NCBI GenBank assembly: GCA_044892525.1
Contig: CM097885.1
Span: 4,714,001 to 4,778,000 of the forward strand
Source of the DNA: Schmidtea polychroa
Lineage: Eukaryota
Direction of reading: 5' to 3'
DNA: 64,000 nt
In this document: piece by piece, positions 1-64,000 of the stretch
Layout: every line of letters begins with the position of its first letter
Numbering within the stretch: position 1 is the stretch's first letter
Made by a program: the position numbers and the translations under genes
The notes under the pieces: model-generated
What the model was told of the DNA's origin: nothing
The model's database searches: none
The model's input: the letters and a program-made list of their open reading frames with translations, nothing else

Positions 1-3000
1 GCAACGGATTTCTGTATTCCTTTACATCTGTTATCCTTTACAGGTTTTTCTTCTTGTCCCTCTGGTCCTTTAGGGAATATAGGATATTTAAATGAAATAA
101 TTTCCTCTTTTTCTGGGGTTTTAAAAATAAATTCTCGGGTTATAAATTCAGGGTTTTTAAATGTTTCGTATGAATATTGTTTAGCACGAATAAATATTCC
201 ATTTTCTATAGGAGTAAAAGGTTTTTCATCTTTAAATGAAAATAATTCTCCAGTTGAATTTATTAAATTTGAAAGTATAGGATTTTCAGCTATATCTCTT
301 TGTAAATCATGAGTTCTTATTGTTAAAAACATTGAATCTGTATCCATTGCATGCATTGATATATTAGAACCATATATAGGTTGTAAGATGTTATAATATG
401 TTTCATACATTTGTAATTTTGAAAGTTCTAAAATTGAAAACCCTATAAATATTGGTTTGTTGTATGTTTTATCAAAATTCTTTAGTTCTACTGCAGTAAG
501 ATTTTCAGAAAATACTTGTGCGTTTTTAAATGTAGGCTTTCCTAGCATACGATTATAACGCTTAATATCTTTGGTAGTATTTGTTAGGAGTTCAATATGA
601 GTATATTTATCAACATTCTCCATTGTCTTCCCAAAGACTGAATTGTTTAAAAGTTTATAATTATTATCTTTAAAAAGGTTACCTTCTCTTTTTGCAATGT
701 TTCGACATCTAATGTTCTCCTCGATAAAAGCTTTCATGAATGGCCTCTGTTTAAATCTTATGACACTATGAACTTTTTTTAATATCATACCTCGTAAAAG
801 ATAAAATTGGAGGAGTCTATAGTGACAAAGATAAAACCTTCGATCTGTTTGATCACAAAGAAGTTTCATTGTTGGGGGTTTATCTTGTGAGATTTGCCAT
901 TCAGAAAGTTCGTTGATATCAATTTTTCTTCTTACAGGAGCTAATGGGAAATATCTTGTTCCTGATTTTATATCATCTGGATATAATAAGTCACATTCTA
1001 CAAAGTAACCTATTGGAGAATCTTTAGGTGTTGAAAGTATTTCTTTTATAACTTCTTTTGATGATTCTATTTCAATGAAATCACCCATTGGTAAATATTG
1101 AGTCATAATTCCTGAATATAAAGCTGTTGCATCTATATAAAGTATAAATATAGGATATTTCATTGTTTCTAATATTTCTTTTAATTCCTCATTGTTAATT
1201 TTTATATATGGATCAGAGGTCTTTGAAAGCATCCTGCTAGTAGTTATTGCATTTCTAGCTTTTATTTCTCTATTCCCCATTACTGAAGAGACTCCTCCTC
1301 TAATGTTTGTTTTAATTAGATTAAACATATCGAGGTTAGTTAAAAGATCTATAATTTTATCAGCTTCTTCTATATTTGAAGTCCAAATGGTATATAATAA
1401 AGTATCCCAAGCTAAAGAGGGTGCTGTTATATAATTGTAAGGTTTAAGAACAAAAGATTTTGTAAATTCTTCAAAGCAATCTGCTAGAATATAAACATCC
1501 AAGGATAAATACATACTTGTATATTCTCCTAAAGTTTTACACTTGAATAATTCCCACATTTTATTTGCTCGAGAATATTCTTGATTTGTAATATGATTTT
1601 TTTGAAGTTGTGAATAAAAATCTTCTTGGCTAGGAAGACTTGTTTCATTATATCTTTCAAACGAGTCAACATAGTCATAAGGATATATTCCTTTTGCTAA
1701 ACATGTAGGATATTCTTCTAGAGGAATATTATTTTTTTCCAAGAATTCTCGAGTGATTTTAAAATCTTCTGGTTTCATTGTTTTAGCTATTCCATCTAGA
1801 GACATTTGAAGAAAGTTTAACGAGTCTATAAATTTTAATTTTCCATATTCAACTGATTTATATTTTTCCTTTGTAAGTCCTATAACTTTGAAAGAGTTTT
1901 TAGCATTTGCTGCTAAATGTTTAATAAATAGATGTATGTCATAACCAAAAAGATTATGAAATATAACAGGTACAAATTTAGGAGTATGACAATTAAGATT
2001 ACAATTTTTATGAGCTGCTCCTCGATAATTATTTTCCTTTTTTAAATGATCATGATCGAGGACTTTTATATTCGGAGACTCTTCAAATGGTTGTTTACAC
2101 ATCCAACAGTTGGAAGTGTTTTCATATTCTTGTTGTTGTTGATTAGAAATATTTTGAGGATAGTTTGTTTTTAATACTTTAAATATTTCATGTTCTAGAT
2201 CATTTATACTTTTAGTAAAATGATTCAAGACTTCTGTTTCTGAAATTCCTTGATATGTATATTCTCTAGATTCTATGAGTTCAGGATAATTACTTTTAAA
2301 TAATAATTTATAAGCAGATGGTAATTGTTTAGTTTTTTTAACACTATTAGGTTTATTCCTTTTTCTTAGAAAGGCTTTCATCCTCTCTGGTTTCATCTTC
2401 TCTCCTGAGGAGTTCCAGGAATCCATGAGTTTATTTTTTTCTATTATTTTTAAATATTGTTTAACCAAATCTTGTTTACGATTTATAGATTCAAAGTCCC
2501 CATAAAGCACTCCTACTGTTTGTAGTAAATTTGAAAAGTTTTTAAAATGCATCTTGGGATCTTTAGGCATTTTAATTAAAGCTGGATCATCTTTTTCACA
2601 AAATCTTGTATGTTTAATCATAGAGTTTTTAGTTGTTGAATAATGAAGACATCTTTTACATTTTCCTCCTCCACTAGTTGGATTCTCTGGTGATGTAAAA
2701 GCTTGAAAGTTTTTTATTAAAACATAATGTTGATTATTTTATTGTTCCAAGATTAAAAGATATATCTCCCTAGTGTTATCCTGGGGTTCATTATTTCTAA
2801 CTTCATAATCTGAAATATAAATTGGAATAATTTCTCTGCTATTAACATGTTTCCCTTTAACACGTTCATAAATATTAATTTTAAGATTATTTAAACTTTC
2901 AAATTTTGGAATGTCTTCTAGTTTCATTGGATGTTTGAATTCTTTGGGAAATATTAATTCATTTTCATATTGTTTGTATTTTGAAACTCTTTGAGGGTTT

Positions 3001-3072
3001 GATTCTTGAGGGTGTAAATGTGCAAGTATTGACCAGACGAAACATTTGTTATCATTATTCTGTATGTTTATA
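1..3072 (-). pseudogene. Protein-primed family B DNA polymerase (A1), central/C-terminal part; nonsense codon at 2739; runs off window
   Basis: Near-identical to ORF 50584..54744; CAA>TAA at 2739..2741; split at 3072/3073 by Polinton B. Confidence 0.93.
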
Positions 3073-4802
3073 AGTAGGTAGATAGTAGCCCACGGGAACA
3101 ATTACCCCCCCCCCCCCCGAGGAGGGGTTTGTTCCCAAATTTTTATTACGCAATTGTTCCCAACTCATTTTTTTGCTTTCAGGGAATTTTAGTCCAAATT
3201 TTTTTTTATCACACTATAGTGAGGGGGTCTCGATGGTCCTGGGATTTTCAATACAAAAAAAAATTTTTCAATATAAAAACGATGGTCCTGGGATTTTCAA
3301 TACAAAAAAAATTTTTCAATACAAAAATCCGACTTCCACTAAAAAAGCATGGAATTTTCACACTATAGTGAGAGGGTCTCGATGGTCCTGGGATTTTCAA
3401 TACAAAAAATTTTTTTCTATACAAAAATCCGACTACCACTAAAAAAGCCAAGGATTTTTCAGACTATAGTGAGGAGGTCTCGATGGTCCTGGGATTTTCA
3501 ATACAAAAAAAAATTTTCAATACAAAAACGATGGCCCTGGGATTTTCAATACAAATAAAATTTTTTCAATACAAAAACGATGGTCCTGGGATTTTCAATA
3601 CAAAGCTGGTCTACACTAAAAAGCCAAGGATTTTTCAGACTATAGTGAGGTGAGTCTCCTTGGTCCTGAGAAATAGGTGGTCTACACTAAAAAAGCATGG
3701 TAATTTAAGGTCTCAGGATATTTTCAATACAAAAAGCTGGTCTACACTAAAAAAGCCAAGGATTTTTCAGACTATAGTGAAGTGAGTCTCCTTGGACCTG
3801 AGAAATAGCTGGTCTACACTAAAAAAACGTGGTAATTTAAGGTCTCAGGATATTTTCAATACAAAAAGCTGGTCTACACTAAAAAAGCATGGTAATTTAA
3901 GGTCTCAGGATATTTTCAATATAAAAAGCTGGTCTATACTAAAAAGGCCAAGGATTTTTCAGACTATAATGAGGTGAGTCTCCTTGGTCCTGAGAAATAG
4001 GTGGTATACACTAAAAAAGCATGGTAATTTAAGGTCTCAGGATATTTTCAATACAAAAAGCTGGTCTACACTAAAAAGCATGGTAATTTAAGGTCTCAGG
4101 ATATTTTCAATACAAAAATCTGGTCTACACTAAAAAGCCAAGGATTTTTCAGACTATAGTGAGGTGAGTCTCCTTGGTCCTGAGAAATAGGTGGTCTACA
4201 CTAAAAACATGGTAAATTTTTCAATTAAAGTAAATTAAGGTTCTAAAAATTTCAAATAAAGTAAATTATGGTCCAAATTTTAAAATTAAAGTAAATTATG
4301 GTTCTAAAAATTAAATTATAGTAAATTATGGCTCAAATTTTTCAATTACAGCAAATTATGGTCCTAAAAAATTAAATTAAAGTAAATTATGGCTCAAATT
4401 TTTCAATTACAGTAAATAATGGTTCTTAAAATTGAATTAAAGTAAATTATGGTCCAAATTTTTGAATTAAAGTAAATTATGGTTCTAAATTTTTCAATTA
4501 CAGTAAATTATGGTCCAAATTTTGAATTACAGTAAATTATGGTTCTAAAAATTAAATTAAAGTTAATTAAGGTCCAAATTTTTAAATTAAGTAATCAATG
4601 GTAAAAAATTTTAAATAAGTAAATTAAAGTAAGATTTTAAAATTTATTAACAAAAAGTTGAAGGTGTTTGAGAATTGAAATTTTTTAATGAAAATTTTTA
4701 TGGAATAATTTTTTAAGTAATTTTTAATGGAAATTTTTATGAAATATTTTTCAATGATAATTTTAGATGGAAATTTTTAAGATAATTTTTAATGAAAATT
4801 TT
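3073..4802 (+). repeat. Left TIR of Polinton B, built of tandem sub-repeats
   Basis: Reverse complement of ~17017..18320; units such as GGTCCTGGGATTTTCAATACAAAA and AAAGTAAATTATGG; inner boundary approximate. Confidence 0.88.
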
Positions 4803-4834
4803 TATGAAATATTTTTCAAAGACAAATTTTAATA

Positions 4835-5860
4835 ATAATTCAACAACAAACCAACAACTTAGTACCAACAACCAGTAACTTATGAACATGTATTAACAAC
4901 CAGATACCTACAACTAGTTACTAACAACCAGTTACCTGATACCAGATACCTACAACTGGATACCTACAACTAGTTACCTGATACCAACTACTAACAACCA
5001 CCTACCCATTAACTAGCTACAACTAGCTAACAACTAGCTACCACCTAGCAAGTACTAACAACCACCATCAACCAGGTACTAAGCATTATTAACCAACTAC
5101 CAAGTACTTACAACAAGTTACTAACAACCAGTTACCTGATACCAAGTACCTACAACTAGATACCACGTACTAAATAACTCTCAAACAACCAAGTACCTAC
5201 AACTAATTACCAGATACCAAGTACTATCAACCAGCTAACAACCTGATACCAACTACTCACGACCAGATAACAACTAACAACCAGATACCAAGTACTTACA
5301 ACTAGTTACTAACAACTAGCTACCAACTACTAAGTACTAACAACCAACATCAACCAGGTACTAAGCATTATCAACCAAGTACTAACAACTAGATACCTAG
5401 TTACTAACAACCCGCTAACAACTAACAACTAGATACCAAGTACCAGTAAATTACGAACATGTATTAACAACCAGATACCTACAACTAGTTACTAACAACC
5501 AGTTACCTGATAGCAACCAACTAGCTACCAACTACTAAGTACTAACAACCAACATCAACCAGGTACTAAGCATTAATTACCAACTACTAAGTACCTACAA
5601 CCAACTAACAACCACCTACCAAGTACTAAGCATTATCAACCAACTACTAAGTACCTACAACCAACTAGCTACCACCTACCAAGTACTAACAACCAGTTAC
5701 CAACTACTAAGCATTAATTACCTACAACTAGTTACTAACAACTAGCTACCAAGTACATACAACCAGACACTAAGCATTATCAACCAAGTACTAACAACCA
5801 AGTAACTTACCTAGTACTAAGCACTGTCAACTAGATACCAAACACTTACAACCAGATGAC
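4835..5860. repeat. Strand-biased A/C-rich degenerate minisatellite (AACAACC/TACC/ACTAAG units)
   Basis: Visible reiteration, G-poor on + strand, no ORF. Confidence 0.75.
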
Positions 5861-6169
5861 CACATGAAATTATTGGTTAAATATGAAAATAAGGATTATA
5901 TTTAGTTGTTAAGTAAATTGTGGTGTAAAATTAAGAAATAAAGAATAATTAGTTAAATTAAAGTTAAAAATTTTAAATAAGTAAATTAAGGTTCAAAATT
6001 TAAAATTAAAGAAAACAATGGTTCAAATTTTAAATTAAAGCTAAATGAGTAAATTAAAGTAAGATTTTTAATTTTATTATCAAAAGATTGAATAACCACC
6101 AACATTTTTGAGAAATGTAATTTATAATGAAAATTTAAATGGAAATTTAAATGGAATAATAATAATAAT

Positions 6170-6213
<44 letters not shown>

Positions 6214-9200
6214 TAATAATAATTCAACAGTTACCAACAATCGGTTACTGATTATTTTTTAACTAGGTGCTAACAAATACTTACAACTAGATACCACGTA
6301 CTAACTAACTCTCAAACAATCAGATACTTACAACTAACTACTAAATATTCTTCACTGTATTTTATGAAATGCTTTTTAAATTAATTTTTTATCTATCTTC
6401 AAAAATATATTTAATTACAATCATTAGAAAAACCTTTTCAAATTTAACAAAAATGTTGATTTTCATCAAAAAACCACAACTCATCACCACGTGGAATTCA
6501 AAATAATTACAATGAAAGACTAATGAATTCTAATTTACAAAACATTCTTCTTTTAAATGATAACTTATTATTGCAATGTAAAAATCGCATTCAATAAATA
6601 CTTATTGTTGATCAGTTTTATTATATATACTCTGAGTTTATCCGACAGGATGTTTTGACCCCCCTAAGGGTACAGGTCGTAAGGGTACTGGTCGTAAGGG
6701 TATTAGTCGTAAGGGTACTAGTCGTAGGGGTATTGGTAACACTCAACCCCCATCTACCCATTAACCACCTAACAAGTACCAACAACCAAGTCTCAAACAA
6801 CTAAATACTAAACACTAACAACCAACAACAACCAGGTACTAAGCATTATCAACCTACAACTATATAACAACAATCAGTAAACAACACTGTACCAACTACC
6901 AAATACAAGAAACCAACAACTTAGTACCAACAATCAACTAACAACACATAAAAATAATAGCAATTAAATAAAAAAAATTATTCTTCATCGCATACACTAT
7001 TTTCTTATCAAAATCTAAAAAGTCAACCAACTACTTACAACCTACAACTATGTACTAACAAATTGATCTTTAAAAGCAAATACTCATCACTTGAAAAATT
7101 AGATGGAAAATTATTTGAACTCAAGGCATCAATAACTAGGTAAAATTTGATTAAATTATTGTAAAAATTTAAATTATTCAAAATAAATATCATAAAAATT
7201 TAATTAATGGACAGGAAAAAAATTCTAATCATTAATCATCCAGTAAATAAAAAAAATACTGATCATTCAAGTTGAATCAACTAAGATAATAAATTAATAA
7301 AAGTTTTGAAATAAGATCTAGATTTAGATTGAATAAAATTAATTTTAATTATTTTTGTAAAAGTAATACATGTACTCAAATTGATTAACTGATTTCTCAA
7401 TATATTCAAAAAATCAGTATAAATTCATTACAATTATCAAAGTCAGCAATCTACAATAAAAATAATTATCATTAAATTCCAAAAGAGACTAGATAACTAA
7501 TGATAACATCTAACAAACCAGTAAATTCATTTAAATGGCAATAATTGGTATATCCAAGTGAATTCTCTAATAGAATCATCTAAAAAGCATCATTTTCCCT
7601 AAATATATCAATATTTAAAGATTGGTATTGTAATGATAAATACTTGTTAAAGATCATATATTCTCATCAAACTAATAAGATTCCTTAAAATCCCTTAAAT
7701 GACTATATTTCTACCCTTAATTCATATTATTACAAATAATTCATTAAAATCATCTAAAAAGCATCATTTCCCCTAAATATATCAATATTTAAAGATTGAT
7801 ATTTTAATGATAAGTACCCGTAAAGGATCATATATTCCCCTCAGACTAATAAGATTGCTTAAAGTCCCATTTAAATGACTATAATTCTAACTTTAATTCC
7901 TATTATCACGAATATTTCCCTATAAAACATGTAAAATCATTAACCCTAAATAATTTATAAAATCTAATGATAAAAGTGGTTATAATTAAATTTTTGTTAA
8001 TCACTGTACTCGATATTTTAAATAAATATTACTACAATATAACTGACTAGGTCCTATTGAAAGATTAAATTTATCCATTCAATAAAATATATTTCTTCAA
8101 ATGATCATTTTTACCAATATTCAACCGATTTAATTACTAATTAAAATCAAGATTTCTTCCAATAAAGATCAATTTTATTTAGTCAATGTTTTAAGTCCAT
8201 ATTTCTCAACTTTTGTCGTTGTCCGTCTAAATAAAGATAAAAATAATTTAAAGTTGATATCAATCCCAAATATCTGTAACGTTTTCATCGTCAAAACCAA
8301 GTAAATCGATCATTATCCTTACTTAATAATCCATAAATCTAAATTAATATACAATGAATTAATCACAACCTAATAAAACGATATAATTATTATTGATACA
8401 TAACTGACTAATTGACATTTCCCTTAAAACAATGATATTTTACCAACATCACCATTAAAAAAATCATATATTCCCATCTTAACCGATGTCTCATTAAATT
8501 TAACCGACTATATTCCCATCTTAACCCATCCTTCATTAAATTCAATCGACTATATCTCCCTTACAATGATATATTCCTACCTTATCCGATCTCTCATTAA
8601 ATTCAATCGACTATATCTCCCTTGCAATGATATATTCCCATCTTAACCGATTTCTTATTAAAGTCAATCGACTATATCTCCCTTACAATGATCTATTTCC
8701 ATCTTAACCCATCCCTCATTAAATTTAATAACCGACAATATCCCATCTTATCCGATCTCTCAGCAAATATTTCTACCCTTTTAAACATCTATCCGATTAT
8801 ATCCCTTATTTTCCCTAAAGATTTCACCCACTTGAGCCCTTTAATATATATCAATCCTCTTAAAATCCTCAGAGAACTTCAAAAATCTGACTTTTAATTA
8901 ATTGTTATAGAACCAGACAAATAATAAGAGCCCATTAAAAGATCAAAATTCACTAAATTTTCTACAAATATTTACCATCAAATACTGGAGATGATATATA
9001 TTGATTGATCATAATTCTTCAGCTATTCAACCAATCATTTTCAAGCAATAACAGCAAACTAAATTTCTGTATATCCTATAATAATTATCACGTAAATTTA
9101 AAGTCCTTGATAAAGTTAACTGGTTTCTTAGCTTATGTTTTTTAAAGGGCATCAATGTGTAAATATTCTTAGAAAATTATTCTTAGAAAATTATTTATTC

Positions 9201-10837
9201 AAATATATTACAAAGTTATCATCAAAAATAACTTAATTATTAACCTAATTGTCAATGAAATTAATTTTTATTTAAAAACTATTCAATAAAATACAACTAA
9301 TTATCAAGAAATTAATTAAATTTATCAATTAAATTTATCACCATTAAAACTTTTAATCAGTCAACATGAAATTCTTAGAAAATTATTCAATATCCTCATC
9401 AAAATTTATCCTACCACTTGATTATTGTACAAACTTTAATTATTAACCTCATTAAAAATAAATTTTTATTTAAAATTAAAAAACAAGTCAATAAAAATAC
9501 ATTCAATTATCATGAAATTAATTAAATTTACCTTAGAATTAGCATTAAATTACAGATATTCACAAAAATTACGGAAATTCATGAAAATAATGGAAATCCA
9601 TAAAAATGATAGAAATTCATAAAAACGATAAAAATTCACAAAAATGATAGAAATTCACAAAAATGATAGAAATTTACTTGAATAAAACCATCAACTCTAA
9701 AAATTATCAATACCTTAAACATCAAATTTGCCCAAATAATCATTCAAATAAAAGCATTAAATGATCAGTACCCTTGCGACATGTTGAATGTGAGTAGTAC
9801 CCTTGTGAGCAATACCCATAGGGGGACAGAATATTTTGTCGGATAAACTCAGAGTATATATTAATTAACTCATTCTTCATTGAATTAGTCAAATTATCAT
9901 AAATTTCGATAAAAATTCTAAAGTGGTAAGCAATGTAAAGAGAAATATTCTTTAAACTTTGATAAAATTAACAATGAAGGTGGTAAGAATCTTCATTAAA
10001 GTGAGGAAATTATTCATTACTCGATTCAAATGGGTGAAAATAATTGGTAGAATAATTCATTAATGGATCATTGAATGGGCATAGATAAGAAGAAAGTTGA
10101 TAAGAATGCAAATATATTAATTGAATTTATTTAAAATTATTTCATAAAATTCATAAATTTAATAAAAAAAAGAAATATTTGTGGGGAATAATTAATCAAA
10201 ATCGGGGGGAATATAAGTGATAATAATTAGTGGAAAATAGAGAATCGGGGGGATATAAGTGAGGAGGATATATAATTTAAACTAGTTTATTACATAACAA
10301 CCCGCGACTAGTTTATTACATAACAAGCCGCGTCTAGTTTATTACATAACAAGCTGTGAATGGTATTTTATTGAGAATTATTGATTAGGTCTTTTTTATA
10401 ATTTTTGAATAAGTACTTTAATACCTTAATAATTTAAATGTTTTGATTTACACTAAATAATTTCTAAATCAATTACCCTTTTCAATCAAAATAAGATCAA
10501 TTATATACCTTTTTATAAAATTCAGTTAAAATCAAATACTTTCCACTAAATTTAAAATATATAAATTTTACAAGTTTTTCAAATTTTCAAATAATGTAAA
10601 TAAGAAATTAATCTATTACCAGTTACATACTTATTGACGGAATTACGTAATAGAAATAAAAAGTAACTTAGGTTATTTTTTTTTTCAAAATTATGACTAA
10701 GTCCTTTAATATTGTAATAATAGCTATTTATTAATAAATTTATTATTTTACGTTAAATATTTCAAAAACAATTATCATATTATTAATTATATTACCCTTT
10801 TTAATCAAAATAAGATAACTATTCAAATAGATGATTT

Positions 10838-11161
10838 TTATAAATTACAATAAAAATTAAATACTTTTACACTAAATTTAAAAATATAAATTTTATAAGT
10901 AAATGTGAATAAGAAATAAGTTACTTCTGATTCGCCTAAATTCTCACCTAAATTATTAACAACTTTCAATTGAATATATAACAAAGTATCATTCAAATCT
11001 AAATATTCAGTCTGCGATCCATTTATGTAAAATTGAATCGAAGAAGAACCGGCATCTGTAATTGAATTTCTTGGGTATACATCTTCAAATGCTCCATGTT
11101 CAATCACTGCTTGGGGAGAAGGTCTATCAAAAAGACATAATTCTGATTTAGCACTAATCAT
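10838..11161 (-). pseudogene. Major capsid protein (PY, double jelly-roll) N-terminal ~80 aa only
   Basis: KSELCLF...DVYP...IQFYINGSQTEYLDLNDTLLYIQLKV resembles the Polinton MCP N-terminus; tail below ~10922 derives from a non-coding repeat also present at ~10470..10615. Confidence 0.8.
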
Positions 11162-11556
11162 TTTTCAAAGATGGTACCATATCCTTTCATTCTTTTGTTT
11201 ATATGTTTCTTCATAATTTTTCGGCGTTTAAGTATTCCGCCTTTTTGTTCTTTATCATTTTTAAATACATCGGATACTTTATTAATTACTTCAGGTAAAT
11301 GTTGCATCACAGCTGGTAATGATTCTTTAATTTCAGAAATTGCATTTGATTTTAAAGCAGGCAAGATATTTGCATTGTTATTTATTACGTCATTAGCTGT
11401 TTTCATACCAAAATTTCCTATTCGTCTAAGAATTGGGAGTGCAAATCTACCTATTGTCTTCAACCAACCGGTTCCATATTGTTTACCAACAAAATATGGT
11501 AAATCACCACCCGATTGGTTACTACTATAAAAATGTATTATGTCAGGATTACTCAT
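11158..11556 (-). CDS. Conserved small Polinton virion core protein (PZ-like)
   Basis: Y..QSGGDLPYFVG.QYG.G...IGRFALPILRRIG motif, basic C-terminus, position between penton and MCP. Confidence 0.7.
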   Translation of the reverse strand: MSNPDIIHFYSSNQSGGDLPYFVGKQYGTGWLKTIGRFALPILRRIGNFGMKTANDVINNNANILPALKSNAISEIKESLPAVMQHLPEVINKVSDVFKNDKEQKGGILKRRKIMKKHINKRMKGYGTIFEK

Positions 11557-12565
11557 TTATTTTACGAAAATGTAATGTCAAGTATGTTTTATCTTCTTTT
11601 CCAAATATATATTTTCCACTATCATCTCGTATATTGATTTCTATATTGTTTATATATGAAGACGATACAGGTAAGTACATTGGATTCTTTTCAATTATTT
11701 GTACTAAATCATCTTTTTTATGTTTTTCCACCCAAATACATTTCAAAAGAGGGACCAATGTATCACCAACAATAATAGGTTCGATAATATTTGTATAGAT
11801 CATCAATTGTTGATTGCGTTGTAATACTTCAGGTTCTTTAAAACCAATAATAAGTTTGTCAGTATATGCTTCTTCTAATAAACCTAAACTATTGGCTAAA
11901 AATTTACTAAATTGAACTTTACTGACATCATCATCCATTACAATTTTAACGATTTTTCCTTTTTGAATATCAACAGATTTAAATGGACGAGGATAAAAGA
12001 GTGATAGTTGATCATTTATTTGTGAAAGATCTGTAATGATATTTTCTTCGAATGTATCTGTATACTCGACATCGTAACAATATTGTATAGTTAATCGAAT
12101 TGTATCAAACTTTATTTTTCGATTATTTGGAGGAATAGTGATTTGGTTCAAGGCTTTTTTAAAAGTTATTTCTTTTTCTGAAAATCCCAATTTCTGCGCT
12201 TCTTTAATACTATCGAATTCTACTTTAAAAGGAAAATATTTACAATTAATGTTCAATGTATTTCCATCAATATATATTAAATAAAATGGAGAGTCGTGAC
12301 TGATTGTATATTCATTTTTTTCTTGGTTAAAGTAAAAGTATTCATAACTTGTATGTAATACACTTTTACTATATTTGACATTTGAATTGTTGTAAAAAGG
12401 AAAATAATTATACACAAAGGTAAAGTCCATGAGAGCTACTTCCCATTCACCATCCAAGTAAATAGGATTTTGAAATTCGACATTAAATTTACCAGCTTCA
12501 TTATTTGGATGAGTCTGAGGACAACTATTAGAAGGTAAATTCACATAAAAATCTTTTTTAATCAT
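11549..12565 (-). CDS. Minor capsid protein (PX/penton), paralogue 2
   Basis: FYVNLPSNS...IYLDGEWEVAL N-terminus; YTNIIEP..VGD..VPLL and PMYLPV...IEINIRDDSG...LTLHFRK C-terminus. Confidence 0.87.
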   Translation of the reverse strand: MIKKDFYVNLPSNSCPQTHPNNEAGKFNVEFQNPIYLDGEWEVALMDFTFVYNYFPFYNNSNVKYSKSVLHTSYEYFYFNQEKNEYTISHDSPFYLIYIDGNTLNINCKYFPFKVEFDSIKEAQKLGFSEKEITFKKALNQITIPPNNRKIKFDTIRLTIQYCYDVEYTDTFEENIITDLSQINDQLSLFYPRPFKSVDIQKGKIVKIVMDDDVSKVQFSKFLANSLGLLEEAYTDKLIIGFKEPEVLQRNQQLMIYTNIIEPIIVGDTLVPLLKCIWVEKHKKDDLVQIIEKNPMYLPVSSSYINNIEINIRDDSGKYIFGKEDKTYLTLHFRKINE

Positions 12566-13583
12566 TTATTTTACGAAAATGTAATGTCAAGTGTGTTTTT
12601 GTATCTCTACTAAATTTTATTAATTTTCCACTATCATCTCGTATATTGATTTCAATGTTGTTTATAGAAGAATTAGAAATTGGTAGATACATTGGATTCT
12701 TCATTTCTAGTTGCACAATTTCTCCTTGTTCATATTTTTTTTTCCAAATAGATTTCAATAACGGAACTCTTACATCTCCAACAGTCAATGGTTCGATAAT
12801 ATTTGAGTAAATAAACATTTGTTGATGATGATTAAATAACTTTGGAATTTTTGTTCCAATAATTTCTTTCTCTGTAAATGTTTGTTTCTTTAATCCCAAT
12901 GTTTTTGTTAAATTTTTATCAAAGGTTATTGATGAAATGTTATCAGCAAGACTTATTTTAACCAATTCATTATTTTGTATTTTTAAATCTTTAAAGGGAG
13001 ACGGATTAATTGTCATTAACTGACCATGTATTTCAGATAAAGTATTGATGTATAGTTCATCTTCGAAATAATGTTCAAATTTTGTTTTTTCAACAACACT
13101 TATAATTATACCAAATTGATCAATTGTTTTATCTTCTGTAAATTTTGGTAATTTAATTCGCAAATGATCACTATCACTAATAACCGATACTGATTTTAAT
13201 CCAAATTTAATAGCATGTTCAAAATCTGGAAACGTTATTTTAAATGGAACATGTGGACAAACAACAACCAAATTCTCATATCTTTCAATGAACATGTCAA
13301 CTTCAGGAGTATTTTTAGGATTTATTACTTCAAAGGTTCGATTTGAATTATTTATTCTAAAATATTTAATTTCTTCATCCATCTTTACTTTTTCATATTG
13401 TATCAATGAATTACTGTAATAAGGAAAAGTATTATACACAAAGGTAAAGTCCATGAGAGCTACTTCCCATTCACCATCCAAGTAAATAGGATTTTGAAAT
13501 TCGACATTAAATTTACTAGCTTCATTATCGGGGAAAATAAGAGGACAACTATTAGAAGGTAAAATAATATAAAAATCTTTCAT
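12558..13583 (-). CDS. Minor capsid protein (PX/penton), paralogue 1
   Basis: Same terminal motifs as the neighbouring gene with a divergent middle. Confidence 0.87.
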   Translation of the reverse strand: MKDFYIILPSNSCPLIFPDNEASKFNVEFQNPIYLDGEWEVALMDFTFVYNTFPYYSNSLIQYEKVKMDEEIKYFRINNSNRTFEVINPKNTPEVDMFIERYENLVVVCPHVPFKITFPDFEHAIKFGLKSVSVISDSDHLRIKLPKFTEDKTIDQFGIIISVVEKTKFEHYFEDELYINTLSEIHGQLMTINPSPFKDLKIQNNELVKISLADNISSITFDKNLTKTLGLKKQTFTEKEIIGTKIPKLFNHHQQMFIYSNIIEPLTVGDVRVPLLKSIWKKKYEQGEIVQLEMKNPMYLPISNSSINNIEINIRDDSGKLIKFSRDTKTHLTLHFRKIND

Positions 13584-13588
13584 AATAT

Positions 13589-14737
13589 TTATTTAATCAA
13601 TTGATTTTCGGATATCCAAGATGGAGTTTCATATCCATGCCATTTAACATAGTATTGTTTATATTTACCATCTTTTTTGGTTTTTAAAATCTTTTGAATT
13701 CTAAATATTGTAGGAGCAGGAATTACTTGGAGTTCTTGTTCATAGAATTTACCAGTGATTGGTTTGTTTTCATGATCAACTATCACATACATGACAGGAT
13801 TCTGTTTTGTATCGATTTTAAAAATTTGATATACTTCATCACTCCAATTATTATCAAAGTTTTTGATGAATGGTGAAGAATTGATTTTACTAATTCTTAC
13901 ATGATCACCAACCTTGTATTTCGGTTTATTGATTTTTTCTGACTTTGTTTGATTTTTAGTAAAATCTGCAGGTGTTTGTCCTTTTAATCCTCTGTGTGGT
14001 GAATGATTGTAACTGAAAATAATTTTTGGCAAAACATTTATCCAAGTTTTATTACCTTGATATACAAAATATTTTTTCAAGCGTTCTCTTAAAGTTCGAT
14101 TAAATCGTTCTACGTGAGCAGCTTTGAACTGAGAAAATACTGAGTAATGGTTTATTCCTTTGATAACCTCTTTAACTTTGCTGTTATAAAATTCTTTACC
14201 TAAATCATATATTTAAAAATTAATTAATTAAATTTAATTACCTAAATCCGTTTGTAAATTAATAGGTTTACCATCTCCAAACATTTCTTTTATCGCATCA
14301 GCCATTTCATTTGCAGATTTAGTTTTTGTAGGAACAGCACGAGCATATCTATTAAAAACATCTATACAAGTCAGAATATATTTGTACCCCTTGTTAATTT
14401 TTGAATAAGGTATCATTTCCATCAAATCCATTTGCCATACATCATTGTTTCCAATTGTTTTGTATGGTCTTGTTGGAAAACGTTTCAACATTGGTTTATT
14501 TAAACTATATGCTAATTGATTAGATAACCATTTCTGAGTTTCTTTCTTTGAATTATTCACTCGTTTTGTTAATTTTTCTACGTCACCAAAACCATCTGGA
14601 TCTTTTGGGTTTGTCCATATGGTTTTTAACTTTTTCTCTATTGTTTTCACTTTTTTCACTTTTGTTTTCACATTTGTTTTCACTTTTGTTTTCATTTTTT
14701 CCACTTTTGTGTTGGTTTTGTGATACGTTTCCTTCAT
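13589..14737 (-). CDS. Retroviral-like (rve) integrase with C-terminal chromodomain; two exons (14737..14242, 14199..13589)
   Basis: WQMDLM (D), QTDLG-KEFYN (D) restored by removing GT..AG 14241..14200, HVERFNRT (E), YYVKWHGY..SWI chromodomain; start codon uncertain. Confidence 0.9.
14200..14241 (-). other. Putative 42-nt spliceosomal intron in Polinton B integrase
   Basis: GTAATT...TTTAG on minus strand, contains in-frame TAA, removal restores the DxGxEF motif. Confidence 0.8.
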
Positions 14738-14806
14738 TATTACAACAAGTTGTCAAAATATTAAAATCTACAATATTTTTATTTGGTAATGAACTCTTGA
14801 TACCCA

Positions 14807-15178
14807 TTAAGAACTTAATGATGAGATTGCACTAATTGCAGATAAGACTATAGGAATTAGTGCACCCAAGAACCCTCCTTTTTGTTTATATATTATCTTT
14901 CTCATTAGACGACGATTTTTTGTATCAACTAGAGATAAAAGTGATCTTTTATGTCTTTGCAATACTAATCTTTTAGCTTTAGTTATATTTACATTACCGC
15001 GGACAACATTTATAATAACTTCAAGTAAATCATCAATAACAAATGATGGAAAAGACTGTAAAATTGATATTCGTTTCGAATTTGGTGCCTTTATTAAAGC
15101 ATTAAAATATGGTAAGCTCCGTTCAAATTTCATTATTATTATTAATTTACGCGACGGATTGTTTATAATTTGATCCAC
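14807..15178 (-). CDS. Polinton conserved protein with adenovirus pX-like C-terminal GGFL hydrophobic helix
   Basis: N..RGNV motif and QKGGFLGALIPIVLSAI tail; located between ATPase and integrase; start uncertain. Confidence 0.72.
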   Translation of the reverse strand: MDQIINNPSRKLIIIMKFERSLPYFNALIKAPNSKRISILQSFPSFVIDDLLEVIINVVRGNVNITKAKRLVLQRHKRSLLSLVDTKNRRLMRKIIYKQKGGFLGALIPIVLSAISAISSLSS

Positions 15179-15322
15179 TTCTTGATTTGTTTCTTAGTTT
15201 TTGTACTTTTTGTACTTTTTGTTTTCTTTGTACGTTTTGTTTTCTTGGTAATTTTCTTCGAAACACTTGGAAGATTTTTAACAACTACTTTTTTAAATGA
15301 CATGATTAATTTTATTTAGTTT

Positions 15323-15946
15323 TTAGTTTTGTTTATAAATCGTAACACCGTTTATATTAAAAATATCAGTTCTAATACGCATATCATCTGGACATTGTTG
15401 TGTAAAATCAAAAAATAAATATTCATGAGGAATTTTTGTCGCATCTTGGAATGAATCAATCAAAAATTTTCTATTATTTGGATAAGCTTGTCTTGCAAGA
15501 AAATCTATTATTGTTTGATCTCTAGGATTTTTGAAAATAATTAAATATTGGACATTTAAATTACGTGTTCTATGACTTCCACCTTGATGAAAAAGATTTT
15601 GTGTAATGAAAATAACTGTAACTCCGCAATGTCTACTGATTTTTGTAAATAAATTATTAAAATCTTTTTCTTTATTTGCTTCCTGGTACAGATCATCGAT
15701 AATAATAACATCACCTTGACGTAATCTAGATGACCAATTTTTATCAAATCCTTTAATTATTGTCATTTTTAATTTACAGAAACTGTTTTGAGTCAATCCA
15801 TGTTCTTCATCTGCACCTCGATGCCAATATATTTTATTAAATTTAGATTTAAACATGTTTGATTGTAATAAATTACATACAAATAAAGTTTTCCCGCGTC
15901 CACTAGGTCCTACTATTTGATATACTGCGTCATTTCTTAATTCCAT
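15323..15946 (-). CDS. A32/FtsK-like DNA packaging ATPase
   Basis: Walker A GPSGRGKT, Walker B IIIDD, SRH, ITQN, FKNPRD. Confidence 0.92.
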   Translation of the reverse strand: MELRNDAVYQIVGPSGRGKTLFVCNLLQSNMFKSKFNKIYWHRGADEEHGLTQNSFCKLKMTIIKGFDKNWSSRLRQGDVIIIDDLYQEANKEKDFNNLFTKISRHCGVTVIFITQNLFHQGGSHRTRNLNVQYLIIFKNPRDQTIIDFLARQAYPNNRKFLIDSFQDATKIPHEYLFFDFTQQCPDDMRIRTDIFNINGVTIYKQN

Positions 15947-15996
15947 TTTTTAATTAAATTATTTTATTTAATTTGTTTATAATTACAATAATTAGA

Positions 15997-16473
15997 ATGA
16001 TCAGCAACATTAATTATAGAGGAAGATGTGTAGTAAATGGAATGAAGTTCCCATCAGGAAAACCTCAACATGTCGTGGACAGAAGTGGAAAATATCCAAT
16101 TTTATTCTTCAAGAGCGGGAAATGTAGGATAATGGGATGTAAGAAACCATTACAGGAAGGCGATCTCAAATATCAGATTCAAGATTTACAAATCCAATCA
16201 ATTACATTAACGCTAGATATGGGTACATGCATTGATTTAAATGCATTGTCAAGAAAAACCGATAGTTACTACGAGCCTGAAATATTTCCAGCTTTACGTA
16301 TTCTCAAGTATAACCCCCTATGTGTAAATGTTTTTTCAAGTGGGAAAGTTGTTATATTAGGGATTAAAACATTTGATTATTTTAATCAAATTCAAGAAAT
16401 TCAGAAATTCATTAAATCATTAACTATAAATATCACAACAAATGAAGAAATATTGGAATATTTATTAAGTTAA
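15997..16473 (+). CDS. TATA-binding protein (TBP)-like protein carried by Polinton B
   Basis: Two TBP-like repeats: ILFFKSGKCRIMGCK and YEPEIFPAL...VNVFSSGKVVILG; first ATG at 15997; intronless. Confidence 0.8.
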   Translation: MISNINYRGRCVVNGMKFPSGKPQHVVDRSGKYPILFFKSGKCRIMGCKKPLQEGDLKYQIQDLQIQSITLTLDMGTCIDLNALSRKTDSYYEPEIFPALRILKYNPLCVNVFSSGKVVILGIKTFDYFNQIQEIQKFIKSLTINITTNEEILEYLLS

Positions 16474-16536
16474 TTAAATTAATTTAATTAATTGTGTTTA
16501 AATTAACTGAATATCTACAATAACAAAAATTCAAAA

Positions 16537-16884
16537 ATGGATGACGATAAGCAAGCTTACATATTCCAGACTATATTAACGAAGATGGAAGAATTGTTCC
16601 CGAATATAAGGAACAGACTTTCATATTGTGCTCCGGAATTATTAGCTTATAGAATCAAGCAATTAACGGGGATCAATATAGAAAAACTTATACGAAGACA
16701 TTTCGAATCTGTACAAGAATCAAGATTTAAATGCATAGACGATTGTGAAGTATGTATGGATCGGATGAAATTACCATGTCCGTTTAGATGTAGATGCTGC
16801 CAAGAATATAAGATGAAAGAAGTTGTTCATATTTTACTAGCAGAATTAAGAAGAGCTTATTACAAGCAAATATTGGATGAATAA
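16537..16884 (+). CDS. Hypothetical Cys-rich (putative Zn-binding) protein
   Basis: 115-aa ATG-initiated ORF with CIDDCEVC...CPFRCRCC. Confidence 0.6.
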   Translation: MDDDKQAYIFQTILTKMEELFPNIRNRLSYCAPELLAYRIKQLTGINIEKLIRRHFESVQESRFKCIDDCEVCMDRMKLPCPFRCRCCQEYKMKEVVHILLAELRRAYYKQILDE

Positions 16885-17016
16885 ATTTTATATCTTTACA
16901 TTTGTTATTTGTTTGTGTTTTATGTGTCTAGTTCATTTTTATGTATTTGGTCGATATATTATTATTATTTTTATTATTATTATTCCATAAAAATTTCCAT
17001 TAAAAATTACCATTGA

Positions 17017-18320
17017 AAATTTTCATTAAAAGTTATCTTAAAAATTTCCTTCTAAAATTATCATTGAAAAATATTTCATAAAAATTTCCATTAAAAATTA
17101 CTTAAAAAATTATTTCATAAAAATTTCCATTAAAAAATTTCAATTCTCAAACACCTTCAACTTTTTGTTAATAAATTTTAAAATCTTACTTTAATTTACT
17201 TATTTAAAAATTATTACTTATTTAAAATTTTTTACCATTGATTACTTAATTTAAAATTTAGACCTTAATTAACTTTAATTTAATTTTTAGAACCATTATT
17301 TACTTTAATTGAAAAATTTGGACCATAATTTACTGTAATTTAATTTTTTAGAACCATTATTTACTTTAATTGAAAAATTTGAGCCATAATTTACTTTAAT
17401 TTTAATTTTTGGATCATTATTTACTTTAATTGAAAAACTTGGACCATAATTTACTTTAATTTAAATTTTTGAGCCATTATTTACTGTAATTTAATTTTTT
17501 AGAACCATTATTTACTTTAATTTAAAAATTTGGACCATTATTTACTTTAATTGAAAAATTTACCACGTTTTTTAGTGTAGACCACCTTTTTCTCAGGACC
17601 AAGGAGACCCACCTCACTATAGTCTGAAAAATCCTTGGCTTTTTTAGTGTAGACCAGCTTTTTGTATTGAAAATATCCTGAGACCTTAAATTACCATGCT
17701 TTTTTATTGTAGACCAGCTTTTTGTGTTGAAAAATTTTTTTTTTGTATTGAAAATCCTAGGACCATCGTTTTTGTATTGAAAAATTTTTTGTATTGAAAA
17801 TCCCAGGACCATCGTTTTTGTATTGAAATTTTTTTTTTTGTATTGAAAATCCCAGGACCATCGTGACCCCCCCACTATAGTCTGAAAATTCTATGCTTTT
17901 TTATTGATAGCCGGATTTTTGTATTGAAAAAAATTTTTTGTATTGAAAATCCCAGGACCATCGAGACCCCCTCACTATAGTCTGAAAATTCCTTGGCTTT
18001 TTTAGTGTAGACCAGCTTTTTGTATTGAAAAAAATTTTTTGTATTGAAAATCCCAGGACCATCGAGACCCCTCACTATAGTCTGAAAATTCCTTGGCTTT
18101 TTTAGTGTAGACCAGCTTTTTGTATTGAAAAAAATTTTTTGTATTGAAAATCCCAGGACCATCGAGACCCCCTCACTATCACAATAAAAAAAAATTTGGA
18201 CCAAAAATCCCTGAAAGCAAAAAAATGAGTTGGGAACAATTGCGTAATAAAAAGTTGGGAACAACTCCCCCCCCCCCCCCCCGGGGGGTAATTGTTCCCG
18301 TGGGCTACTATCTACCTACT
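17017..18320 (-). repeat. Right TIR of Polinton B
   Basis: Reverse complement of left TIR with different sub-repeat copy numbers; ends GGGCTACTATCTACCTACT. Confidence 0.88.
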
Positions 18321-19000
18321 TTTATAACATTTTTAGATTTAAAGGGTGTAGGAATATAAGATTTAGGACTAGGTGGTAATCCTCTCCAATAATCAATCAC
18401 TAAAGTTTGGAAAGAGTTGAATACTAAGTTTGAATCTCCTATTTCATTTTCAACCTCTTCTTGTTTTGCTTCTACTGCTTGAATTATTTCTTTGATGGTT
18501 TTATCAAATCCTTTAGTTGAAAATAAATATTTAAAGGGTATTCCAATTTCAACATCTAAAGGTGTTGTCTTTTCTTCTGCTCCTCGCCAGTATTTTGCTT
18601 TGATTATAATTTTATATTTTATAACATTATACCTTGTCGGTTTATAATTTTTTAAAGCTTCAGTGAAAGAATTTTTAATATTTTTTTTATTTTATTTATA
18701 TATTCTCCAGGAGTTATAGGTCCATTGATTTCTAATTGAAATTCATCTACATGATTAAAATCATCCCAGTTATCATTTCTCTCTCTAACATGATCAGGTT
18801 CTCCTTCTGAATGACATTCCTCATCGTCAGAATTTTGTTTTTTATTTTTACATTCTTTTATATGTTCTAAATAATAGAAATTTACTTTTGTTGTAAAGTT
18901 ACAATGAGGACATGTAAATATTTCTCTATTTTTCCCGATACAATTTTCAAAATGTTTATTATATCCAGAATGTAGAAATCTTCCTTTACATTTAGGACAA
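18321..19000 (-). pseudogene. N-terminal part of A1 pPolB (C2H2 fingers), frameshifted, start deleted
   Basis: Matches 53948..54628; frame lost near 18690; joined to TIR sequence at 19000. Confidence 0.9.
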
Positions 19001-19255
19001 TTATCGCCACCTGTCTTTCGAACACCCCCGGATCGATTCTTTAATGTGCACATTTATTTCTCAGTTGTTTTCGGACCTCTTTCGGATTCACTTTCGAATT
19101 CATTTGTACTTTCGAGCAGCACGCTTAAAACGCCGATGAAATCGTATTCGAGCGAGAAGCGAATAATAAGGTGTGCTGCTATTATCGGATTGATTCTGAT
19201 GTATGAGTCTGGCCAGCTTGTATATTGGAAGAGATTTCATAAACGAAAGAGGTTG

Positions 19256-22142
19256 TTAGACAATATAGAAATAGGACATCCAGTTATAATTTATCCGACT
19301 TAATATATAATCCGTTAGATTAACCCATGAAATTAAAAGACATTAGAAAATTTTAGGCCAAAAATCCCGGCTTAATAATTAACGTTTTTTCTTATGACAA
19401 TAGCAAACAATTAACAGATCCACATTTAGACATTATACATCGTTCCAAAGTTTTAAATGGAACTGTAATTAATTTACTACTATTAAATAAAGGAAACAAT
19501 TTCCATTACGTTGCTATAAGTAATTTAAATAGGTTATTGAATTGTGGTATCAACACTACTTGTCACACACGCATACAATCATTATGGTGCCATCGGTGTT
19601 TGAATGGTTTTAAAAATAGAAACGCACTGGAAAAACATGAAATATTATGTAAACGTAATCAATTAGGAACAACTCTTTACACTTTCCCTCAAAATAAATT
19701 ATTGCAGTTTACTGACTGGTCGAAAACAGTAACTCCTCCTTTTGTAGTTTATGCCGATTTTGAGGCTATTTTACCTTCTGATAATCTTCATTTCCAACAA
19801 CACATGCCAATATCTGCTGGTCTTTTACTTGTAAATAACTTTGATGGATCTAAATCATATCAACAGTTCATAGGTTTAGATTACGTCGAGAGTTTTTTAA
19901 GTGCTATAGAGGATATAGCATTAAATAAGGTTCTTCCTTTTTATTATAAAATGGGTAGGAAACCTATGATTAAATTAACGAAAATTGAACAACATCAATT
20001 TCTTAGTGCTTCCGTTTGCTATCTTTGTTTGAAATCTATCGTCGATCCTGTTAGAGATCACGATCATTTTACGGGGAAATACTTGGGTGCAGCTTGTAGC
20101 ACTTGTAACATAAATAGGAAAATAAATAAAATTTTGCCTATCGTATTTCATAACTTGAAGGGATACGATATGCATCATATACTTAAATACGGATTAAATA
20201 AATTTAAAATTGGACTTTAGGTTGCATCCCAATAACGACTGAAAAATTTATTTCTTTGATTGCTCATTAAGGCAAAATTAGCTTAAGATTCATTGATTCT
20301 TATCAATTTGTCAATGATTCTTTAGCTAAAGCAGTCAAAACTTTGAATTCTTTGCCTTTTACTAATTCTGTTTTTTCTGGTACTATAGTTTCTGAAAAAG
20401 GAATCTTCCCTTATAATTTCGCCACTTCTTTAGATATTCTCCAAACTAATTATGAATTACCACCAATCTGGGAGGGTGTCACTGAGCTTGAGTATGAAAA
20501 AGCTCAGGAGATTTGGGTAGAAACTAACTGCGTAACTTTATTAGATTATATGATGATCTACCTAAAACTTGATTGTTTTCTTTTGGCTGATTTCTTTCAT
20601 CAGTTTCGGTTGAAATCCATTGCTCACAATAGATTGGAACCATTGAATTATTTCGGAATTCCAGGTATGTCTTGGTCTTCTGCATTAATGTCTTTAAATG
20701 AACCAATTGAGCTCATAACTGAAAACGAAATGTTTAGCTTTTATGAGGGTGGAATAAGAGGCGGTCTTACTTTTGTGAATAAGCATTACGTAAAAACCGA
20801 CGAGAACACCGAGTTACTTTATATAGATATTAATAATCTTTATGGTTGGGCTTTAAGTCAATCATTACCTTGTGGCGAATTTAGTTGGGTTCTTCATGGA
20901 TTTGATTTAATAATGGATGAATGTAGGAATTTAAATCTTGAATCTTTGTCTTATGGATACACTCTTGAAGTTGATCTTGTAATTCCATCTGAGCTTCATG
21001 ATAAGTTGGATGATTTCCCTGTAGCTGCTGAAAAAATGAAACCTGTTGGGTCTAAGGTTGAAAAATTATTATTAACTCATCTTCCAAAATCTAATTATGT
21101 GATTCATTGGAGATTATTAAAATTATATTTGGAACTTGGTGTTAAAGTAACACGTGTAAATAGGGGTGTAAGATTTAAGCAATCTCCAATTTTTAAAAAA
21201 TATATAGATACAAATACAGAATTAAGGTCAAAAAGCATAAATAACTTAGATAAAAATTATTATAAATTGCTAAATAACAGTTTATACGGCAAAACAGTTG
21301 AAAATTTAAAGAGAAGAATGAATCTTCGTCTTTGTACAACTGCCGGTAAACTTGTTAAATATTCTTCGAAGCCAACTTTTAAAAAATCTATTAAAATAGA
21401 CGATAATTTAATCGCGGCATTATTGAATTCAGATTCTATATGTTTAGATAGACCAAGTTACATTGGTCAATCTGTACTTGATCTATCTAAACTTAGAATG
21501 TATGAATTGCAATATAAGGATCTGGAATCATTTCGCAATGAGTTTAATTGTAAAATTAATATCGTTGCAGGTAATACAGATTCGTTTTTCCTCGAAGTCA
21601 TTAACTGTAAACTTGAGGTTCTTTTACCTGCAATGATTTGAGATAATTTATTGGATACTTCCAATTACAATAGTTGTCATTCCTTATATAGTAAGAACCT
21701 TGATTCAGTCATTGGAAAGTTCAAAGACGAGAATAAAGGTCTTAAATATAAGGAATGGGTTTTTCTTAGACCTAAATGTTATAGCTTGTTGGGTGATGAG
21801 GAAACAAAAAAGGCTAAAGGTGTAACATTGAAAGGTAGTGACATAAAACATCAGTCATACCTGGATTGTTATAACACTAACCAGATTTTTTCGGTTCCTC
21901 AGACTAAAATAACAAGCAAAAATCATCAAATTTTTACAATTAAAAACACAAAAATAGCACTAACTAACAAAGATGACAAAAGGGTTTGGGTGGGGAAAAA
22001 TACTAGTCTTGCATATGGGCATGTAAGATTAAGTGAATTAAATGTTGGAGAAAATGATGGAGAAGATGAGGAAGAATTAAATGAAGATTTTGGAGAAGAT
22101 GACATCGATATCGATGACGTTATTTTGTCCGATGAGGACTAA
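19256..22142 (+). pseudogene. pPolB of Polinton D (B-related family), 5'-truncated, with frameshift and stops
   Basis: YADFE, DHDHFTGKYLGAAC..CN, FHNLKGYD, YIDINNLYG, KLLNNSLYGK, GNTDS, KGV, DDKR spread over ORFs 19537, 20343 and 21651. Confidence 0.93.
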
Positions 22143-22329
22143 TTTTATTGAATAAATTTTATATCTTTACATTTGTTATTTGGTAAATTTTTATGTTTGT
22201 TATGTGTCTAGTTCATTTTTATGTGTTTAGTTAATGTTTATATGTTTTGTTATGTGTCTAGTTATTTTTATGTGTTTAGTTAATTTTTTATGTGTTGTAT
22301 AGTATTTGGTTGATATATTATTAATATTA

Positions 22330-22373
<44 letters not shown>

Positions 22374-23574
22374 TCATAAAAATTTTCATTAAAAATTATC
22401 TTAAAAATTATTCTATTAAAATTTCCATTAAAAATTATCATTGAAAAATATTTCATTAAAATTTCTATTAAAAATTAATTAAAAAATTTATTTCATAAAA
22501 ATTTCCATTAAAAATTACCATTGAAAAATATTTCATAAAAATTTCCATTAAAAATTATCTTAAAAAATTATTTCATAAAAATTTTCATTAAAAAATTTCA
22601 ATTCTCAAACACCTTCTATTTTTTGTTAATAAATTTAAAAATCTTACTTTAATTTACTTATTACATTACTTTAATTTACTTATTTAAAAATTATTACTTT
22701 AATTTACTTATTTAAAAATTATTACTTTAATTTACTTATTTAAAAATTATTACTTTAATTTACTTATTTAACTTTAATTTAAATTTTTTTTACCATTGAT
22801 TATTTAATTTTTTAGAACCTTAATTTAGTTATTTGTGCCCATTCATTACTTTAATTTAATTTTTTAGGACCATTATTTACTTTAATTGAAAAATTTGGAC
22901 CATAATTTACTTTAATTTAATTTTTTAGAACCATTATTTACTTAATTTAAAAATTTGAACCTTAATTTACTTAGTTGAGCCCTTAATTAACTTTAATTTT
23001 AAATTTTGAACAATTATTTACTTTAATTTAATATTTTAGAAATTAAATTTACTTTAATTTAAAAATTTGGACCATAATTTACTTTAATTGAAAAATCTTA
23101 GCCCATAATTTACTTATTTAGACCATAATTTACTTTATTTCAAAAAAAAATCTGAACCTTGATTTACTTAAATTTTTTAGACCCATCATTTACTTTATTT
23201 TTAAATTTTAGACCCATAATTTGCTTTATTTTAAAAATTTACTATGCGTTTTTAATGTAAACCACCTTTTCTATTGAAATTCTCATGACCATCGAGACCC
23301 CTTCACTATTGTGTGAAAAATCCATGCTTTTTTATTGAAGACTACCTTTTTCTATTGAAATTCTCAGGACCAAGGAGACCCACCCAAATAATATTTATCC
23401 TTGGCTTGTTTATTGAAAAAAAAAAATATGTATTTAAAATCCCAGAAAACATTGGGCATTATGGCAACAATTATGTAATCAAAAAATGTCTAGGAAAAAG
23501 TTATGCAATCAAAATTTTGCAACATTTTTTACCCCCCCCCCCCTATTGTTCCCGTAAGCTACTAACTACCTACT
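19256..23574 (+). mobile_element. Polinton D right half (pPolB plus right TIR)
   Basis: Ends GTTCCCGTAAGCTACTAACTACCTACT at 23574, similar to the B terminus; TIR sub-repeats similar to B; left end absent. Confidence 0.87.
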
Positions 23575-25095
23575 AGAGTAGGTTCATTTTTCACCACTTC
23601 AAAACAAATTGTAATGTTGTGAATTTTTTCAAAGAACTGAATGGCAGTACGTGGTCGATAAAATTGAGTTTTCTTTCCTGAATGATGTTTGACGATGTTG
23701 GCTCCGTTAAGCCAATTGAAGCTTTTTTGTATTGATGGTTGGTTATTTCCAAGCCTAGGTCCAGTGACAAACTTTAATGAGTCGACATTAATCCTTCTAA
23801 TATATTCACTATTTGATGTAAATAGTCTGAAAAAATGACTTACCGTCTGTATGTGGTATTCATCAAGGAGATCAGTACAAGATGCACCACCATTTTCAAT
23901 GGAGTTATAAAAATAGCTAATTTCAGATTGATCGGGCAAATTCATCATCTTTCTCAAGTGACAGCGAAGTTGTGTAGTGCAATTACCGAGGTTTGCTGAA
24001 AGAGCTTTAATCTTAATTTCTCTAGTTCGAAAAGGGAACACTAAACGAGAGTGAAGGAAGACTTTGTATGCTTTCAATTTTTGCCATCCAAATAAATCAG
24101 AATCTGCTAGTTTCTTTGTATCACTAACTACTTTATTTAATATTTCATAAAGACTTTGGTCAAGTTCTTCTCCGATTGGTAAATTTCTTTTGTTAATAAT
24201 TTATTTATTTTAATATTGTCAATTGACACTTCACTAACAGTGTCAATATTTGGCAACTGGATGAAAGCACATTTTTCAGGTTGGTATTCAAACTCAATTT
24301 CACAAGCTGTATCGAAAGCAACTTTTATGATATTTTGCTAATCATGAGTATTATTAGCGATAAGAGCGACATCATCAGCATATGCGAGAACTTGGATCGA
24401 AGAATCGCCAATTTTGAAAGGTTCAACTAACAGCTAGGAGAACAGGATTAATTGAAATTGCGAACAAAATCATGGAAAGAGGACATCCTTGTTTGACTCC
24501 TTGCTTTATTGAAATATTCGGAGTTACTATCGGACCACAAGTGTAGAAGGAGCTGGTATCAGTGTATAATAGTTTTAAAGTGTTCGTGAATTTTTCACAA
24601 ACCCCAATATGTCGCAAAATCTTCCACAAGTAATCATGGGGTACACTACCAAAAACATCTTTGATGTCAAGAAACCCAATAGCAATTGGTCTATTTTTAA
24701 TATATTTTGAGTGTTCCAGACAACCATCGTGTACAGAACCACCTTTTTGTCTGATATGAAGTAGATTGTTTTGTTTTACCCATGTTGTAAGGTGTCTGGC
24801 TAAAATCGTCGCAAATATCTTATAGACCACCGATAACAAAGCAATAGGGCGCCAATAAGAAATCAAAGTATATTTATCTCCCTTGTTAGGTTTAGGAATC
24901 ATCAGAGTCTTAAGAGATTTCCAAACATCCGGCACAGTATTTTCTGTTATGAGTTTGTTATAAAGAAGAGTCAACAATTTACCCTCTGGATCAAGAATTG
25001 CAATATCCATATATTGAATTCCATCAAGTCCAGGAGATGTATTATCAGCTATTTTTAATTCAAAAACAACCTCCTTATCTACTATCGGTCGGAGT
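23575..25095 (-). pseudogene. Non-LTR retrotransposon reverse transcriptase (R2/NeSL-like), degraded, cut by Polinton D
   Basis: SPGLDGI, WRPIALL, GVKQGCPLS, VLAYADD (~24370..24390), thumb region in ORF 23562..24077; clade assignment tentative. Confidence 0.88.
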
Positions 25096-25280
25096 AGAAG
25101 AATTATTTTAGATTTTAATCCAAATTTTTAGACATTATCATAGTTGATATAGTTGTAAGTATTTGGTTGTAAGTATCTGGTTGACCTTTTAAATTTTGAC
25201 TTAAACATATTTGATTTTAATAATTTAGGAATTGTGGGGTTTTGGCCTTTGGTAATTTAGGGATAAATAGGTAAATTATA

Positions 25281-25796
25281 AGTAGGTAGTTAGTAGCCCG
25301 CTGGAACAATTACCACCCCCGGTGGGGGGGGGGGGTAAATTGTTCCAACTTTTTATAACGCAATTGTTCCAACTCACATTTTTTGCTTTCAGGGATTTTT
25401 AGTCCAAATTTTTTTTTATCACACTAGAATGAGGGGGTCGACGGTCCTGGGATTTTCAATACAAAAAGGCGGTCTTCAATAAAAAGGATGGAATTTTCAC
25501 ACTATAGTGAGGGGGTCTCCTTGTCCTGAGAATTTCAATAGAAAAGGCGGTCTACACTAAAAAAGCCAAGGATTATTCAGACTATAGTGAGGGGGTCTCG
25601 ATTGATCTAGGGATTTTCAATACAAAAAAATTTTTCAATACAAAAATCTGACTATCAATAAAAAAGCCAAGGATTATTCACACTATAGTGAAGGGGTCTC
25701 GATGGTCCTGGGATTTTCAATACAAAAAAAAATCTTTTGAATACAAAAAGGCGATCTTCAATAAAAAGCATGGAATTTTCATACTATATTGAGGGG
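25281..25796 (+). mobile_element. Left terminus of another B-related Polinton (E), truncated
   Basis: AGTAGGTAGTTAGTAGCCCGCTGGAACAATTACC followed by B-type TIR sub-repeats. Confidence 0.85.
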
Positions 25797-26272
25797 TGTA
25801 ATGTACAGCTATTTTTTGTTAATATTTTAGTGTTCACAATTAGGAATTGTGAATACTAAAATATAAAATGCCACTATCTGGGAAATCCAGATTTTTTAAA
25901 AAACTATATAGCGATAATTTACTATAGTAAATTTTCGCTATAGTAAAATTAAAAATAAAAAAAATCGATATGGAAATTGGGATTAGAAATAAAAAATGAA
26001 ATGTTTGGATGACAATTCTGTTTAATTTATGAACGTTCACGAAATTTTTGAAGGTTTTTATTTTTTATTATAATAAAGTTATAAGAATTAGACATTTTTT
26101 AATATTTGTTGTGTAAAATTTATAATCATATTTTATTTGTAGTTACAATATCTTCAAACATAACACGCACCCCGATTGTACCGCCACAAGTTTTAACGGT
26201 GACTCTTTCGGGCTCATCAAATTTCTCATAACACGCATAAGACAACGTTAACTTAACAATTGGTGTCAGAAG
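25797..26272 (+). mobile_element. Candidate 5' LTR (25797..26258) with primer-binding site (26261..26272)
   Basis: TGTAA...TTAACA ends, internal AATAAA, then TGGTGTCAGAAG (complement of a tRNA-Leu-like 3' end); starts exactly where the Polinton E TIR breaks. Confidence 0.6.
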
Positions 26273-26593
26273 AAAAAATATATACAACACACACGCATTC
26301 GACGTTTTCTTTAAATCATGAAACCTTTTTTTTTTAAGCCGGAGAAAGAAAACCCGATGAAAACCAGTTGCGCCACAGAAAATTCAAAGAGAAATTTTTT
26401 ATTCAGACAATTGTTTTTCTCCAAAATGATATTCATAACAGAAAAGTTGTCTCTATGGAAAATTATCTATTTGAATGGCGGGTTCCAAGTTGAACCGTTT
26501 ATTCTAACGAAAAGAAAAACTTGTTGTATTAATAAATTTTTAAAGTAGTAGTAGCTGTCGCTGTCGTTGTCGAAGTCGTAGTCGTGGTCGTGA

Positions 26594-26624
<31 letters not shown>

Positions 26625-27345
26625 TGTATTGTATTTTAGCATTGGTCGTACTCAGTTGTATTAATACTCAATCTTCACAGAGAGTATTATAATAGTGGAT
26701 TCTCACATAGAGTAGTCAATATCCTTATATAGAGTAGTCGAGGTGTGTGTCTGTTGTACTACAGAGTAAGCATTAGTACTGGACTCTCACATAATAGTAA
26801 TCGATGTCTGTGTTGTTGTATGAATAGTACTGAATCCTCACATAGAGTAGTCAATAGTACTAGAGTCCTAGATGTGTGTGTGTTGTTACAGTTAGCAACC
26901 AGTAACCACTAAGTATGACGACACAGTTACCATGGTCAGTATATTGAGTCATTAATACGTGGGCAGTTTGCAACAGGTTTGTATATGATGTAACGAGCAC
27001 ACAATTGTTCAGTTAATAGCAATATGTGTATTACGTAATGGTCACGCAAGTGGTCAGTTAGCAACAGTGTATGTATTACGTAAAGGTCACGCGTGAGACC
27101 AGATAGCAACTACATTTATATTACGTAACCACCATGCGAATGGCCAACTAGCATCAGTGTGTGTATTAAGTAATCGGTAATACCCCCGTAATACCCCGTA
27201 ATACCCCCCCACTTTTGTATCTACTAAGGTCGTATGGTCGTATTTTTTATTGTCAATAATGAAAGACTAAGTTATTAGGATGTTATCCATAAGAAAATTT
27301 CATCATAATCTTAAATTTAATTTATTAAATTTTATATGAAGCCTG

Positions 27346-27373
27346 CCCGTATATATACGGGATAAACCGCTAA
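27346..27373 (+). mobile_element. Candidate Helitron 3' end
   Basis: 16-bp palindrome CCCGTATATATACGGG followed after 8 nt by CTAA (CTRR); upstream minisatellite-rich region 26545..27210. Confidence 0.45.
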
Positions 27374-28056
27374 GAAGTTAATGTGAAACTAAAACAAAAC
27401 TAAAAACAAAAAAATCAACCTTAAAAACATGTTTTTGAAATTCTCTATATATATTTCACTCTCTTAATTTCACTCAAAACTAAAATTTCGATATGCGTTC
27501 TCAATACTATGAAATATTTATTATTAAGTAAAATCACTTTTTTTTGCGTGACCAAACGCAACCTTAAGTAATGTGATAATGATAATCATATCAATTATCT
27601 TTATTGATATTAATATTTTTTAAATTAACCCCCTTTCCGTAATCGGAGTAATTTTTTCTTTTTATTTTTATAAAGAATTCGAGATATTCAAATACATTTG
27701 TATGAAGATTTTTTTATTTACTTTTATTCTTTATAATATGGCCTATAAAGCGAAAAAAAATTTTGTTAAAAGATTTCATTTTGGGGAAACTTATTGGTTT
27801 GAATCTCGCTTAATAGTCATAGTGAAAGGGGCCGAATTTGGTCCATGGTTTGCACGAAGCAGAAATTTATTAAGGGGCCTTCATAATGACGTTAAAAAAT
27901 TTTAAATCAAAAATATATTAAAAATTTAAAATATTACATAAATCGTTAGGAGTTTCAGCTGATACTATAAATTATTTTTTCTACTTTTTGTGGTGAAGAA
28001 AAATCCAATTTCTGTATGTATATAAGAATAATGAAACGCTATCATTTTCCTTGGGA

Positions 28057-28520
28057 CAGTGGCGTACCGTGAGGTTCTTGCGCCTGGGGGCAACTGAGAA
28101 ATTAGCACCCTCTTATATATATATTTAATTTAATTTTTTTAAAGAATATTAATGACGAATAACGAAACAGGTTTAACAGATTTTAATAAGCGTATAAATA
28201 ATATTTATTGACTTAGACAAAATACAGTTTAACATAAAATATTAATTCTTCTAGCTTTTGTCGTGGCAAAAATATCTATAATCTCATTAAACCCAATTTT
28301 TTCAAACATTTCTCTTTCTATGCTCAGAAGAGCTATATCGTTCAGCCGTGTTTGAGTCATAGCTGCTCTTAAATACGATAAAATTAATTTTAATTTACTG
28401 AAAGATCTTTCGCAACTGGCAATTGATACAGAAATTGTAAGAAGTATTGGTAGGGCAATTCTCAAATTGGGAAATACATCATCTCCGTAGGAAATTATAA
28501 ACGAAATAAGTTCCAAGAAA
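28057..28520 (-). mobile_element. hAT transposon 3' fragment: terminus plus transposase dimerisation domain (28229..28516)
   Basis: CAGTGGCG terminus at 28057; FPNL..AL.ILLTISVS.ASCERSFSKLKLI...RL..IALLSIE. Confidence 0.85.
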
Positions 28521-28669
28521 CTAATGAAGTAATAAAAAATTTATTAATCTCTTAGATTTTAAGAATAATTTATTACTTAAATTGGCTTCCCTAATTTTGC
28601 GCAGCTTGGTATCTGATTTTTGAATTATTATTACTATTATTATTAGCAAAATTTGCATTTAAATTTGTC

Positions 28670-29603
28670 TTTCCTAATTATTTCATAAAAATTTCCATTT
28701 AAAAATTCATTTCTCAAAAGTTGGTGATTAATCAAACCTTTTGTTAATAAATTTAAAAAACTTACTTTAATTTATTAATTACACTAATTTATTTTAATTT
28801 TAAAATATTACTTTAATTTAAAATATTTAACTTTAATTTATTTATTTAAAATTCTAGACCACTGATTACTTAATTTTAAAAATAAGTCCTAAATCTACTT
28901 AATTTAGCCTTTGTTTACCAAATATAGCCATTGATTTGCTTTAATTAAAACTTTTGAGCCTATAATTTACTTAATTTATCTATTTATCCTTGTATTACTT
29001 AATTTAACATTTTACATCATAATTTATTTAACAACCAAATATAACCCTTTTTTACATATTTAACCAATAATTTCGTGTGGTCGTTGATAAATACACAAAG
29101 ATTTGCATCTCAAATTAACATTGAAAAATATTTCATAAAAATTTCAATCTAAAATTGACATTAAAAAAATTATTTCATAAAAGATTTTATTTCTGAAAAC
29201 CTAGTGATTATTCAAACCTTTTGATTATAGATTTAAAATTATTACTTTAATTTTCTTATTATGTTAATTACTTTAATTTTAAAATACTAGTTTAATTTAA
29301 AATGTTTAACTTTAGTTTACTTATTTAAATTCTAGGATCTAGACCATTGATTACTTAATTTTAAAATTTAATGTTAATTTACCTATTTATCTTAATTAAC
29401 TTACCCAAAATTTACTTTAATTCAATTTTAGAACCTTACTTTACTTATTTGAGCTCTTAATTTACTTTAATTAACTTATTTAAGCTCATTAAATACTTTA
29501 ATTCAATTTTTAGACCCTTTATTTACTTTAATGTAAAATTTTAAACTATAATTTACCTATTTATGCTTAAATTACCAAAGGCCAAAACCCCACAATTCCT
29601 AAA
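28670..29603 (-). repeat. Degraded fragment of the non-coding arm of a B-family Polinton
   Basis: 29000..29083 is the reverse complement of ~5858..5935; 29547..29603 is the reverse complement of 25224..25280; B-like TIR units. Confidence 0.65.
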
Positions 29604-30187
29604 TACATTAATAATCCATTTAGCGTTACCCAGTAAATTTTTATTCAAATCTTTTCCTTAAAAAATTGAAAGAAAATTTTTTGTTATTTTGTTAAAAAGT
29701 ATTTGAAATTACAATATTGATTTTTGTTGAATTTCTAATTTTGCTCTGATGATTTTGAATTCCTTTCTAATCTTTTTAAATAAATTCTAATTTCAGACAA
29801 AATTTCTTTAAATTAATATTTTTTAATTTTAATATTTTATGAAAAATATTATTTTTATATTTGGATTTATTATTTATTTAGATTATTCGTTTAAAAATGG
29901 TATTTAAATTTCCATCAAAATTTTACTTTTTGTTATCAAATTTTAATTTAAATAATTTTGTAAGATTTAAAATAAATGAGAAAAACACTGAAAATTAACA
30001 TTAATAAAATATCGAATTTCGCTCAAATCTAAAATACAATATTTATAAATTGTTTGTTTATCTACATAAAAATACAAATTATTAATATTGAAATTGTAAA
30101 GGTCAGAGGAAATAATTAATATAATAAGTATGATTTGTGATTTATGTTGTAAAATGTTGAAATATAATTTTGTTAATTTTAGATAAA

Positions 30188-31576
30188 ATGTTTACAAGTA
30201 TATGGGAAATGATGAAGAGAAATAAATTTGAATTTGATAATGAAATCAGCGGTGAATTGATATGCAGAATTTGCAAAAGTGTAATGATAAAAGCTTGCCA
30301 AGCTCCTTGCGGTTGTCGCTTTTGCTCTGATTGCATTGAGCATTATTTGGATGGAAATGATACATTTTGTCCAGGAGCAGCAAGATATTGTCAAGTTCAA
30401 ATCCTTAAGTTCAATGAAAATGTTTTCCAAGATCAGGCGATTAACTTAAGAATATCTGAAATCATTGTAAAATGCCCAATGCAAAATTGTGAATTCAAAA
30501 CTGAGTTGTGCATAATGGAGACCCATATGAGAATATGCAACAAGCAGCCAATCAGATGCCCATTCAATAGAATTGGATGCGAAATGAATGAAGTAGAGGA
30601 GGAGAACATGAAAGTCCATCTCAATGATAACAATGAATGTCATAGCAAATTATTGATTGATCAGATCAGTAATTTATACAATGAGATGCAGGCCATGAGA
30701 GAGGAGAATGCCAAATTGCGTAACGAAAATATCAATATCAATGTAAAATTTTATTTGTAATTAATTTTATTGATATTTGTGATTGGAGGTGAATTTGTGC
30801 AATATTGAAAGGAAAGAGGCGGAAAGCAGAGGAGAAATGGTGGCAGTGAAGAATGAGAATCGCTCATTGAGAATGTCGATGGAGACAAATATTGGATCAA
30901 TCAATCAAGTTTGATTATTGATTTGATTTGTTATTGATTTATTATTGATGCAAAGCAGATCAGACAGCAAATTGAGGCTATTGAATCAAAATGTCAACAG
31001 CAAATTAATGAGATGAAAGAGAAATGCGAGCAGCAGCTGAAACGGGAGAATGAAAAGGTGATTTATTGATTTATTGAAATGTTTGAATTTGAGATTCAGT
31101 TTCAGCTTGAAATGATGAAATCCACCAATGAAATTCGGCCGATTAAAAGAAAATTAGCAAATAGAACATATTCAAAAACATGGAAAATTGATAAATTTTC
31201 ACTTCTAGGCAGAGGAAAACGGATATATAGTAAGGCATTTGATGCCGGACCATTCAGTTACAAGTTGTGGCTGTGGATTTGGAATCATGGTGAATTAAGG
31301 GCTGGTTTCTGGTTGAGGCCTGGAGAAAATGATGAGAATTTGGATTGGCCGTTCAAACAATCGGTGACAATCGATGTTATCGATCCAGCAAATAACAATA
31401 TTTTTAAGAGTCAGTCAAAAAAATATTCACACTGCCCTGATCATGCTGGATGGGGGAAACCGTCAATTGACAACAATAAGTTAATTGACATTTATTATGA
31501 TATTGATAAATCAACCTATAAATTCGCAGCCGAAAATGATAAATTGCTGCTCAGGTGCAGAATTAATAAATGTTGA
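30188..31576 (+). CDS. TRAF-like protein (RING, TRAF zinc fingers, coiled coil, MATH); exons 30188..30742, 30789..30908, 30959..31057, 31100..31576
   Basis: RING CRIC...PCGCRFC..C; three phase-0 GT-AG introns (46, 50, 42 nt) keep the frame open; MATH motifs WKIDKFS, YS..F, GENDENLDWPF; start uncertain. Confidence 0.88.
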
Positions 31577-32599
31577 CAAATTTAAAAAAACATTTCAATA
31601 AAAAATTGATTTATTTTTGCTTTTGATCTGTTATATTATTTGCCTTGGGTTGGTGGATCAATTTGTCTGGATCAGTTTATTGATGAATTTGTCCAATTAT
31701 AAACTGATTGCAACATTATTGATGCTGTGGATCACTTGTAACAGCATTTAATGTTGATTTGATCAAATTGGATCATTCAATGAGCATTGTAGAGATCCAT
31801 TTTCCATCACTTTTTATTGTTGCTCATGATTTTTAATTAAACTATTTTGAAGATTTTACTTTTCATTTTATATTCAAAATATTTATTTTCTATTTGGAAA
31901 CATTTTTAATTTTTATTTTCTTTTCAATTAGTAATCCGCTCTCGTCATGAGCTTCGCCATCATATCATTTTCATCTGACCCGGTTTTGAAATTTTAATTC
32001 GATGATTTGTTGAACCCATAATTTTGAACTTTCCAATATTAACTTTTTAATTACATGGAAATTATAATTATTTTTGCATTTCAAATTTCAATTGCCATTT
32101 TATATCTCTCAACTAATTTCTCTCAAATATTAATAATATCGGAATTTCCGCCAGAAATATATGAGAAAATCACTGTAAATTAGCATTATATTGATATGAA
32201 ATTGAATTACTACTAATATTGCACTAATATGATACCCCCTTAACACTCAATAATTAGTCAGAAGTTAACATATTTTCATTAATTATTTCCTTTTATTTTA
32301 TTCATTTTATTTAATTAATTAATTATTATAATTTTATTTCTTTATTTTGGTATTTAATTTAGTTAATTTTAGTTTAAATTTAAATTATTAATTCTTATCT
32401 GTAATTCTTATTATTCTTGTTACTAATTTACACAAACTGGGACAAAAATGTTCAAAATATAAAAATATAATAATCAAACTTATACATTTAATTCTAAAAA
32501 CAAAATCAATAAAAACAAATTTTTTAACAAACATTTATTTGAATAACATCAGGTATATCTTCAGCTAATTCTTTGAATTGCAAAAATGATGGATCCGGA

Positions 32600-33330
32600 T
32601 CGAATTATTGAACAACAAATGAGGTACAACCCATATAATGTCCAAATGTATAACTTTTATTTTTCACCGCCAAAACCCTTTTATCATCGGCGTGAGTATG
32701 TGCAGTTTTTTCATTTTTTATGGTAAATAGCTGGTGATTTTTGCTAGTTATTCATTTTTGCGGTACAGAAAATATTTGATTAGTATTATAACAATCCACG
32801 TACGACTGATGTTTTATGTCAATACCTTTCAATGTTACTCCTTTAGGTTTTTTAATCTCGTCATCACCTCAAAAATTAAAAAAGAAAAACACACTCCTTA
32901 TATTTAAGTACTTTATTCTCGTATTTGAACTTTCCAATGACAGAATCAAGGTTCCTACTATATAATGGATGACTAGCATCGTAATTAGATGTGTCTCGTA
33001 AATTATCTAGAATCATGGTTGGTAAAAGAACATCAATCTTACAGTTTTTTTACTTCAAGGAAAAATGAATCTGTATCATCTACAACGAAAATGATTTTAC
33101 AGTTGAATTTGTTACGATATTTTTATAACTCGTTATACTGCAGCTGAATCATTCTAAGTTTCGATAGATAAGTACTGTTTGGCCAATCTAGCTGGGTCTA
33201 TCTAGAGAAATAGCTTCCTTATTTAGCAAGACTGATACTAAATCAGTGTCAACTCTGTAAGTCCTTTTAAACGTTGGTTTAGATGTATATGTAATTAGCC
33301 TAGAACCTGAATTACATAGCCGCAACCTTA
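32600..33330 (-). pseudogene. Old degraded pPolB C-terminal fragment (D-like family)
   Basis: Minus-strand remnants SKPTFKR, SLDRPS, TDSFF, LDSVIGKFK.ENK, KGVTL, SKNHQLFT, DDKRV collinear with 21330..22030. Confidence 0.8.
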
Positions 33331-33448
33331 CCCTCTCCCTACCCATGGAAAAGAAAATTTTGTTTTAGTAATTTCTTTTGCCACGATTATGTAATTTAAA
33401 ATTTCTTACATAATTTTCGTATGGGAGTGTTCCATTGGAGTGTTCCAC

Positions 33449-33512
<64 letters not shown>

Positions 33513-33519
33513 TTAATAA

Positions 33520-33579
<60 letters not shown>

Positions 33580-33600
33580 TAATAAAAATAATGATAATAA
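33449..33600. repeat. (AAT)n microsatellite
   Basis: Direct reading; similar tracts at ~40545..40713, 44802..44932, 55822..55920, 59993..60106. Confidence 0.95.
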
Positions 33601-34307
33601 TGATACATTACCGACAAATTTAAAACATTATTTTGTAAATTAAATATAATTGGGTTAGGGGTCTTCTTTATCCCTTAATTAAAACGTATTTACAAGCTGG
33701 TTGTCGTGGTGGGCGGTTGTAATCCAACTAGTGGAAGGCCTCTTGTTGTTAGTGAATACATTAATTAATTTGGCTATAATGCCAATGACGCATTGTCATG
33801 CTCGCACATTTTTATGTATTTTTAATACGTTTTGAATGTGCTGGTAGTTGACTACCCTGGCATACTAGGCGTATTGTTCCGTACGGAGAACTATGATGTC
33901 CAGGGTTCTTCTGAGCCCACTTTGTAGAAAGAACAGACGACCCTTGTGGCCGTGAACAAATATCCACCATGTCTTTCAGGCACAGATATTTGTTCACTGC
34001 TCAGTAGGCTGGCAATACTAAATGCATAAACTTCGTCTTGTCCTATCTTGTCTTGATTTTTTATCGTTTAAATAATTATTATTTAAATAATTAATAATTA
34101 TAAAAATAGTATGAGGGTTTCAAATTATACATGTGATAATTAAATTTTTATTTTAAAATTATTTACTAACCACAAAACGCATATTTTTAGTGCAATATAT
34201 ATATATATATATGCGTTAAACTCAAAAAACATTTTTATTTACTCAAAATTGACATATAATTCCCTAAAGATTTTACCCTTAATTGCTTATGAATTTCTAT
34301 AGGTTAG

Positions 34308-35025
34308 AGTAGTGTGTATATATACCCAACCAACACAACCCTCCCAACAAAAACATACCTCCATTACGCTTAACCCATTAGAAAACAACCCAAAACTTAT
34401 ACTTTTATAGTATTTTAACCCCATATTTTAAACAACAACCACCCTTAATCTTTCAAGCCTCAAACTCAAAAGCTTCAAACTAAAAAGAGAATAGAAAAGA
34501 AAATGGCATTATGAAAAAGTTAGAGGGCTATTTGGGTTAGGGCTATATACACACTACTTTTGATCGCAATCAAACTTCGGAGTTGATCTTTATCAGATTA
34601 TTGATTTTAAATTATATAAATTAAAAAATAAATGAAAAATAGTAAAACTGCTCTGAGGGGACAGTGGCATTTTTTTTTTCACTGTCCCCTCAACAGTTTT
34701 TTTTGATCCGGATCATTTCAACCCCTTTCGTTTATCAAATCTCTTCTAATATACAAGCTGGCCAGACTCATACATCAGAATCAATCCGATAATAGCAGCA
34801 CACCTTATTATTCGCTTCTCGCTCGAATACGATTTCATCGGCGTTTTAAGCGTGCTGCTCGAAAGTACAAATGAATTCGAAAGTGAATCCGAAAGAGGTC
34901 CGAAAACAACTGAGAAATAAATGTGCACATTAAAGAATCGATCCGGGGTGTTCGAAAGACAGGTGGCGATAATTGCCGGTTCGCCACCATCACCCGTTTC
35001 AATAATTTTTTTTTCATATTTATGT
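34308..35025 (+). repeat. Left TIR of A2 (718 bp)
   Basis: Near-perfect reverse complement of 55039..55756. Confidence 0.95.
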
Positions 35026-36230
35026 ATCCAGGTGAAAGACATTTATTTAAACACAACTATACCGGACCAGGAACAAGATTAGATATTAGATTAGATGAAA
35101 ATAATAATCCCAAACAAGGAGAAGAACCAATAAATAGAATCGACCAAGCAGCTTTAAAACATGATATTGCTTACAATTCAGAAGATCTTAGAGATAGACA
35201 TGTTGCAGATGTTAATTTAATACATGATTAAAATAGTATCCAAAATCCATCAACCCAAGAAAAGATTCAAAGAGCTCTAGTTAAATTAGCAATGAAAGGT
35301 AAGATCGCCATAGGCTTAGGACTTCCTAGAATAGCAAAAGATGTTGCTAATAAAAAGATTATTGAACAAGCAGATGCTGAAAGATCCCTCGAGAATATAT
35401 CCAAGACTAGTTTATTAACCCCAACAGAATCACAAATAAAATATGCCAACGAATTACACCATGAATTTAGAAAAAATAAAAAATATTTAAAAGTTCAAGT
35501 ACATGAAAAAGATCAAACATGGTCTGCAGATTTAGTCTTTATGCCAACCAAATCATCAGTTCCTGAAAAATATAAAATAATTTTAACTGTAATAGATTTA
35601 TATACAAGATTTGCCTTTGCAAGGTGTTTAGAAAATAAAACAGGATATTCCATTACAGAAGCATTTGAAAATATATTTGAAGAACATCAAAGAATTTCAA
35701 AATATTTATGGTGTGATAAAGGAACAGAATTTTATAACAAAGTTTTTACAAAGTTTTTAAATGAAAATGATATTAAATTATATTCAACAGAAAACGAAGG
35801 AAAAGCAGTTGTGGTTGAAAGATTAAATAGAACATTAAAAAATAAAATGTGGAAATATTTTACTGCTATTGGAAAACAAAAATGGAACAATGAGTTATTA
35901 CAAAAGATTGTAAATGAATATAATAATGATGTACATAGTTCTATAAAATCAACCCCTTTAAATGCTTCCATGAATCCTGAAACCATTAAAGTGGTAAATA
36001 TTGAAAATGATGTTATTGAAAAACCAAAGTTTAAAATTGGTGAACGAGTAAGAATATTTAAATATAAAAATAAATTTGAAAAAGGATTCACAGCAAAATG
36101 GACAAATGAAATTTTTATTATAAATAAAATAAATTATATAACTCCAATAACATATTGCATCATTGATTTAAATAATGAAAAAATATTAGGTAGATTTTAT
36201 AATAATGAGTTACAGAAAACAGATTTTTAA
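35022..36230 (+). CDS. Parvovirus-type phospholipase A2 domain in frame with rve integrase; one in-frame TAA at 35229
   Basis: NYTGPGT and D..A.KHDIAY motifs; frame continues through TAA to ATG 35292; integrase WSADL, WCDKGTEF, VERLNRTLK; no chromodomain. Confidence 0.88.
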
Positions 36231-36241
36231 GTCGACAAGCC

Positions 36242-37054
36242 CTAAAACAAACTTTTCCATATTTCAGCTTCTTCTCTATCCAAATAAATATAATTATATT
36301 TTTCTTTCCAATGATTATCAACAAACATATCAAACATATTGTTATCAGGTTCAACATTTGAAAATAAATCATTATAAATCATATTCTTATCACGGCGATC
36401 TAATTTAAAAAATATAAAACAATTAGAATTATTTCTTATTGAATTTTTATCTAAAGCATAATATGTTTGAGATATATAAATAACATTACAATTATTATGT
36501 CTTCCTCTTGTAAAGTAACTCTTTTGAATCTCTTGATTTTTCATATTAACAACATCATCAAATATAACTAGATTCTTTTTATCTTTAGGAAGTAAATCAC
36601 AATGTAAAACATTTTCAGGTTTATTAGAGAATAAAACTTGAATCGCCTCTGCCTGCTCCTCATCTTCACAGATGTAATCATTTTTATTACTAATATCTGA
36701 TTCTAAAATCTTTTCCTTATACCAATCAACCATATCACAAGGATGAAAAACTTCTTCAGGACATCTATGTTGATTTCTAAAAATATCAATTATTGCTTTT
36801 TTAGTTAATTTATTTTCAAATCCACATTTCAAAAGTTGTAATTCTGGTTGATTTATGGTTGTAGAATAAAAGATTAAATTATTATAATCTAAAAAACCAT
36901 CATCAAGTAACATTTTCAAAACAAGTACATTCTTTCCACATCCAGAAGATCCAACAATTAATAATCTTAAATTATCAGGAAATACTTTATTATTAAATTT
37001 AGATTTATGTCTATTTAAAATTGGTTTCCAAATTATTGGACTTCGTACATCCAT
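36242..37054 (-). CDS. A32/FtsK-like packaging ATPase
   Basis: GSSGCGKN, VIFDDV, RGRH, ISQ, IRNN; annotated start codon is ATG at 37054. Confidence 0.92.
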   Translation of the reverse strand: MDVRSPIIWKPILNRHKSKFNNKVFPDNLRLLIVGSSGCGKNVLVLKMLLDDGFLDYNNLIFYSTTINQPELQLLKCGFENKLTKKAIIDIFRNQHRCPEEVFHPCDMVDWYKEKILESDISNKNDYICEDEEQAEAIQVLFSNKPENVLHCDLLPKDKKNLVIFDDVVNMKNQEIQKSYFTRGRHNNCNVIYISQTYYALDKNSIRNNSNCFIFFKLDRRDKNMIYNDLFSNVEPDNNMFDMFVDNHWKEKYNYIYLDREEAEIWKSLF

Positions 37055-38359
37055 TTTATTTATTATAAAATGACCTCAAAGAGTTCCTCTACTGAAAAAT
37101 CTTTGCAAGAATTAATAAATTCAAATAAAAATAAATCAATAGTAATTGATGGTAAAAAATATTTTATTGGAAAACATGTAAAAGAACAAGTTAGAGCGAA
37201 GCTGAAGAAGGCGGCATTCTTCCATTAGCTGCTTTAATACCTGCAATCATTGCTGGTTTATCAGGTGCTGCTGGAATAGCTGGAGGAATTGCAACTACAG
37301 TTCAAAAAGCTAAAGAATCTCAAAAGACAGACCTAGAAAAAGAAAAACTACAAACTGAAATCGATTCAATGAAGAAGGTAGGGCAAGCTAAGGGAAAAGG
37401 CCTCTATCTTAATCCATATGAGGGGACTCTGTCTGAAGGTCAAAAGTCTCAGGGGACTCTGTCCAAGGGAAAGGGTCTCTATCTTGATCCTTATAAAGGT
37501 AGAGGTTTAAATGATTTTTTAAAAAATCAAATTTCTACATCTGAATCTTTATCTTCAAAAGATAAAGAAGATTTAAAAAAAATATGTAAATCTTTAAAGA
37601 ATGGATGCAGTAGTGGGATGTGTCACCACTGGCACATGTCACCTCTGGGGGGGTAAACGAAAAAATTTTTCAAGGTCAAATTTTAAACAAAGACATATGA
37701 CTCATCAAGGTCATTGAAACAAAGACCATGACTCATCTTATGACGCATCAAGGTCATTGAAACAAAGACCATGACTCATCCTATGAATCATCAAGGTCAT
37801 TGAAACAAAGACCGTGACTCATCGAGGTCATTGAAACAAAGACCGTGACCCATCGAGGTCATTGGATGACTCGCCAAGGTCATTGGATGACTCACCAAGG
37901 TCATTGAAACAAAGACCATGACTCATTCAAGGTCATTAGATAACTCATCAAGGTCATTGAAACAAAGACCATGACTCATTCAAGGTCAATGGATGACTCA
38001 TCAAGATCATATTTTTAAGGTCAAAGTCATATTTTTAAGGCCAAGGTCATATTTTTAAGGTCAATGTCATATTTTTAAGGTCAAGGTCATATTTTTAAAG
38101 TCAAACGTTCACTAAAGGGTATCATTCGAAAGGTATTTGAGAGATCTATCTAATGGTCATACCCTCGAAGGTATATGATGGGTCAATAACCTTCAAAGGG
38201 TCAAAAACCTTCGAATTTTTTCAAACTTTATAATATATATATATATATATATATCAGTCGAAAGGTATTTGAGAGGTAAGTATGATGGTCATACCCTCGA
38301 AGGTGAATGGTGGGTCAATAACCTTCAAAGGGTATCCAAAATTAAATATTTTTAAAATC

Positions 38360-38430
<71 letters not shown>

Positions 38431-40012
38431 TTCAAAAGTACTTTTGATGGTGAGTTCGAAGGTCCAAGGGTCCAAGGTTCAAAAATTTTAAAACCTTATA
38501 ATATACATATCAAACAAAAGGTATTTGAGATGTAAGTATCATGGTCATACTTTCAAAGGTTTATGAATGGTCTTGAAACTTCAAACCTTCAAAGGGTCCA
38601 AAACCTTTAAAAATTATACATATAGATATATACATGTCAAATAAAAGGTAATACAAAGGTGAGCATGATAATCATACCCTTGAAGGTCATACTCTCGAAA
38701 GGGTCCAAGGTTCAAATTTTTTAAAACCTCATAATATACATATCAAATAAAAGGTAATACAAAGGTGAGTATGATGGTCATACCCTTGAAGGGCATACCC
38801 TCGAAAGGGTCCAAGGTTCAAATTTTTTAAAACCTCATAATATACATATCAAATAAAAGGTAATTCAAAGGTGAGTTCGAAGGTCCATAGGTCGAAGGGT
38901 CCAAGGTTCAAATTTTAGAAACATTATAATATACATATCAAACAAAAGGTAATTCAAAGATGAATATGATGGTCTAAGTTTGAAGGTCAAAGAGTCCAAG
39001 GATCCAAGGTTTAAATTTTTCAAACCTTATATTATACATATCAAACAAACGGTAATAAAAAAGTACTCATCGATGACTCATTTATTTTTTGAACAAATGC
39101 AATGACGCGCCCATGGAATTTATTATTTATTACTATCAATAGTATTATTATTATTTATTATTATTAATTTCAATATTATTTATTATTATCAATAGTATTA
39201 TTATTATTTTCGAAAATATTTTCAAAATTTATTATTAATATTACTATTATTATTATCATCAAGTTTTAATTATCAAGGAAATTTAAACAAAGACCATGAC
39301 TCAGTCGCTGAGTCATCAAGGTCATTCTATTTTTAGTAACATTTTGAATATATTTTTAGTAACATTTTTGATCCGATCATTGATCCGATGACTCGCCAAG
39401 GTCGTTCTATTTTTAGTAACAAAGACATCTATTTTTGTTCCAGCGGTTTATTTTTGTTTTAATTATAGATTAAGAAATAATTTAATTTTGTTTAAATCGT
39501 TGATTATTTAATAATATTTTTATTTTTGTTTTAATTATCGAATACGTAATAATTTAATTTTGTTTAAATTGTTAATTATATAATAATATTTTTATTTTTG
39601 TTTTAATTATTGAATACGTAATAATTTAATTTTGTTTAAATTGTTAATTATATAATAATAATTTTATTTTTTGTTTTAATTATCGAATACATAATAATTT
39701 CATTTTGTTTAAATCGTTGATTATGTAATAATAATATTTTTGTTTTGATTTTCGATTACTCAATAATTTAATTTTGTTTAAATCGTTGATTATATAATAT
39801 TTTTTGTTTTAATTATTGATTACGTAATAATTTAATTTATCATTATTATTGGGAAAGATAATAATGCCGCGCGGAAGATGTTATTTTCAAAATTATTATT
39901 TTCGAAGTTTTAATTAATATTATTATAGAGTCCGAGTTTATCCGACAAAATATTGTGTCCCCCTATGTGTATTTGTCGTAAGGGTACTAGTCACATTCAA
40001 CATGTCCCAAGG

Positions 40013-40065
<53 letters not shown>

Positions 40066-40541
40066 ACTTTATAATTATTATTTTATTATTTTCAAGGTCA
40101 TATTATTATTTTTCAAAATATTATTATTTTTCTAAATAGTTTTATTTTCAAGGTCATATTATTATTTTTCAAAATATTATTATTTTATTATTTTCAATAT
40201 CATATTATTATTTTTCAAAATATTATTATTCTCAAGGTCATATTATTACTTTTTCAAATATTATTATTTTCAAGGTCATATTATTATTCTTCAAAATATT
40301 ATTAATTTCAAGGTCATATTATTATTTTTCAAATATTATTATTTTCAAGGTCATATTATTATTCTTCAAAATATTATTAATTTCAAGGTCATATTATTAT
40401 TTTTCAAAATATTATTATTCTCAAGGTCATATCATTATTTGTTCCATATGTTTGAAAAACTGTAGTAGATGTCAGAGTTGTGGTGTCATAATCGATGAAT
40501 CTCATTCAGTGTATTTTGTGAAATTAATGTTGTAAAACTCC

Positions 40542-40629
<88 letters not shown>

Positions 40630-40635
40630 TATTAC

Positions 40636-40695
<60 letters not shown>

Positions 40696-41035
40696 TATTA
40701 TTATTATTATTATTTGCGAAGTTCTTATTATTTTATTTTCGATGTTTTATTATTATTTACTTCATAATTCATAATTCATAATTTTTAACGTTTTCATCAT
40801 TTTCAACATTTTCATCATTTTCATAATTTTCAAGATTTTCATAATTTTCACGATTTTCAATATTTTCAAAATTATTTTCAAATTTCTTATTATTTATTTT
40901 CAAAGTATATTATTATTATTATTATAATATATGCTCCTAGTCTATCCGACAAAATATTTTGTCCCCCTATGGGTACTGCTCACAATCAACAGGTTGCAAG
41001 GGTACTAGTCATGCTTATTATTATTGTTATACAAT

Positions 41036-41335
41036 ATGATGTTACTTAGACATTTGAAGGTTCTACCATGGTTACAATTTCTAGATTTTGAAAACACTAA
41101 TTTGATTTTTGAATGGATAGCAAAACCCGATTTGATTGAAAATAATCTAACGGAAAAACTGTACGATGTTAAGAAACGGTATTTAACTTGTTCAATTTGT
41201 AAAGAAAATCAAGTTTCGGTTTTGTATTTACCGTGTGGTCACGTAATTGTTTGTTCTAAGTGTCACGAGAAGAATGTTCACAATTGTCAAGCCTGTTCAA
41301 CACTGATTAATGAATATCATAATATATACATGTAA
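41036..41335 (+). CDS. Small C3HC4 RING protein (IAP/MDM-type C-terminal RING), copy 1
   Basis: CSIC...VLYLPCGHVIVCSKC.....CQAC...I.....IY at extreme C-terminus; ATG 41036. Confidence 0.85.
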   Translation: MMLLRHLKVLPWLQFLDFENTNLIFEWIAKPDLIENNLTEKLYDVKKRYLTCSICKENQVSVLYLPCGHVIVCSKCHEKNVHNCQACSTLINEYHNIYM

Positions 41336-41831
41336 GTTCTCAATACAAATCAATACAAAGTCAAATGAATTATTACCATACATAATGACGGTACTATAAT
41401 GTAGGAAATTTTCAAACATTGAATAATATGAAATCATCTTGGTAATTAAATATATTGGGCGCAACTACCAAATGTTGATGATATGATGGATGGTTTGACA
41501 TTTATGATATTATTTTTAGATTATTCAGAATGAAATATACCCATGAGTCCATCAAAATGGGAAAAAGATCTTCTCAAGAACCATGAAGATGCTGGAAAGG
41601 CCGAAGAAACCCTAACCAATATTTTAAAGTTGAAATTATGTGTTACAGTATTTTCAAATTTAGAATATTTTCAAATTTCTTATTATTTATTTTCAAAGTA
41701 TATTATTATTATTATTATTATTATATATGCTCCTAGTCTATCCGACAAAATATTTTGTCCCCCTATGGGTACTGCTCACACTCAACAGGTTGCAAGGGTA
41801 CTAGTCATGCTTATTATTATTGTTATACAAT

Positions 41832-42131
41832 ATGATGTTACTTAGACATTTGAAGGTTCTACCATGGTTACAATTTCTAGATTTTGAAAACACTAATTTG
41901 ATTTTTGAATGGATAGCAAAACCCGATTTGATTGAAAATAATCTAACGGAAAAACTGTACGATGTTAAGAAACGGTATTTAACTTGTTCAATTTGTAAAG
42001 AAAATCAAGTTTCGGTTTTGTATTTGCCGTGTGGTCACGTAATTGTTTGTTCTAAGTGTCACGAGAAGAATGTTCACAATTGTCAAGCCTGTTCAACACT
42101 GATTAATGAATATCATAATATATACATGTAA
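41832..42131 (+). CDS. RING protein copy 2 (796-bp tandem duplication)
   Basis: Same protein sequence as copy 1. Confidence 0.85.
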   Translation: MMLLRHLKVLPWLQFLDFENTNLIFEWIAKPDLIENNLTEKLYDVKKRYLTCSICKENQVSVLYLPCGHVIVCSKCHEKNVHNCQACSTLINEYHNIYM

Positions 42132-43886
42132 GTTCTCAATACAAATCAATACAAAGTCAAATGAATTATTACCATACATAATGACGGTACTATAATGTAG
42201 GAAATTTTCAAACATTGAATAATATGAAATCATCTTGGTAATTAAATATATTGGGCGCAACTACCAAATGTTGATGATATGATGGATGGTTTGACATTTA
42301 TGATATTATTTTTAGATTATTCAGAATGAAATATACCCATGAGTTCATCAAAATGGGAAAAAGATCTTCTCAAGAACCATGAAGATGCTGGAAAGGCCGA
42401 AGAAACCCTAACCAATATTTTAAAGTTGAAATTATGTGTTACAGTATTATTACTGTTTCGTAAATAAATGTTTAATTTGTTTTTATAAATTTATTGTTTT
42501 ATTTCAATACTTTTTGATTAAAACATATTCATTTTGTTTTAATATTTGTATTAAATTTTTAAATAGTGTTATTTATATATATGGAAATTTACATACAATT
42601 ATATTTACAATTATTATAAATCATAATGATGCTTTTCTTCTGTTCATTGATTCTCCTCTGATATTACTGCCATAATCATCTTCGACAAAATGTAAAGATA
42701 ATATTTCTAGTGTCTTTGTTAATCATGCCCATTTATTGCAAAGTCTTTGTTAATTATGCACTTGTATTGCAAATTTATTAGTCATACAATTATATTATTT
42801 TTTTTTCATGCCCTGACATAATATTATTATTTTTAATTTTATTATTATGATTATTTAACAATACCATATAGCAAATTTTTAGGGAATTTAGTGAAAAGTA
42901 CATGGTTATTTTAAATATAGGAATTTCTTAAGTAAAATATTGCCAGATAAATTTACCAATTTAGTTAGAAATCCATGGTTTTTGGCTGTACCATTTAATT
43001 AAAATATTCTTGGATTCATAACAATTTTTTTTTATATAGTTGATAGTAATACCAATTATCTCAATTATTTAACTAGAAACATAACAGAATTCTTAGGTAA
43101 TATAGTATTTTTTAGTTAATTTATAAATATTATCTGACATTTTGATGTGTTTGACAACAAATTATTCAATAAAAACCATAGCATATTGTAAGTTTTTATA
43201 TAAAGTCTGAATTTATCCGACAATATATTTTGTCCCCCTATGTGTATTTGTCGTAAGGGTACTGCTTACATTCAACATGTCTCAAGGGTATATTAATTAA
43301 AGCACATGTATAGTAGTTAAAAATTCTTAGGTAATTTAGTGAGAAATGGATGATCATAGATATCAGAAATTCGTGAATATTTTGAATGTAACTTACCGAA
43401 TTCTCATTTCGAGCGACTAATTTATTGGTTAACTTTGTCATGTTTAGTCATGTAAAATAATATTAAGCAAAAGGTAAGATATGAATATTTAGTATTTCAT
43501 AGGTAATTTATTCATGTAATGTTCATTACAATAGTTAATACAACTTCGTGAGAAATGCATATTCATTAATAACAACATATATTTATTGATAATTTTGGTA
43601 GAAAGTCTTTATCATTTGGAGTAAATGTCTATCTTTGTTTGAGGCAAAAAGGAGTCATAATAGAAACATGATCATTTAGTTATCATTTAACCAATTAAGG
43701 TGCTTATTAGTTAGAAATATAGGGTTACAATTCTTTTCTTATTTATTGAGATGATCATTGCGCCCAATATAATTAATTACCAAGATGATTTCATATTATT
43801 CAATGTTTGAAAATTTCCTACATTATAGTACCGTCATTATGTATGGTAATAATTCATTTGACTTTGTATTGATTTGTATTGAGAAC

Positions 43887-44186
43887 TTACATGTATATAT
43901 TATGATATTCATTAATCAGTGTTGAACAGGCTTGACAATTGTGAACATTCTTCTCGTGACACTTAGAACAAACAATTACGTGACCACACGGTAAATACAA
44001 AACCGAAACTTGATTTTCTTTACAAATTGAACAAGTTAAATACCGTTTCTTAACATCGTACAGTTTTTCCTTTAGATTATTTTCAATCAAATCGGTTTTT
44101 GCTATCCATTCAAAAATCAAATTAGTGTTTTCAAAATCTAGAAATTGTAACCATGGTAGAACCTTCAAATGTCTAAGTAACATCAT
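43887..44186 (-). CDS. RING protein copy 3 (inverted arm)
   Basis: Differs from copies 1 and 2 by two residues (P>T, T>K). Confidence 0.85.
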   Translation of the reverse strand: MMLLRHLKVLPWLQFLDFENTNLIFEWIAKTDLIENNLKEKLYDVKKRYLTCSICKENQVSVLYLPCGHVIVCSKCHEKNVHNCQACSTLINEYHNIYM

Positions 44187-44819
44187 ATTGTATAACAATA
44201 ATAATAAGCATGACTAGTACCCTTGCAACCTGTTGAGTGTGAGCAGTACCCATAGGGAGACAAAATATTTTGTCGGATAGACTAGGAGCATATATAATAA
44301 TAATAATAATAATATACTTTGAAAATAAATAATAAGAAATTTGAAAATAATTTTGAAAATATTGAAAATCGTGAAAATTATGAAAATCGTGAAAATTATG
44401 AAAATGATAAAAATGTTGAAAATGATGAAAACGTTAAAAATTATGAATTATGAATTATGAAGTAAATAATAATAAAACATCGAAAATAAAATAATAAGAA
44501 CTTCGCAAAAAATAATAATAATAATAGTAATAATTAAAATAACAATAATAATAATATACTTTGAAAATAATTCTTTGAAAATAATTCTTTGAAAATAATA
44601 CTTTGAAAAATATTCGATGAAAAGTTTCTGAAATAATCATGAAAATGTTGAAAATCGTGAAAATATTGAAAAATGTTGAAAATGATGAAAATATTGAAAA
44701 TGATGAAAACGTTAAAATTTATGAAAATGTTCCTAAAAATAATCATCAAATATTGAAAATCGTAAATTGATGCAGAAAATAAAATAATAAGAACTTCACA
44801 AATAATAATAATAATAATA

Positions 44820-44937
<118 letters not shown>

Positions 44938-45168
44938 GGAGTTTTACAACATTAATTTCACAAAATACACTGAATGAGATTCATCGATTATGACACCACA
45001 ACTCTGACATCTACTACAGTTTTTCAAACATATGGAACAAATAATGATATGACCTTGAGAATAATAATATTTTGAAAAATAATAATATGATATTGAAAAT
45101 AATAAAATAATAATATTTTGAAAAATAAAAATATGACCTTGAAAATAATAAAATAATAATTATAAAGT

Positions 45169-45212
<44 letters not shown>

Positions 45213-46840
45213 CCTTGGGACATGTTGAATGTGACTAGTACCCTTACGACAAATACACATAGGGGGACACAATATTTTGACTCTATAATAATATTGATTA
45301 AAACTTCGAAAATAATAATTTTGAAAATAACATCTTCCGCGCGGCATTAATATCTTTCCCAATAATAATGATAAATTAAATTATTACGTAATCAATAATT
45401 AAAACAAAAAATATTATATAAGCAACGATTTAAACAAAATGAAATTATTATGTATTCGATAATTAAAACAAAAAATAAAATTATTATTATATAATTAACA
45501 ATTTAAACAAAATTAAATTATTACGTTTTCAATAATTAAAACAAAAATAAAAATATTATTATATAATTAACAATTTAAACAAAATTAAATTATTACGTAT
45601 TCGATAATTAAAACAAAAATAAAAATATTATTAAATAATCAACGATTTAAACAAAATTAAATTATTTCGTAATCGATAATTAAAACAAAAATAAACCGCT
45701 GGAACAAAAATAGATGTCTTTGTTACTAAAAATAGAACGACCTTGGCGAGTCATCGGATCAATGATCGGATCAAAAATGTTACTAAAAATATATTCAATG
45801 GCGCGTCATTGCATTTGTTCAAAAAATAAATGAGTCATCGATGAGTACTTTTTTATTACCGTTTGTTTGATATGTATATTATAAGGTTTGAAAAATTTAA
45901 ACCTTGGATCCTTGGACTCTTTGACCTTCAAACTTAGACCATCATATTCATCTTTGAATTACCTTTTGTTTGATATGTATATTATAATGTTTCTAAAATT
46001 TGAACCTTGGACCCTTCGACCTATGGACCTTCGAACTCACCTTCGAATTACCTTTTATTTGATATGTATATTATGAGGTTTTAAAAAATTTGAACCTTGG
46101 ACCCTTTCGAGGGTATGCCCTTCAAGGGTATGACCATCATACTCACCTTTGTATTACCTTTTATTTGATATGTATATTATGAGGTTTTAAAAAATTTGAA
46201 CCTTGGACCCTTTCGAGGGTATGACCTTCAAGGGTATGACCATCATACTCACCTTTGTATTACCTTTTATTTGATATGTATATTATGAGGTTTTAAAAAA
46301 TTTGAACCTTGGACCCTTTCGAAGGTATGACCTTCAAGAGTATGATTATCATGATCACCTTTGTATTACCTTTTATTTGACATGTATATATCTATATGTA
46401 TAATTTTTAAAGGTTTTGGACCCTTTGAAGGTTTGAAGTTTCAAGACCATTCATAAACCTTTGAAAGTATGACCATGATACTTACATCTCAAATACCTTT
46501 TGTTTGATATGTATATTATAAGGTTTTAAAATTTTTGAACCTTGGACCCTTGGACCTTCGAACTCACCATCAAAAGTACTTTTGAATGATATATATATAT
46601 ATATATATATATTATATGATTTTAAAAATATTTAATTTTGGATACCCTTTGAAGGTTATTGACCCACCATTCACCTTCGAGGGTATGACCATCATACTTA
46701 CCTCTCAAATACCTTTCGACTGATATATATATTATGAGGTTTGAAAAAATTCGAAGGTTTTTGACCCTTTTAAGGTTATTGACCCACCATATACCTTCGA
46801 GGGTATGACCATTAGATAGATCTCTCAAATACCTTTCGAA

Positions 46841-46888
<48 letters not shown>

Positions 46889-47183
46889 AATTTTGAAAAA
46901 ATTCGAAGGTTTTTTACCCTTAGAAGGCCGAGGACCCACCATACACCTTCGAGGGTATGACCATTAGATAGACCTCTCAAATACCTTTCGAATGATACCC
47001 TTTAGTAAAGGTTTGACTTTAAAAATATGACCTTGACCTTAAAAATATGACCTTGACCCCAGAGGTGACATGTGCCAGTGGTGACACATCCCACTACTGG
47101 ATGCCTTTGTAAAACTAAAAATGGTAAAGGTTTATACTTGAAGCCCTTCGAGCCCCATTGATACCATTTTTAATACCATAAAA

Positions 47184-48028
47184 ATGGTATATGAAGAAAG
47201 ATTATACTTTTAAAAAAATTACAATCTGAACAAGATAAATATAATAAAAAAGATACAACTCAACATGCTGAATCTATAATATTAAATGAGGTAATAACAC
47301 AACAACAGGGGCCAACAATTAAAGCTATAGAGGGACTTAAAACTATAGAAGCTCCTCTAACCCCTGAACTTAAAGCTATAGAACCTTCTAAAAAGGAATT
47401 ATCAAGATTAATGGGTTTAAGAAAACGTAGAAATACTATTGATTTAGAAGAAGATGAATTTCTTTCAAGATTAACACCTCTTAAGACTCCAATTAATTTT
47501 AAAATTAATACATCACTAGCTCCATCAATTATACCTACTATAGGTTATGATCCTAGAGGTTTTCAAACAATAACAATTAATAATCAAAAATTTTATATAT
47601 ATTTAAATTCAAAAAATAATCCAGCGATTATTTCAATAAATACTTTTATGAATAGAGAGCGTGTAGACATTGAACTTTCAGATGGTTTTCATGGATTAAT
47701 TTCTGGATATCTTCCAGATGATGTTAAGAAAGAAGAAATTGATAAATATTTAAACTTAATAAAATTAATACATGGTAGTTCTAAAGCAAAACATATTCAA
47801 GATTTAAAGAATTATTTAAATAAAAATGAAAAGGGTTATGTTGTTACAGAGGGTAAGGGGATGCCTGTGGCTGCAAACCCAATCAATCTTTTTATTGAAT
47901 TAAGAAAACTATTAGCAGCTAAAAAAGCAGGACATAATAATTTAGATTCTGATATTTTAAAGATTTCTAAAGATTTGTTAAAACAAGGAATAATTTCAAA
48001 AGATAAATTTAATAAGTATATAAAATGA
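47184..48028 (+). CDS. Conserved Polinton protein of unknown function; probable frameshift near 47210
   Basis: C-terminal NP..L..EL..LLAAKKAGHNN...I......L...GII motif typical of Polinton proteins upstream of the protease; frame is open upstream of 47411 to ~47210. Confidence 0.65.
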
Positions 48029-48510
48029 CTCCTTCAATATTAGATTTTTTAAAAACATTTGGAATAAATGCAAAAACAAATTTTGATTTAAAAGATTATG
48101 CAGATTATTTAAATTTAAAAATAAAAATATTAATGAATAATGAATTGAAAGGTCCGAAGGTCAAAGGTCAAAGGGTCACTCCAAAGAATATAATAATCAA
48201 TTATCAAAATTCAAATGAAAAAGGATCTCATTGGGTTTGTATATATATGGACGAAGTCCCAATCTACTTTGATTCTTTTGGGATTAAACCCACTAAAGAA
48301 GTTGAAGACTATCTGTCCGGGGTGAGCTCGAAGAGAGACTACACTTTTAATTCTTTACAAGTTCAACCTAATAATACTAACATATGTGGTATTTTAAGCT
48401 TATATGTTTTGTATAGATTGAATAAATCTCAAGGGACTCTGTCCAAAGGGGACTACTGTTTCACTTCCTTAATCCAAGAAATTTATAATGATTTAAAATC
48501 TCTACTATAA
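48025..48510 (+). CDS. Adenain-like (C5) maturation cysteine protease
   Basis: GSHWV, YFDSFG, Q, ICG catalytic motifs. Confidence 0.9.
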   Translation: MTPSILDFLKTFGINAKTNFDLKDYADYLNLKIKILMNNELKGPKVKGQRVTPKNIIINYQNSNEKGSHWVCIYMDEVPIYFDSFGIKPTKEVEDYLSGVSSKRDYTFNSLQVQPNNTNICGILSLYVLYRLNKSQGTLSKGDYCFTSLIQEIYNDLKSLL

Positions 48511-48513
48511 GAA

Positions 48514-49221
48514 ATGGAAGATAATTTAAAAAAAATGGTAAACATAATGTCAGATAAATATTCAAGAACTTTATCTATAAATTCAAAAGAATCAGACTTT
48601 ACTATAAATTTTGAAGATTCAATAAAATTAGATCAAAATTTAAATTATGAATTAGGTCTATTATGGCTTTGTGCTTATAATACTATTTTTAATATAACTA
48701 AAGATATTAACACATTTAGTTATGTAAGCCCCCCAAAAACGGAGTATAACATAAAAGATTTAAATAATATACTTTCTAAAAAAACAAATGGAGCTATTGA
48801 AATTAAAATAGATTTACCAACTTCAAAATGTATAATGACTTTAAAGAATATAGGACTTAGGTTTCAAAATAATAGTTTCTTTAGAACAATTTTAGGATTT
48901 ACACAAAACCATTATACCACACCTGAAGTTACATCAGAAAATATTATAAAAATAATAAATACAAACACAATAAATATTCATTGCGATTGTATAACAGGTT
49001 CTTATAACAATGGTAAACAAAGTAATATTTTATATTCCTTTACCTCAAACACAGTTCCTATGGGATATAAAATAGTTGAAAGAATGAATCCTCCAAATTA
49101 TTTACCTTTATGTAGAAAATATATAATGGATATTAATTTTAAAATTCTTAATCAAGAAGGAGAATTGATTGATTTTAATGGAGAAGAGATTTCAATGTAT
49201 TTACATTTGAAACAGGTTTGA
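48514..49221 (+). CDS. Minor capsid protein (penton)
   Basis: IHCD.I.GSY.NG....ILYSF, GYKIVE, YLPL, NQ.GELIDFNGEEI...LHLK. Confidence 0.85.
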   Translation: MEDNLKKMVNIMSDKYSRTLSINSKESDFTINFEDSIKLDQNLNYELGLLWLCAYNTIFNITKDINTFSYVSPPKTEYNIKDLNNILSKKTNGAIEIKIDLPTSKCIMTLKNIGLRFQNNSFFRTILGFTQNHYTTPEVTSENIIKIINTNTINIHCDCITGSYNNGKQSNILYSFTSNTVPMGYKIVERMNPPNYLPLCRKYIMDINFKILNQEGELIDFNGEEISMYLHLKQV

Positions 49222-49245
49222 AGATTCATTTTAAATTATTAATAA

Positions 49246-50505
49246 ATGAGTTCTTATATTCCTTGTAATAGAGGTGGTGGAACAATAAAAACAGGGTTTA
49301 ATACAGAAGAAATATTAACTTTAACATAAAATAAATATATTAATGAAAGAGGTGATTCAATGAAGGGAGATTTAAATTTAAATGGACACAAGATAAAAGA
49401 TTTATCTTAACCAATTGATGAAGGTGATGCTGCTAATAAAAATTATACTGATTTAACAACAACAAGAATTGAAAGTTCATTAACAACAAAAATTGATTCA
49501 ATGGAATCAAAGCTTAATAATATCGAACAACGATTTAATGATAAATTTGACAAGTTACAAAGTCTGTTAACTGAACAAGTTGTAAAGTTAAATACTAGTA
49601 TATTAAATTCTAAAGATAAACAAATTATGAATACTAAATTTAATACAATATATAATATAATAAATGAGATGATTACATCATTTAATAAAAGACTTTCAAA
49701 TTTAGAGTCTCATACGACACACATTAATACCACACATAGTATTATAAAAAGAGCTGCTGAATTAGAACAGAATAAAACATTATTACCCCATACATATAAA
49801 CATTTTATAGAACCAACTTTAATAACAACAAATAGTAAAGAATGGGGTGTTTTTATGGTTGTAAAGATTATTGATCCTTATTTCTTTTTATTTGATGATG
49901 ATAATGAAAGAATGAAATGGTTTGTGAAATGTGATTATAATAGTAAGTTTGAAAAGGGTGATGTTATAATAAGTGGACCTTCAGCTCCCACAGAACTTGA
50001 AATTATGAGAGTAAAAGAATTTAAATCAGAAACATTACATTTACAAGATTTATTAAAACATTATAAAAAAATTAAAAATAGATGGAAAAAAGGGAATACA
50101 GTTTTAAAAGTTATAGGTTATTCTTTAGGATTTGCATCTGCATTATTAACAGTTATTTTACCTATAACTTTTCCAGTTTTAACACTTGCGCCAGTAATAC
50201 TTGGAAGTATTTCTGTAGCTGATGGTTTCTTAACTGAAATAGTTTCATTATCTTATACTTCAAAAAAGAAAAGTTTATATCGTGAAGTTTGTTTATCAAT
50301 AGAATTAGGAATCTCTAAATTATTTTTATTTCAATTAAAAGCTTTGGAAGATGGAATCTTAACTGATGATGAAAAAATGAAATCAAATCAAATAATACAA
50401 GATATTAAAAATAATATTAATAGATTAAAAAGTGCTAATGTTATAACTAATAAATATTCTAAAAAAATTAAAAGGGAGAAATGGTTAAAGAATTCTTATT
50501 TATAA
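49246..50505 (+). pseudogene. Fibre-like/coiled-coil protein with C-terminal hydrophobic hairpin; two in-frame stops in 5' part
   Basis: ATG 49246 in frame with ORF 49501; GDSMKGDLNLNGHKIKDL..P....DAANKNYTD fibre-type repeat; TAA at 49327 and 49408. Confidence 0.65.
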
Positions 50506-50583
50506 AATGGGTGTATTTTTAAAAAAGTAGATCAGGTTGCTATAGTTGCTTAAATTAATTGTCGACATTTTATTATTAAAAAA

Positions 50584-53500
50584 TTAAATATCGTTGAAAG
50601 CCAACCTTTGAATCATTAATTTATGATCTTTAAATTCTTTATCACTTAGACCTTTTATATATTCAGGATCAGTATTAAAATATTTAAGTTCTAAACATAT
50701 AGGATTAAAAACTTGAGAATATAAAGGCTTCTCGATTTCTCTCTCGGGATAAATGATTTCAACATTATAAATATCAAGATCAGTAATTTTTGTATCATAT
50801 AACTTATTCAACTTTTCTAGATTTTTTATTATCGGTATTAAATTATTTCCTATAGGAAGAGTTGTCTTTAAATCACTTAGGATGAATCTCTTATCATCAT
50901 AATTTGATAATGATACTTTTTGAGATTCTATCAAGTGAATATCATGGTTTTCGCTTTTAATCTGATGCACTTCATCAATTTTATCTTTATGATTTGGATT
51001 CAATGTATCTATATAATCTTGATGAGAAAGATTCTTTGCAACGGATTTCTGTATTCCTTTACATCTGTTATCCTTTACAGGTTTTTCTTCTTGTCCCTCT
51101 GGTCCTTTAGGGAATATAGGATATTTAAATGAAATAATTTCCTCTTTTTCTGGGGTTTTAAATATAATTTCTCGGGTTATAAATTCAGGGTTTTTAAATG
51201 TTTCGTATGAATATTGTTTAGCACGAATAAATATTCCATTTTCTATAAGAGTAAAAGGTTTTTCATCTTTAAATGAAAATAATTCTCCAGTTGAATTTAT
51301 TAAATTTGAAAGTATAGGATTTTCAGCTATATCTCTTTGTAAATCATGAGTTCTTATTGTTAAAAACATTGAATCTGTATCCATTGCATGCATTGATATA
51401 TTAGAACCATATATAGGTTGTAAGATGTTATAATATGTTTCATACATTTGTAATTTTGAAAGTTCTAAAATGAGTATATGAGTATATTTATCAACATTCT
51501 CCATTGTTTTCCCAAAGACTGAATTGTTTAAAAGTTTATAATTATTATCTTTAAAAAGGTTACCTTCTCTTTTTGCAATGTTTCGACATCTAATGTTCTC
51601 CTCGATAAAAGCTTTCATGAATGGCCTCTGTTTAAATCTTATGACACTATGAACTTTTTTTAATATCATACCTCGTGAAAGATAAAATTGGAGGAGTCTA
51701 TAGTGACAAAGATAAAACCTTCGATCTGTTTGATCACAAAGAAGTTTCATTGTTGGAGGTTTATCTTGTGAGATTTGCCATTCAGAAAGTTCGTTGATAT
51801 CAATCTTTCTTCTTACAGGAGCTAATGGGAAATATCTTGTTCCTGATTTTATATCATCTGGATATAATAAGTCACATTCTACAAAGTAACCTATTGGAGA
51901 ATCTTTAGGTGTTGAAAGTATTTCTTTTATAAGTTCTTTTGATGATTCTATTTTAATGAAATCACCCATTGGTAAATATTGAGTCATAATTCCTGAATAT
52001 AAAGCTGTTGCATCTATATAAAGTATAAATATAGGATATTTCATTGTTTCTAATATTTCTTTTAATTCCTCATTGTTAATTTTTATATATGGATCAGAGG
52101 TCTTTGAAAGCATCCTGCTAGTAGTTATTGCATTTCTAGCTTTTATTTCTCTATTCCCCATTACTGAAGAGACTCCTCCTCTAATGTTTGTTTTAATTAG
52201 ATTAAACATATCGAGGTTAGTTAAAAGATCTATAATTTTATCAGCTTCTTCTATATTTGAAGTCCAAATGGTATATAATAAAGTATCCCAAGCTAAAGAG
52301 GGTGCTGTTATATAATTGTAAGGTTTAAGAACAAAAGATTTTGTAAATTCTTCAAAGCAATCTGCTAGAATATAAACATCCAAGGATAAATACATACTTG
52401 TATATTCTCCTAAAGTTTTACACTTGAATAATTCCCACATTTTATTTGCTCGAGAATATTCTTGATTTGTAATATGATTTTTTTGAAGTTGTGAATAGAA
52501 ATCTTCTTGGCTAGGAAGACTTGTTTCATTATATCTTTCAAACGAGTCAACATAGTCATAAGGATATATTCCTTTTGCTAAACATGTAGGATATTCTTCT
52601 AGAGGAATATTATTTTTTTCCAAGAATTCTCGAGTGATTTTAAAATCTTCTGGTTTCATTGTTTTAGCTATTCCATCTAGAGACATTTGAAGAAAGTTTA
52701 ACGAGTCTATAAATTTTAATTTTCCATATTCAACTGATTTATATTTTTCCTTTGTAAGTCCTATAACTTTGAAAGAGTTTTTAGCATTTGCTGCTAAATG
52801 TTTAATAAATAGATGTATGTCATAACCAAAAAGATTATGAAATATAACAGGTACAAATTTAGGAGTATGATAATTAAGATTACAATTTTTATGAGCTGCT
52901 CCTCGATAATTATTTTCCTTTTTTAAATGATCATGATCGAGGACTTTTATATTCGGAGACTCTTCAAATGGTTGTTTACACATCCAATAGTTGGAAGTGT
53001 TTTCATATTCTTGTTGTTGTTGATTAGAAATATTTTGAGGATAGTTTGTTTTTAATACTTTAAATATTTCATGTTCTAGATCATTTATACTTTTAGTAAA
53101 ATGATTCAAGACTTCTGTTTCTGAAATTCCTCGAAATGTATATTCTCTAGATTCTATGAGTTCAGGATAATTACTTTTAAATAATAATTTATAAGCAGAT
53201 GGTAATTGTTTAGTTTTTTTAACACTATTAGGTTTATTCCTTTTTCTTAGAAAGGCTTTCATCCTCTCTGGTTTCATCTTCTCTCCTGAGGAGTTCCAGG
53301 AATCCATGAGTTTATTTTTTTCTATTATTTTTAAATATTGTTTAACCAAATCTTGTTTACGATTTATAGATTCAAAGTCCCCATAAAGCACTCCTACTGT
53401 TTGTAGTAAATTTGAAAAGTTTTTAAAATACATCTTGGGATTATTAGGCATTTTAATTAAAGCTGGATCATCTTTTTCACAAAATCTTGTATGTTTAATC

Positions 53501-54744
53501 ATAGAGTTTTTAGTTGTTGAATAATGAAGACATCTTTTACATGTTCCTCCTCCACTAGTTGGATTCTCTGGTGATGTAAAAGCTTGAAAGTTTTTTATTA
53601 AAACATAATGTTGATTATTTTGTTGTTCCAAGATTAAAAGATATATCTCCCTAGTGTTATCCTGGGGTTCATTATCTCTAACTTCATAATCTGAAATATA
53701 AATTGGAATAATTTCTCTGCTATTAACATGTTTCCCTTTAACACGTTCATAAATATTAATTTTAAGATTATTTAAACTTTCAAATTTTGGAATGTCTTCT
53801 TGTTTCATTGGATGTTTGAATCCTTTGGGAAATATTAATTCATTTTCATATTGTTTGTATTTTGAAACTCTTTGAGGGTTTGATTCTTGAGGATGTAAAT
53901 GTGCAAGTATTGACCAGATGAAACATTTGTTATCATTATTCTGTATGTTTATAACATTTTTAGATTTAAAGGGTGTAGGAATATAAGATTTAGGATTAGG
54001 TGGTAATCCGCTCCAATAATCAATCACTAAAGTTTGGAAAGAGTTGAATACTAAGTTTGAATCTCCTAATTCATTTTCAACCTCTTTTTGTTTTGCTTCT
54101 ACTGCTTGAATTATTTCTTTGATGGTTTTATCAAATCCTTTAGTTGAAAATAAATATTTAAAGGGTATTCCAATTTCAACATCTAAAGGTGTTGTCTTTT
54201 CTTCTGCTCCTCGCCAGTATTTTGCTTTGATTATAATTTTATATTTTATAACATTATACCTTGTCGGTTTATAATTTTTTAAAGCTTCAGTGAAAGAATT
54301 TTTAATATTTTTTTTATTTTTATTTATATATTCTCCAGGAGTTATAGGTCCATTGATTTCTAATTGAAATTCATCTACATGATTAAAATCATCCCAGTTA
54401 TATTTTTCTCTTTCAACATGATCAGGTTCTCCTTCTGAATGACATTCCTCATCGTCAGAATTTTGTTTTTTATTTTTACATTCTTTTATATGTTCTAAAT
54501 AATAGAAATTTACCTTTGTTGAAAAGTTACAGTGAGAACATGTAAATATTTCTCTATTTTTCCCGATACAATTTTCAAAATGTTTAATATATCCAGAATG
54601 TAGAAATCTTCCTTTACATTTAGGACAAACTTTTGAATTTGTATCATTAAGATTGTTTTCTTTTAATAAATGAGCTTTCGATTTTAAGTGAGAAATTAAT
54701 CCAGTTTTATTTTTAAAAACTTTATTACAAATATTACAATTCAT
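50584..54744 (-). CDS. Protein-primed family B DNA polymerase with N-terminal C2H2 fingers and endonuclease VII-like insert; 52-codon internal deletion
   Basis: YGDFES, DHDH...RGAAH..CN, FHNL.GYD, YIDATALY, KLLNNSVFGK, MDTDS, KGI, DDKR. Confidence 0.95.
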   Translation of the reverse strand: MNCNICNKVFKNKTGLISHLKSKAHLLKENNLNDTNSKVCPKCKGRFLHSGYIKHFENCIGKNREIFTCSHCNFSTKVNFYYLEHIKECKNKKQNSDDEECHSEGEPDHVEREKYNWDDFNHVDEFQLEINGPITPGEYINKNKKNIKNSFTEALKNYKPTRYNVIKYKIIIKAKYWRGAEEKTTPLDVEIGIPFKYLFSTKGFDKTIKEIIQAVEAKQKEVENELGDSNLVFNSFQTLVIDYWSGLPPNPKSYIPTPFKSKNVINIQNNDNKCFIWSILAHLHPQESNPQRVSKYKQYENELIFPKGFKHPMKQEDIPKFESLNNLKINIYERVKGKHVNSREIIPIYISDYEVRDNEPQDNTREIYLLILEQQNNQHYVLIKNFQAFTSPENPTSGGGTCKRCLHYSTTKNSMIKHTRFCEKDDPALIKMPNNPKMYFKNFSNLLQTVGVLYGDFESINRKQDLVKQYLKIIEKNKLMDSWNSSGEKMKPERMKAFLRKRNKPNSVKKTKQLPSAYKLLFKSNYPELIESREYTFRGISETEVLNHFTKSINDLEHEIFKVLKTNYPQNISNQQQQEYENTSNYWMCKQPFEESPNIKVLDHDHLKKENNYRGAAHKNCNLNYHTPKFVPVIFHNLFGYDIHLFIKHLAANAKNSFKVIGLTKEKYKSVEYGKLKFIDSLNFLQMSLDGIAKTMKPEDFKITREFLEKNNIPLEEYPTCLAKGIYPYDYVDSFERYNETSLPSQEDFYSQLQKNHITNQEYSRANKMWELFKCKTLGEYTSMYLSLDVYILADCFEEFTKSFVLKPYNYITAPSLAWDTLLYTIWTSNIEEADKIIDLLTNLDMFNLIKTNIRGGVSSVMGNREIKARNAITTSRMLSKTSDPYIKINNEELKEILETMKYPIFILYIDATALYSGIMTQYLPMGDFIKIESSKELIKEILSTPKDSPIGYFVECDLLYPDDIKSGTRYFPLAPVRRKIDINELSEWQISQDKPPTMKLLCDQTDRRFYLCHYRLLQFYLSRGMILKKVHSVIRFKQRPFMKAFIEENIRCRNIAKREGNLFKDNNYKLLNNSVFGKTMENVDKYTHILILELSKLQMYETYYNILQPIYGSNISMHAMDTDSMFLTIRTHDLQRDIAENPILSNLINSTGELFSFKDEKPFTLIENGIFIRAKQYSYETFKNPEFITREIIFKTPEKEEIISFKYPIFPKGPEGQEEKPVKDNRCKGIQKSVAKNLSHQDYIDTLNPNHKDKIDEVHQIKSENHDIHLIESQKVSLSNYDDKRFILSDLKTTLPIGNNLIPIIKNLEKLNKLYDTKITDLDIYNVEIIYPEREIEKPLYSQVFNPICLELKYFNTDPEYIKGLSDKEFKDHKLMIQRLAFNDI

Positions 54745-54843
54745 TTTTAGAAAAAAATTTTTTATTGGATATCCTGTTTTGATTTTTTATGTTTTTATAT
54801 TTATTTTCATAATGTGACAGTATAAAAAATAACAAAAGTCCAA

Positions 54844-54924
54844 ACCTAGATAGCGCAGTGGGCTAGACCGGCACCGTGGTTCAAATGGATAGCGGTTCAA
54901 ATCCTAACTGTGGTTAGTTTTTTT
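54844..54924 (+). ncRNA. Candidate RNA polymerase III (type 2 promoter) small RNA, tRNA-like
   Basis: A box TAGCGCAGTGG 54851..54861, B box GGTTCAAATCC 54894..54904, T7 tract 54918..54924; GC-rich island in AT-rich spacer; cloverleaf imperfect. Confidence 0.55.
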
Positions 54925-55038
54925 CAACATAAAATAATATTAAAAATTTGAAAATAATAGTGTGGGTATCTTAGTTGTATATTTTATTTATTTTATTTAT
55001 TTTATTTATTTTATTTATTTTATTTATTTTATTTTTAA

Positions 55039-55756
55039 ACATAAATATGAAAAAAAAATTATTGAAACGGGTGATGGTGGCGAACCGGTAATTATCGCCA
55101 CCTGTCTTTCGAACACCCCGGATCGATTCTTTAATGTGCACATTTATTTCTCAGTTGTTTTCGGACCTCTTTCGGATTCACTTTCGAATTCATTTGTACT
55201 TTCGAGCAGCACGCTTAAAACGCCGATGAAATCGTATTCGAGCGAGAAGCGAATAATAAGGTGTGCTGCTATTATCGGATTGATTCTGATGTATGAGTCT
55301 GGCCAGCTTGTATATTAGAAGAGATTTGATAAACGAAAGGGGTTGAAATGATCCGGATCAAAAAAAACTGTTGAGGGGACAGTGAAAAAAAAAATGCCAC
55401 TGTCCCCTCAGAGCAGTTTTACTATTTTTCATTTATTTTTTAATTTATATAATTTAAAATCAATAATCTGATAAAGATCAACTCCGAAGTTTGATTGCGA
55501 TCAAAAGTAGTGTGTATATAGCCCTAACCCAAATAGCCCTCTAACTTTTTCATAATGCCATTTTCTTTTCTATTCTCTTTTTAGTTTGAAGCTTTTGAGT
55601 TTGAGGCTTGAAAGATTAAGGGTGGTTGTTGTTTAAAATATGGGGTTAAAATACTATAAAAGTATAAGTTTTGGGTTGTTTTCTAATGGTTTAAGCGTAA
55701 TGGAGGTATGTTTTTGTTGGGAGGGTTGTGTTGGTTGGGTATATATACACAGTACT
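55039..55756 (-). repeat. Right TIR of A2 (718 bp)
   Basis: Reverse complement of 34308..35025. Confidence 0.95.
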
Positions 55757-55836
55757 GGTTAGGTCGTATCATCAATAGATAGAGATTATTATTATTATTG
55801 CCAAAGTTATTTTAGAAGTTTTATTATTATTATTAA

Positions 55837-55921
<85 letters not shown>

Positions 55922-55958
55922 TTCAAAGTTCTATTATTTTAATCAGATATATAGTTGC

Positions 55959-56357
55959 ATGGACATGCTGAATAGGGAATGCATTGAAACAAAAAAGTTT
56001 TATTTTAACCGAATATTCGATTGTCTATGCGATGAAGAAATGAAGTGAACTCGAATAATTGTAGGATTCACTTATATGAAAATTATCATCGAAAAACGTT
56101 TATGGGACTCAGCACATTACTATCAGTGGTCTCAAGAAGTAAGTTTTCTTTTATAATCTATATATTTTAATAATATTCGTTTTGAGTCCAAGTTTCCCCC
56201 TTGGATAGAAGCCAATGGTGGATGGGGTATATTAAATCAACTCGCCCGAAATGCCAAGGAAATGGACAAGCATAAAAGAAAGTTTTAAAACTATATTAAA
56301 CTTGCAACAGATGTTGCTATTTTGTATGTTATTTGTCGATTTTTAAATAAAAATTAA
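55959..56357 (+). pseudogene. Bcl-2 family-like pseudogene fragment
   Basis: EEMK*TRIIVGF (BH1-like, W>stop at 56046), phase-0 48-nt intron 56139..56186, PWIEANGGW (BH2-like), frameshifted hydrophobic tail. Confidence 0.55.
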
Positions 56358-57079
56358 TATAGTTATGTTGTTTTATTTTTAAAATAAACATACAAGAAAC
56401 AATTAACTAAAATCTATTAATTAATACATTCGCAATCGTCATCTCCACATTTCATAACATTTTCAACGACATGATCTATGCAATCGTTGCAATCGTTATC
56501 ATTCGTAATATTTTCCATATCTTTACGTTCCTCTATAGGTTCATAGATTTCCTCATCAATTTCTTGGGTTTCGTCAGTTTCTTGAGTATCTTCGGTTTCT
56601 TCAACTTCCTGATCATCAAATCCTGAATCTTGACTCTCAACTACCCAGCCTATATTTAATGCATTTGTAACAGATACTGTGTCCTCCATTTTTACCCCAG
56701 CTATTTCTGCTAATTTTTCCAACAAAAGGTTGATTACAAATTCTAAATAATAAATAATTCGGAATAATATAATAATATAATAACATAATTCGTTAGGAGT
56801 TTTAGCTGATATTATAAATTATTTTTTCTACTTTTTGTAGTGAAGAAAATTCCATTTTCTGTATGTATATAAGAATAATGAAACGCTATCATTTTCCTTT
56901 GGACAATGTAAGCAATTTATTAATGAAATTACTTAATTGATAATTATTATGAATGAATTGATGTTTCATATTACATATTGATTATTACATAAATGCAATG
57001 AATCCGGCACTAACGGTAATAGTAACCAATTTGGTAATCAGAGGTTTCAATACGCCTTAAAGGGAAACATTATTATTAC

Positions 57080-57105
<26 letters not shown>

Positions 57106-57110
<5 letters not shown>

Positions 57111-57624
57111 GAATAAATCCAAGAAACTGAATAACAATTTTATTAGCATCTACAGGGCCACGTGGATCAGTTTTGAATATTAACAGTTTGTCCATTTCAA
57201 TATCATAAGATAATGCCATCGTTGAACGAAATTGAATGAAATCAAGACCTAATGGTCGCATCTCAGCCGATTGGGTATAGAGCTGATTAATATCCGCAAT
57301 AGAACGACATATTATGTCACACGGCATTGCATATCCAATTTTAGATTTAAATCGAGCTGCTTCCACTTGTGCACGACAGACTTGAGATCGACAATCAGGG
57401 ATCATACCAATCATAACACCTCCAGTACTTTCAGTAATATTAAACAATCTTGTGGCTGAACTCTTCTCAATCATTTTATCTGGAACTTTTCTTTGTGTAG
57501 CTACTACACCACAATTATTGCCTCGAATACCAACGGAATGCAATCCATCCAATGCCATTGCCTTAAATGCATATTCGACTTGGAATAATCTCTTTTCAGT
57601 TGTCAAAACAATCTTCGCTTCCAT
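57106..57624 (-). pseudogene. PSMA6: Proteasome subunit alpha type-6, intronless truncated copy
   Basis: RLFQVEYAFKA, ATQRKVPDK, ADINQLYTQSAEMRPLG; N-terminal motif degenerate, C-terminus lost into an AAT tract. Confidence 0.8.
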
Positions 57625-57879
57625 ATTTCCGATTTAAAAAATCCACCCTTCCAGAATTCCAAAATTTACAAGTAAAACAAAAAACCACCAAAATTAATAA
57701 GTTCTACAAAACAATAATTCATATAAAAAATTACAATAACCCAAGAACTTACCTACTTCTCGCGTCTGTGTGTGCACACCAACAATACTCGATCAAATCA
57801 GACCGCGCACACAGACGCGATATAAAAAACGCTCAACGAACTGCCAGTCAGAGGCAATCCCCCTCTGACTGATCGAAAC

Positions 57880-58313
<434 letters not shown>

Positions 58314-58524
58314 TGGATACTTGTTCTTTATGAAAAGTAGTTATAAAATAATTATATACATAAGAATAAAAACGAACAAATCATAATTTACCAAAGGAAA
58401 GTCCCATCATTCGCTAAGGGAATTTCTTTAATCTCCTCTCCTCCAATGGAATCCTAAGAAATTGTCTCATTATTTCCCGCCAGTTAGTAAAATTCAACAC
58501 ATTTAATTCGATCTCCAAGAAAAT

Positions 58525-59913
58525 ATGAACAATAGGCAAAAATTAATTTTCCTCGTGTTTCTAGTGTATAAAACATCAGAATCTTTGTTTCAACCGTCGA
58601 TTAGATTATACATCTATGAGACTGTAGGACACATCTTGGCCAGAAGGAATGAATCGGAGGGGTACTTGAAGGATAATTTGGATTTGATAAATTTACAATA
58701 TGTCAACCCGTTGGAGATCGAGAATGAGGTACAGCGCTCGGCGGCGAATTACATTATTGCTTACAGAACTTTGATTAATATACCGGCGGCCATTTTGACG
58801 ATTTATTGGGGTGGTTGGAGCGATAAATTCGGCAGAAAGGTTCCGTTAATATTACCTTGTATCGGAGCAATAGTCAGTTGCTGCATATTTAGTCTAGCCT
58901 TAGAGAAGACTGTCAAAGGTACGATAGTTGCCATTGGAGTGATAATGATGGCAGTACTCATATACGGATTTTTCGGTAAGAGCGCACTATTAACAATGAG
59001 TTGCAACAGCTACGTCGTGGACTGCTCAACTTCTGCGGAGAGAACGACTCTATTGAGTAGATTGTTAGGAATGAACTTTTTAGGTATATTCTTCGGGTCT
59101 TTTCTTGTTGGATTAATATCAAAATACGCTAGTTTCTCTGCAGTTCTTTTAACAATTAGTCTGAGTTGCGGATTTCTCGTAGTTTTGATAGTATTTGTCA
59201 TTCCAGAAACCATCAAATTGGAGGAAGAGAAGGAGCTCATACCGAATGAAGAAACATGTCTATCCAAGCCGGAATCCAAAAATATAAAATTAAAGAATTA
59301 TTTGTGGTATTTCTTTACTAGAAGCCGAAAAGGGGAAAATAGGAAATATTTGATTTGGTTATTTTTAGCGATTTTTTGGAATCAGACTGCCAAGGCGGGG
59401 GAGCAGGATGTGATCCTATTATATGTAAAACATTCCCCAATGAATTGGTCTGATGAAATGTATGGGTATTATTTAGCTACTTATTACGGTTGCATGGGGT
59501 TGAATTTGATATTTATTCTACCATTGATAGAGAGATTTTTCCCTCTGTCAGACACGGTTTTAATTCTCATTGGGATATCCATGAAAGCATTCCGGTTGAT
59601 CATGATGGGATCGACATTTGTCCAATGGCAGATATTTCTATCTGCTGTAATAGGAAGCTCGGCTGGCATGATTGTCGCAGTTACGAAATCTTTATTGAGC
59701 AAAATTTGTGAGGATGACGAAATTGGAGTGACGTTCGCCATAACATCGGCAATGGAAGCGTTTTCAAGCTTGATCGGTCCAACAATTTTCAATTTATTAT
59801 ATGAAGCCACCATGGACATGTACATTGGAACGATATTCTACATCGACGCCTGTTTGCAATTCTGTTTCTTGATTGGTTTCATTAAATTGCATTTTTACTT
59901 GGCCAAAGGCTGA
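58525..59913 (+). CDS. MFS transporter, SLC46 (PCFT-like) family, single exon
   Basis: 462 aa, multiple hydrophobic helices, GGWSDKFGRK motif A, LLSK...DE.G..F pattern. Confidence 0.88.
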   Translation: MNNRQKLIFLVFLVYKTSESLFQPSIRLYIYETVGHILARRNESEGYLKDNLDLINLQYVNPLEIENEVQRSAANYIIAYRTLINIPAAILTIYWGGWSDKFGRKVPLILPCIGAIVSCCIFSLALEKTVKGTIVAIGVIMMAVLIYGFFGKSALLTMSCNSYVVDCSTSAERTTLLSRLLGMNFLGIFFGSFLVGLISKYASFSAVLLTISLSCGFLVVLIVFVIPETIKLEEEKELIPNEETCLSKPESKNIKLKNYLWYFFTRSRKGENRKYLIWLFLAIFWNQTAKAGEQDVILLYVKHSPMNWSDEMYGYYLATYYGCMGLNLIFILPLIERFFPLSDTVLILIGISMKAFRLIMMGSTFVQWQIFLSAVIGSSAGMIVAVTKSLLSKICEDDEIGVTFAITSAMEAFSSLIGPTIFNLLYEATMDMYIGTIFYIDACLQFCFLIGFIKLHFYLAKG

Positions 59914-59992
59914 AAGGTCTCTCAACATTGAATGGACAAGATTCTATTTCACATGTTTCAAATAATAATATAAAGTTCAGAAATCAAAATTG

Positions 59993-60080
<88 letters not shown>

Positions 60081-60559
60081 TTATTATTTTTATTATTATT
60101 ATTATTCAATTATAAGAAAGTGCCACTCAAACATTCGTTTTACTATATATTTTGAAAGTTTACCTGTCTTAGCCAGGTAGCATAGAATTATCAGAGAAAT
60201 TATAGATTTTTGAATAAATTTATTAATTATATTAATTTTATCATAATTTTAATAAAAAATTTTATTCTATAAAAATTATAAAAATTATATTTAAAATAAA
60301 AACTAATTTTTTAGATAGTTCCAATTAAAAAAATAAAAATTTTAAATTATAAAAATATAATAATTTAATAATTTTTTAATTTAATAACAATCCATATATA
60401 AATTTATAATTTATAATAAAAACTATTTAATAAACATTTAAAACACAAGTAATCACTACAATTTGCACGTTAATTTTCGGATTCAATGACTTTGTCAATA
60501 ACGCTCACAAATTACATGTTTCCTATAATTATTTAAATTTTTTAATAACATATTTAAAT

Positions 60560-61345
60560 CAGACATACCTGTTTTTCTCTTACAGCACTTATTGTGCTAA
60601 CTAATATTGGTTAAGGCATTTGGTCTATAATGTTCTCAAGCTCGAATACATAGATGACGGGAAGTCTGTCCAATGTATATGGCATTATACCCATCACATG
60701 CAAATTGATACACGAGATCAGAACACAATCCAACAGGAGTTTTAGATTTATTAATAAACATATTGCGTACTTTTATGAATTTGACACAATCTTATAATTT
60801 AAATTCCCGAACTGCTTACTTATCTTTGTTTTACAATCTGTAAAACATTCTGAGTACGGCTATCCCAACACAAATTTAGGCTCATCATCCTTGCAATCAC
60901 TATTTAATTTATTTAACTTATTATCAAGCTCACCCACACCAACAAAATCACAATAAAACTTTCTAAAACACAGATCCTTGGGATTTTTAATAAATTTGTC
61001 AACAGTCTCATTTACGAGAAATAATAAAAATTATTTTCAAAAACCACTCTTCATTAACAATTCAACCAATTTATCAATACTTTTTGCTGAATTTACAAAT
61101 GTAGAAGATAAAGATCAAGAACAATAAATCTATGCCTTCAACATACTTATCTTATACTTGAATTCGCAAAAACTTTCGGACGAAGTATAGAGACCAGTTT
61201 CAGTTGGTTTCCTATAAATCTCTATCTCATAATGTTTCTATTTGCGTTGTATTAACAAATTCATGAAAGCAAGTGATGATTTTTTCTCCATTTCACATGT
61301 AAATACAATGTTTTTTATGTAGACATATAATGCAAAAAAGGCTAA
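60560..61345 (-). pseudogene. Degraded Penelope-like reverse transcriptase C-terminal remnant
   Basis: Minus strand IVFTCEMEK..SLAF and IEIYRKPT.TG resemble the F.T.E.E...L.FLD and YRKPT motifs; many stops. Confidence 0.55.
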
Positions 61346-61386
61346 ACATGCCTCTGATTTTCAGATTTTGGGAAAATATAGATTAT

Positions 61387-61692
61387 TAAGATTAAGTGAA
61401 TTAAATGTTGGAGAAAATGATGGAGAAGATGAGGAAGAATTAAATGAAGATTTTGGAGAAGATGACATCGATATCGATGACGTTATTTTGTCCGATGAGG
61501 ACTAATTTTATTGAATAAATTTTATATCTTTACATTTGTTATTTGGTAAATTTTTATGTTTGTTATGTGTCTAGTTCATTTTTATGTGTTTAGTTAATGT
61601 TTATATGTTTTGTTATGTGTCTAGTTATTTTTATGTGTTTAGTTAATTTTTTATGTGTTGTATAGTATTTGGTTGATATATTATTAATATTA

Positions 61693-61724
<32 letters not shown>

Positions 61725-64000
61725 TCATAAAAATTTTCATTAAAAATTATCTTAAAAATTATTCTATTAAAATTTCCATTAAAAATTATCATTGAAAAAT
61801 ATTTCATTAAAATTTCTATTAAAAATTAATTAAAAAATTTATTTCATAAAAATTTCCATTAAAAATTACCATTGAAAAATATTTCATAAAAATTTCCATT
61901 AAAAATTATCTTAAAAAATTATTTCATAAAAATTTTCATTAAAAAATTTCAATTCTCAAACACCTTCTATTTTTTGTTAATAAATTTAAAAATCTTACTT
62001 TAATTTACTTATTACATTACTTTAATTTACTTATTTAAAAATTATTACTTTAATTTACTTATTTAAAAATTATTACTTTAATTTACTTATTTAAAAATTA
62101 TTACTTTAATTTACTTATTTAACTTTAATTTAAATTTTTTTTACCATTGATTATTTAATTTTTTAGAACCTTAATTTAGTTATTTGTGCCCATTCATTAC
62201 TTTAATTTAATTTTTTAGGACCATTATTTACTTTAATTGAAAAATTTGGACCATAATTTACTTTAATTTAATTTTTTAGAACCATTATTTACTTAATTTA
62301 AAAATTTGAACCTTAATTTACTTAGTTGAGCCCTTAATTAACTTTAATTTTAAATTTTGAACAATTATTTACTTTAATTTAATATTTTAGAAATTAAATT
62401 TACTTTAATTTAAAAATTTGGACCATAATTTACTTTAATTGAAAAATCTTAGCCCATAATTTACTTATTTAGACCATAATTTACTTTATTTCAAAAAAAA
62501 ATCTGAACCTTGATTTACTTAAATTTTTTAGACCCATCATTTACTTTATTTTTAAATTTTAGACCCATAATTTGCTTTATTTTAAAAATTTACTATGCGT
62601 TTTTAATGTAAACCACCTTTTCTATTGAAATTCTCATGACCATCGAGACCCCTTCACTATTGTGTGAAAAATCCATGCTTTTTTATTGAAGACTACCTTT
62701 TTCTATTGAAATTCTCAGGACCAAGGAGACCCACCCAAATAATATTTATCCTTGGCTTGTTTATTGAAAAAAAAAAATATGTATTTAAAATCCCAGAAAA
62801 CATTGGGCATTATGGCAACAATTATGTAATCAAAAAATGTCTAGGAAAAAGTTATGCAATCAAAATTTTGCAACATTTTTTACCCCCCCCCCCCCCCCCC
62901 TATTGTTCCCGTAAGCTACTAACTACCTACTAGAGTAGGTTCATTTTTCACCACTTCAAAACAAATTGTAATGTTGTGAATTTTTTCAAAGAACTGAATG
63001 GCAGTACGTGGTCGATAAAATTGAGTTTTCTTTCCTGAATGACGTTTGACGATGTTGGCTCCGTTAAGCCAATTGAAGCTTTTTTGTATTGATGGTTGGT
63101 TATTTCCAAGCCTAGGTCCAGTGACAAACTTTAATGAGTCGACATTAATCCTTCTAATATATTCACTATTTGATGTAAATAGTCTGAAAAAATGACTTAC
63201 CGTCTGTATGTGGTATTCATCAAGGAGATCAGTACAAGATGCACCACCATTTTCAATGGAGTTATAAAAATAGCTAATTTCAGATTGATCGGGCAAATTC
63301 ATCATCTTTCTCAAGTGACAGCGAAGTTGTGTAGTGCAATTACCGAGGTTTGCTGAAAGAGCTTTAATCTTAATTTCTCTAGTTCGAAAAGGGAACACTA
63401 AACGAGAGTGAAGGAAGACTTTGTATGCTTTCAATTTTTGCCATCCAAATAAATCAGAATCTGCTAGTTTCTTTGTATCACTAACTACTTTATTTAATAT
63501 TTCATAAAGACTTTGGTCAAGTTCTTCTCCGATTGGTAAATTTCTTTTGTTAATAATTTATTTATTTTAATATTGTCAATTGACACTTCACTAACAGTGT
63601 CAATATTTGGCAACTGGATGAAAGCACATTTTTCAGGTTGGTATTCAAACTCAATTTCACAAGCTGTATCGAAAGCAACTTTTATGATATTTTGCTAATC
63701 ATGAGTATTATTAGCGATAAGAGCGACATCATCAGCATATGCGAGAACTTGGATCGAAGAATCGCCAATTTTGAAAGGTTCAACTAACAGCTAGGAGAAC
63801 AGGATTAATTGAAATTGCGAACAAAATCATGGAAAGAGGACATCCTTGTTTGACTCCTTGCTTTATTGAAATATTCGGAGTTACTATCGGACCACAAGTG
63901 TAGAAGGAGCTGGTATCAGTGTATAATAGTTTTAAAGTGTTCGTGAATTTTTCACAAACCCCAATATGTCGCAAAATCTTCCACAAGTAATCATGGGGTA
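61387..64000 (+). repeat. Near-identical duplicate of 22024..24643 (pPolB tail, Polinton D right TIR ending 62931, RT fragment)
   Basis: Base-by-base match except microsatellite/homopolymer lengths and rare substitutions. Confidence 0.95.

Follow-up and report, generated by a model that had tools for sequence, protein, structure and literature searches.

Intact vertebrate Mavericks have been described as carrying intronless open reading frames (ORFs), no introns having been observed, in agreement with Kapitonov and Jurka 2006 (available text of PMC8097293, Barreat and Katzourakis 2021), and viral genes are assumed to be free of introns (available text of PMC9356565). A literature search listed no report of a Polinton integrase that contains a spliceosomal intron; most subscription papers, supplements and Repbase annotations, which could mention introns, lay outside its scope. 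By term, nothing relevant was found in the available parts of PMC8502044, PMC10748475, PMC11296320, PMC6431247 and PMC5718144.

The locus analyzed here lies in a 64,000-nucleotide stretch of the Schmidtea polychroa genome (the window; contig CM097885.1, positions 4,714,001 to 4,778,000) and departs from this description, as the integrase of its Polinton/Maverick element is split by a segment of 42 nt. From the comparison of copies and families set out below, the segment is very probably an old, ordinary spliceosomal intron of minimal length that is probably functional, its splicing being what we infer from the sequences.

The split integrase and its element

The integrase gene runs on the minus strand from 14737 to 13589 and is split at 14241..14200 (Table 1). 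The segment begins with GT at 14241, ends with AG at 14200, is in phase 1, and lies inside a Gly codon two codons past the second catalytic Asp. It contains an in-frame TAA at 14236..14234, and its G+C content is 7%, while those of the two integrase exons are 30% and 29%. The upstream ORF (14234-14752) gave a Pfam rve match (E 3e-8), and the downstream ORF (13589-14212) gave weak Pfam matches to rve_3 and Chromo. The sequence-only reading that preceded this analysis had claimed that the two ORFs join when a 42-nt GT..AG segment with an in-frame stop is removed, and this was borne out. In an uninterrupted sister integrase, the motifs follow the same order as in HTLV-2 integrase.

Table 1. Features of the element and of its integrase gene in window coordinates
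Feature	Position	Strand	Basis
Polinton/Maverick copy, 15.2 kb, ends AGTAG..CTACT, long imperfect terminal inverted repeats, non-autonomous	3073..18320		sequence
6-bp target-site duplication TTTATA, left copy	3067..3072	+	sequence
6-bp target-site duplication TTTATA, right copy	18321..18326	+	sequence
PZ-like ORF and truncated 5' part of probable major capsid gene (408 codons in other copies)	10921..11556	-	inferred; no Pfam match
Two paralogous ORFs, probably minor capsid (penton) genes	11549..13592	-	position; no Pfam match
Integrase exon 2, catalytic Glu, C-terminal chromodomain-like part	13589..14199	-	ORF reading, Pfam
Second copy of 11-bp repeat GATTTAGGTAA, 7 nt segment and 4 nt exon 2	14196..14206	-	sequence
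42-nt GT..AG segment, putative U2-type intron, phase 1	14200..14241	-	sequence, family comparison
First copy of 11-bp repeat GATTTAGGTAA, 7 nt exon 1 and 4 nt segment	14238..14248	-	sequence
Integrase exon 1, ATG at 14737, first and second catalytic Asp	14242..14737	-	Pfam rve
Small core-protein-like ORF	14807..15193	-	Pfam Adeno_PX at C-terminus
Packaging ATPase	15323..15949	-	Pfam Pox_A32
TBP-like gene, head to head with ATPase	15958..16473	+	Pfam TBP, E 5e-16

The size of the segment had been likened to that of the introns in a TRAF-like host gene of the window, and the likeness holds: this gene (30188-31576, plus strand) was resolved into four exons giving a 416-codon frame with no internal stop after the removal of three predicted introns of 46, 50, and 42 nt. 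The 42 nt of the segment thus fall within the 42 to 50 nt of these predicted host introns and are short against published planarian introns, which are centered at 57 nt (available text of PMC4978528) or peak in size at 45-85 nt (available text of PMC13594981). A self-splicing group I or group II intron was ruled out by size, 42 nt at 7% G+C standing against a ribozyme core of hundreds of bases. Contigs of four runs (none of the 14 runs is recorded as RNA) were aligned on a near-identical copy (L047:1-7400, segment at 2657-2698); among the joints listed (15 of 88), none lay at the segment, the reads being cut at 2654-2691. No spliced product was found among the 120 best database homologues, none of which exceeds 82% against the families of this genome.

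The element is a Polinton/Maverick (Eupolintoviridae), as established by the target duplication, which is clean and 6 bp in length, the RVE (DDE) integrase and the Pox_A32 ATPase, together with polymerase B and protease at the level of the family. The capsid ORFs gave no Pfam match, their size and place fitting double and single jelly-roll proteins; the penton, major capsid, and PZ labels are our assumption from position and gene order. The copy in the window is non-autonomous, as neither polymerase nor protease lies between its ends and the probable capsid gene breaks off at about 10921. When five other copies were read further, the split integrase and a protease ORF were found in all five, a long polymerase ORF in four, and an open 408-codon probable capsid ORF in four or five. 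A Peptidase_C5 match was obtained in another copy of the family, the protease having been lost from that of the window. The polymerase ORF of the family copies (four of the five) is 90-93% identical in DNA to window positions 19249-21546 (Pfam DNA_pol_B_2). The window's copy is itself inserted into a polymerase gene that belongs to a different Polinton family (flanks 2739-3101 and 18308-19053), whose 1,400-codon ORF is present at 50584-54786.

Several further features were observed. A TBP-like gene is present in a second family too (L046), and a 382-codon RING-finger ORF lies between protease and polymerase in two of the five copies read (L034:4915-6060, minus strand). Outside the element, a separate broken polymerase gene at 19357-22142 (plus strand) is 90-93% identical in DNA to that of the studied family. 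A distant Polinton type occupies 34914-37656 and 47195-54786, with an uninterrupted integrase at 35232-36230 (37% identical to exon 2) and with ATPase-like, capsid-like, and protease-like ORFs. Between 38059 and 47058 there is a large nested inverted-repeat structure with three RING-like ORF copies (41009-41335, 41805-42131, and 43887-44213), and a near-identical repeat at 22149-25127 and 61512-63557 has 30-bp arrays resembling those at the Polinton termini, after which come pieces of LINE-like ORFs (RVT_1 at 24423-25127).

The segment across copies and families

In the 781 Mb of genome searched, the exact flanks of the family were found with the segment at 214 places and without it at none (genome pattern search; reversed-pattern controls, 0). 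Among the 100 places listed of the 214, 98 keep both the GT and the AG, and two differ by one base in length. All 30 loci compared were about 99.7% or more identical to the window. This is a young expansion in which the segment is fixed. The sequence-only reading had proposed comparing other copies for presence and absence and had held out an insertion private to this copy as the alternative; the segment is not private to the window copy, and a private inactivating insertion was ruled out by these 214 places.

The same counts bear on a switch at the level of DNA, in which recombination between the two 11-bp copies of the junction repeat would delete the segment in some copies of the element, these being the sole makers of integrase. 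The repeat would permit an exact deletion, and uninterrupted relatives exist, but the sampled places without the segment are from other families, whose identity to the studied family is 66-77% where alignable, and families with a repeat of 2-6 bp keep the same arrangement. With 0 places having the family flanks alone, such a switch is hardly credible, and excision within the window's family was ruled out by that count.

The position is shared with other families. A GT(ATT)n..TTAG segment was found at the same site and in the same phase at 484 places, its length being 29-57 nt among the 100 listed, a range which the (ATT)n search pattern itself limits. Other types occupy the site at 126 places, mostly as segments of 43 or 40 nt that differ in sequence, have GT..AG ends and, at these lengths, break the frame. 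Smaller classes of segment were found at 1, 1, and 7 places, and segments not starting with GT at 6 places, nearly all of which are point mutants of known types. The interrupted places total about 830, a lower bound, and since the copy counts are clonal, the independent evidence consists of four or five families rather than 830 places. One place (G000:C2:66557241-66557306, minus strand) has yet another GT..AG interior, of 41 nt, at the integrase site and possibly represents a fifth family. In the (ATT)n family (L046:2590-2636; L058; L059), the interior is a microsatellite that is in frame and free of stops, so that retention would add 10-19 mostly Ile residues and would escape nonsense decay; its length variants form a natural series for minimal intron length, and splicing may fail in those of 29-36 nt.

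Exon DNA identity between the families is 67-83%, and dS between the carrier families, at least four in number, is about 0.8-2. Their interiors share little beyond AT-richness, with no conserved interior motif, and the 3' ends of the segments are T-rich in all families. The dN/dS ratio was 0.06-0.22 in each exon alone, including the carrier-carrier pairs F2a/F2b, F7a/F7b, and F1/F6. The site has thus been kept while interior and length have drifted, with the exons under purifying selection. In the proteins, the D-x-G-x-E-F motif is uninterrupted in the 120 best homologues (of 817 database matches) and in 14 of 14 metagenome loci, from which it was deduced that an insert at this point is not tolerated in the protein.

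These data were weighed against the possibility that the segments are not introns at all and represent inactivating AT-rich insertions in non-autonomous families, mobilized by the integrase of uninterrupted sisters. Such sisters are present in the same genome (125 places) and could supply integrase in trans, the window copy is non-autonomous, and splicing itself is deduced. Under this reading, however, four inserts of unrelated sequence would have to share a single nucleotide position, GT..AG ends, and a length near 40 nt. The reading is also opposed by the purifying selection on both exons along branches that have the insert at both ends and by exon 2, where 148 of the 150 best copies scored have an unbroken frame of 201 codons. 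It is therefore considered very improbable. Conserved ends and position, a free interior, and constrained exons give the segments the appearance of introns, and an inactivating insert would not persist four times in this way. The claim of a spliceosomal intron is thus well supported by the comparison: the segment is fixed in its family, three other families have segments of unrelated interior at this position, some of them of a length that breaks the frame, and the exons on both sides are under purifying selection. Since the site is shared by at least four families at dS of about 0.8-2, the presumed intron is older than the young family of the window.

Carriers may also exist beyond this assembly. 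This is suggested by two database proteins from other samples, P0122 and P0135, in which a short tail and a stop come directly after the motif, as in the 43-nt family. By DNA pattern, intron-bearing relatives numbered 0 in metagenome contigs and 0 in viral contigs, and no relatives were found by protein in viral contigs.

The junction repeat and the history of the site

An 11-bp repeat had been reported at both junctions, and two perfect copies (14248..14238 and 14206..14196, 42 nt apart) are indeed present. The perfect junction repeat is shorter in other copies and families, being 10 bp in two older copies, 8 and 4 bp in the (ATT)n family, 6 bp in the 43-nt family, and 2 and 5 bp in the 40-nt family. 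When the interior was shuffled (200,000 times each), a repeat of at least 11 bp arose by chance in 0.7% of cases with GT..AG fixed, in 5.3% with GTA..TTAG, and in 21% with GTAA..TTTAG. Because the exon sequence TTAG|GTAA is itself a donor and acceptor consensus, most of the 11-bp repeat comes free.

The repeat had been taken to suggest that the intron was gained through duplication of an AG|GT site or through a small insertion with duplication. A recent gain of this kind in the window's family, by tandem duplication or by insertion with an 11-bp target duplication, would make the repeat a fresh footprint. In its favor, the empty site reads GATTTAGGTAA exactly in 11 of the 100 uninterrupted places listed, which represent a sister family that groups with that of the window; one older copy of the window type has the full 11-mer; the chance value is 0.7% when only GT..AG is fixed; and new Daphnia introns often have repeats of 4-12 bp and arise in parallel at one site (available text of PMC4202315). 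The 43-nt sister family, however, shares both the position and a two-residue deletion at dS 0.8-1.4, which dates the gain as not recent, the repeat measures only 2-8 bp elsewhere, its chance value rises to 21% with GTAA..TTTAG as the consensus, and the interior is no copy of the neighboring exon, a misfit with pure tandem duplication. Recent gain is thus rather unlikely. Of the original proposal, gain through an AG|GT duplication stands as possible, given the match to the sister's empty site, while the repeat as evidence for it is weakened by its shortness in other carrier families, by its composition of mostly consensus and exon codons and by the age of the intron relative to the family. The repeat marks a proto-splice site: it is weak evidence for gain by duplication, fits insertion with duplication and, equally well, an easy exact loss, and leaves a recent duplication unsupported.

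At least three sister families have the uninterrupted motif. When the break was masked, protein trees divided the carriers into two groups: the 42-nt and 43-nt families cluster with two families that lack the segment (99/93 and 95/95), and two other such families join the 40-nt and (ATT)n carriers (92/91 and 86/89); these trees rest on one or two copies per family, with 148-252 residues each, and three of the sampled sisters are decayed single copies. The trees left out L057 and the window-like copies L041, L046, and L047; of the 120 homologues, 55 and 12 were included. The first DNA trees had been distorted by three loci with non-homologous flanks (L057, upstream L048, and downstream L050). 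Three changes of presence or absence are needed, two of which are forced by strong branches, and a single clade of carriers was rejected (AU p=0.0145). The grouping of the 42-nt family (window 14196-14100, minus strand) with the 43-nt family (L054) is accompanied by a spacing between the second Asp and the Glu that is two residues shorter (31 versus 33); among the 120 homologues, this spacing is longer in 117, shorter in 1, and not scorable in 2.

Change counts cannot separate gain from loss, and since gene callers blind to introns bias the protein set, uninterrupted outgroups cannot prove that the absence of the intron is ancestral. One old gain followed by precise losses is the history to which we tentatively give the most weight, at somewhat short of an even chance. 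A junction repeat would ease exact deletion, as in microhomology-mediated intron loss. Two gains at the same site are a reasonable possibility, and transfer by recombination between co-resident families appears doubtful. Carriers fall into two clades, each beside uninterrupted sisters, and retention would destroy the catalytic core in every family; we therefore also keep in view, as quite unlikely, a combined account in which the AG|GT site is a hotspot with at least two independent gains (42/43-nt and 40-nt/(ATT)n) and the introns are kept since retention in some cell types gates integration as in the P element. This patchy distribution among sister families is regarded as the most interesting part of the data.

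Probable dependence on host splicing and comparison with known systems

The core ORFs do not fit the intronless description given for vertebrate Mavericks, as both integrase and protease are split. In the protease gene, the ATG plus two bases is followed by a GTAAG..AG segment of about 36-43 nt in phase 2, which was found at 2,358 places with many different interiors (100 listed); in the near-identical copy, it lies at L047:~7000-7040. One such place is 3.3 kb from an uninterrupted integrase, which indicates that dependence on splicing would be wider than the integrase intron. In two families, the polymerase ORFs (L034:~7520-7552 and L039:~2380-2412) are open behind an acceptor-like site with no fitting ATG and point to spliced leader exons. 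The lineage therefore probably carries at least two introns, in integrase and protease, and three or more with the polymerase leader.

The mechanism that we favor is as follows. The element would be transcribed in the host nucleus and the host spliceosome would remove the 42 nt at GT..AG, only the spliced mRNA giving a whole DDE integrase; translation of unspliced RNA would end within a few codons of entering the segment and would not reach the catalytic Glu. At least four families would share the intron at a single AG|GT proto-splice site, its interior drifting freely while the ends and a length of about 40 nt are kept. Since the lineage would have at least two introns and hence depend on host splicing in general, that of the integrase needs no special job.

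A special job was nevertheless considered as an addition to this explanation, namely that retention is controlled by cell type or by small-RNA silencing and gates integration, like the third intron of the Drosophila P element. In favor of this, no carrier family would keep an intact catalytic core under retention (a stop in the 42-nt family, a frameshift in the 40-nt and 43-nt families, and 10-19 extra residues in the (ATT)n family), and the segment is about as short as introns of the host are likely to be. Precedents are the P-element IVS3, the splicing of which determines transposition (available text of PMC9762592), and the many introns retained in planarian stem cells (available text of PMC4978528). 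Against regulation, neither a retained product nor an interior motif is conserved across families, sister families without the intron have also spread, and the need for splicing in the protease and probably the polymerase genes means that the integrase intron is not singular. Regulated retention, and with it the splicing switch for integration suggested in the sequence-only reading, finds no support here and is judged unlikely, and an ordinary intron is preferred.

Host-type introns in integrase and protease would mean nuclear transcription and dependence on the host spliceosome. As intact Mavericks are described and screened as intronless, the approximately 830 interrupted places in this genome would score as dead integrases and whole young families would be missed. 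With the intron present in some sister families and absent from others of the same genome, there is a compact test of gain versus precise loss in a DNA element, and the same contrast tests a possible gating of virus-like elements by the host through splicing.

The family resembles the animal Mavericks/Polintons (Eupolintoviridae, "adintoviruses") in the available text of PMC8097293 and PMC8502044 (Starrett et al. 2021) in its terminal inverted repeats, 6-bp duplication, RVE integrase with chromodomain, ATPase, adenain-like protease and, at the level of the family, protein-primed polymerase. It differs from the vertebrate Mavericks as described in the available text of PMC8097293 in that integrase and protease have short spliceosomal-type introns fixed in young high-copy families and in that the element carries a TBP-like gene. 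Introns are also present in the Polinton-like genomes of protist viruses, but those in the available text of PMC12220804 are self-splicing group I ribozymes of 309-376 nt, whereas the segment here is 42 nt with GT..AG ends.

Spliceosomal-type introns in Polinton-like elements are shared with the introners of dinoflagellate eupolintoviruses (available text of PMC12166617). Introners, however, are young copies of intron-generating transposons, whereas here the position is fixed, the interior drifts freely, and no known mobile source was recognized when interiors were compared between families. The new introns of Daphnia pulex (available text of PMC4202315) are similarly short and AT-rich, with junction repeats, presence and absence among close relatives, and possible parallel gain. 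They reside in host genes within a species and span 10^4-10^5 years, whereas the present case concerns diverged families of a mobile element in which loss is as likely as gain. As in the Drosophila P-element IVS3 (available text of PMC9762592), retention would abolish the transposase or integrase; regulation of IVS3 has been proven by experiment, whereas the present intron is known from its sequence and the retained product is not conserved.

Follow-up and report, generated by a model that had tools for sequence, protein, structure and literature searches.

The 64,000-nucleotide stretch of Schmidtea polychroa DNA analyzed here (the window; GCA_044892525.1, contig CM097885.1, positions 4,714,001 to 4,778,000) contains a Polinton that encodes a small protein related to the TATA-binding protein (TBP), referred to below as mini-TBP. 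Our analysis shows that mini-TBP is real, conserved and more specific than first proposed, being a member of a Polinton-borne family that is accompanied by a matching candidate promoter box, YATAAACR. Polintons reside in the nucleus and have no RNA polymerase of their own. We propose, at a probability of roughly 0.6, that mini-TBP may be an element-specific TBP of altered specificity that acts as a late-gene switch through this box. The terms “early” and “late” are used throughout as labels by gene type, known here from sequence alone.

The mini-TBP gene and the Polinton that carries it

Mini-TBP is encoded by an intact ORF of 158 amino acids that runs without a stop and requires no intron, as an earlier note on this DNA had described, and the note's placement of the ORF within a Polinton bounded by target site duplications (TSDs) is borne out by the features collected in Table 1. 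The sequence TTTATA is found on both sides of the family B copy, the matching termini of which begin AGTAGGTAG, and the empty site of the insertion is present at 53948-53953, in the polB gene of the second copy of an A-family Polinton. The hallmarks of Polintons found are terminal inverted repeats, a 6-bp TSD, a retroviral-type integrase, an A32-like packaging ATPase and a double jelly-roll capsid protein, the last present here as a stub. No match to polB or to a cysteine protease was found between the termini of the B copy (3073-18320), indicating that this copy is a deleted derivative; Pfam scans detected adenovirus-protease matches in relatives. The ATPase and mini-TBP genes start at 15946 (minus strand) and 15997 (plus strand), 50 bp apart, so the pair lies head-to-head as previously stated.

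Table 1. Features of the family B Polinton copy in the window, with the evidence for each
Feature	Position	Strand	Evidence or remarks
Left 6-bp TSD, TTTATA	3067..3072	+	Sequence and empty site
Polinton (family B) copy	3073..18320		Internally deleted; self-BLAST, repeats, termini, comparison with another copy
Repeat-rich terminal inverted repeats	~3073-4839 and 16979-18320		Self-BLAST, repeats
Major capsid gene stub	10838..11161	-	First 80 codons match 407-aa protein of another copy; match stops near 10921
Box TATAAACA, major capsid	11196..11203	-	42 nt upstream of major capsid gene
Conserved 132-aa ORF, putative core protein	11158..11556	-	Label inferred from position and size
Box TATAAACA, 132-aa ORF	11647..11654	-	98 nt upstream of 132-aa ORF, within coding sequence
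Putative minor capsid protein 2, 338 aa	11549..12565	-	Paralog of putative minor capsid protein 1; label inferred
Box TATAAACA, minor capsid 2	12659..12666	-	Inside coding sequence, 101 nt upstream of second ORF; codon test
Putative minor capsid protein 1, 341 aa	12558..13583	-	Label from position and size; no Pfam match
Box TATAAACA, minor capsid 1	13656..13663	-	80 nt upstream of first putative minor capsid ORF
Retroviral-type integrase region, interrupted (several short frames)	13589..14807	-	Pfam rve, E=2.9e-8
Box TATAAACA, integrase	14883..14890	-	Upstream of integrase region
Adenovirus protein X-like (pX) core protein ORF, 108 aa	14807..15133	-	Pfam Adeno_PX, E=2e-6
Box TATAAACA, pX	15160..15167	-	34 nt upstream of pX-like ORF
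Two boxes, pX region (15330..15356)	TATAAACA 15330-15337; TATAAACG 15349-15356	-	Within end of ATPase ORF, upstream of pX
A32-like packaging ATPase, 207 aa	15323..15946	-	Pfam Pox_A32, E=8.8e-6
Box TATAAACA, ATPase	15974..15981	-	35 nt upstream of ATPase ATG, in 50-bp intergenic gap
Mini-TBP ORF, 158 aa	15997..16473	+	ATG 15997, stop 16473; uninterrupted, no intron required
Cysteine-containing ORF, 115 aa	16537..16884	+	Downstream of mini-TBP; no Pfam match; only in subfamilies of S. polychroa genome
Right 6-bp TSD, TTTATA	18321..18326	+	Sequence

The full-length 407-aa homolog of the capsid stub, taken from another copy, is predicted to form a double jelly-roll (pLDDT 73), and Foldseek searches with its model returned iridovirus and PBCV-1 capsid proteins, with E=4e-16 to an iridovirus capsid; the TM-score is 0.60. 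A PDB sequence search with the capsid alignment gave no match, and it was the fold search that settled the identity of this protein. Homologs of the putative minor capsid proteins sit between the integrase and major capsid protein (MCP) genes in metagenome loci. The tandem paralogous arrangement of the two putative minor capsid genes (12558-13583, 11549-12565) is shared with locus L050, which carries the same duplication.

The B element sits inside the polB gene of an A-family Polinton (flanks 1-3072 and 18321-19000), one Polinton being nested within another. The second A-family copy, with termini at about 34308 and 55756, supplies the empty site from its polB region (50584-54744) and is interrupted at 37600-47100 by a long, nearly palindromic, repeat-rich insertion whose arms are 97-99% complementary. 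A 2.6-kb duplication (99%) at 22024-24643 and 61387-64000 contains a fragment of a reverse transcriptase along with a terminal repeat of B-like type. Positions 4840-10840 comprise 6 kb of repeat-rich, nearly ORF-free sequence where other copies have the remaining capsid gene; this region includes 14-nt tandem repeats and pieces resembling the termini of other elements. The B insertion site reads TATAAAC on the minus strand, but a target-site preference for the box was rejected, as the flanks of 27 termini from 30 loci show none.

The synteny in other B copies that the note had suggested as a check was found. All 150 scored places in the 781-Mb S. polychroa genome match mini-TBP at 99-100% identity, 149 of them stop-free; these were 150 of 4206 candidate places, so the genome holds at least 150 near-identical copies. 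The same neighbors surround the gene in each of the 30 loci fetched, including the window locus itself. Further Polinton subfamilies in this genome carry mini-TBP at ~58-64% identity (L117, L122, L156, L157, L159, and L164), and in two fetched copies (L155, L157) the gene is split by stops or frameshifts. Among ten B-type ATPase loci sampled in the genome, nine have mini-TBP head-to-head with the ATPase, and the tenth has a transposase-like ORF instead within the 1.6 kb examined. A head-to-head layout as a trait of the whole family is ruled out, since the two genes lie on the same strand in 22 of the 25 metagenome loci holding both; the layout is thus local and typical of the S. polychroa genome. 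The idea of a conserved partner gene beside mini-TBP was also discarded, as the 115-aa neighbor is unmatched in 80 outside loci. The most widespread unlabelled gene family among mini-TBP loci occurs in 17 lineages, and no partner is claimed.

Fold, surfaces and descent of the mini-TBP family

The assignment of mini-TBP to the TBP fold, as put forward in the note, was upheld by sequence and structure searches. Pfam TBP (PF00352) matches a single stretch at residues 64-130 (E=3.4e-16; score 59.3 bits, curated cut-off 22.9), all 35 matches in a PDB sequence search are TBPs or TBP fusions, and a search of the ESM Atlas led to TBP clusters only. An AlphaFold model built from a 91-row alignment (pLDDT 95.2, pTM 0.83) has TBPs as its top 44 Foldseek matches, and VIA-align superposes model residues 1-147 on yeast TBP 66-240 (145 residues aligned, Z 12.7, rmsd 2.5). 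The model thus predicts a two-lobe beta-sheet saddle that aligns across both lobes of solved TBPs. Both of the TBP-like repeats recognized earlier are present (FKSGKCRIMG at residues 38-47 and YEPEIFPAL...VFSSGKVVILG at 92-122), but they are unequal: the second is complete, while the first keeps its strands without both helices.

The alignment of 145 residues within yeast TBP 66-240 leaves some 30 TBP residues with no counterpart in mini-TBP. In the AlphaFold model only strands are seen to residue 74, followed by a helix, further strands and a long final helix, with the first helix appearing not before residue 81; model and alignments together place a helix-less N-lobe at about residues 1-60 and a complete C-lobe at about 62-145. 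The spacing of landmark residues agrees with this division. The N69-F116 interval of the N-lobe has a median of 47 in 32 two-lobe TBPs vs 36 in 90 of 91 family members, and the G125-Q158 interval 33 vs 20, so that the N-lobe intervals of the family are shorter by medians of 11 and 13 residues; the C-lobe interval has a median of 48 in both groups. Together, the model and the short N-lobe spacings indicate that both N-lobe helices are absent throughout the mini-TBP family, which departs in this respect from the canonical TBP arrangement of two helices per lobe.

Residues at the expected DNA interface are largely fixed within the family and differ from those of cellular TBPs. Yeast numbering was tied to our data via the VIA-align offsets and a canonical proxy sequence, and the yeast numbers and the list of DNA-facing positions placed on mini-TBP are those which we take to be standard. 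On this basis, N6 (88/91), R44 (89/91), and M46 (91/91) are fixed in the N-lobe, as are S68 (88/91), T70 (84/91), R101 (90/91), C109 (91/91), and N111 (91/91) further along; two-lobe TBPs carry V, V, T, N, V, I, V, and L at the respective positions, presumably yeast V71, V122, T124, N159, V161, I194, V203, and L205. Non-canonical residues at positions predicted to face DNA are therefore fixed in both lobes. The intercalating phenylalanines F38 (90/91), F97 (90/91), and F113 (91/91) are kept, while the slot of yeast F99 is occupied by K, S, P or R with no conserved Phe, the alignment register being unsure there; near this slot F18 is conserved, and an aromatic residue occurs at 19-24 in 35 of 91 members. 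As the first intercalating Phe appears to have no conserved counterpart, DNA binding by mini-TBP may be weak or different. R101, C109, and N111 map onto yeast I194, V203, and L205, which according to the accessible text of PMC1636458 are the three positions substituted in the altered-specificity mutant TBPm3; the same source states that the C-lobe of TBP reads the TATA box's 5' half and the N-lobe its 3' half.

According to the accessible text of PMC7221094, TFIIA, Mot1, TAF1, and Brf1/2 share a docking site at N-lobe helix 2 and loop 2, and TBP binds TFIIB through two glutamates of its C-lobe. This glutamate pair is kept in mini-TBP (E93 in 87/91 with D in the other four, E95 in 90/91), and contact with TFIIB is accordingly predicted. 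Mini-TBP could also be imagined as a decoy or repressor, binding host TFIIB or occupying host or element promoters and so damping host or late-gene transcription. The retention of the TFIIB glutamates in a protein that has lost its activator and TFIIA surface would suit such a role, as would the apparent lack of one intercalating Phe and the presence of at least 150 near-identical copies in the genome. A decoy would leave the invariant non-canonical DNA-facing residues of both lobes unexplained, and if mini-TBP were a repressor, the box would still need an activator. Pfam scans found no other conserved transcription-factor family (C2H2 and KilA-N occur in one sub-clade only); we consider this explanation distinctly unlikely. 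The note's suggestion that the protein competes with host TBP drew no direct support, because the DNA-facing residues of mini-TBP differ from those of TBP.

Outside the genome, searches over a range of 86-277 aa recovered 123 proteins at E<=0.001, mostly of 144-165 aa, and a representative library gave 114 matches at E<=1e-10. A metagenome scan yielded 79 loci, including five weak two-lobe-type matches (L105-L109). At least one Polinton marker is carried by 33 of the 79 (ATPase 25, integrase 17, minor capsid 13, MCP 7, polB 6), and the loci with no marker are mostly short contigs. Scans of viral contigs identified no mini-TBP elements: the family profile matched a single two-lobe TBP (L110), and four of six other scans were empty. 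One clade of loci (L060, L061, L065, L068, and L073) has a signal-peptide-like leucine-rich-repeat ORF two genes after mini-TBP, and another (L080-L099) has PLA2-domain, KilA-N and C2H2 ORFs. Two Polinton contigs (L177, L178) lie within bacterial metagenome-assembled genomes and are probably mis-binned eukaryotic or viral DNA.

The family is, as judged by codon substitution, under purifying selection: of 20 pairs listed at >58% identity, the 16 that were not saturated have dN/dS of 0.09-0.32. In a quick IQ-TREE run of 62 rows (27 mini-TBPs, two host paralogs, and 33 other two-lobe TBPs, with “eukaryote” and “archaea” labels given by eye), the 27 mini-TBPs form one side of a long branch with SH-aLRT 99, apart from the host paralogs and the other two-lobe TBPs. 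Nearest to them, with no branch support, are two TBPs of 171-174 aa. This placement speaks against the earlier view of mini-TBP as a captured basal factor, if a recent capture from the host is meant. Six host TBP-family loci (L111-L116) lie apart from the elements, of which at least L112 and L116 are intronless and divergent, with 33-40% identity to canonical TBP.

The YATAAACR box before virion and integration genes

Within window positions 10800-16950, TATAAAC occurs nine times on the structural-gene strand and never on the other, with at least one occurrence before each gene of the cassette, and ATAAAC occurs 12 times vs 2. The pool used to follow this motif across lineages drew on 74 loci from metagenomes, together with the cassette in the window and six stretches elsewhere in the genome. 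One gene per lineage was counted in 51 lineages (<80% identity), with starts chosen by homology and with genes having <125 nt upstream or no fitting ATG left out, and the box was scored when ATAAAC was present on the sense strand between 120 and 11 nt upstream. By this measure the motif precedes 78 of 82 late-type genes (capsid, core, packaging, integrase, and protease-like), namely ATPase 23/23, MCP 9/9, core 8/8, pX 8/8, minor capsid 15/16, integrase 12/14, and protease-like 3/4, as opposed to only 4/50 mini-TBP genes and 0/4 polB genes. A candidate promoter motif with this distribution is in keeping with the idea of element-specific transcription raised in the note. ATAAAC is the top upstream 6-mer relative to dinucleotide shuffles (78 seen, 8.3 expected, z=34.6). 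Its 83 sites are preceded by T in 52, C in 25, G in 4, and A in 2, and followed by A in 72, G in 9, and T in 2, giving YATAAACR.

A trivial origin for the motif, in codon use, AT-richness or the polyadenylation signal of the upstream gene, with the TBP-like gene as a passenger, would draw on the facts that coding sequence close to the end of the preceding gene holds many of the boxes and that the DNA is AT-rich. At these embedded sites, however, Ile-Asn is written ATA AAC in 7/7 minor-capsid and 7/7 core sites vs 26/279 elsewhere; other embedded sites are less uniform, with ATA AAC at 1/3 MCP gene ends and a mixed integrase site that has the box in 4/7. The polyadenylation signal AATAAA precedes 16 of the 82 late-type genes, A precedes the box in 2/83 sites, and the box precedes the ATPase even where there is no co-oriented upstream gene. 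The purifying selection on the mini-TBP ORF is also at odds with a passenger. This explanation is largely refuted by the 6-mer, codon and dN/dS tests, and we regard it as highly improbable.

Spacing and orientation bear on another alternative, in which the box is a site for an unrelated host factor such as a Forkhead protein, or for helper-virus machinery, with mini-TBP not being its reader. The Forkhead consensus is RYAAAYA, which the commonest form of the box, ATAAACA, matches (A follows the box in 72/83 sites). Forkhead proteins bind GTAAAC too, yet this sequence is found upstream of only 1/82 late-type genes, and reverse-oriented ATAAAC likewise of 1/82. The distance from the box to the ATPase ATG is tight, mostly 31-37 nt, and 21 of the 24 sites fall between -31 and -40, which argues for core-promoter rather than enhancer behavior. 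A helper would have precedent in some Polinton-like viruses that need larger viruses, according to the accessible text of PMC11296320. Overall, we judge a reader of this kind very unlikely. The box is positioned, oriented, and synonymously constrained, and it lies before virion and integration genes.

The mini-TBP genes themselves are preceded by different sequences. A canonical TATA is commoner before them (22/50) than before late-type genes (8/82), consistent with possible host-type early promoters; that no more than 22/50 have one, and that some late-type genes have one too, counts against the switch proposed below. Among the mini-TBP upstreams of L031-L104, many have an ordinary TATA, 14/50 have CCAAT, and TCAT is often seen just before the ATG.

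The co-occurrence of gene and box extends to a locus outside the sample. L177 (44% GC), found by its ATPase, has mini-TBP and carries the box at -37 of the ATPase, -35 of pX, and -64 of the integrase, as well as before two other ORFs, though not before mini-TBP. The TBP-less controls, which are few and distant (one in-genome family in three copies and five virus contigs, L175 being left out as a near-copy of L174), show ATAAAC upstream of 0/10 genes in the A-family Polinton of the S. polychroa genome and of 5/78 ORFs and 0/4 ATPases in the virus contigs. One of the ten in-genome ATPase loci, L164, has mini-TBP with an ATPase that lacks the box; it was dropped from the pooled count as a near-copy. 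Because the lineages are related, Fisher P values for the association overstate the case. Close Polinton relatives lacking mini-TBP were not found among the ten in-genome B-type ATPase loci sampled, so that common descent could by itself account for gene and box being found together. As seen from these genomes, mini-TBP and the box are linked by correlation, in a single Polinton clade.

A proposed late-gene switch and its relation to known systems

In the scheme we propose, host TBP would first transcribe the mini-TBP gene from a host-type promoter. Mini-TBP would then bind YATAAACR in the minor groove, preferring it over TATAAAAG or random AT-rich DNA, and its remodelled N-lobe would tolerate a C at position 7, a base that would be poorly handled by host TBP. 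Through its intact C-lobe stirrup it would recruit host TFIIB and Pol II, and in lacking the N-lobe helices it would escape Mot1, TAF1, TFIIA, and Brf1, so that expression of the virion and integration genes would have to wait for the element's own factor. The box deviates from TATA mainly at position 7, which would lie under the N-lobe, the most altered half of the protein, and this fit is suggestive. Whether a large animal-type Polinton clade as a whole possesses such a minimal orthogonal switch, consisting of one TBP of 145-165 aa with no N-lobe regulatory face, its saddle reprogrammed to YATAAACR and working with host TFIIB and Pol II, is in our estimation an even proposition.

The origin of the TFIIB in this scheme was approached by Pfam, which detected no TFIIB in 72 of 168 listed ORFs (16 loci) or in 26 window ORFs while matching the host control; most ORFs outside the scan belonged to known marker genes or to frames overlapping others, the loci are incomplete elements, and a divergent TFIIB could escape. 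This result favors host TFIIB, though it falls short of proof. The genome has 13 places with intronless TFIIB-like frames, each 301-310 codons long, in two clusters at C3 38-39 Mb and C1 23.8-24.2 Mb. The frame examined (L170:872-1777, G000:C3) matches both a zinc ribbon and TFIIB repeats, and the 3 kb retrieved with it hold no Polinton gene. Among host TFIIB-type loci, L168 resembles Brf1 and L171 is split by introns.

The box might instead be a core promoter that host TBP or a paralog reads as a deliberately weak TATA, with mini-TBP doing something else or only helping. Wild-type TBP binds a C(-25) TATA variant via a Hoogsteen pair (PDB 1QN3; accessible text of PMC8643651), C(-25) corresponding to box position 7 as we understand the PDB title, and in one plant assay TATAAACG still gave 27% activity (accessible text of PMC10005294); host TBP could thus serve the box weakly. 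The six host TBP-family loci and 13 intronless TFIIB-like frames would offer candidate readers. Against this, it is the C at position 7 that defines the box, the 78/82 genes with ATAAAC far exceeding those with ATAAAT (14/82), ATAAAA (12/82) or ATAAAG (8/82). In a third of the sites the first base is C or G instead of T (25 C, 4 G of 83), which according to the accessible text of PMC10005294 would weaken a host TATA further, and the box is kept where the ATPases are 36-39% identical to that of the window and the hosts are probably different. We find a weak host TATA unlikely, and favor mini-TBP as the reader of the box.

If this interpretation is correct, a dedicated TBP and its cognate box would provide a concrete mechanism and a sequence tag for the late genes of this clade. 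They would also be the first point of control put forward for the virion genes of Polintons, and we know of no smaller system for viral late transcription. Mini-TBP would be a natural TBP with both helices of one lobe deleted, and thus a natural experiment on TBP, combining a stable predicted fold lacking the N-lobe helices with substitutions at the three sites of TBPm3. If orthogonal, the protein and box would form a compact tool with which to study or build insulated Pol II promoters.

The question of a prior report, left open in the note, has a divided answer. A “TBP” gene is labelled in a figure legend of the 2021 adintovirus paper of Starrett et al. (PMC8502044); beyond that legend, the accessible main text has no mention of TBP and “promoter” is absent from it, and the readable part of the supplement has no TBP label. 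A figure or supplement of that paper could show the mini-TBP family. In the “promoter” and “TATA” passages of the Polinton papers available to us, the switching of capsid genes is not discussed, and a word search of the accessible text of PMC11296320, PMC11161782, PMC8097293, and 10.64898/2026.10.13.758929 gave no mention of TBP or TATA. The accessible text of PMC10675990 mentions TATA-binding proteins in mirusvirus-like elements. Literature searches, whose coverage excludes most subscription journals, returned no description of a helix-less TBP family or of the box. The mini-TBP architecture and its box thus look undescribed in the searchable literature, while a TBP gene has been labelled once in print.

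A comparison with known systems shows both similarities and disparities. The elements resemble the adintoviruses, Mavericks and Polintons of PMC8502044, as far as its accessible text describes them, in possessing integrase, packaging ATPase, double jelly-roll capsid, pX-like and PLA2-domain genes. Like cellular TBPs (eukaryotic TBP and TRF, archaeal TBP), mini-TBP has a two-lobe saddle with a complete C-lobe, the TFIIB glutamates and three of the four intercalating Phe residues. Unlike them, it lacks some 30 core residues, both N-lobe helices among them, has eight altered DNA-facing positions, lies on a separate long branch and is encoded by a mobile element. Nucleocytoviricota TBPs, which are among the structural matches of mini-TBP in BFVD, also lack the eukaryotic N-lobe regulatory patch, a loss proposed to evade Mot1 (Ravarani et al. 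2020; accessible text of PMC7221094, in which “Polinton” has 0 occurrences). According to the same text these proteins have two full lobes, possess the first glutamate in ~40% of cases and are nearly all accompanied by a viral TFIIB; in mini-TBP, unlike these, the helices are deleted, the glutamates are kept in 87/91 and 90/91, and no TFIIB was found among the ORFs scanned. The closest functional analogy may be with KSHV ORF24, EBV BcRF1, and HCMV UL87 and their TATT late promoters, where, in the accessible sources, a viral TBP mimic and a TATA variant serve structural genes using host Pol II, an arrangement that mini-TBP and its box would share by inference. Herpesvirus vTBP homologs are weak structural matches to mini-TBP (E 3e-3 or worse). 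In place of a six-protein complex with a large vTBP and a TATT box, the Polinton system has a 158-aa protein that keeps the TFIIB stirrup and a top upstream 6-mer, ATAAAC, that deviates from TATA at position 7 rather than at position 4.

Follow-up and report, generated by a model that had tools for sequence, protein, structure and literature searches.

A predicted Pol III unit next to the pPolB gene of a Schmidtea polychroa Polinton

The host Polinton and its surroundings

The window, the whole 64,000-nucleotide stretch of DNA that was analysed, contains a Polinton spanning 34308-55756, and the short unit described here lies inside it. Polinton/Maverick elements are recognised by their TIRs, a 6-bp TSD, AG..CT ends, pPolB, an integrase and an ATPase. 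All of these were found in the host element, whose main features are as follows.

34308-35025, no strand assigned: left TIR, starting AGTAGT and preceded by the TSD GGTTAG at 34302-34307
35292-36230, plus strand: retroviral-type integrase (PF00665)
36242-37054, minus strand: A32-like packaging ATPase (PF04665, weak match)
50584-54744, minus strand: pPolB ORF of 1386 aa, with relatives that include PF03175 polymerases, head-to-head with the unit
55039-55756, no strand assigned: right TIR of 718 bp, 99.6% identical to the left, followed by the TSD GGTTAG at 55757-55762

No major capsid gene was recognised among the element's ORFs, and tblastn with a fragment of the neighbouring Polinton family, which we take to be capsid-like, gave no match inside the element. 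An Atlas search with ORF 49501 returned scores that were all below 0.8. Compared with a partial copy at 1-3073, the pPolB ORF, which presumably contains a TP domain, shows a gap in its interior near 51471-51476. Its start codon is the minus-strand ATG at 54744; the unit begins ~100 nt away, is directed outward, and ends 114 nt short of the right TIR. The location given in the preliminary description, between the pPolB start and the TIR, is thus correct.

A further copy of this Polinton family, at 18321-19255, carries a deletion that fuses the 5' part of pPolB to the interior of the TIR. The 461 nt deleted correspond to 54629-55089, so that the unit, the pPolB start and part of the TIR are all gone.

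Several other features of the window were observed. A 9.5-kb, largely palindromic element at 37609-47098 is nested in the Polinton, where it interrupts a small gene region; it has AGTAGT...ACTACT ends and a 6-bp TSD, GGATGC, and is likely a non-autonomous Polinton derivative. The ORF at 15997-16473 (plus strand), which encodes a TBP domain (PF00352, E 3.4e-16), faces the ATPase of a second Polinton family head-to-head and is outside the element carrying the unit; TFIIIB also has TBP among its subunits. Within the TIR, 55365-55418 and its left-TIR mirror form a strong 20-bp hairpin (z -7.7, 0/200 shuffles) with a T4 end on the plus strand. Since the region folds on both strands, the structure could be a cruciform in the DNA and not an RNA. 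The stretch 55221-55380 folds on the plus strand only (z about -3.3). For a flanking host transporter gene, the best named matches are tapeworm SLC46-type proteins (35-37%), and one nameless match reaches 93%; we take the host to be a free-living flatworm.

Promoter boxes, terminator and predicted RNA

Box A, TAGCGCAGTGG, at 54851-54861 (plus strand) agrees at 11/11 positions with the consensus TRGYnnARBGG, and box B, GGTTCAAATCC, at 54894-54904 (plus strand) agrees at 11/11 with GGTTCRAnYCY, both consensuses being those in passages of PMC7279448. The two boxes are 32 nt apart, within the ~30-40 nt of a type-2 Pol III gene, and the oligo-T terminator of such a gene is present downstream of box B as a T7 run. 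The two consensus boxes, their spacing and the T7 given in the preliminary description were therefore all borne out. We list the parts of the unit below.

54820-54832, plus strand: AT-rich, TATA-like stretch of putative function, ~24 nt upstream of the predicted start
54843-54924, plus strand: predicted Pol III transcription unit of ~78-82 nt with a tRNA-sized skeleton, its start placed from the position of box A
54869-54886, plus strand: inner 17-18-nt repeat unit, in which a degenerate second box A (54869-54879) overlaps a partial box B at 54878
54912-54915, plus strand: 3' GGTT, for which sequence and folds allow pairing with 5' AACC
54918-54924, plus strand: T7 Pol III terminator, the listed length variants having only gained T

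In a pattern scan of the window, the strict box B occurred only once in 64 kb. Using an order-2 Markov model, we found the strict pattern of box A, box B and T run in 0 of 300 simulated windows, and a looser pattern 0.01 times per simulated window; in 100 further simulations there were no zero-mismatch A/B pairs. The unit is 51% GC, whereas its 100-nt flanks are 17% and 11% GC. A weaker A/B pair in the TIR (from 55060, with a mirror at 35004) has two mismatches and an expectation of 0.62 per window, and was set aside as chance.

The second B box that had been noted at 54878 is real as a partial box, with 9/11 agreement and a distance of 27 nt from box A, but it is better read as a piece of an internal duplication. 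The central part of the unit resembles a short tandem duplication, with a self-alignment score reached by 18/500 shuffles. The hexamer before the T run (54912-54917) matches the TSD of the element, GGTTAG, letter for letter and resembles a telomere repeat, which is probably a coincidence.

The fold predicted for the RNA is an irregular hairpin with a U tail at -19.4 kcal/mol. This is no better than shuffled sequence (z -0.21), since 73 of 200 shuffles folded equally well, and the predicted fold contains no long perfect stem. Constraining the fold to the terminal stem gave -17.1 kcal/mol, which is 2.3 kcal/mol dearer. When the five variant places found among the copies (see below) were laid on the predicted fold, the pair was kept at 3/5 and pairs with a probability of at least 0.9 were broken at 2/5; by hand analysis, the variants at 54910/54911 fit the alternative terminal stem. 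Because the fold is no better than those of shuffles and two of the five variant places disrupt high-probability pairs, this modelling suggests that what is constrained is the DNA signals and not the RNA shape. The RNA structure is not clearly kept, and some constraint at the RNA level may exist.

The unit keeps the geometry of a tRNA, with 45 nt between the equivalents of T8 and T54 and with a 5' AACC matched by a 3' GGTT ~70 nt later (by hand). However, only 2/4 D-stem pairs and 2/5 T-stem pairs could be formed by hand, and the anticodon stem is absent. ARAGORN found 0 tRNA genes in the window, and in Rfam nothing reached the gathering score for the unit, whose only matches were unrelated and at chance level (E 1.6-9.8). 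These results agree with the earlier view that the unit is not a complete tRNA. The Rfam VA, vault, miRNA and tRNA families gave no match up to E 10. Thus, the unit lacks both the family-model match and the long terminal, central and apical stems of a VA RNA, and it lacks the model match of a vault RNA. Flatworms trans-splice, and a spliced-leader RNA was also considered; this candidate was rejected, as the ATG at 54885-54887 is followed by GA, with no GT donor, and Rfam was blank.

Copies, variants and distant relatives

We compared 4 of the 24 listed public sequencing runs with 54260-54979 at 80% identity, all of the data being contigs. X1 and X5 carry the label of organism A and X7 that of organism B; the fourth, X11, is guessed to be RNA. 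Summed contig depth over the unit was 2.2x (X1) and 1.6x (X5) that of the neighbouring pPolB, where summed unitig depth is not copy number. A free SINE family would be expected to exceed the pPolB depth by far more. In X1 and X5, 0 of the 4 listed joints removed the unit, and the share of contigs running on into unlike sequence was 0-0.01. No loose end fell at the borders of the unit among the X1 loose ends listed, with 136 more beyond these.

In X7, the depth was at most 35 in the pPolB bins, 37,000-65,000 in the box-A bins, 233,000 in the box-B bin, and 1.0-1.7 million in the 3' flank; the highest of these depths may be inflated by the AT-rich 3' flank. Pieces of the unit differed from the window copy at 3-8 positions in 57-60 nt (~87-95% alike), while the pPolB stretch was nearly absent at 80% identity. 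The upstream loose end in X7 (at 54843) is similar to the window's upstream sequence and includes a comparable TATA-like stretch, and a loose end at 54974 is common to X1, X5 and X7. In another X7 class, comprising 29 contigs at an agreement of 0.68, a box-B-like motif occurs together with the same 3' end but a different linker. To judge from these sequences, the unit travels with its flanks and either is better kept than this part of pPolB or belongs to a different or non-autonomous family in X7. The comparison shows that the unit is a fixed, high-copy part of the Polinton family. This supports the element-encoded Pol III unit that had been proposed, with similar flanks present in a run labelled as another organism.

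X11 contigs cover the unit and pPolB alike, and one spans the terminator; contigs show neither RNA ends nor RNA level. In the same run (record 14), a single low-depth contig on the plus strand, antisense to pPolB, covers 54566-54685 and has a long A run at its 54685 end. It is possibly a polyadenylated antisense transcript.

Variants were taken from the 40 best-supported of 85 rows, the other 45 being weaker. Among these 40, five places within the unit varied (54869, 54875, 54893, 54910 and 54911), and none of the five is in a box. As for whether the boxes are conserved across copies, the variants do avoid them, but five places would miss the 22 box positions with p=0.16 under an even spread, which is not significant alone. 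None of the six listed indel rows touched a box, the T run having gained T only, and promoter and terminator were intact in all variant rows listed. At 54869 and 54875, most contigs differed from the window copy (53-100% and 71-100% of depth by run, respectively), and those copies match box A in full a second time, at 54869-54879.

Distant Polintons were represented by 106 pPolB loci at 25-42% identity, collected by alignment-based scans: 80 retained from the 527 that a partial metagenome scan confirmed, plus 26 viral. None of the 106 has a comparable unit; one ordinary tRNA-Thr was found, with 0-1 per round in the controls. This tRNA-Thr(GGT), at 1620-1693 of the contig of locus L044, which carries a distant pPolB relative, is at control level. 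At the 52 of 106 loci that reach at least 300 nt upstream of the frame, where spliced leaders could shift the true starts, there was one loose match (L095), compared with 0-1 in controls. Because these 106 loci show none, Polintons in general manage without such a unit. Exact DNA patterns had 0 matches in viral contigs and 0 in metagenome contigs, and a pPolB scan of viral contigs with a single protein gave no confirmed relative. Our literature search, mostly of open-access texts and without Repbase, found no description of such a unit in animal Polintons.

We conclude that the unit is real, non-random and family-wide in an animal Polinton, and that it is not a member of a tRNA, SINE or VA family.

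Likeness to known Pol III units and possible function

VA RNAs are ~160 nt long, inhibit PKR, Dicer and Exportin-5, and are encoded head-to-head with the terminal-protein gene. The adenovirus VA-I/II genes, which belong to a related lineage of protein-primed DNA viruses, share with the Polinton unit a type-2 internal Pol III promoter (excerpts of PMC7279448). They also share a place beside the terminal-protein gene, the VA gene of a primate adenovirus lying between pTP exon 2 and 52K in passages of PMC5123214. In contrast, the Polinton RNA would be about half as long, has no stable multi-stem fold and has no Rfam match. The suggestion of a VA-RNA analogue consequently holds for promoter type and for position by the terminal-protein/polymerase gene but not for RNA structure, given the half length, the z of -0.2 and the missing Rfam VA match. 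The likeness in position is probably convergent.

Vault RNAs have 5' and 3' ends that pair around a variable centre, and the Polinton unit can be likened to them in this. A vault RNA is likewise a short type-2 Pol III RNA with boxes A and B (excerpts of PMC7904556); unlike it, the Polinton unit has no Rfam vault match (E up to 10) and is present in high copy inside a Polinton.

Other compact viral type-2 Pol III units are the MHV68 TMERs and the BLV pre-miRNA genes. As described in parts of PMC8223928 and PMC4267658, the TMERs resemble a tRNA in their 5' part and carry box A in triplicate, and the BLV units have one or two A boxes; most Polinton copies have a second box A match as well. A spare box A also occurs in cellular Pol III units (passages of PMC12487709). 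The TMERs differ in having miRNA hairpins after the tRNA-like part, whereas the Polinton unit has neither these nor any significant hairpin, and in BLV the terminator is between boxes A and B rather than after box B. Pol III-type units are also found within Polinton-related elements, namely the tRNA genes of polinton-like viruses, virophages and MELD viruses (portions of PMC12220804 and PMC8502044). Those tRNAs are detectable by ARAGORN or Rfam and are read as codon helpers, whereas the Polinton unit is detected by neither and has no anticodon arm.

Passages of PMC12409998 describe tRNA genes that block the spread of heterochromatin in a TFIIIC-dependent way. Like these tRNA-gene and ETC barriers, the Polinton unit is a box A/B unit adjoining a Pol II promoter in repeat DNA that is likely silenced; it differs in being on a mobile virus-like element and in not being a tRNA, and its barrier role is putative. 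ETC sites, in the same excerpts, are B-box-only and bind TFIIIC without TFIIIB or Pol III, whereas the Polinton unit has a box A and a terminator. Thus, the TFIIIC insulator that had been suggested fits as a tDNA-type barrier, with box A, box B and terminator, and fits less well as a B-box-only ETC site.

Our preferred reading, to which we give a tentative probability of about 45%, is of a tRNA-derived Pol III unit that works chiefly in cis, serving the polymerase promoter as a chromatin barrier of the tDNA type or as an opener. Its ancestor would be a tRNA gene in which a short internal duplication took the place of the centre. TFIIIC would bind the boxes and load TFIIIB onto the pPolB promoter region just upstream. 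The Pol III product would be a weakly structured RNA of ~80 nt ending at the T7, where the terminator would keep the enzyme out of the terminal repeat. By analogy with tRNA-gene barriers, the bound complex could hold the polymerase promoter open or shield it from silencing that spreads from the end of the element. On this model, the parking of host Pol III machinery is likely, rather than an adenovirus-style decoy RNA. The perfect boxes at tRNA spacing (0/300 by chance), the family-wide presence of the unit and the variants that avoid the boxes argue for action in cis. The p of 0.16, the 3/5 variant places that keep the fold pair and the 106 distant pPolB loci without the unit argue against it, as does the deleted copy at 18321-19255, which has no unit, though the pPolB start is missing there too.

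It is somewhat unlikely, in our judgement, that the ~80-nt RNA is itself selected and acts in trans, in the manner of adenovirus VA RNA, MHV68 TMERs or BLV Pol III pre-miRNAs, as a decoy for Dicer/Argonaute/PIWI or Exportin-5 or as a source of viral small RNA. Such an RNA would account for a discrete unit that has a start geometry and whose strong terminator is intact in the listed variants, for the AACC/GGTT terminal pairing that the 54910/54911 variants fit, and for a predicted fold of one irregular hairpin with a U tail. The doubled box A known in BLV and TMER promoters (parts of PMC4267658 and PMC8223928) and the VA-like place beside the terminal-protein gene (excerpts of PMC5123214) are in keeping with it. 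However, the fold has a z of -0.2 and no long perfect stem, two of the five common variant places break it, some X7 contigs have a different centre, and Rfam gave no VA, vault or miRNA match. The boldest version, in which Pol III small RNAs are encoded by animal Polintons themselves and the ~80-nt RNA, its gene head-to-head with the terminal-protein/polymerase gene like that of a VA RNA, is produced by thousands of copies and jams the host Dicer/PIWI defence, is doubtful; if true, this jamming would help to explain how Polintons overran this genome.

Also doubtful is a neutral relic, that is, a decayed tRNA gene or SINE head caught once by an ancestor of the lineage and propagated with it, with boxes still intact by luck or recency. 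A tRNA-sized skeleton with its stems lost would be expected of such a relic, as would box conservation indistinguishable from chance in the listed rows (p=0.16) and distant Polintons without the unit; the internal 17-18-nt duplication (18/500 shuffles) suggests free drift of the centre. Yet boxes and terminator are perfect with the stems gone, a 51% GC island persists in surroundings of 11-17% GC, and the unit is ~87-95% alike in X7, where the pPolB stretch is nearly absent at 80% identity.

Finally, a host SINE present in this single copy, or a chance cluster of motifs, is very improbable: the (TTTTA)n run at ~54982-55035 can be read as a SINE tail and the other partial copy in the window has no unit, but that gap is the 461-nt deletion that also took the pPolB start and part of the TIR, the T7 right after box B would end a SINE transcript before its tail, no target-site duplication was seen by eye, the unit's depth is of the same order as that of pPolB in X1 and X5 with no empty-site joint listed, and chance produced no such cluster in 300 simulations. 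Among the best-supported loose ends, on which this flank comparison was made, the flanks are common to X1, X5 and X7, the upstream flank extending even to X7. The possibility raised in the preliminary description, that the sequence is the head of a host SINE found only here, is therefore contradicted by the family-wide presence of the unit and by the similar flanks in X7.

Viral Pol III small RNAs are well known as a class, so the Polinton unit would be a variant of that class, with a putative function. Such units escape tRNA and Rfam scanners, so that others may go unnoticed elsewhere. Polintons have been described through their proteins, and the unit offers a concrete, testable handle on how they may escape silencing and use their promoters.
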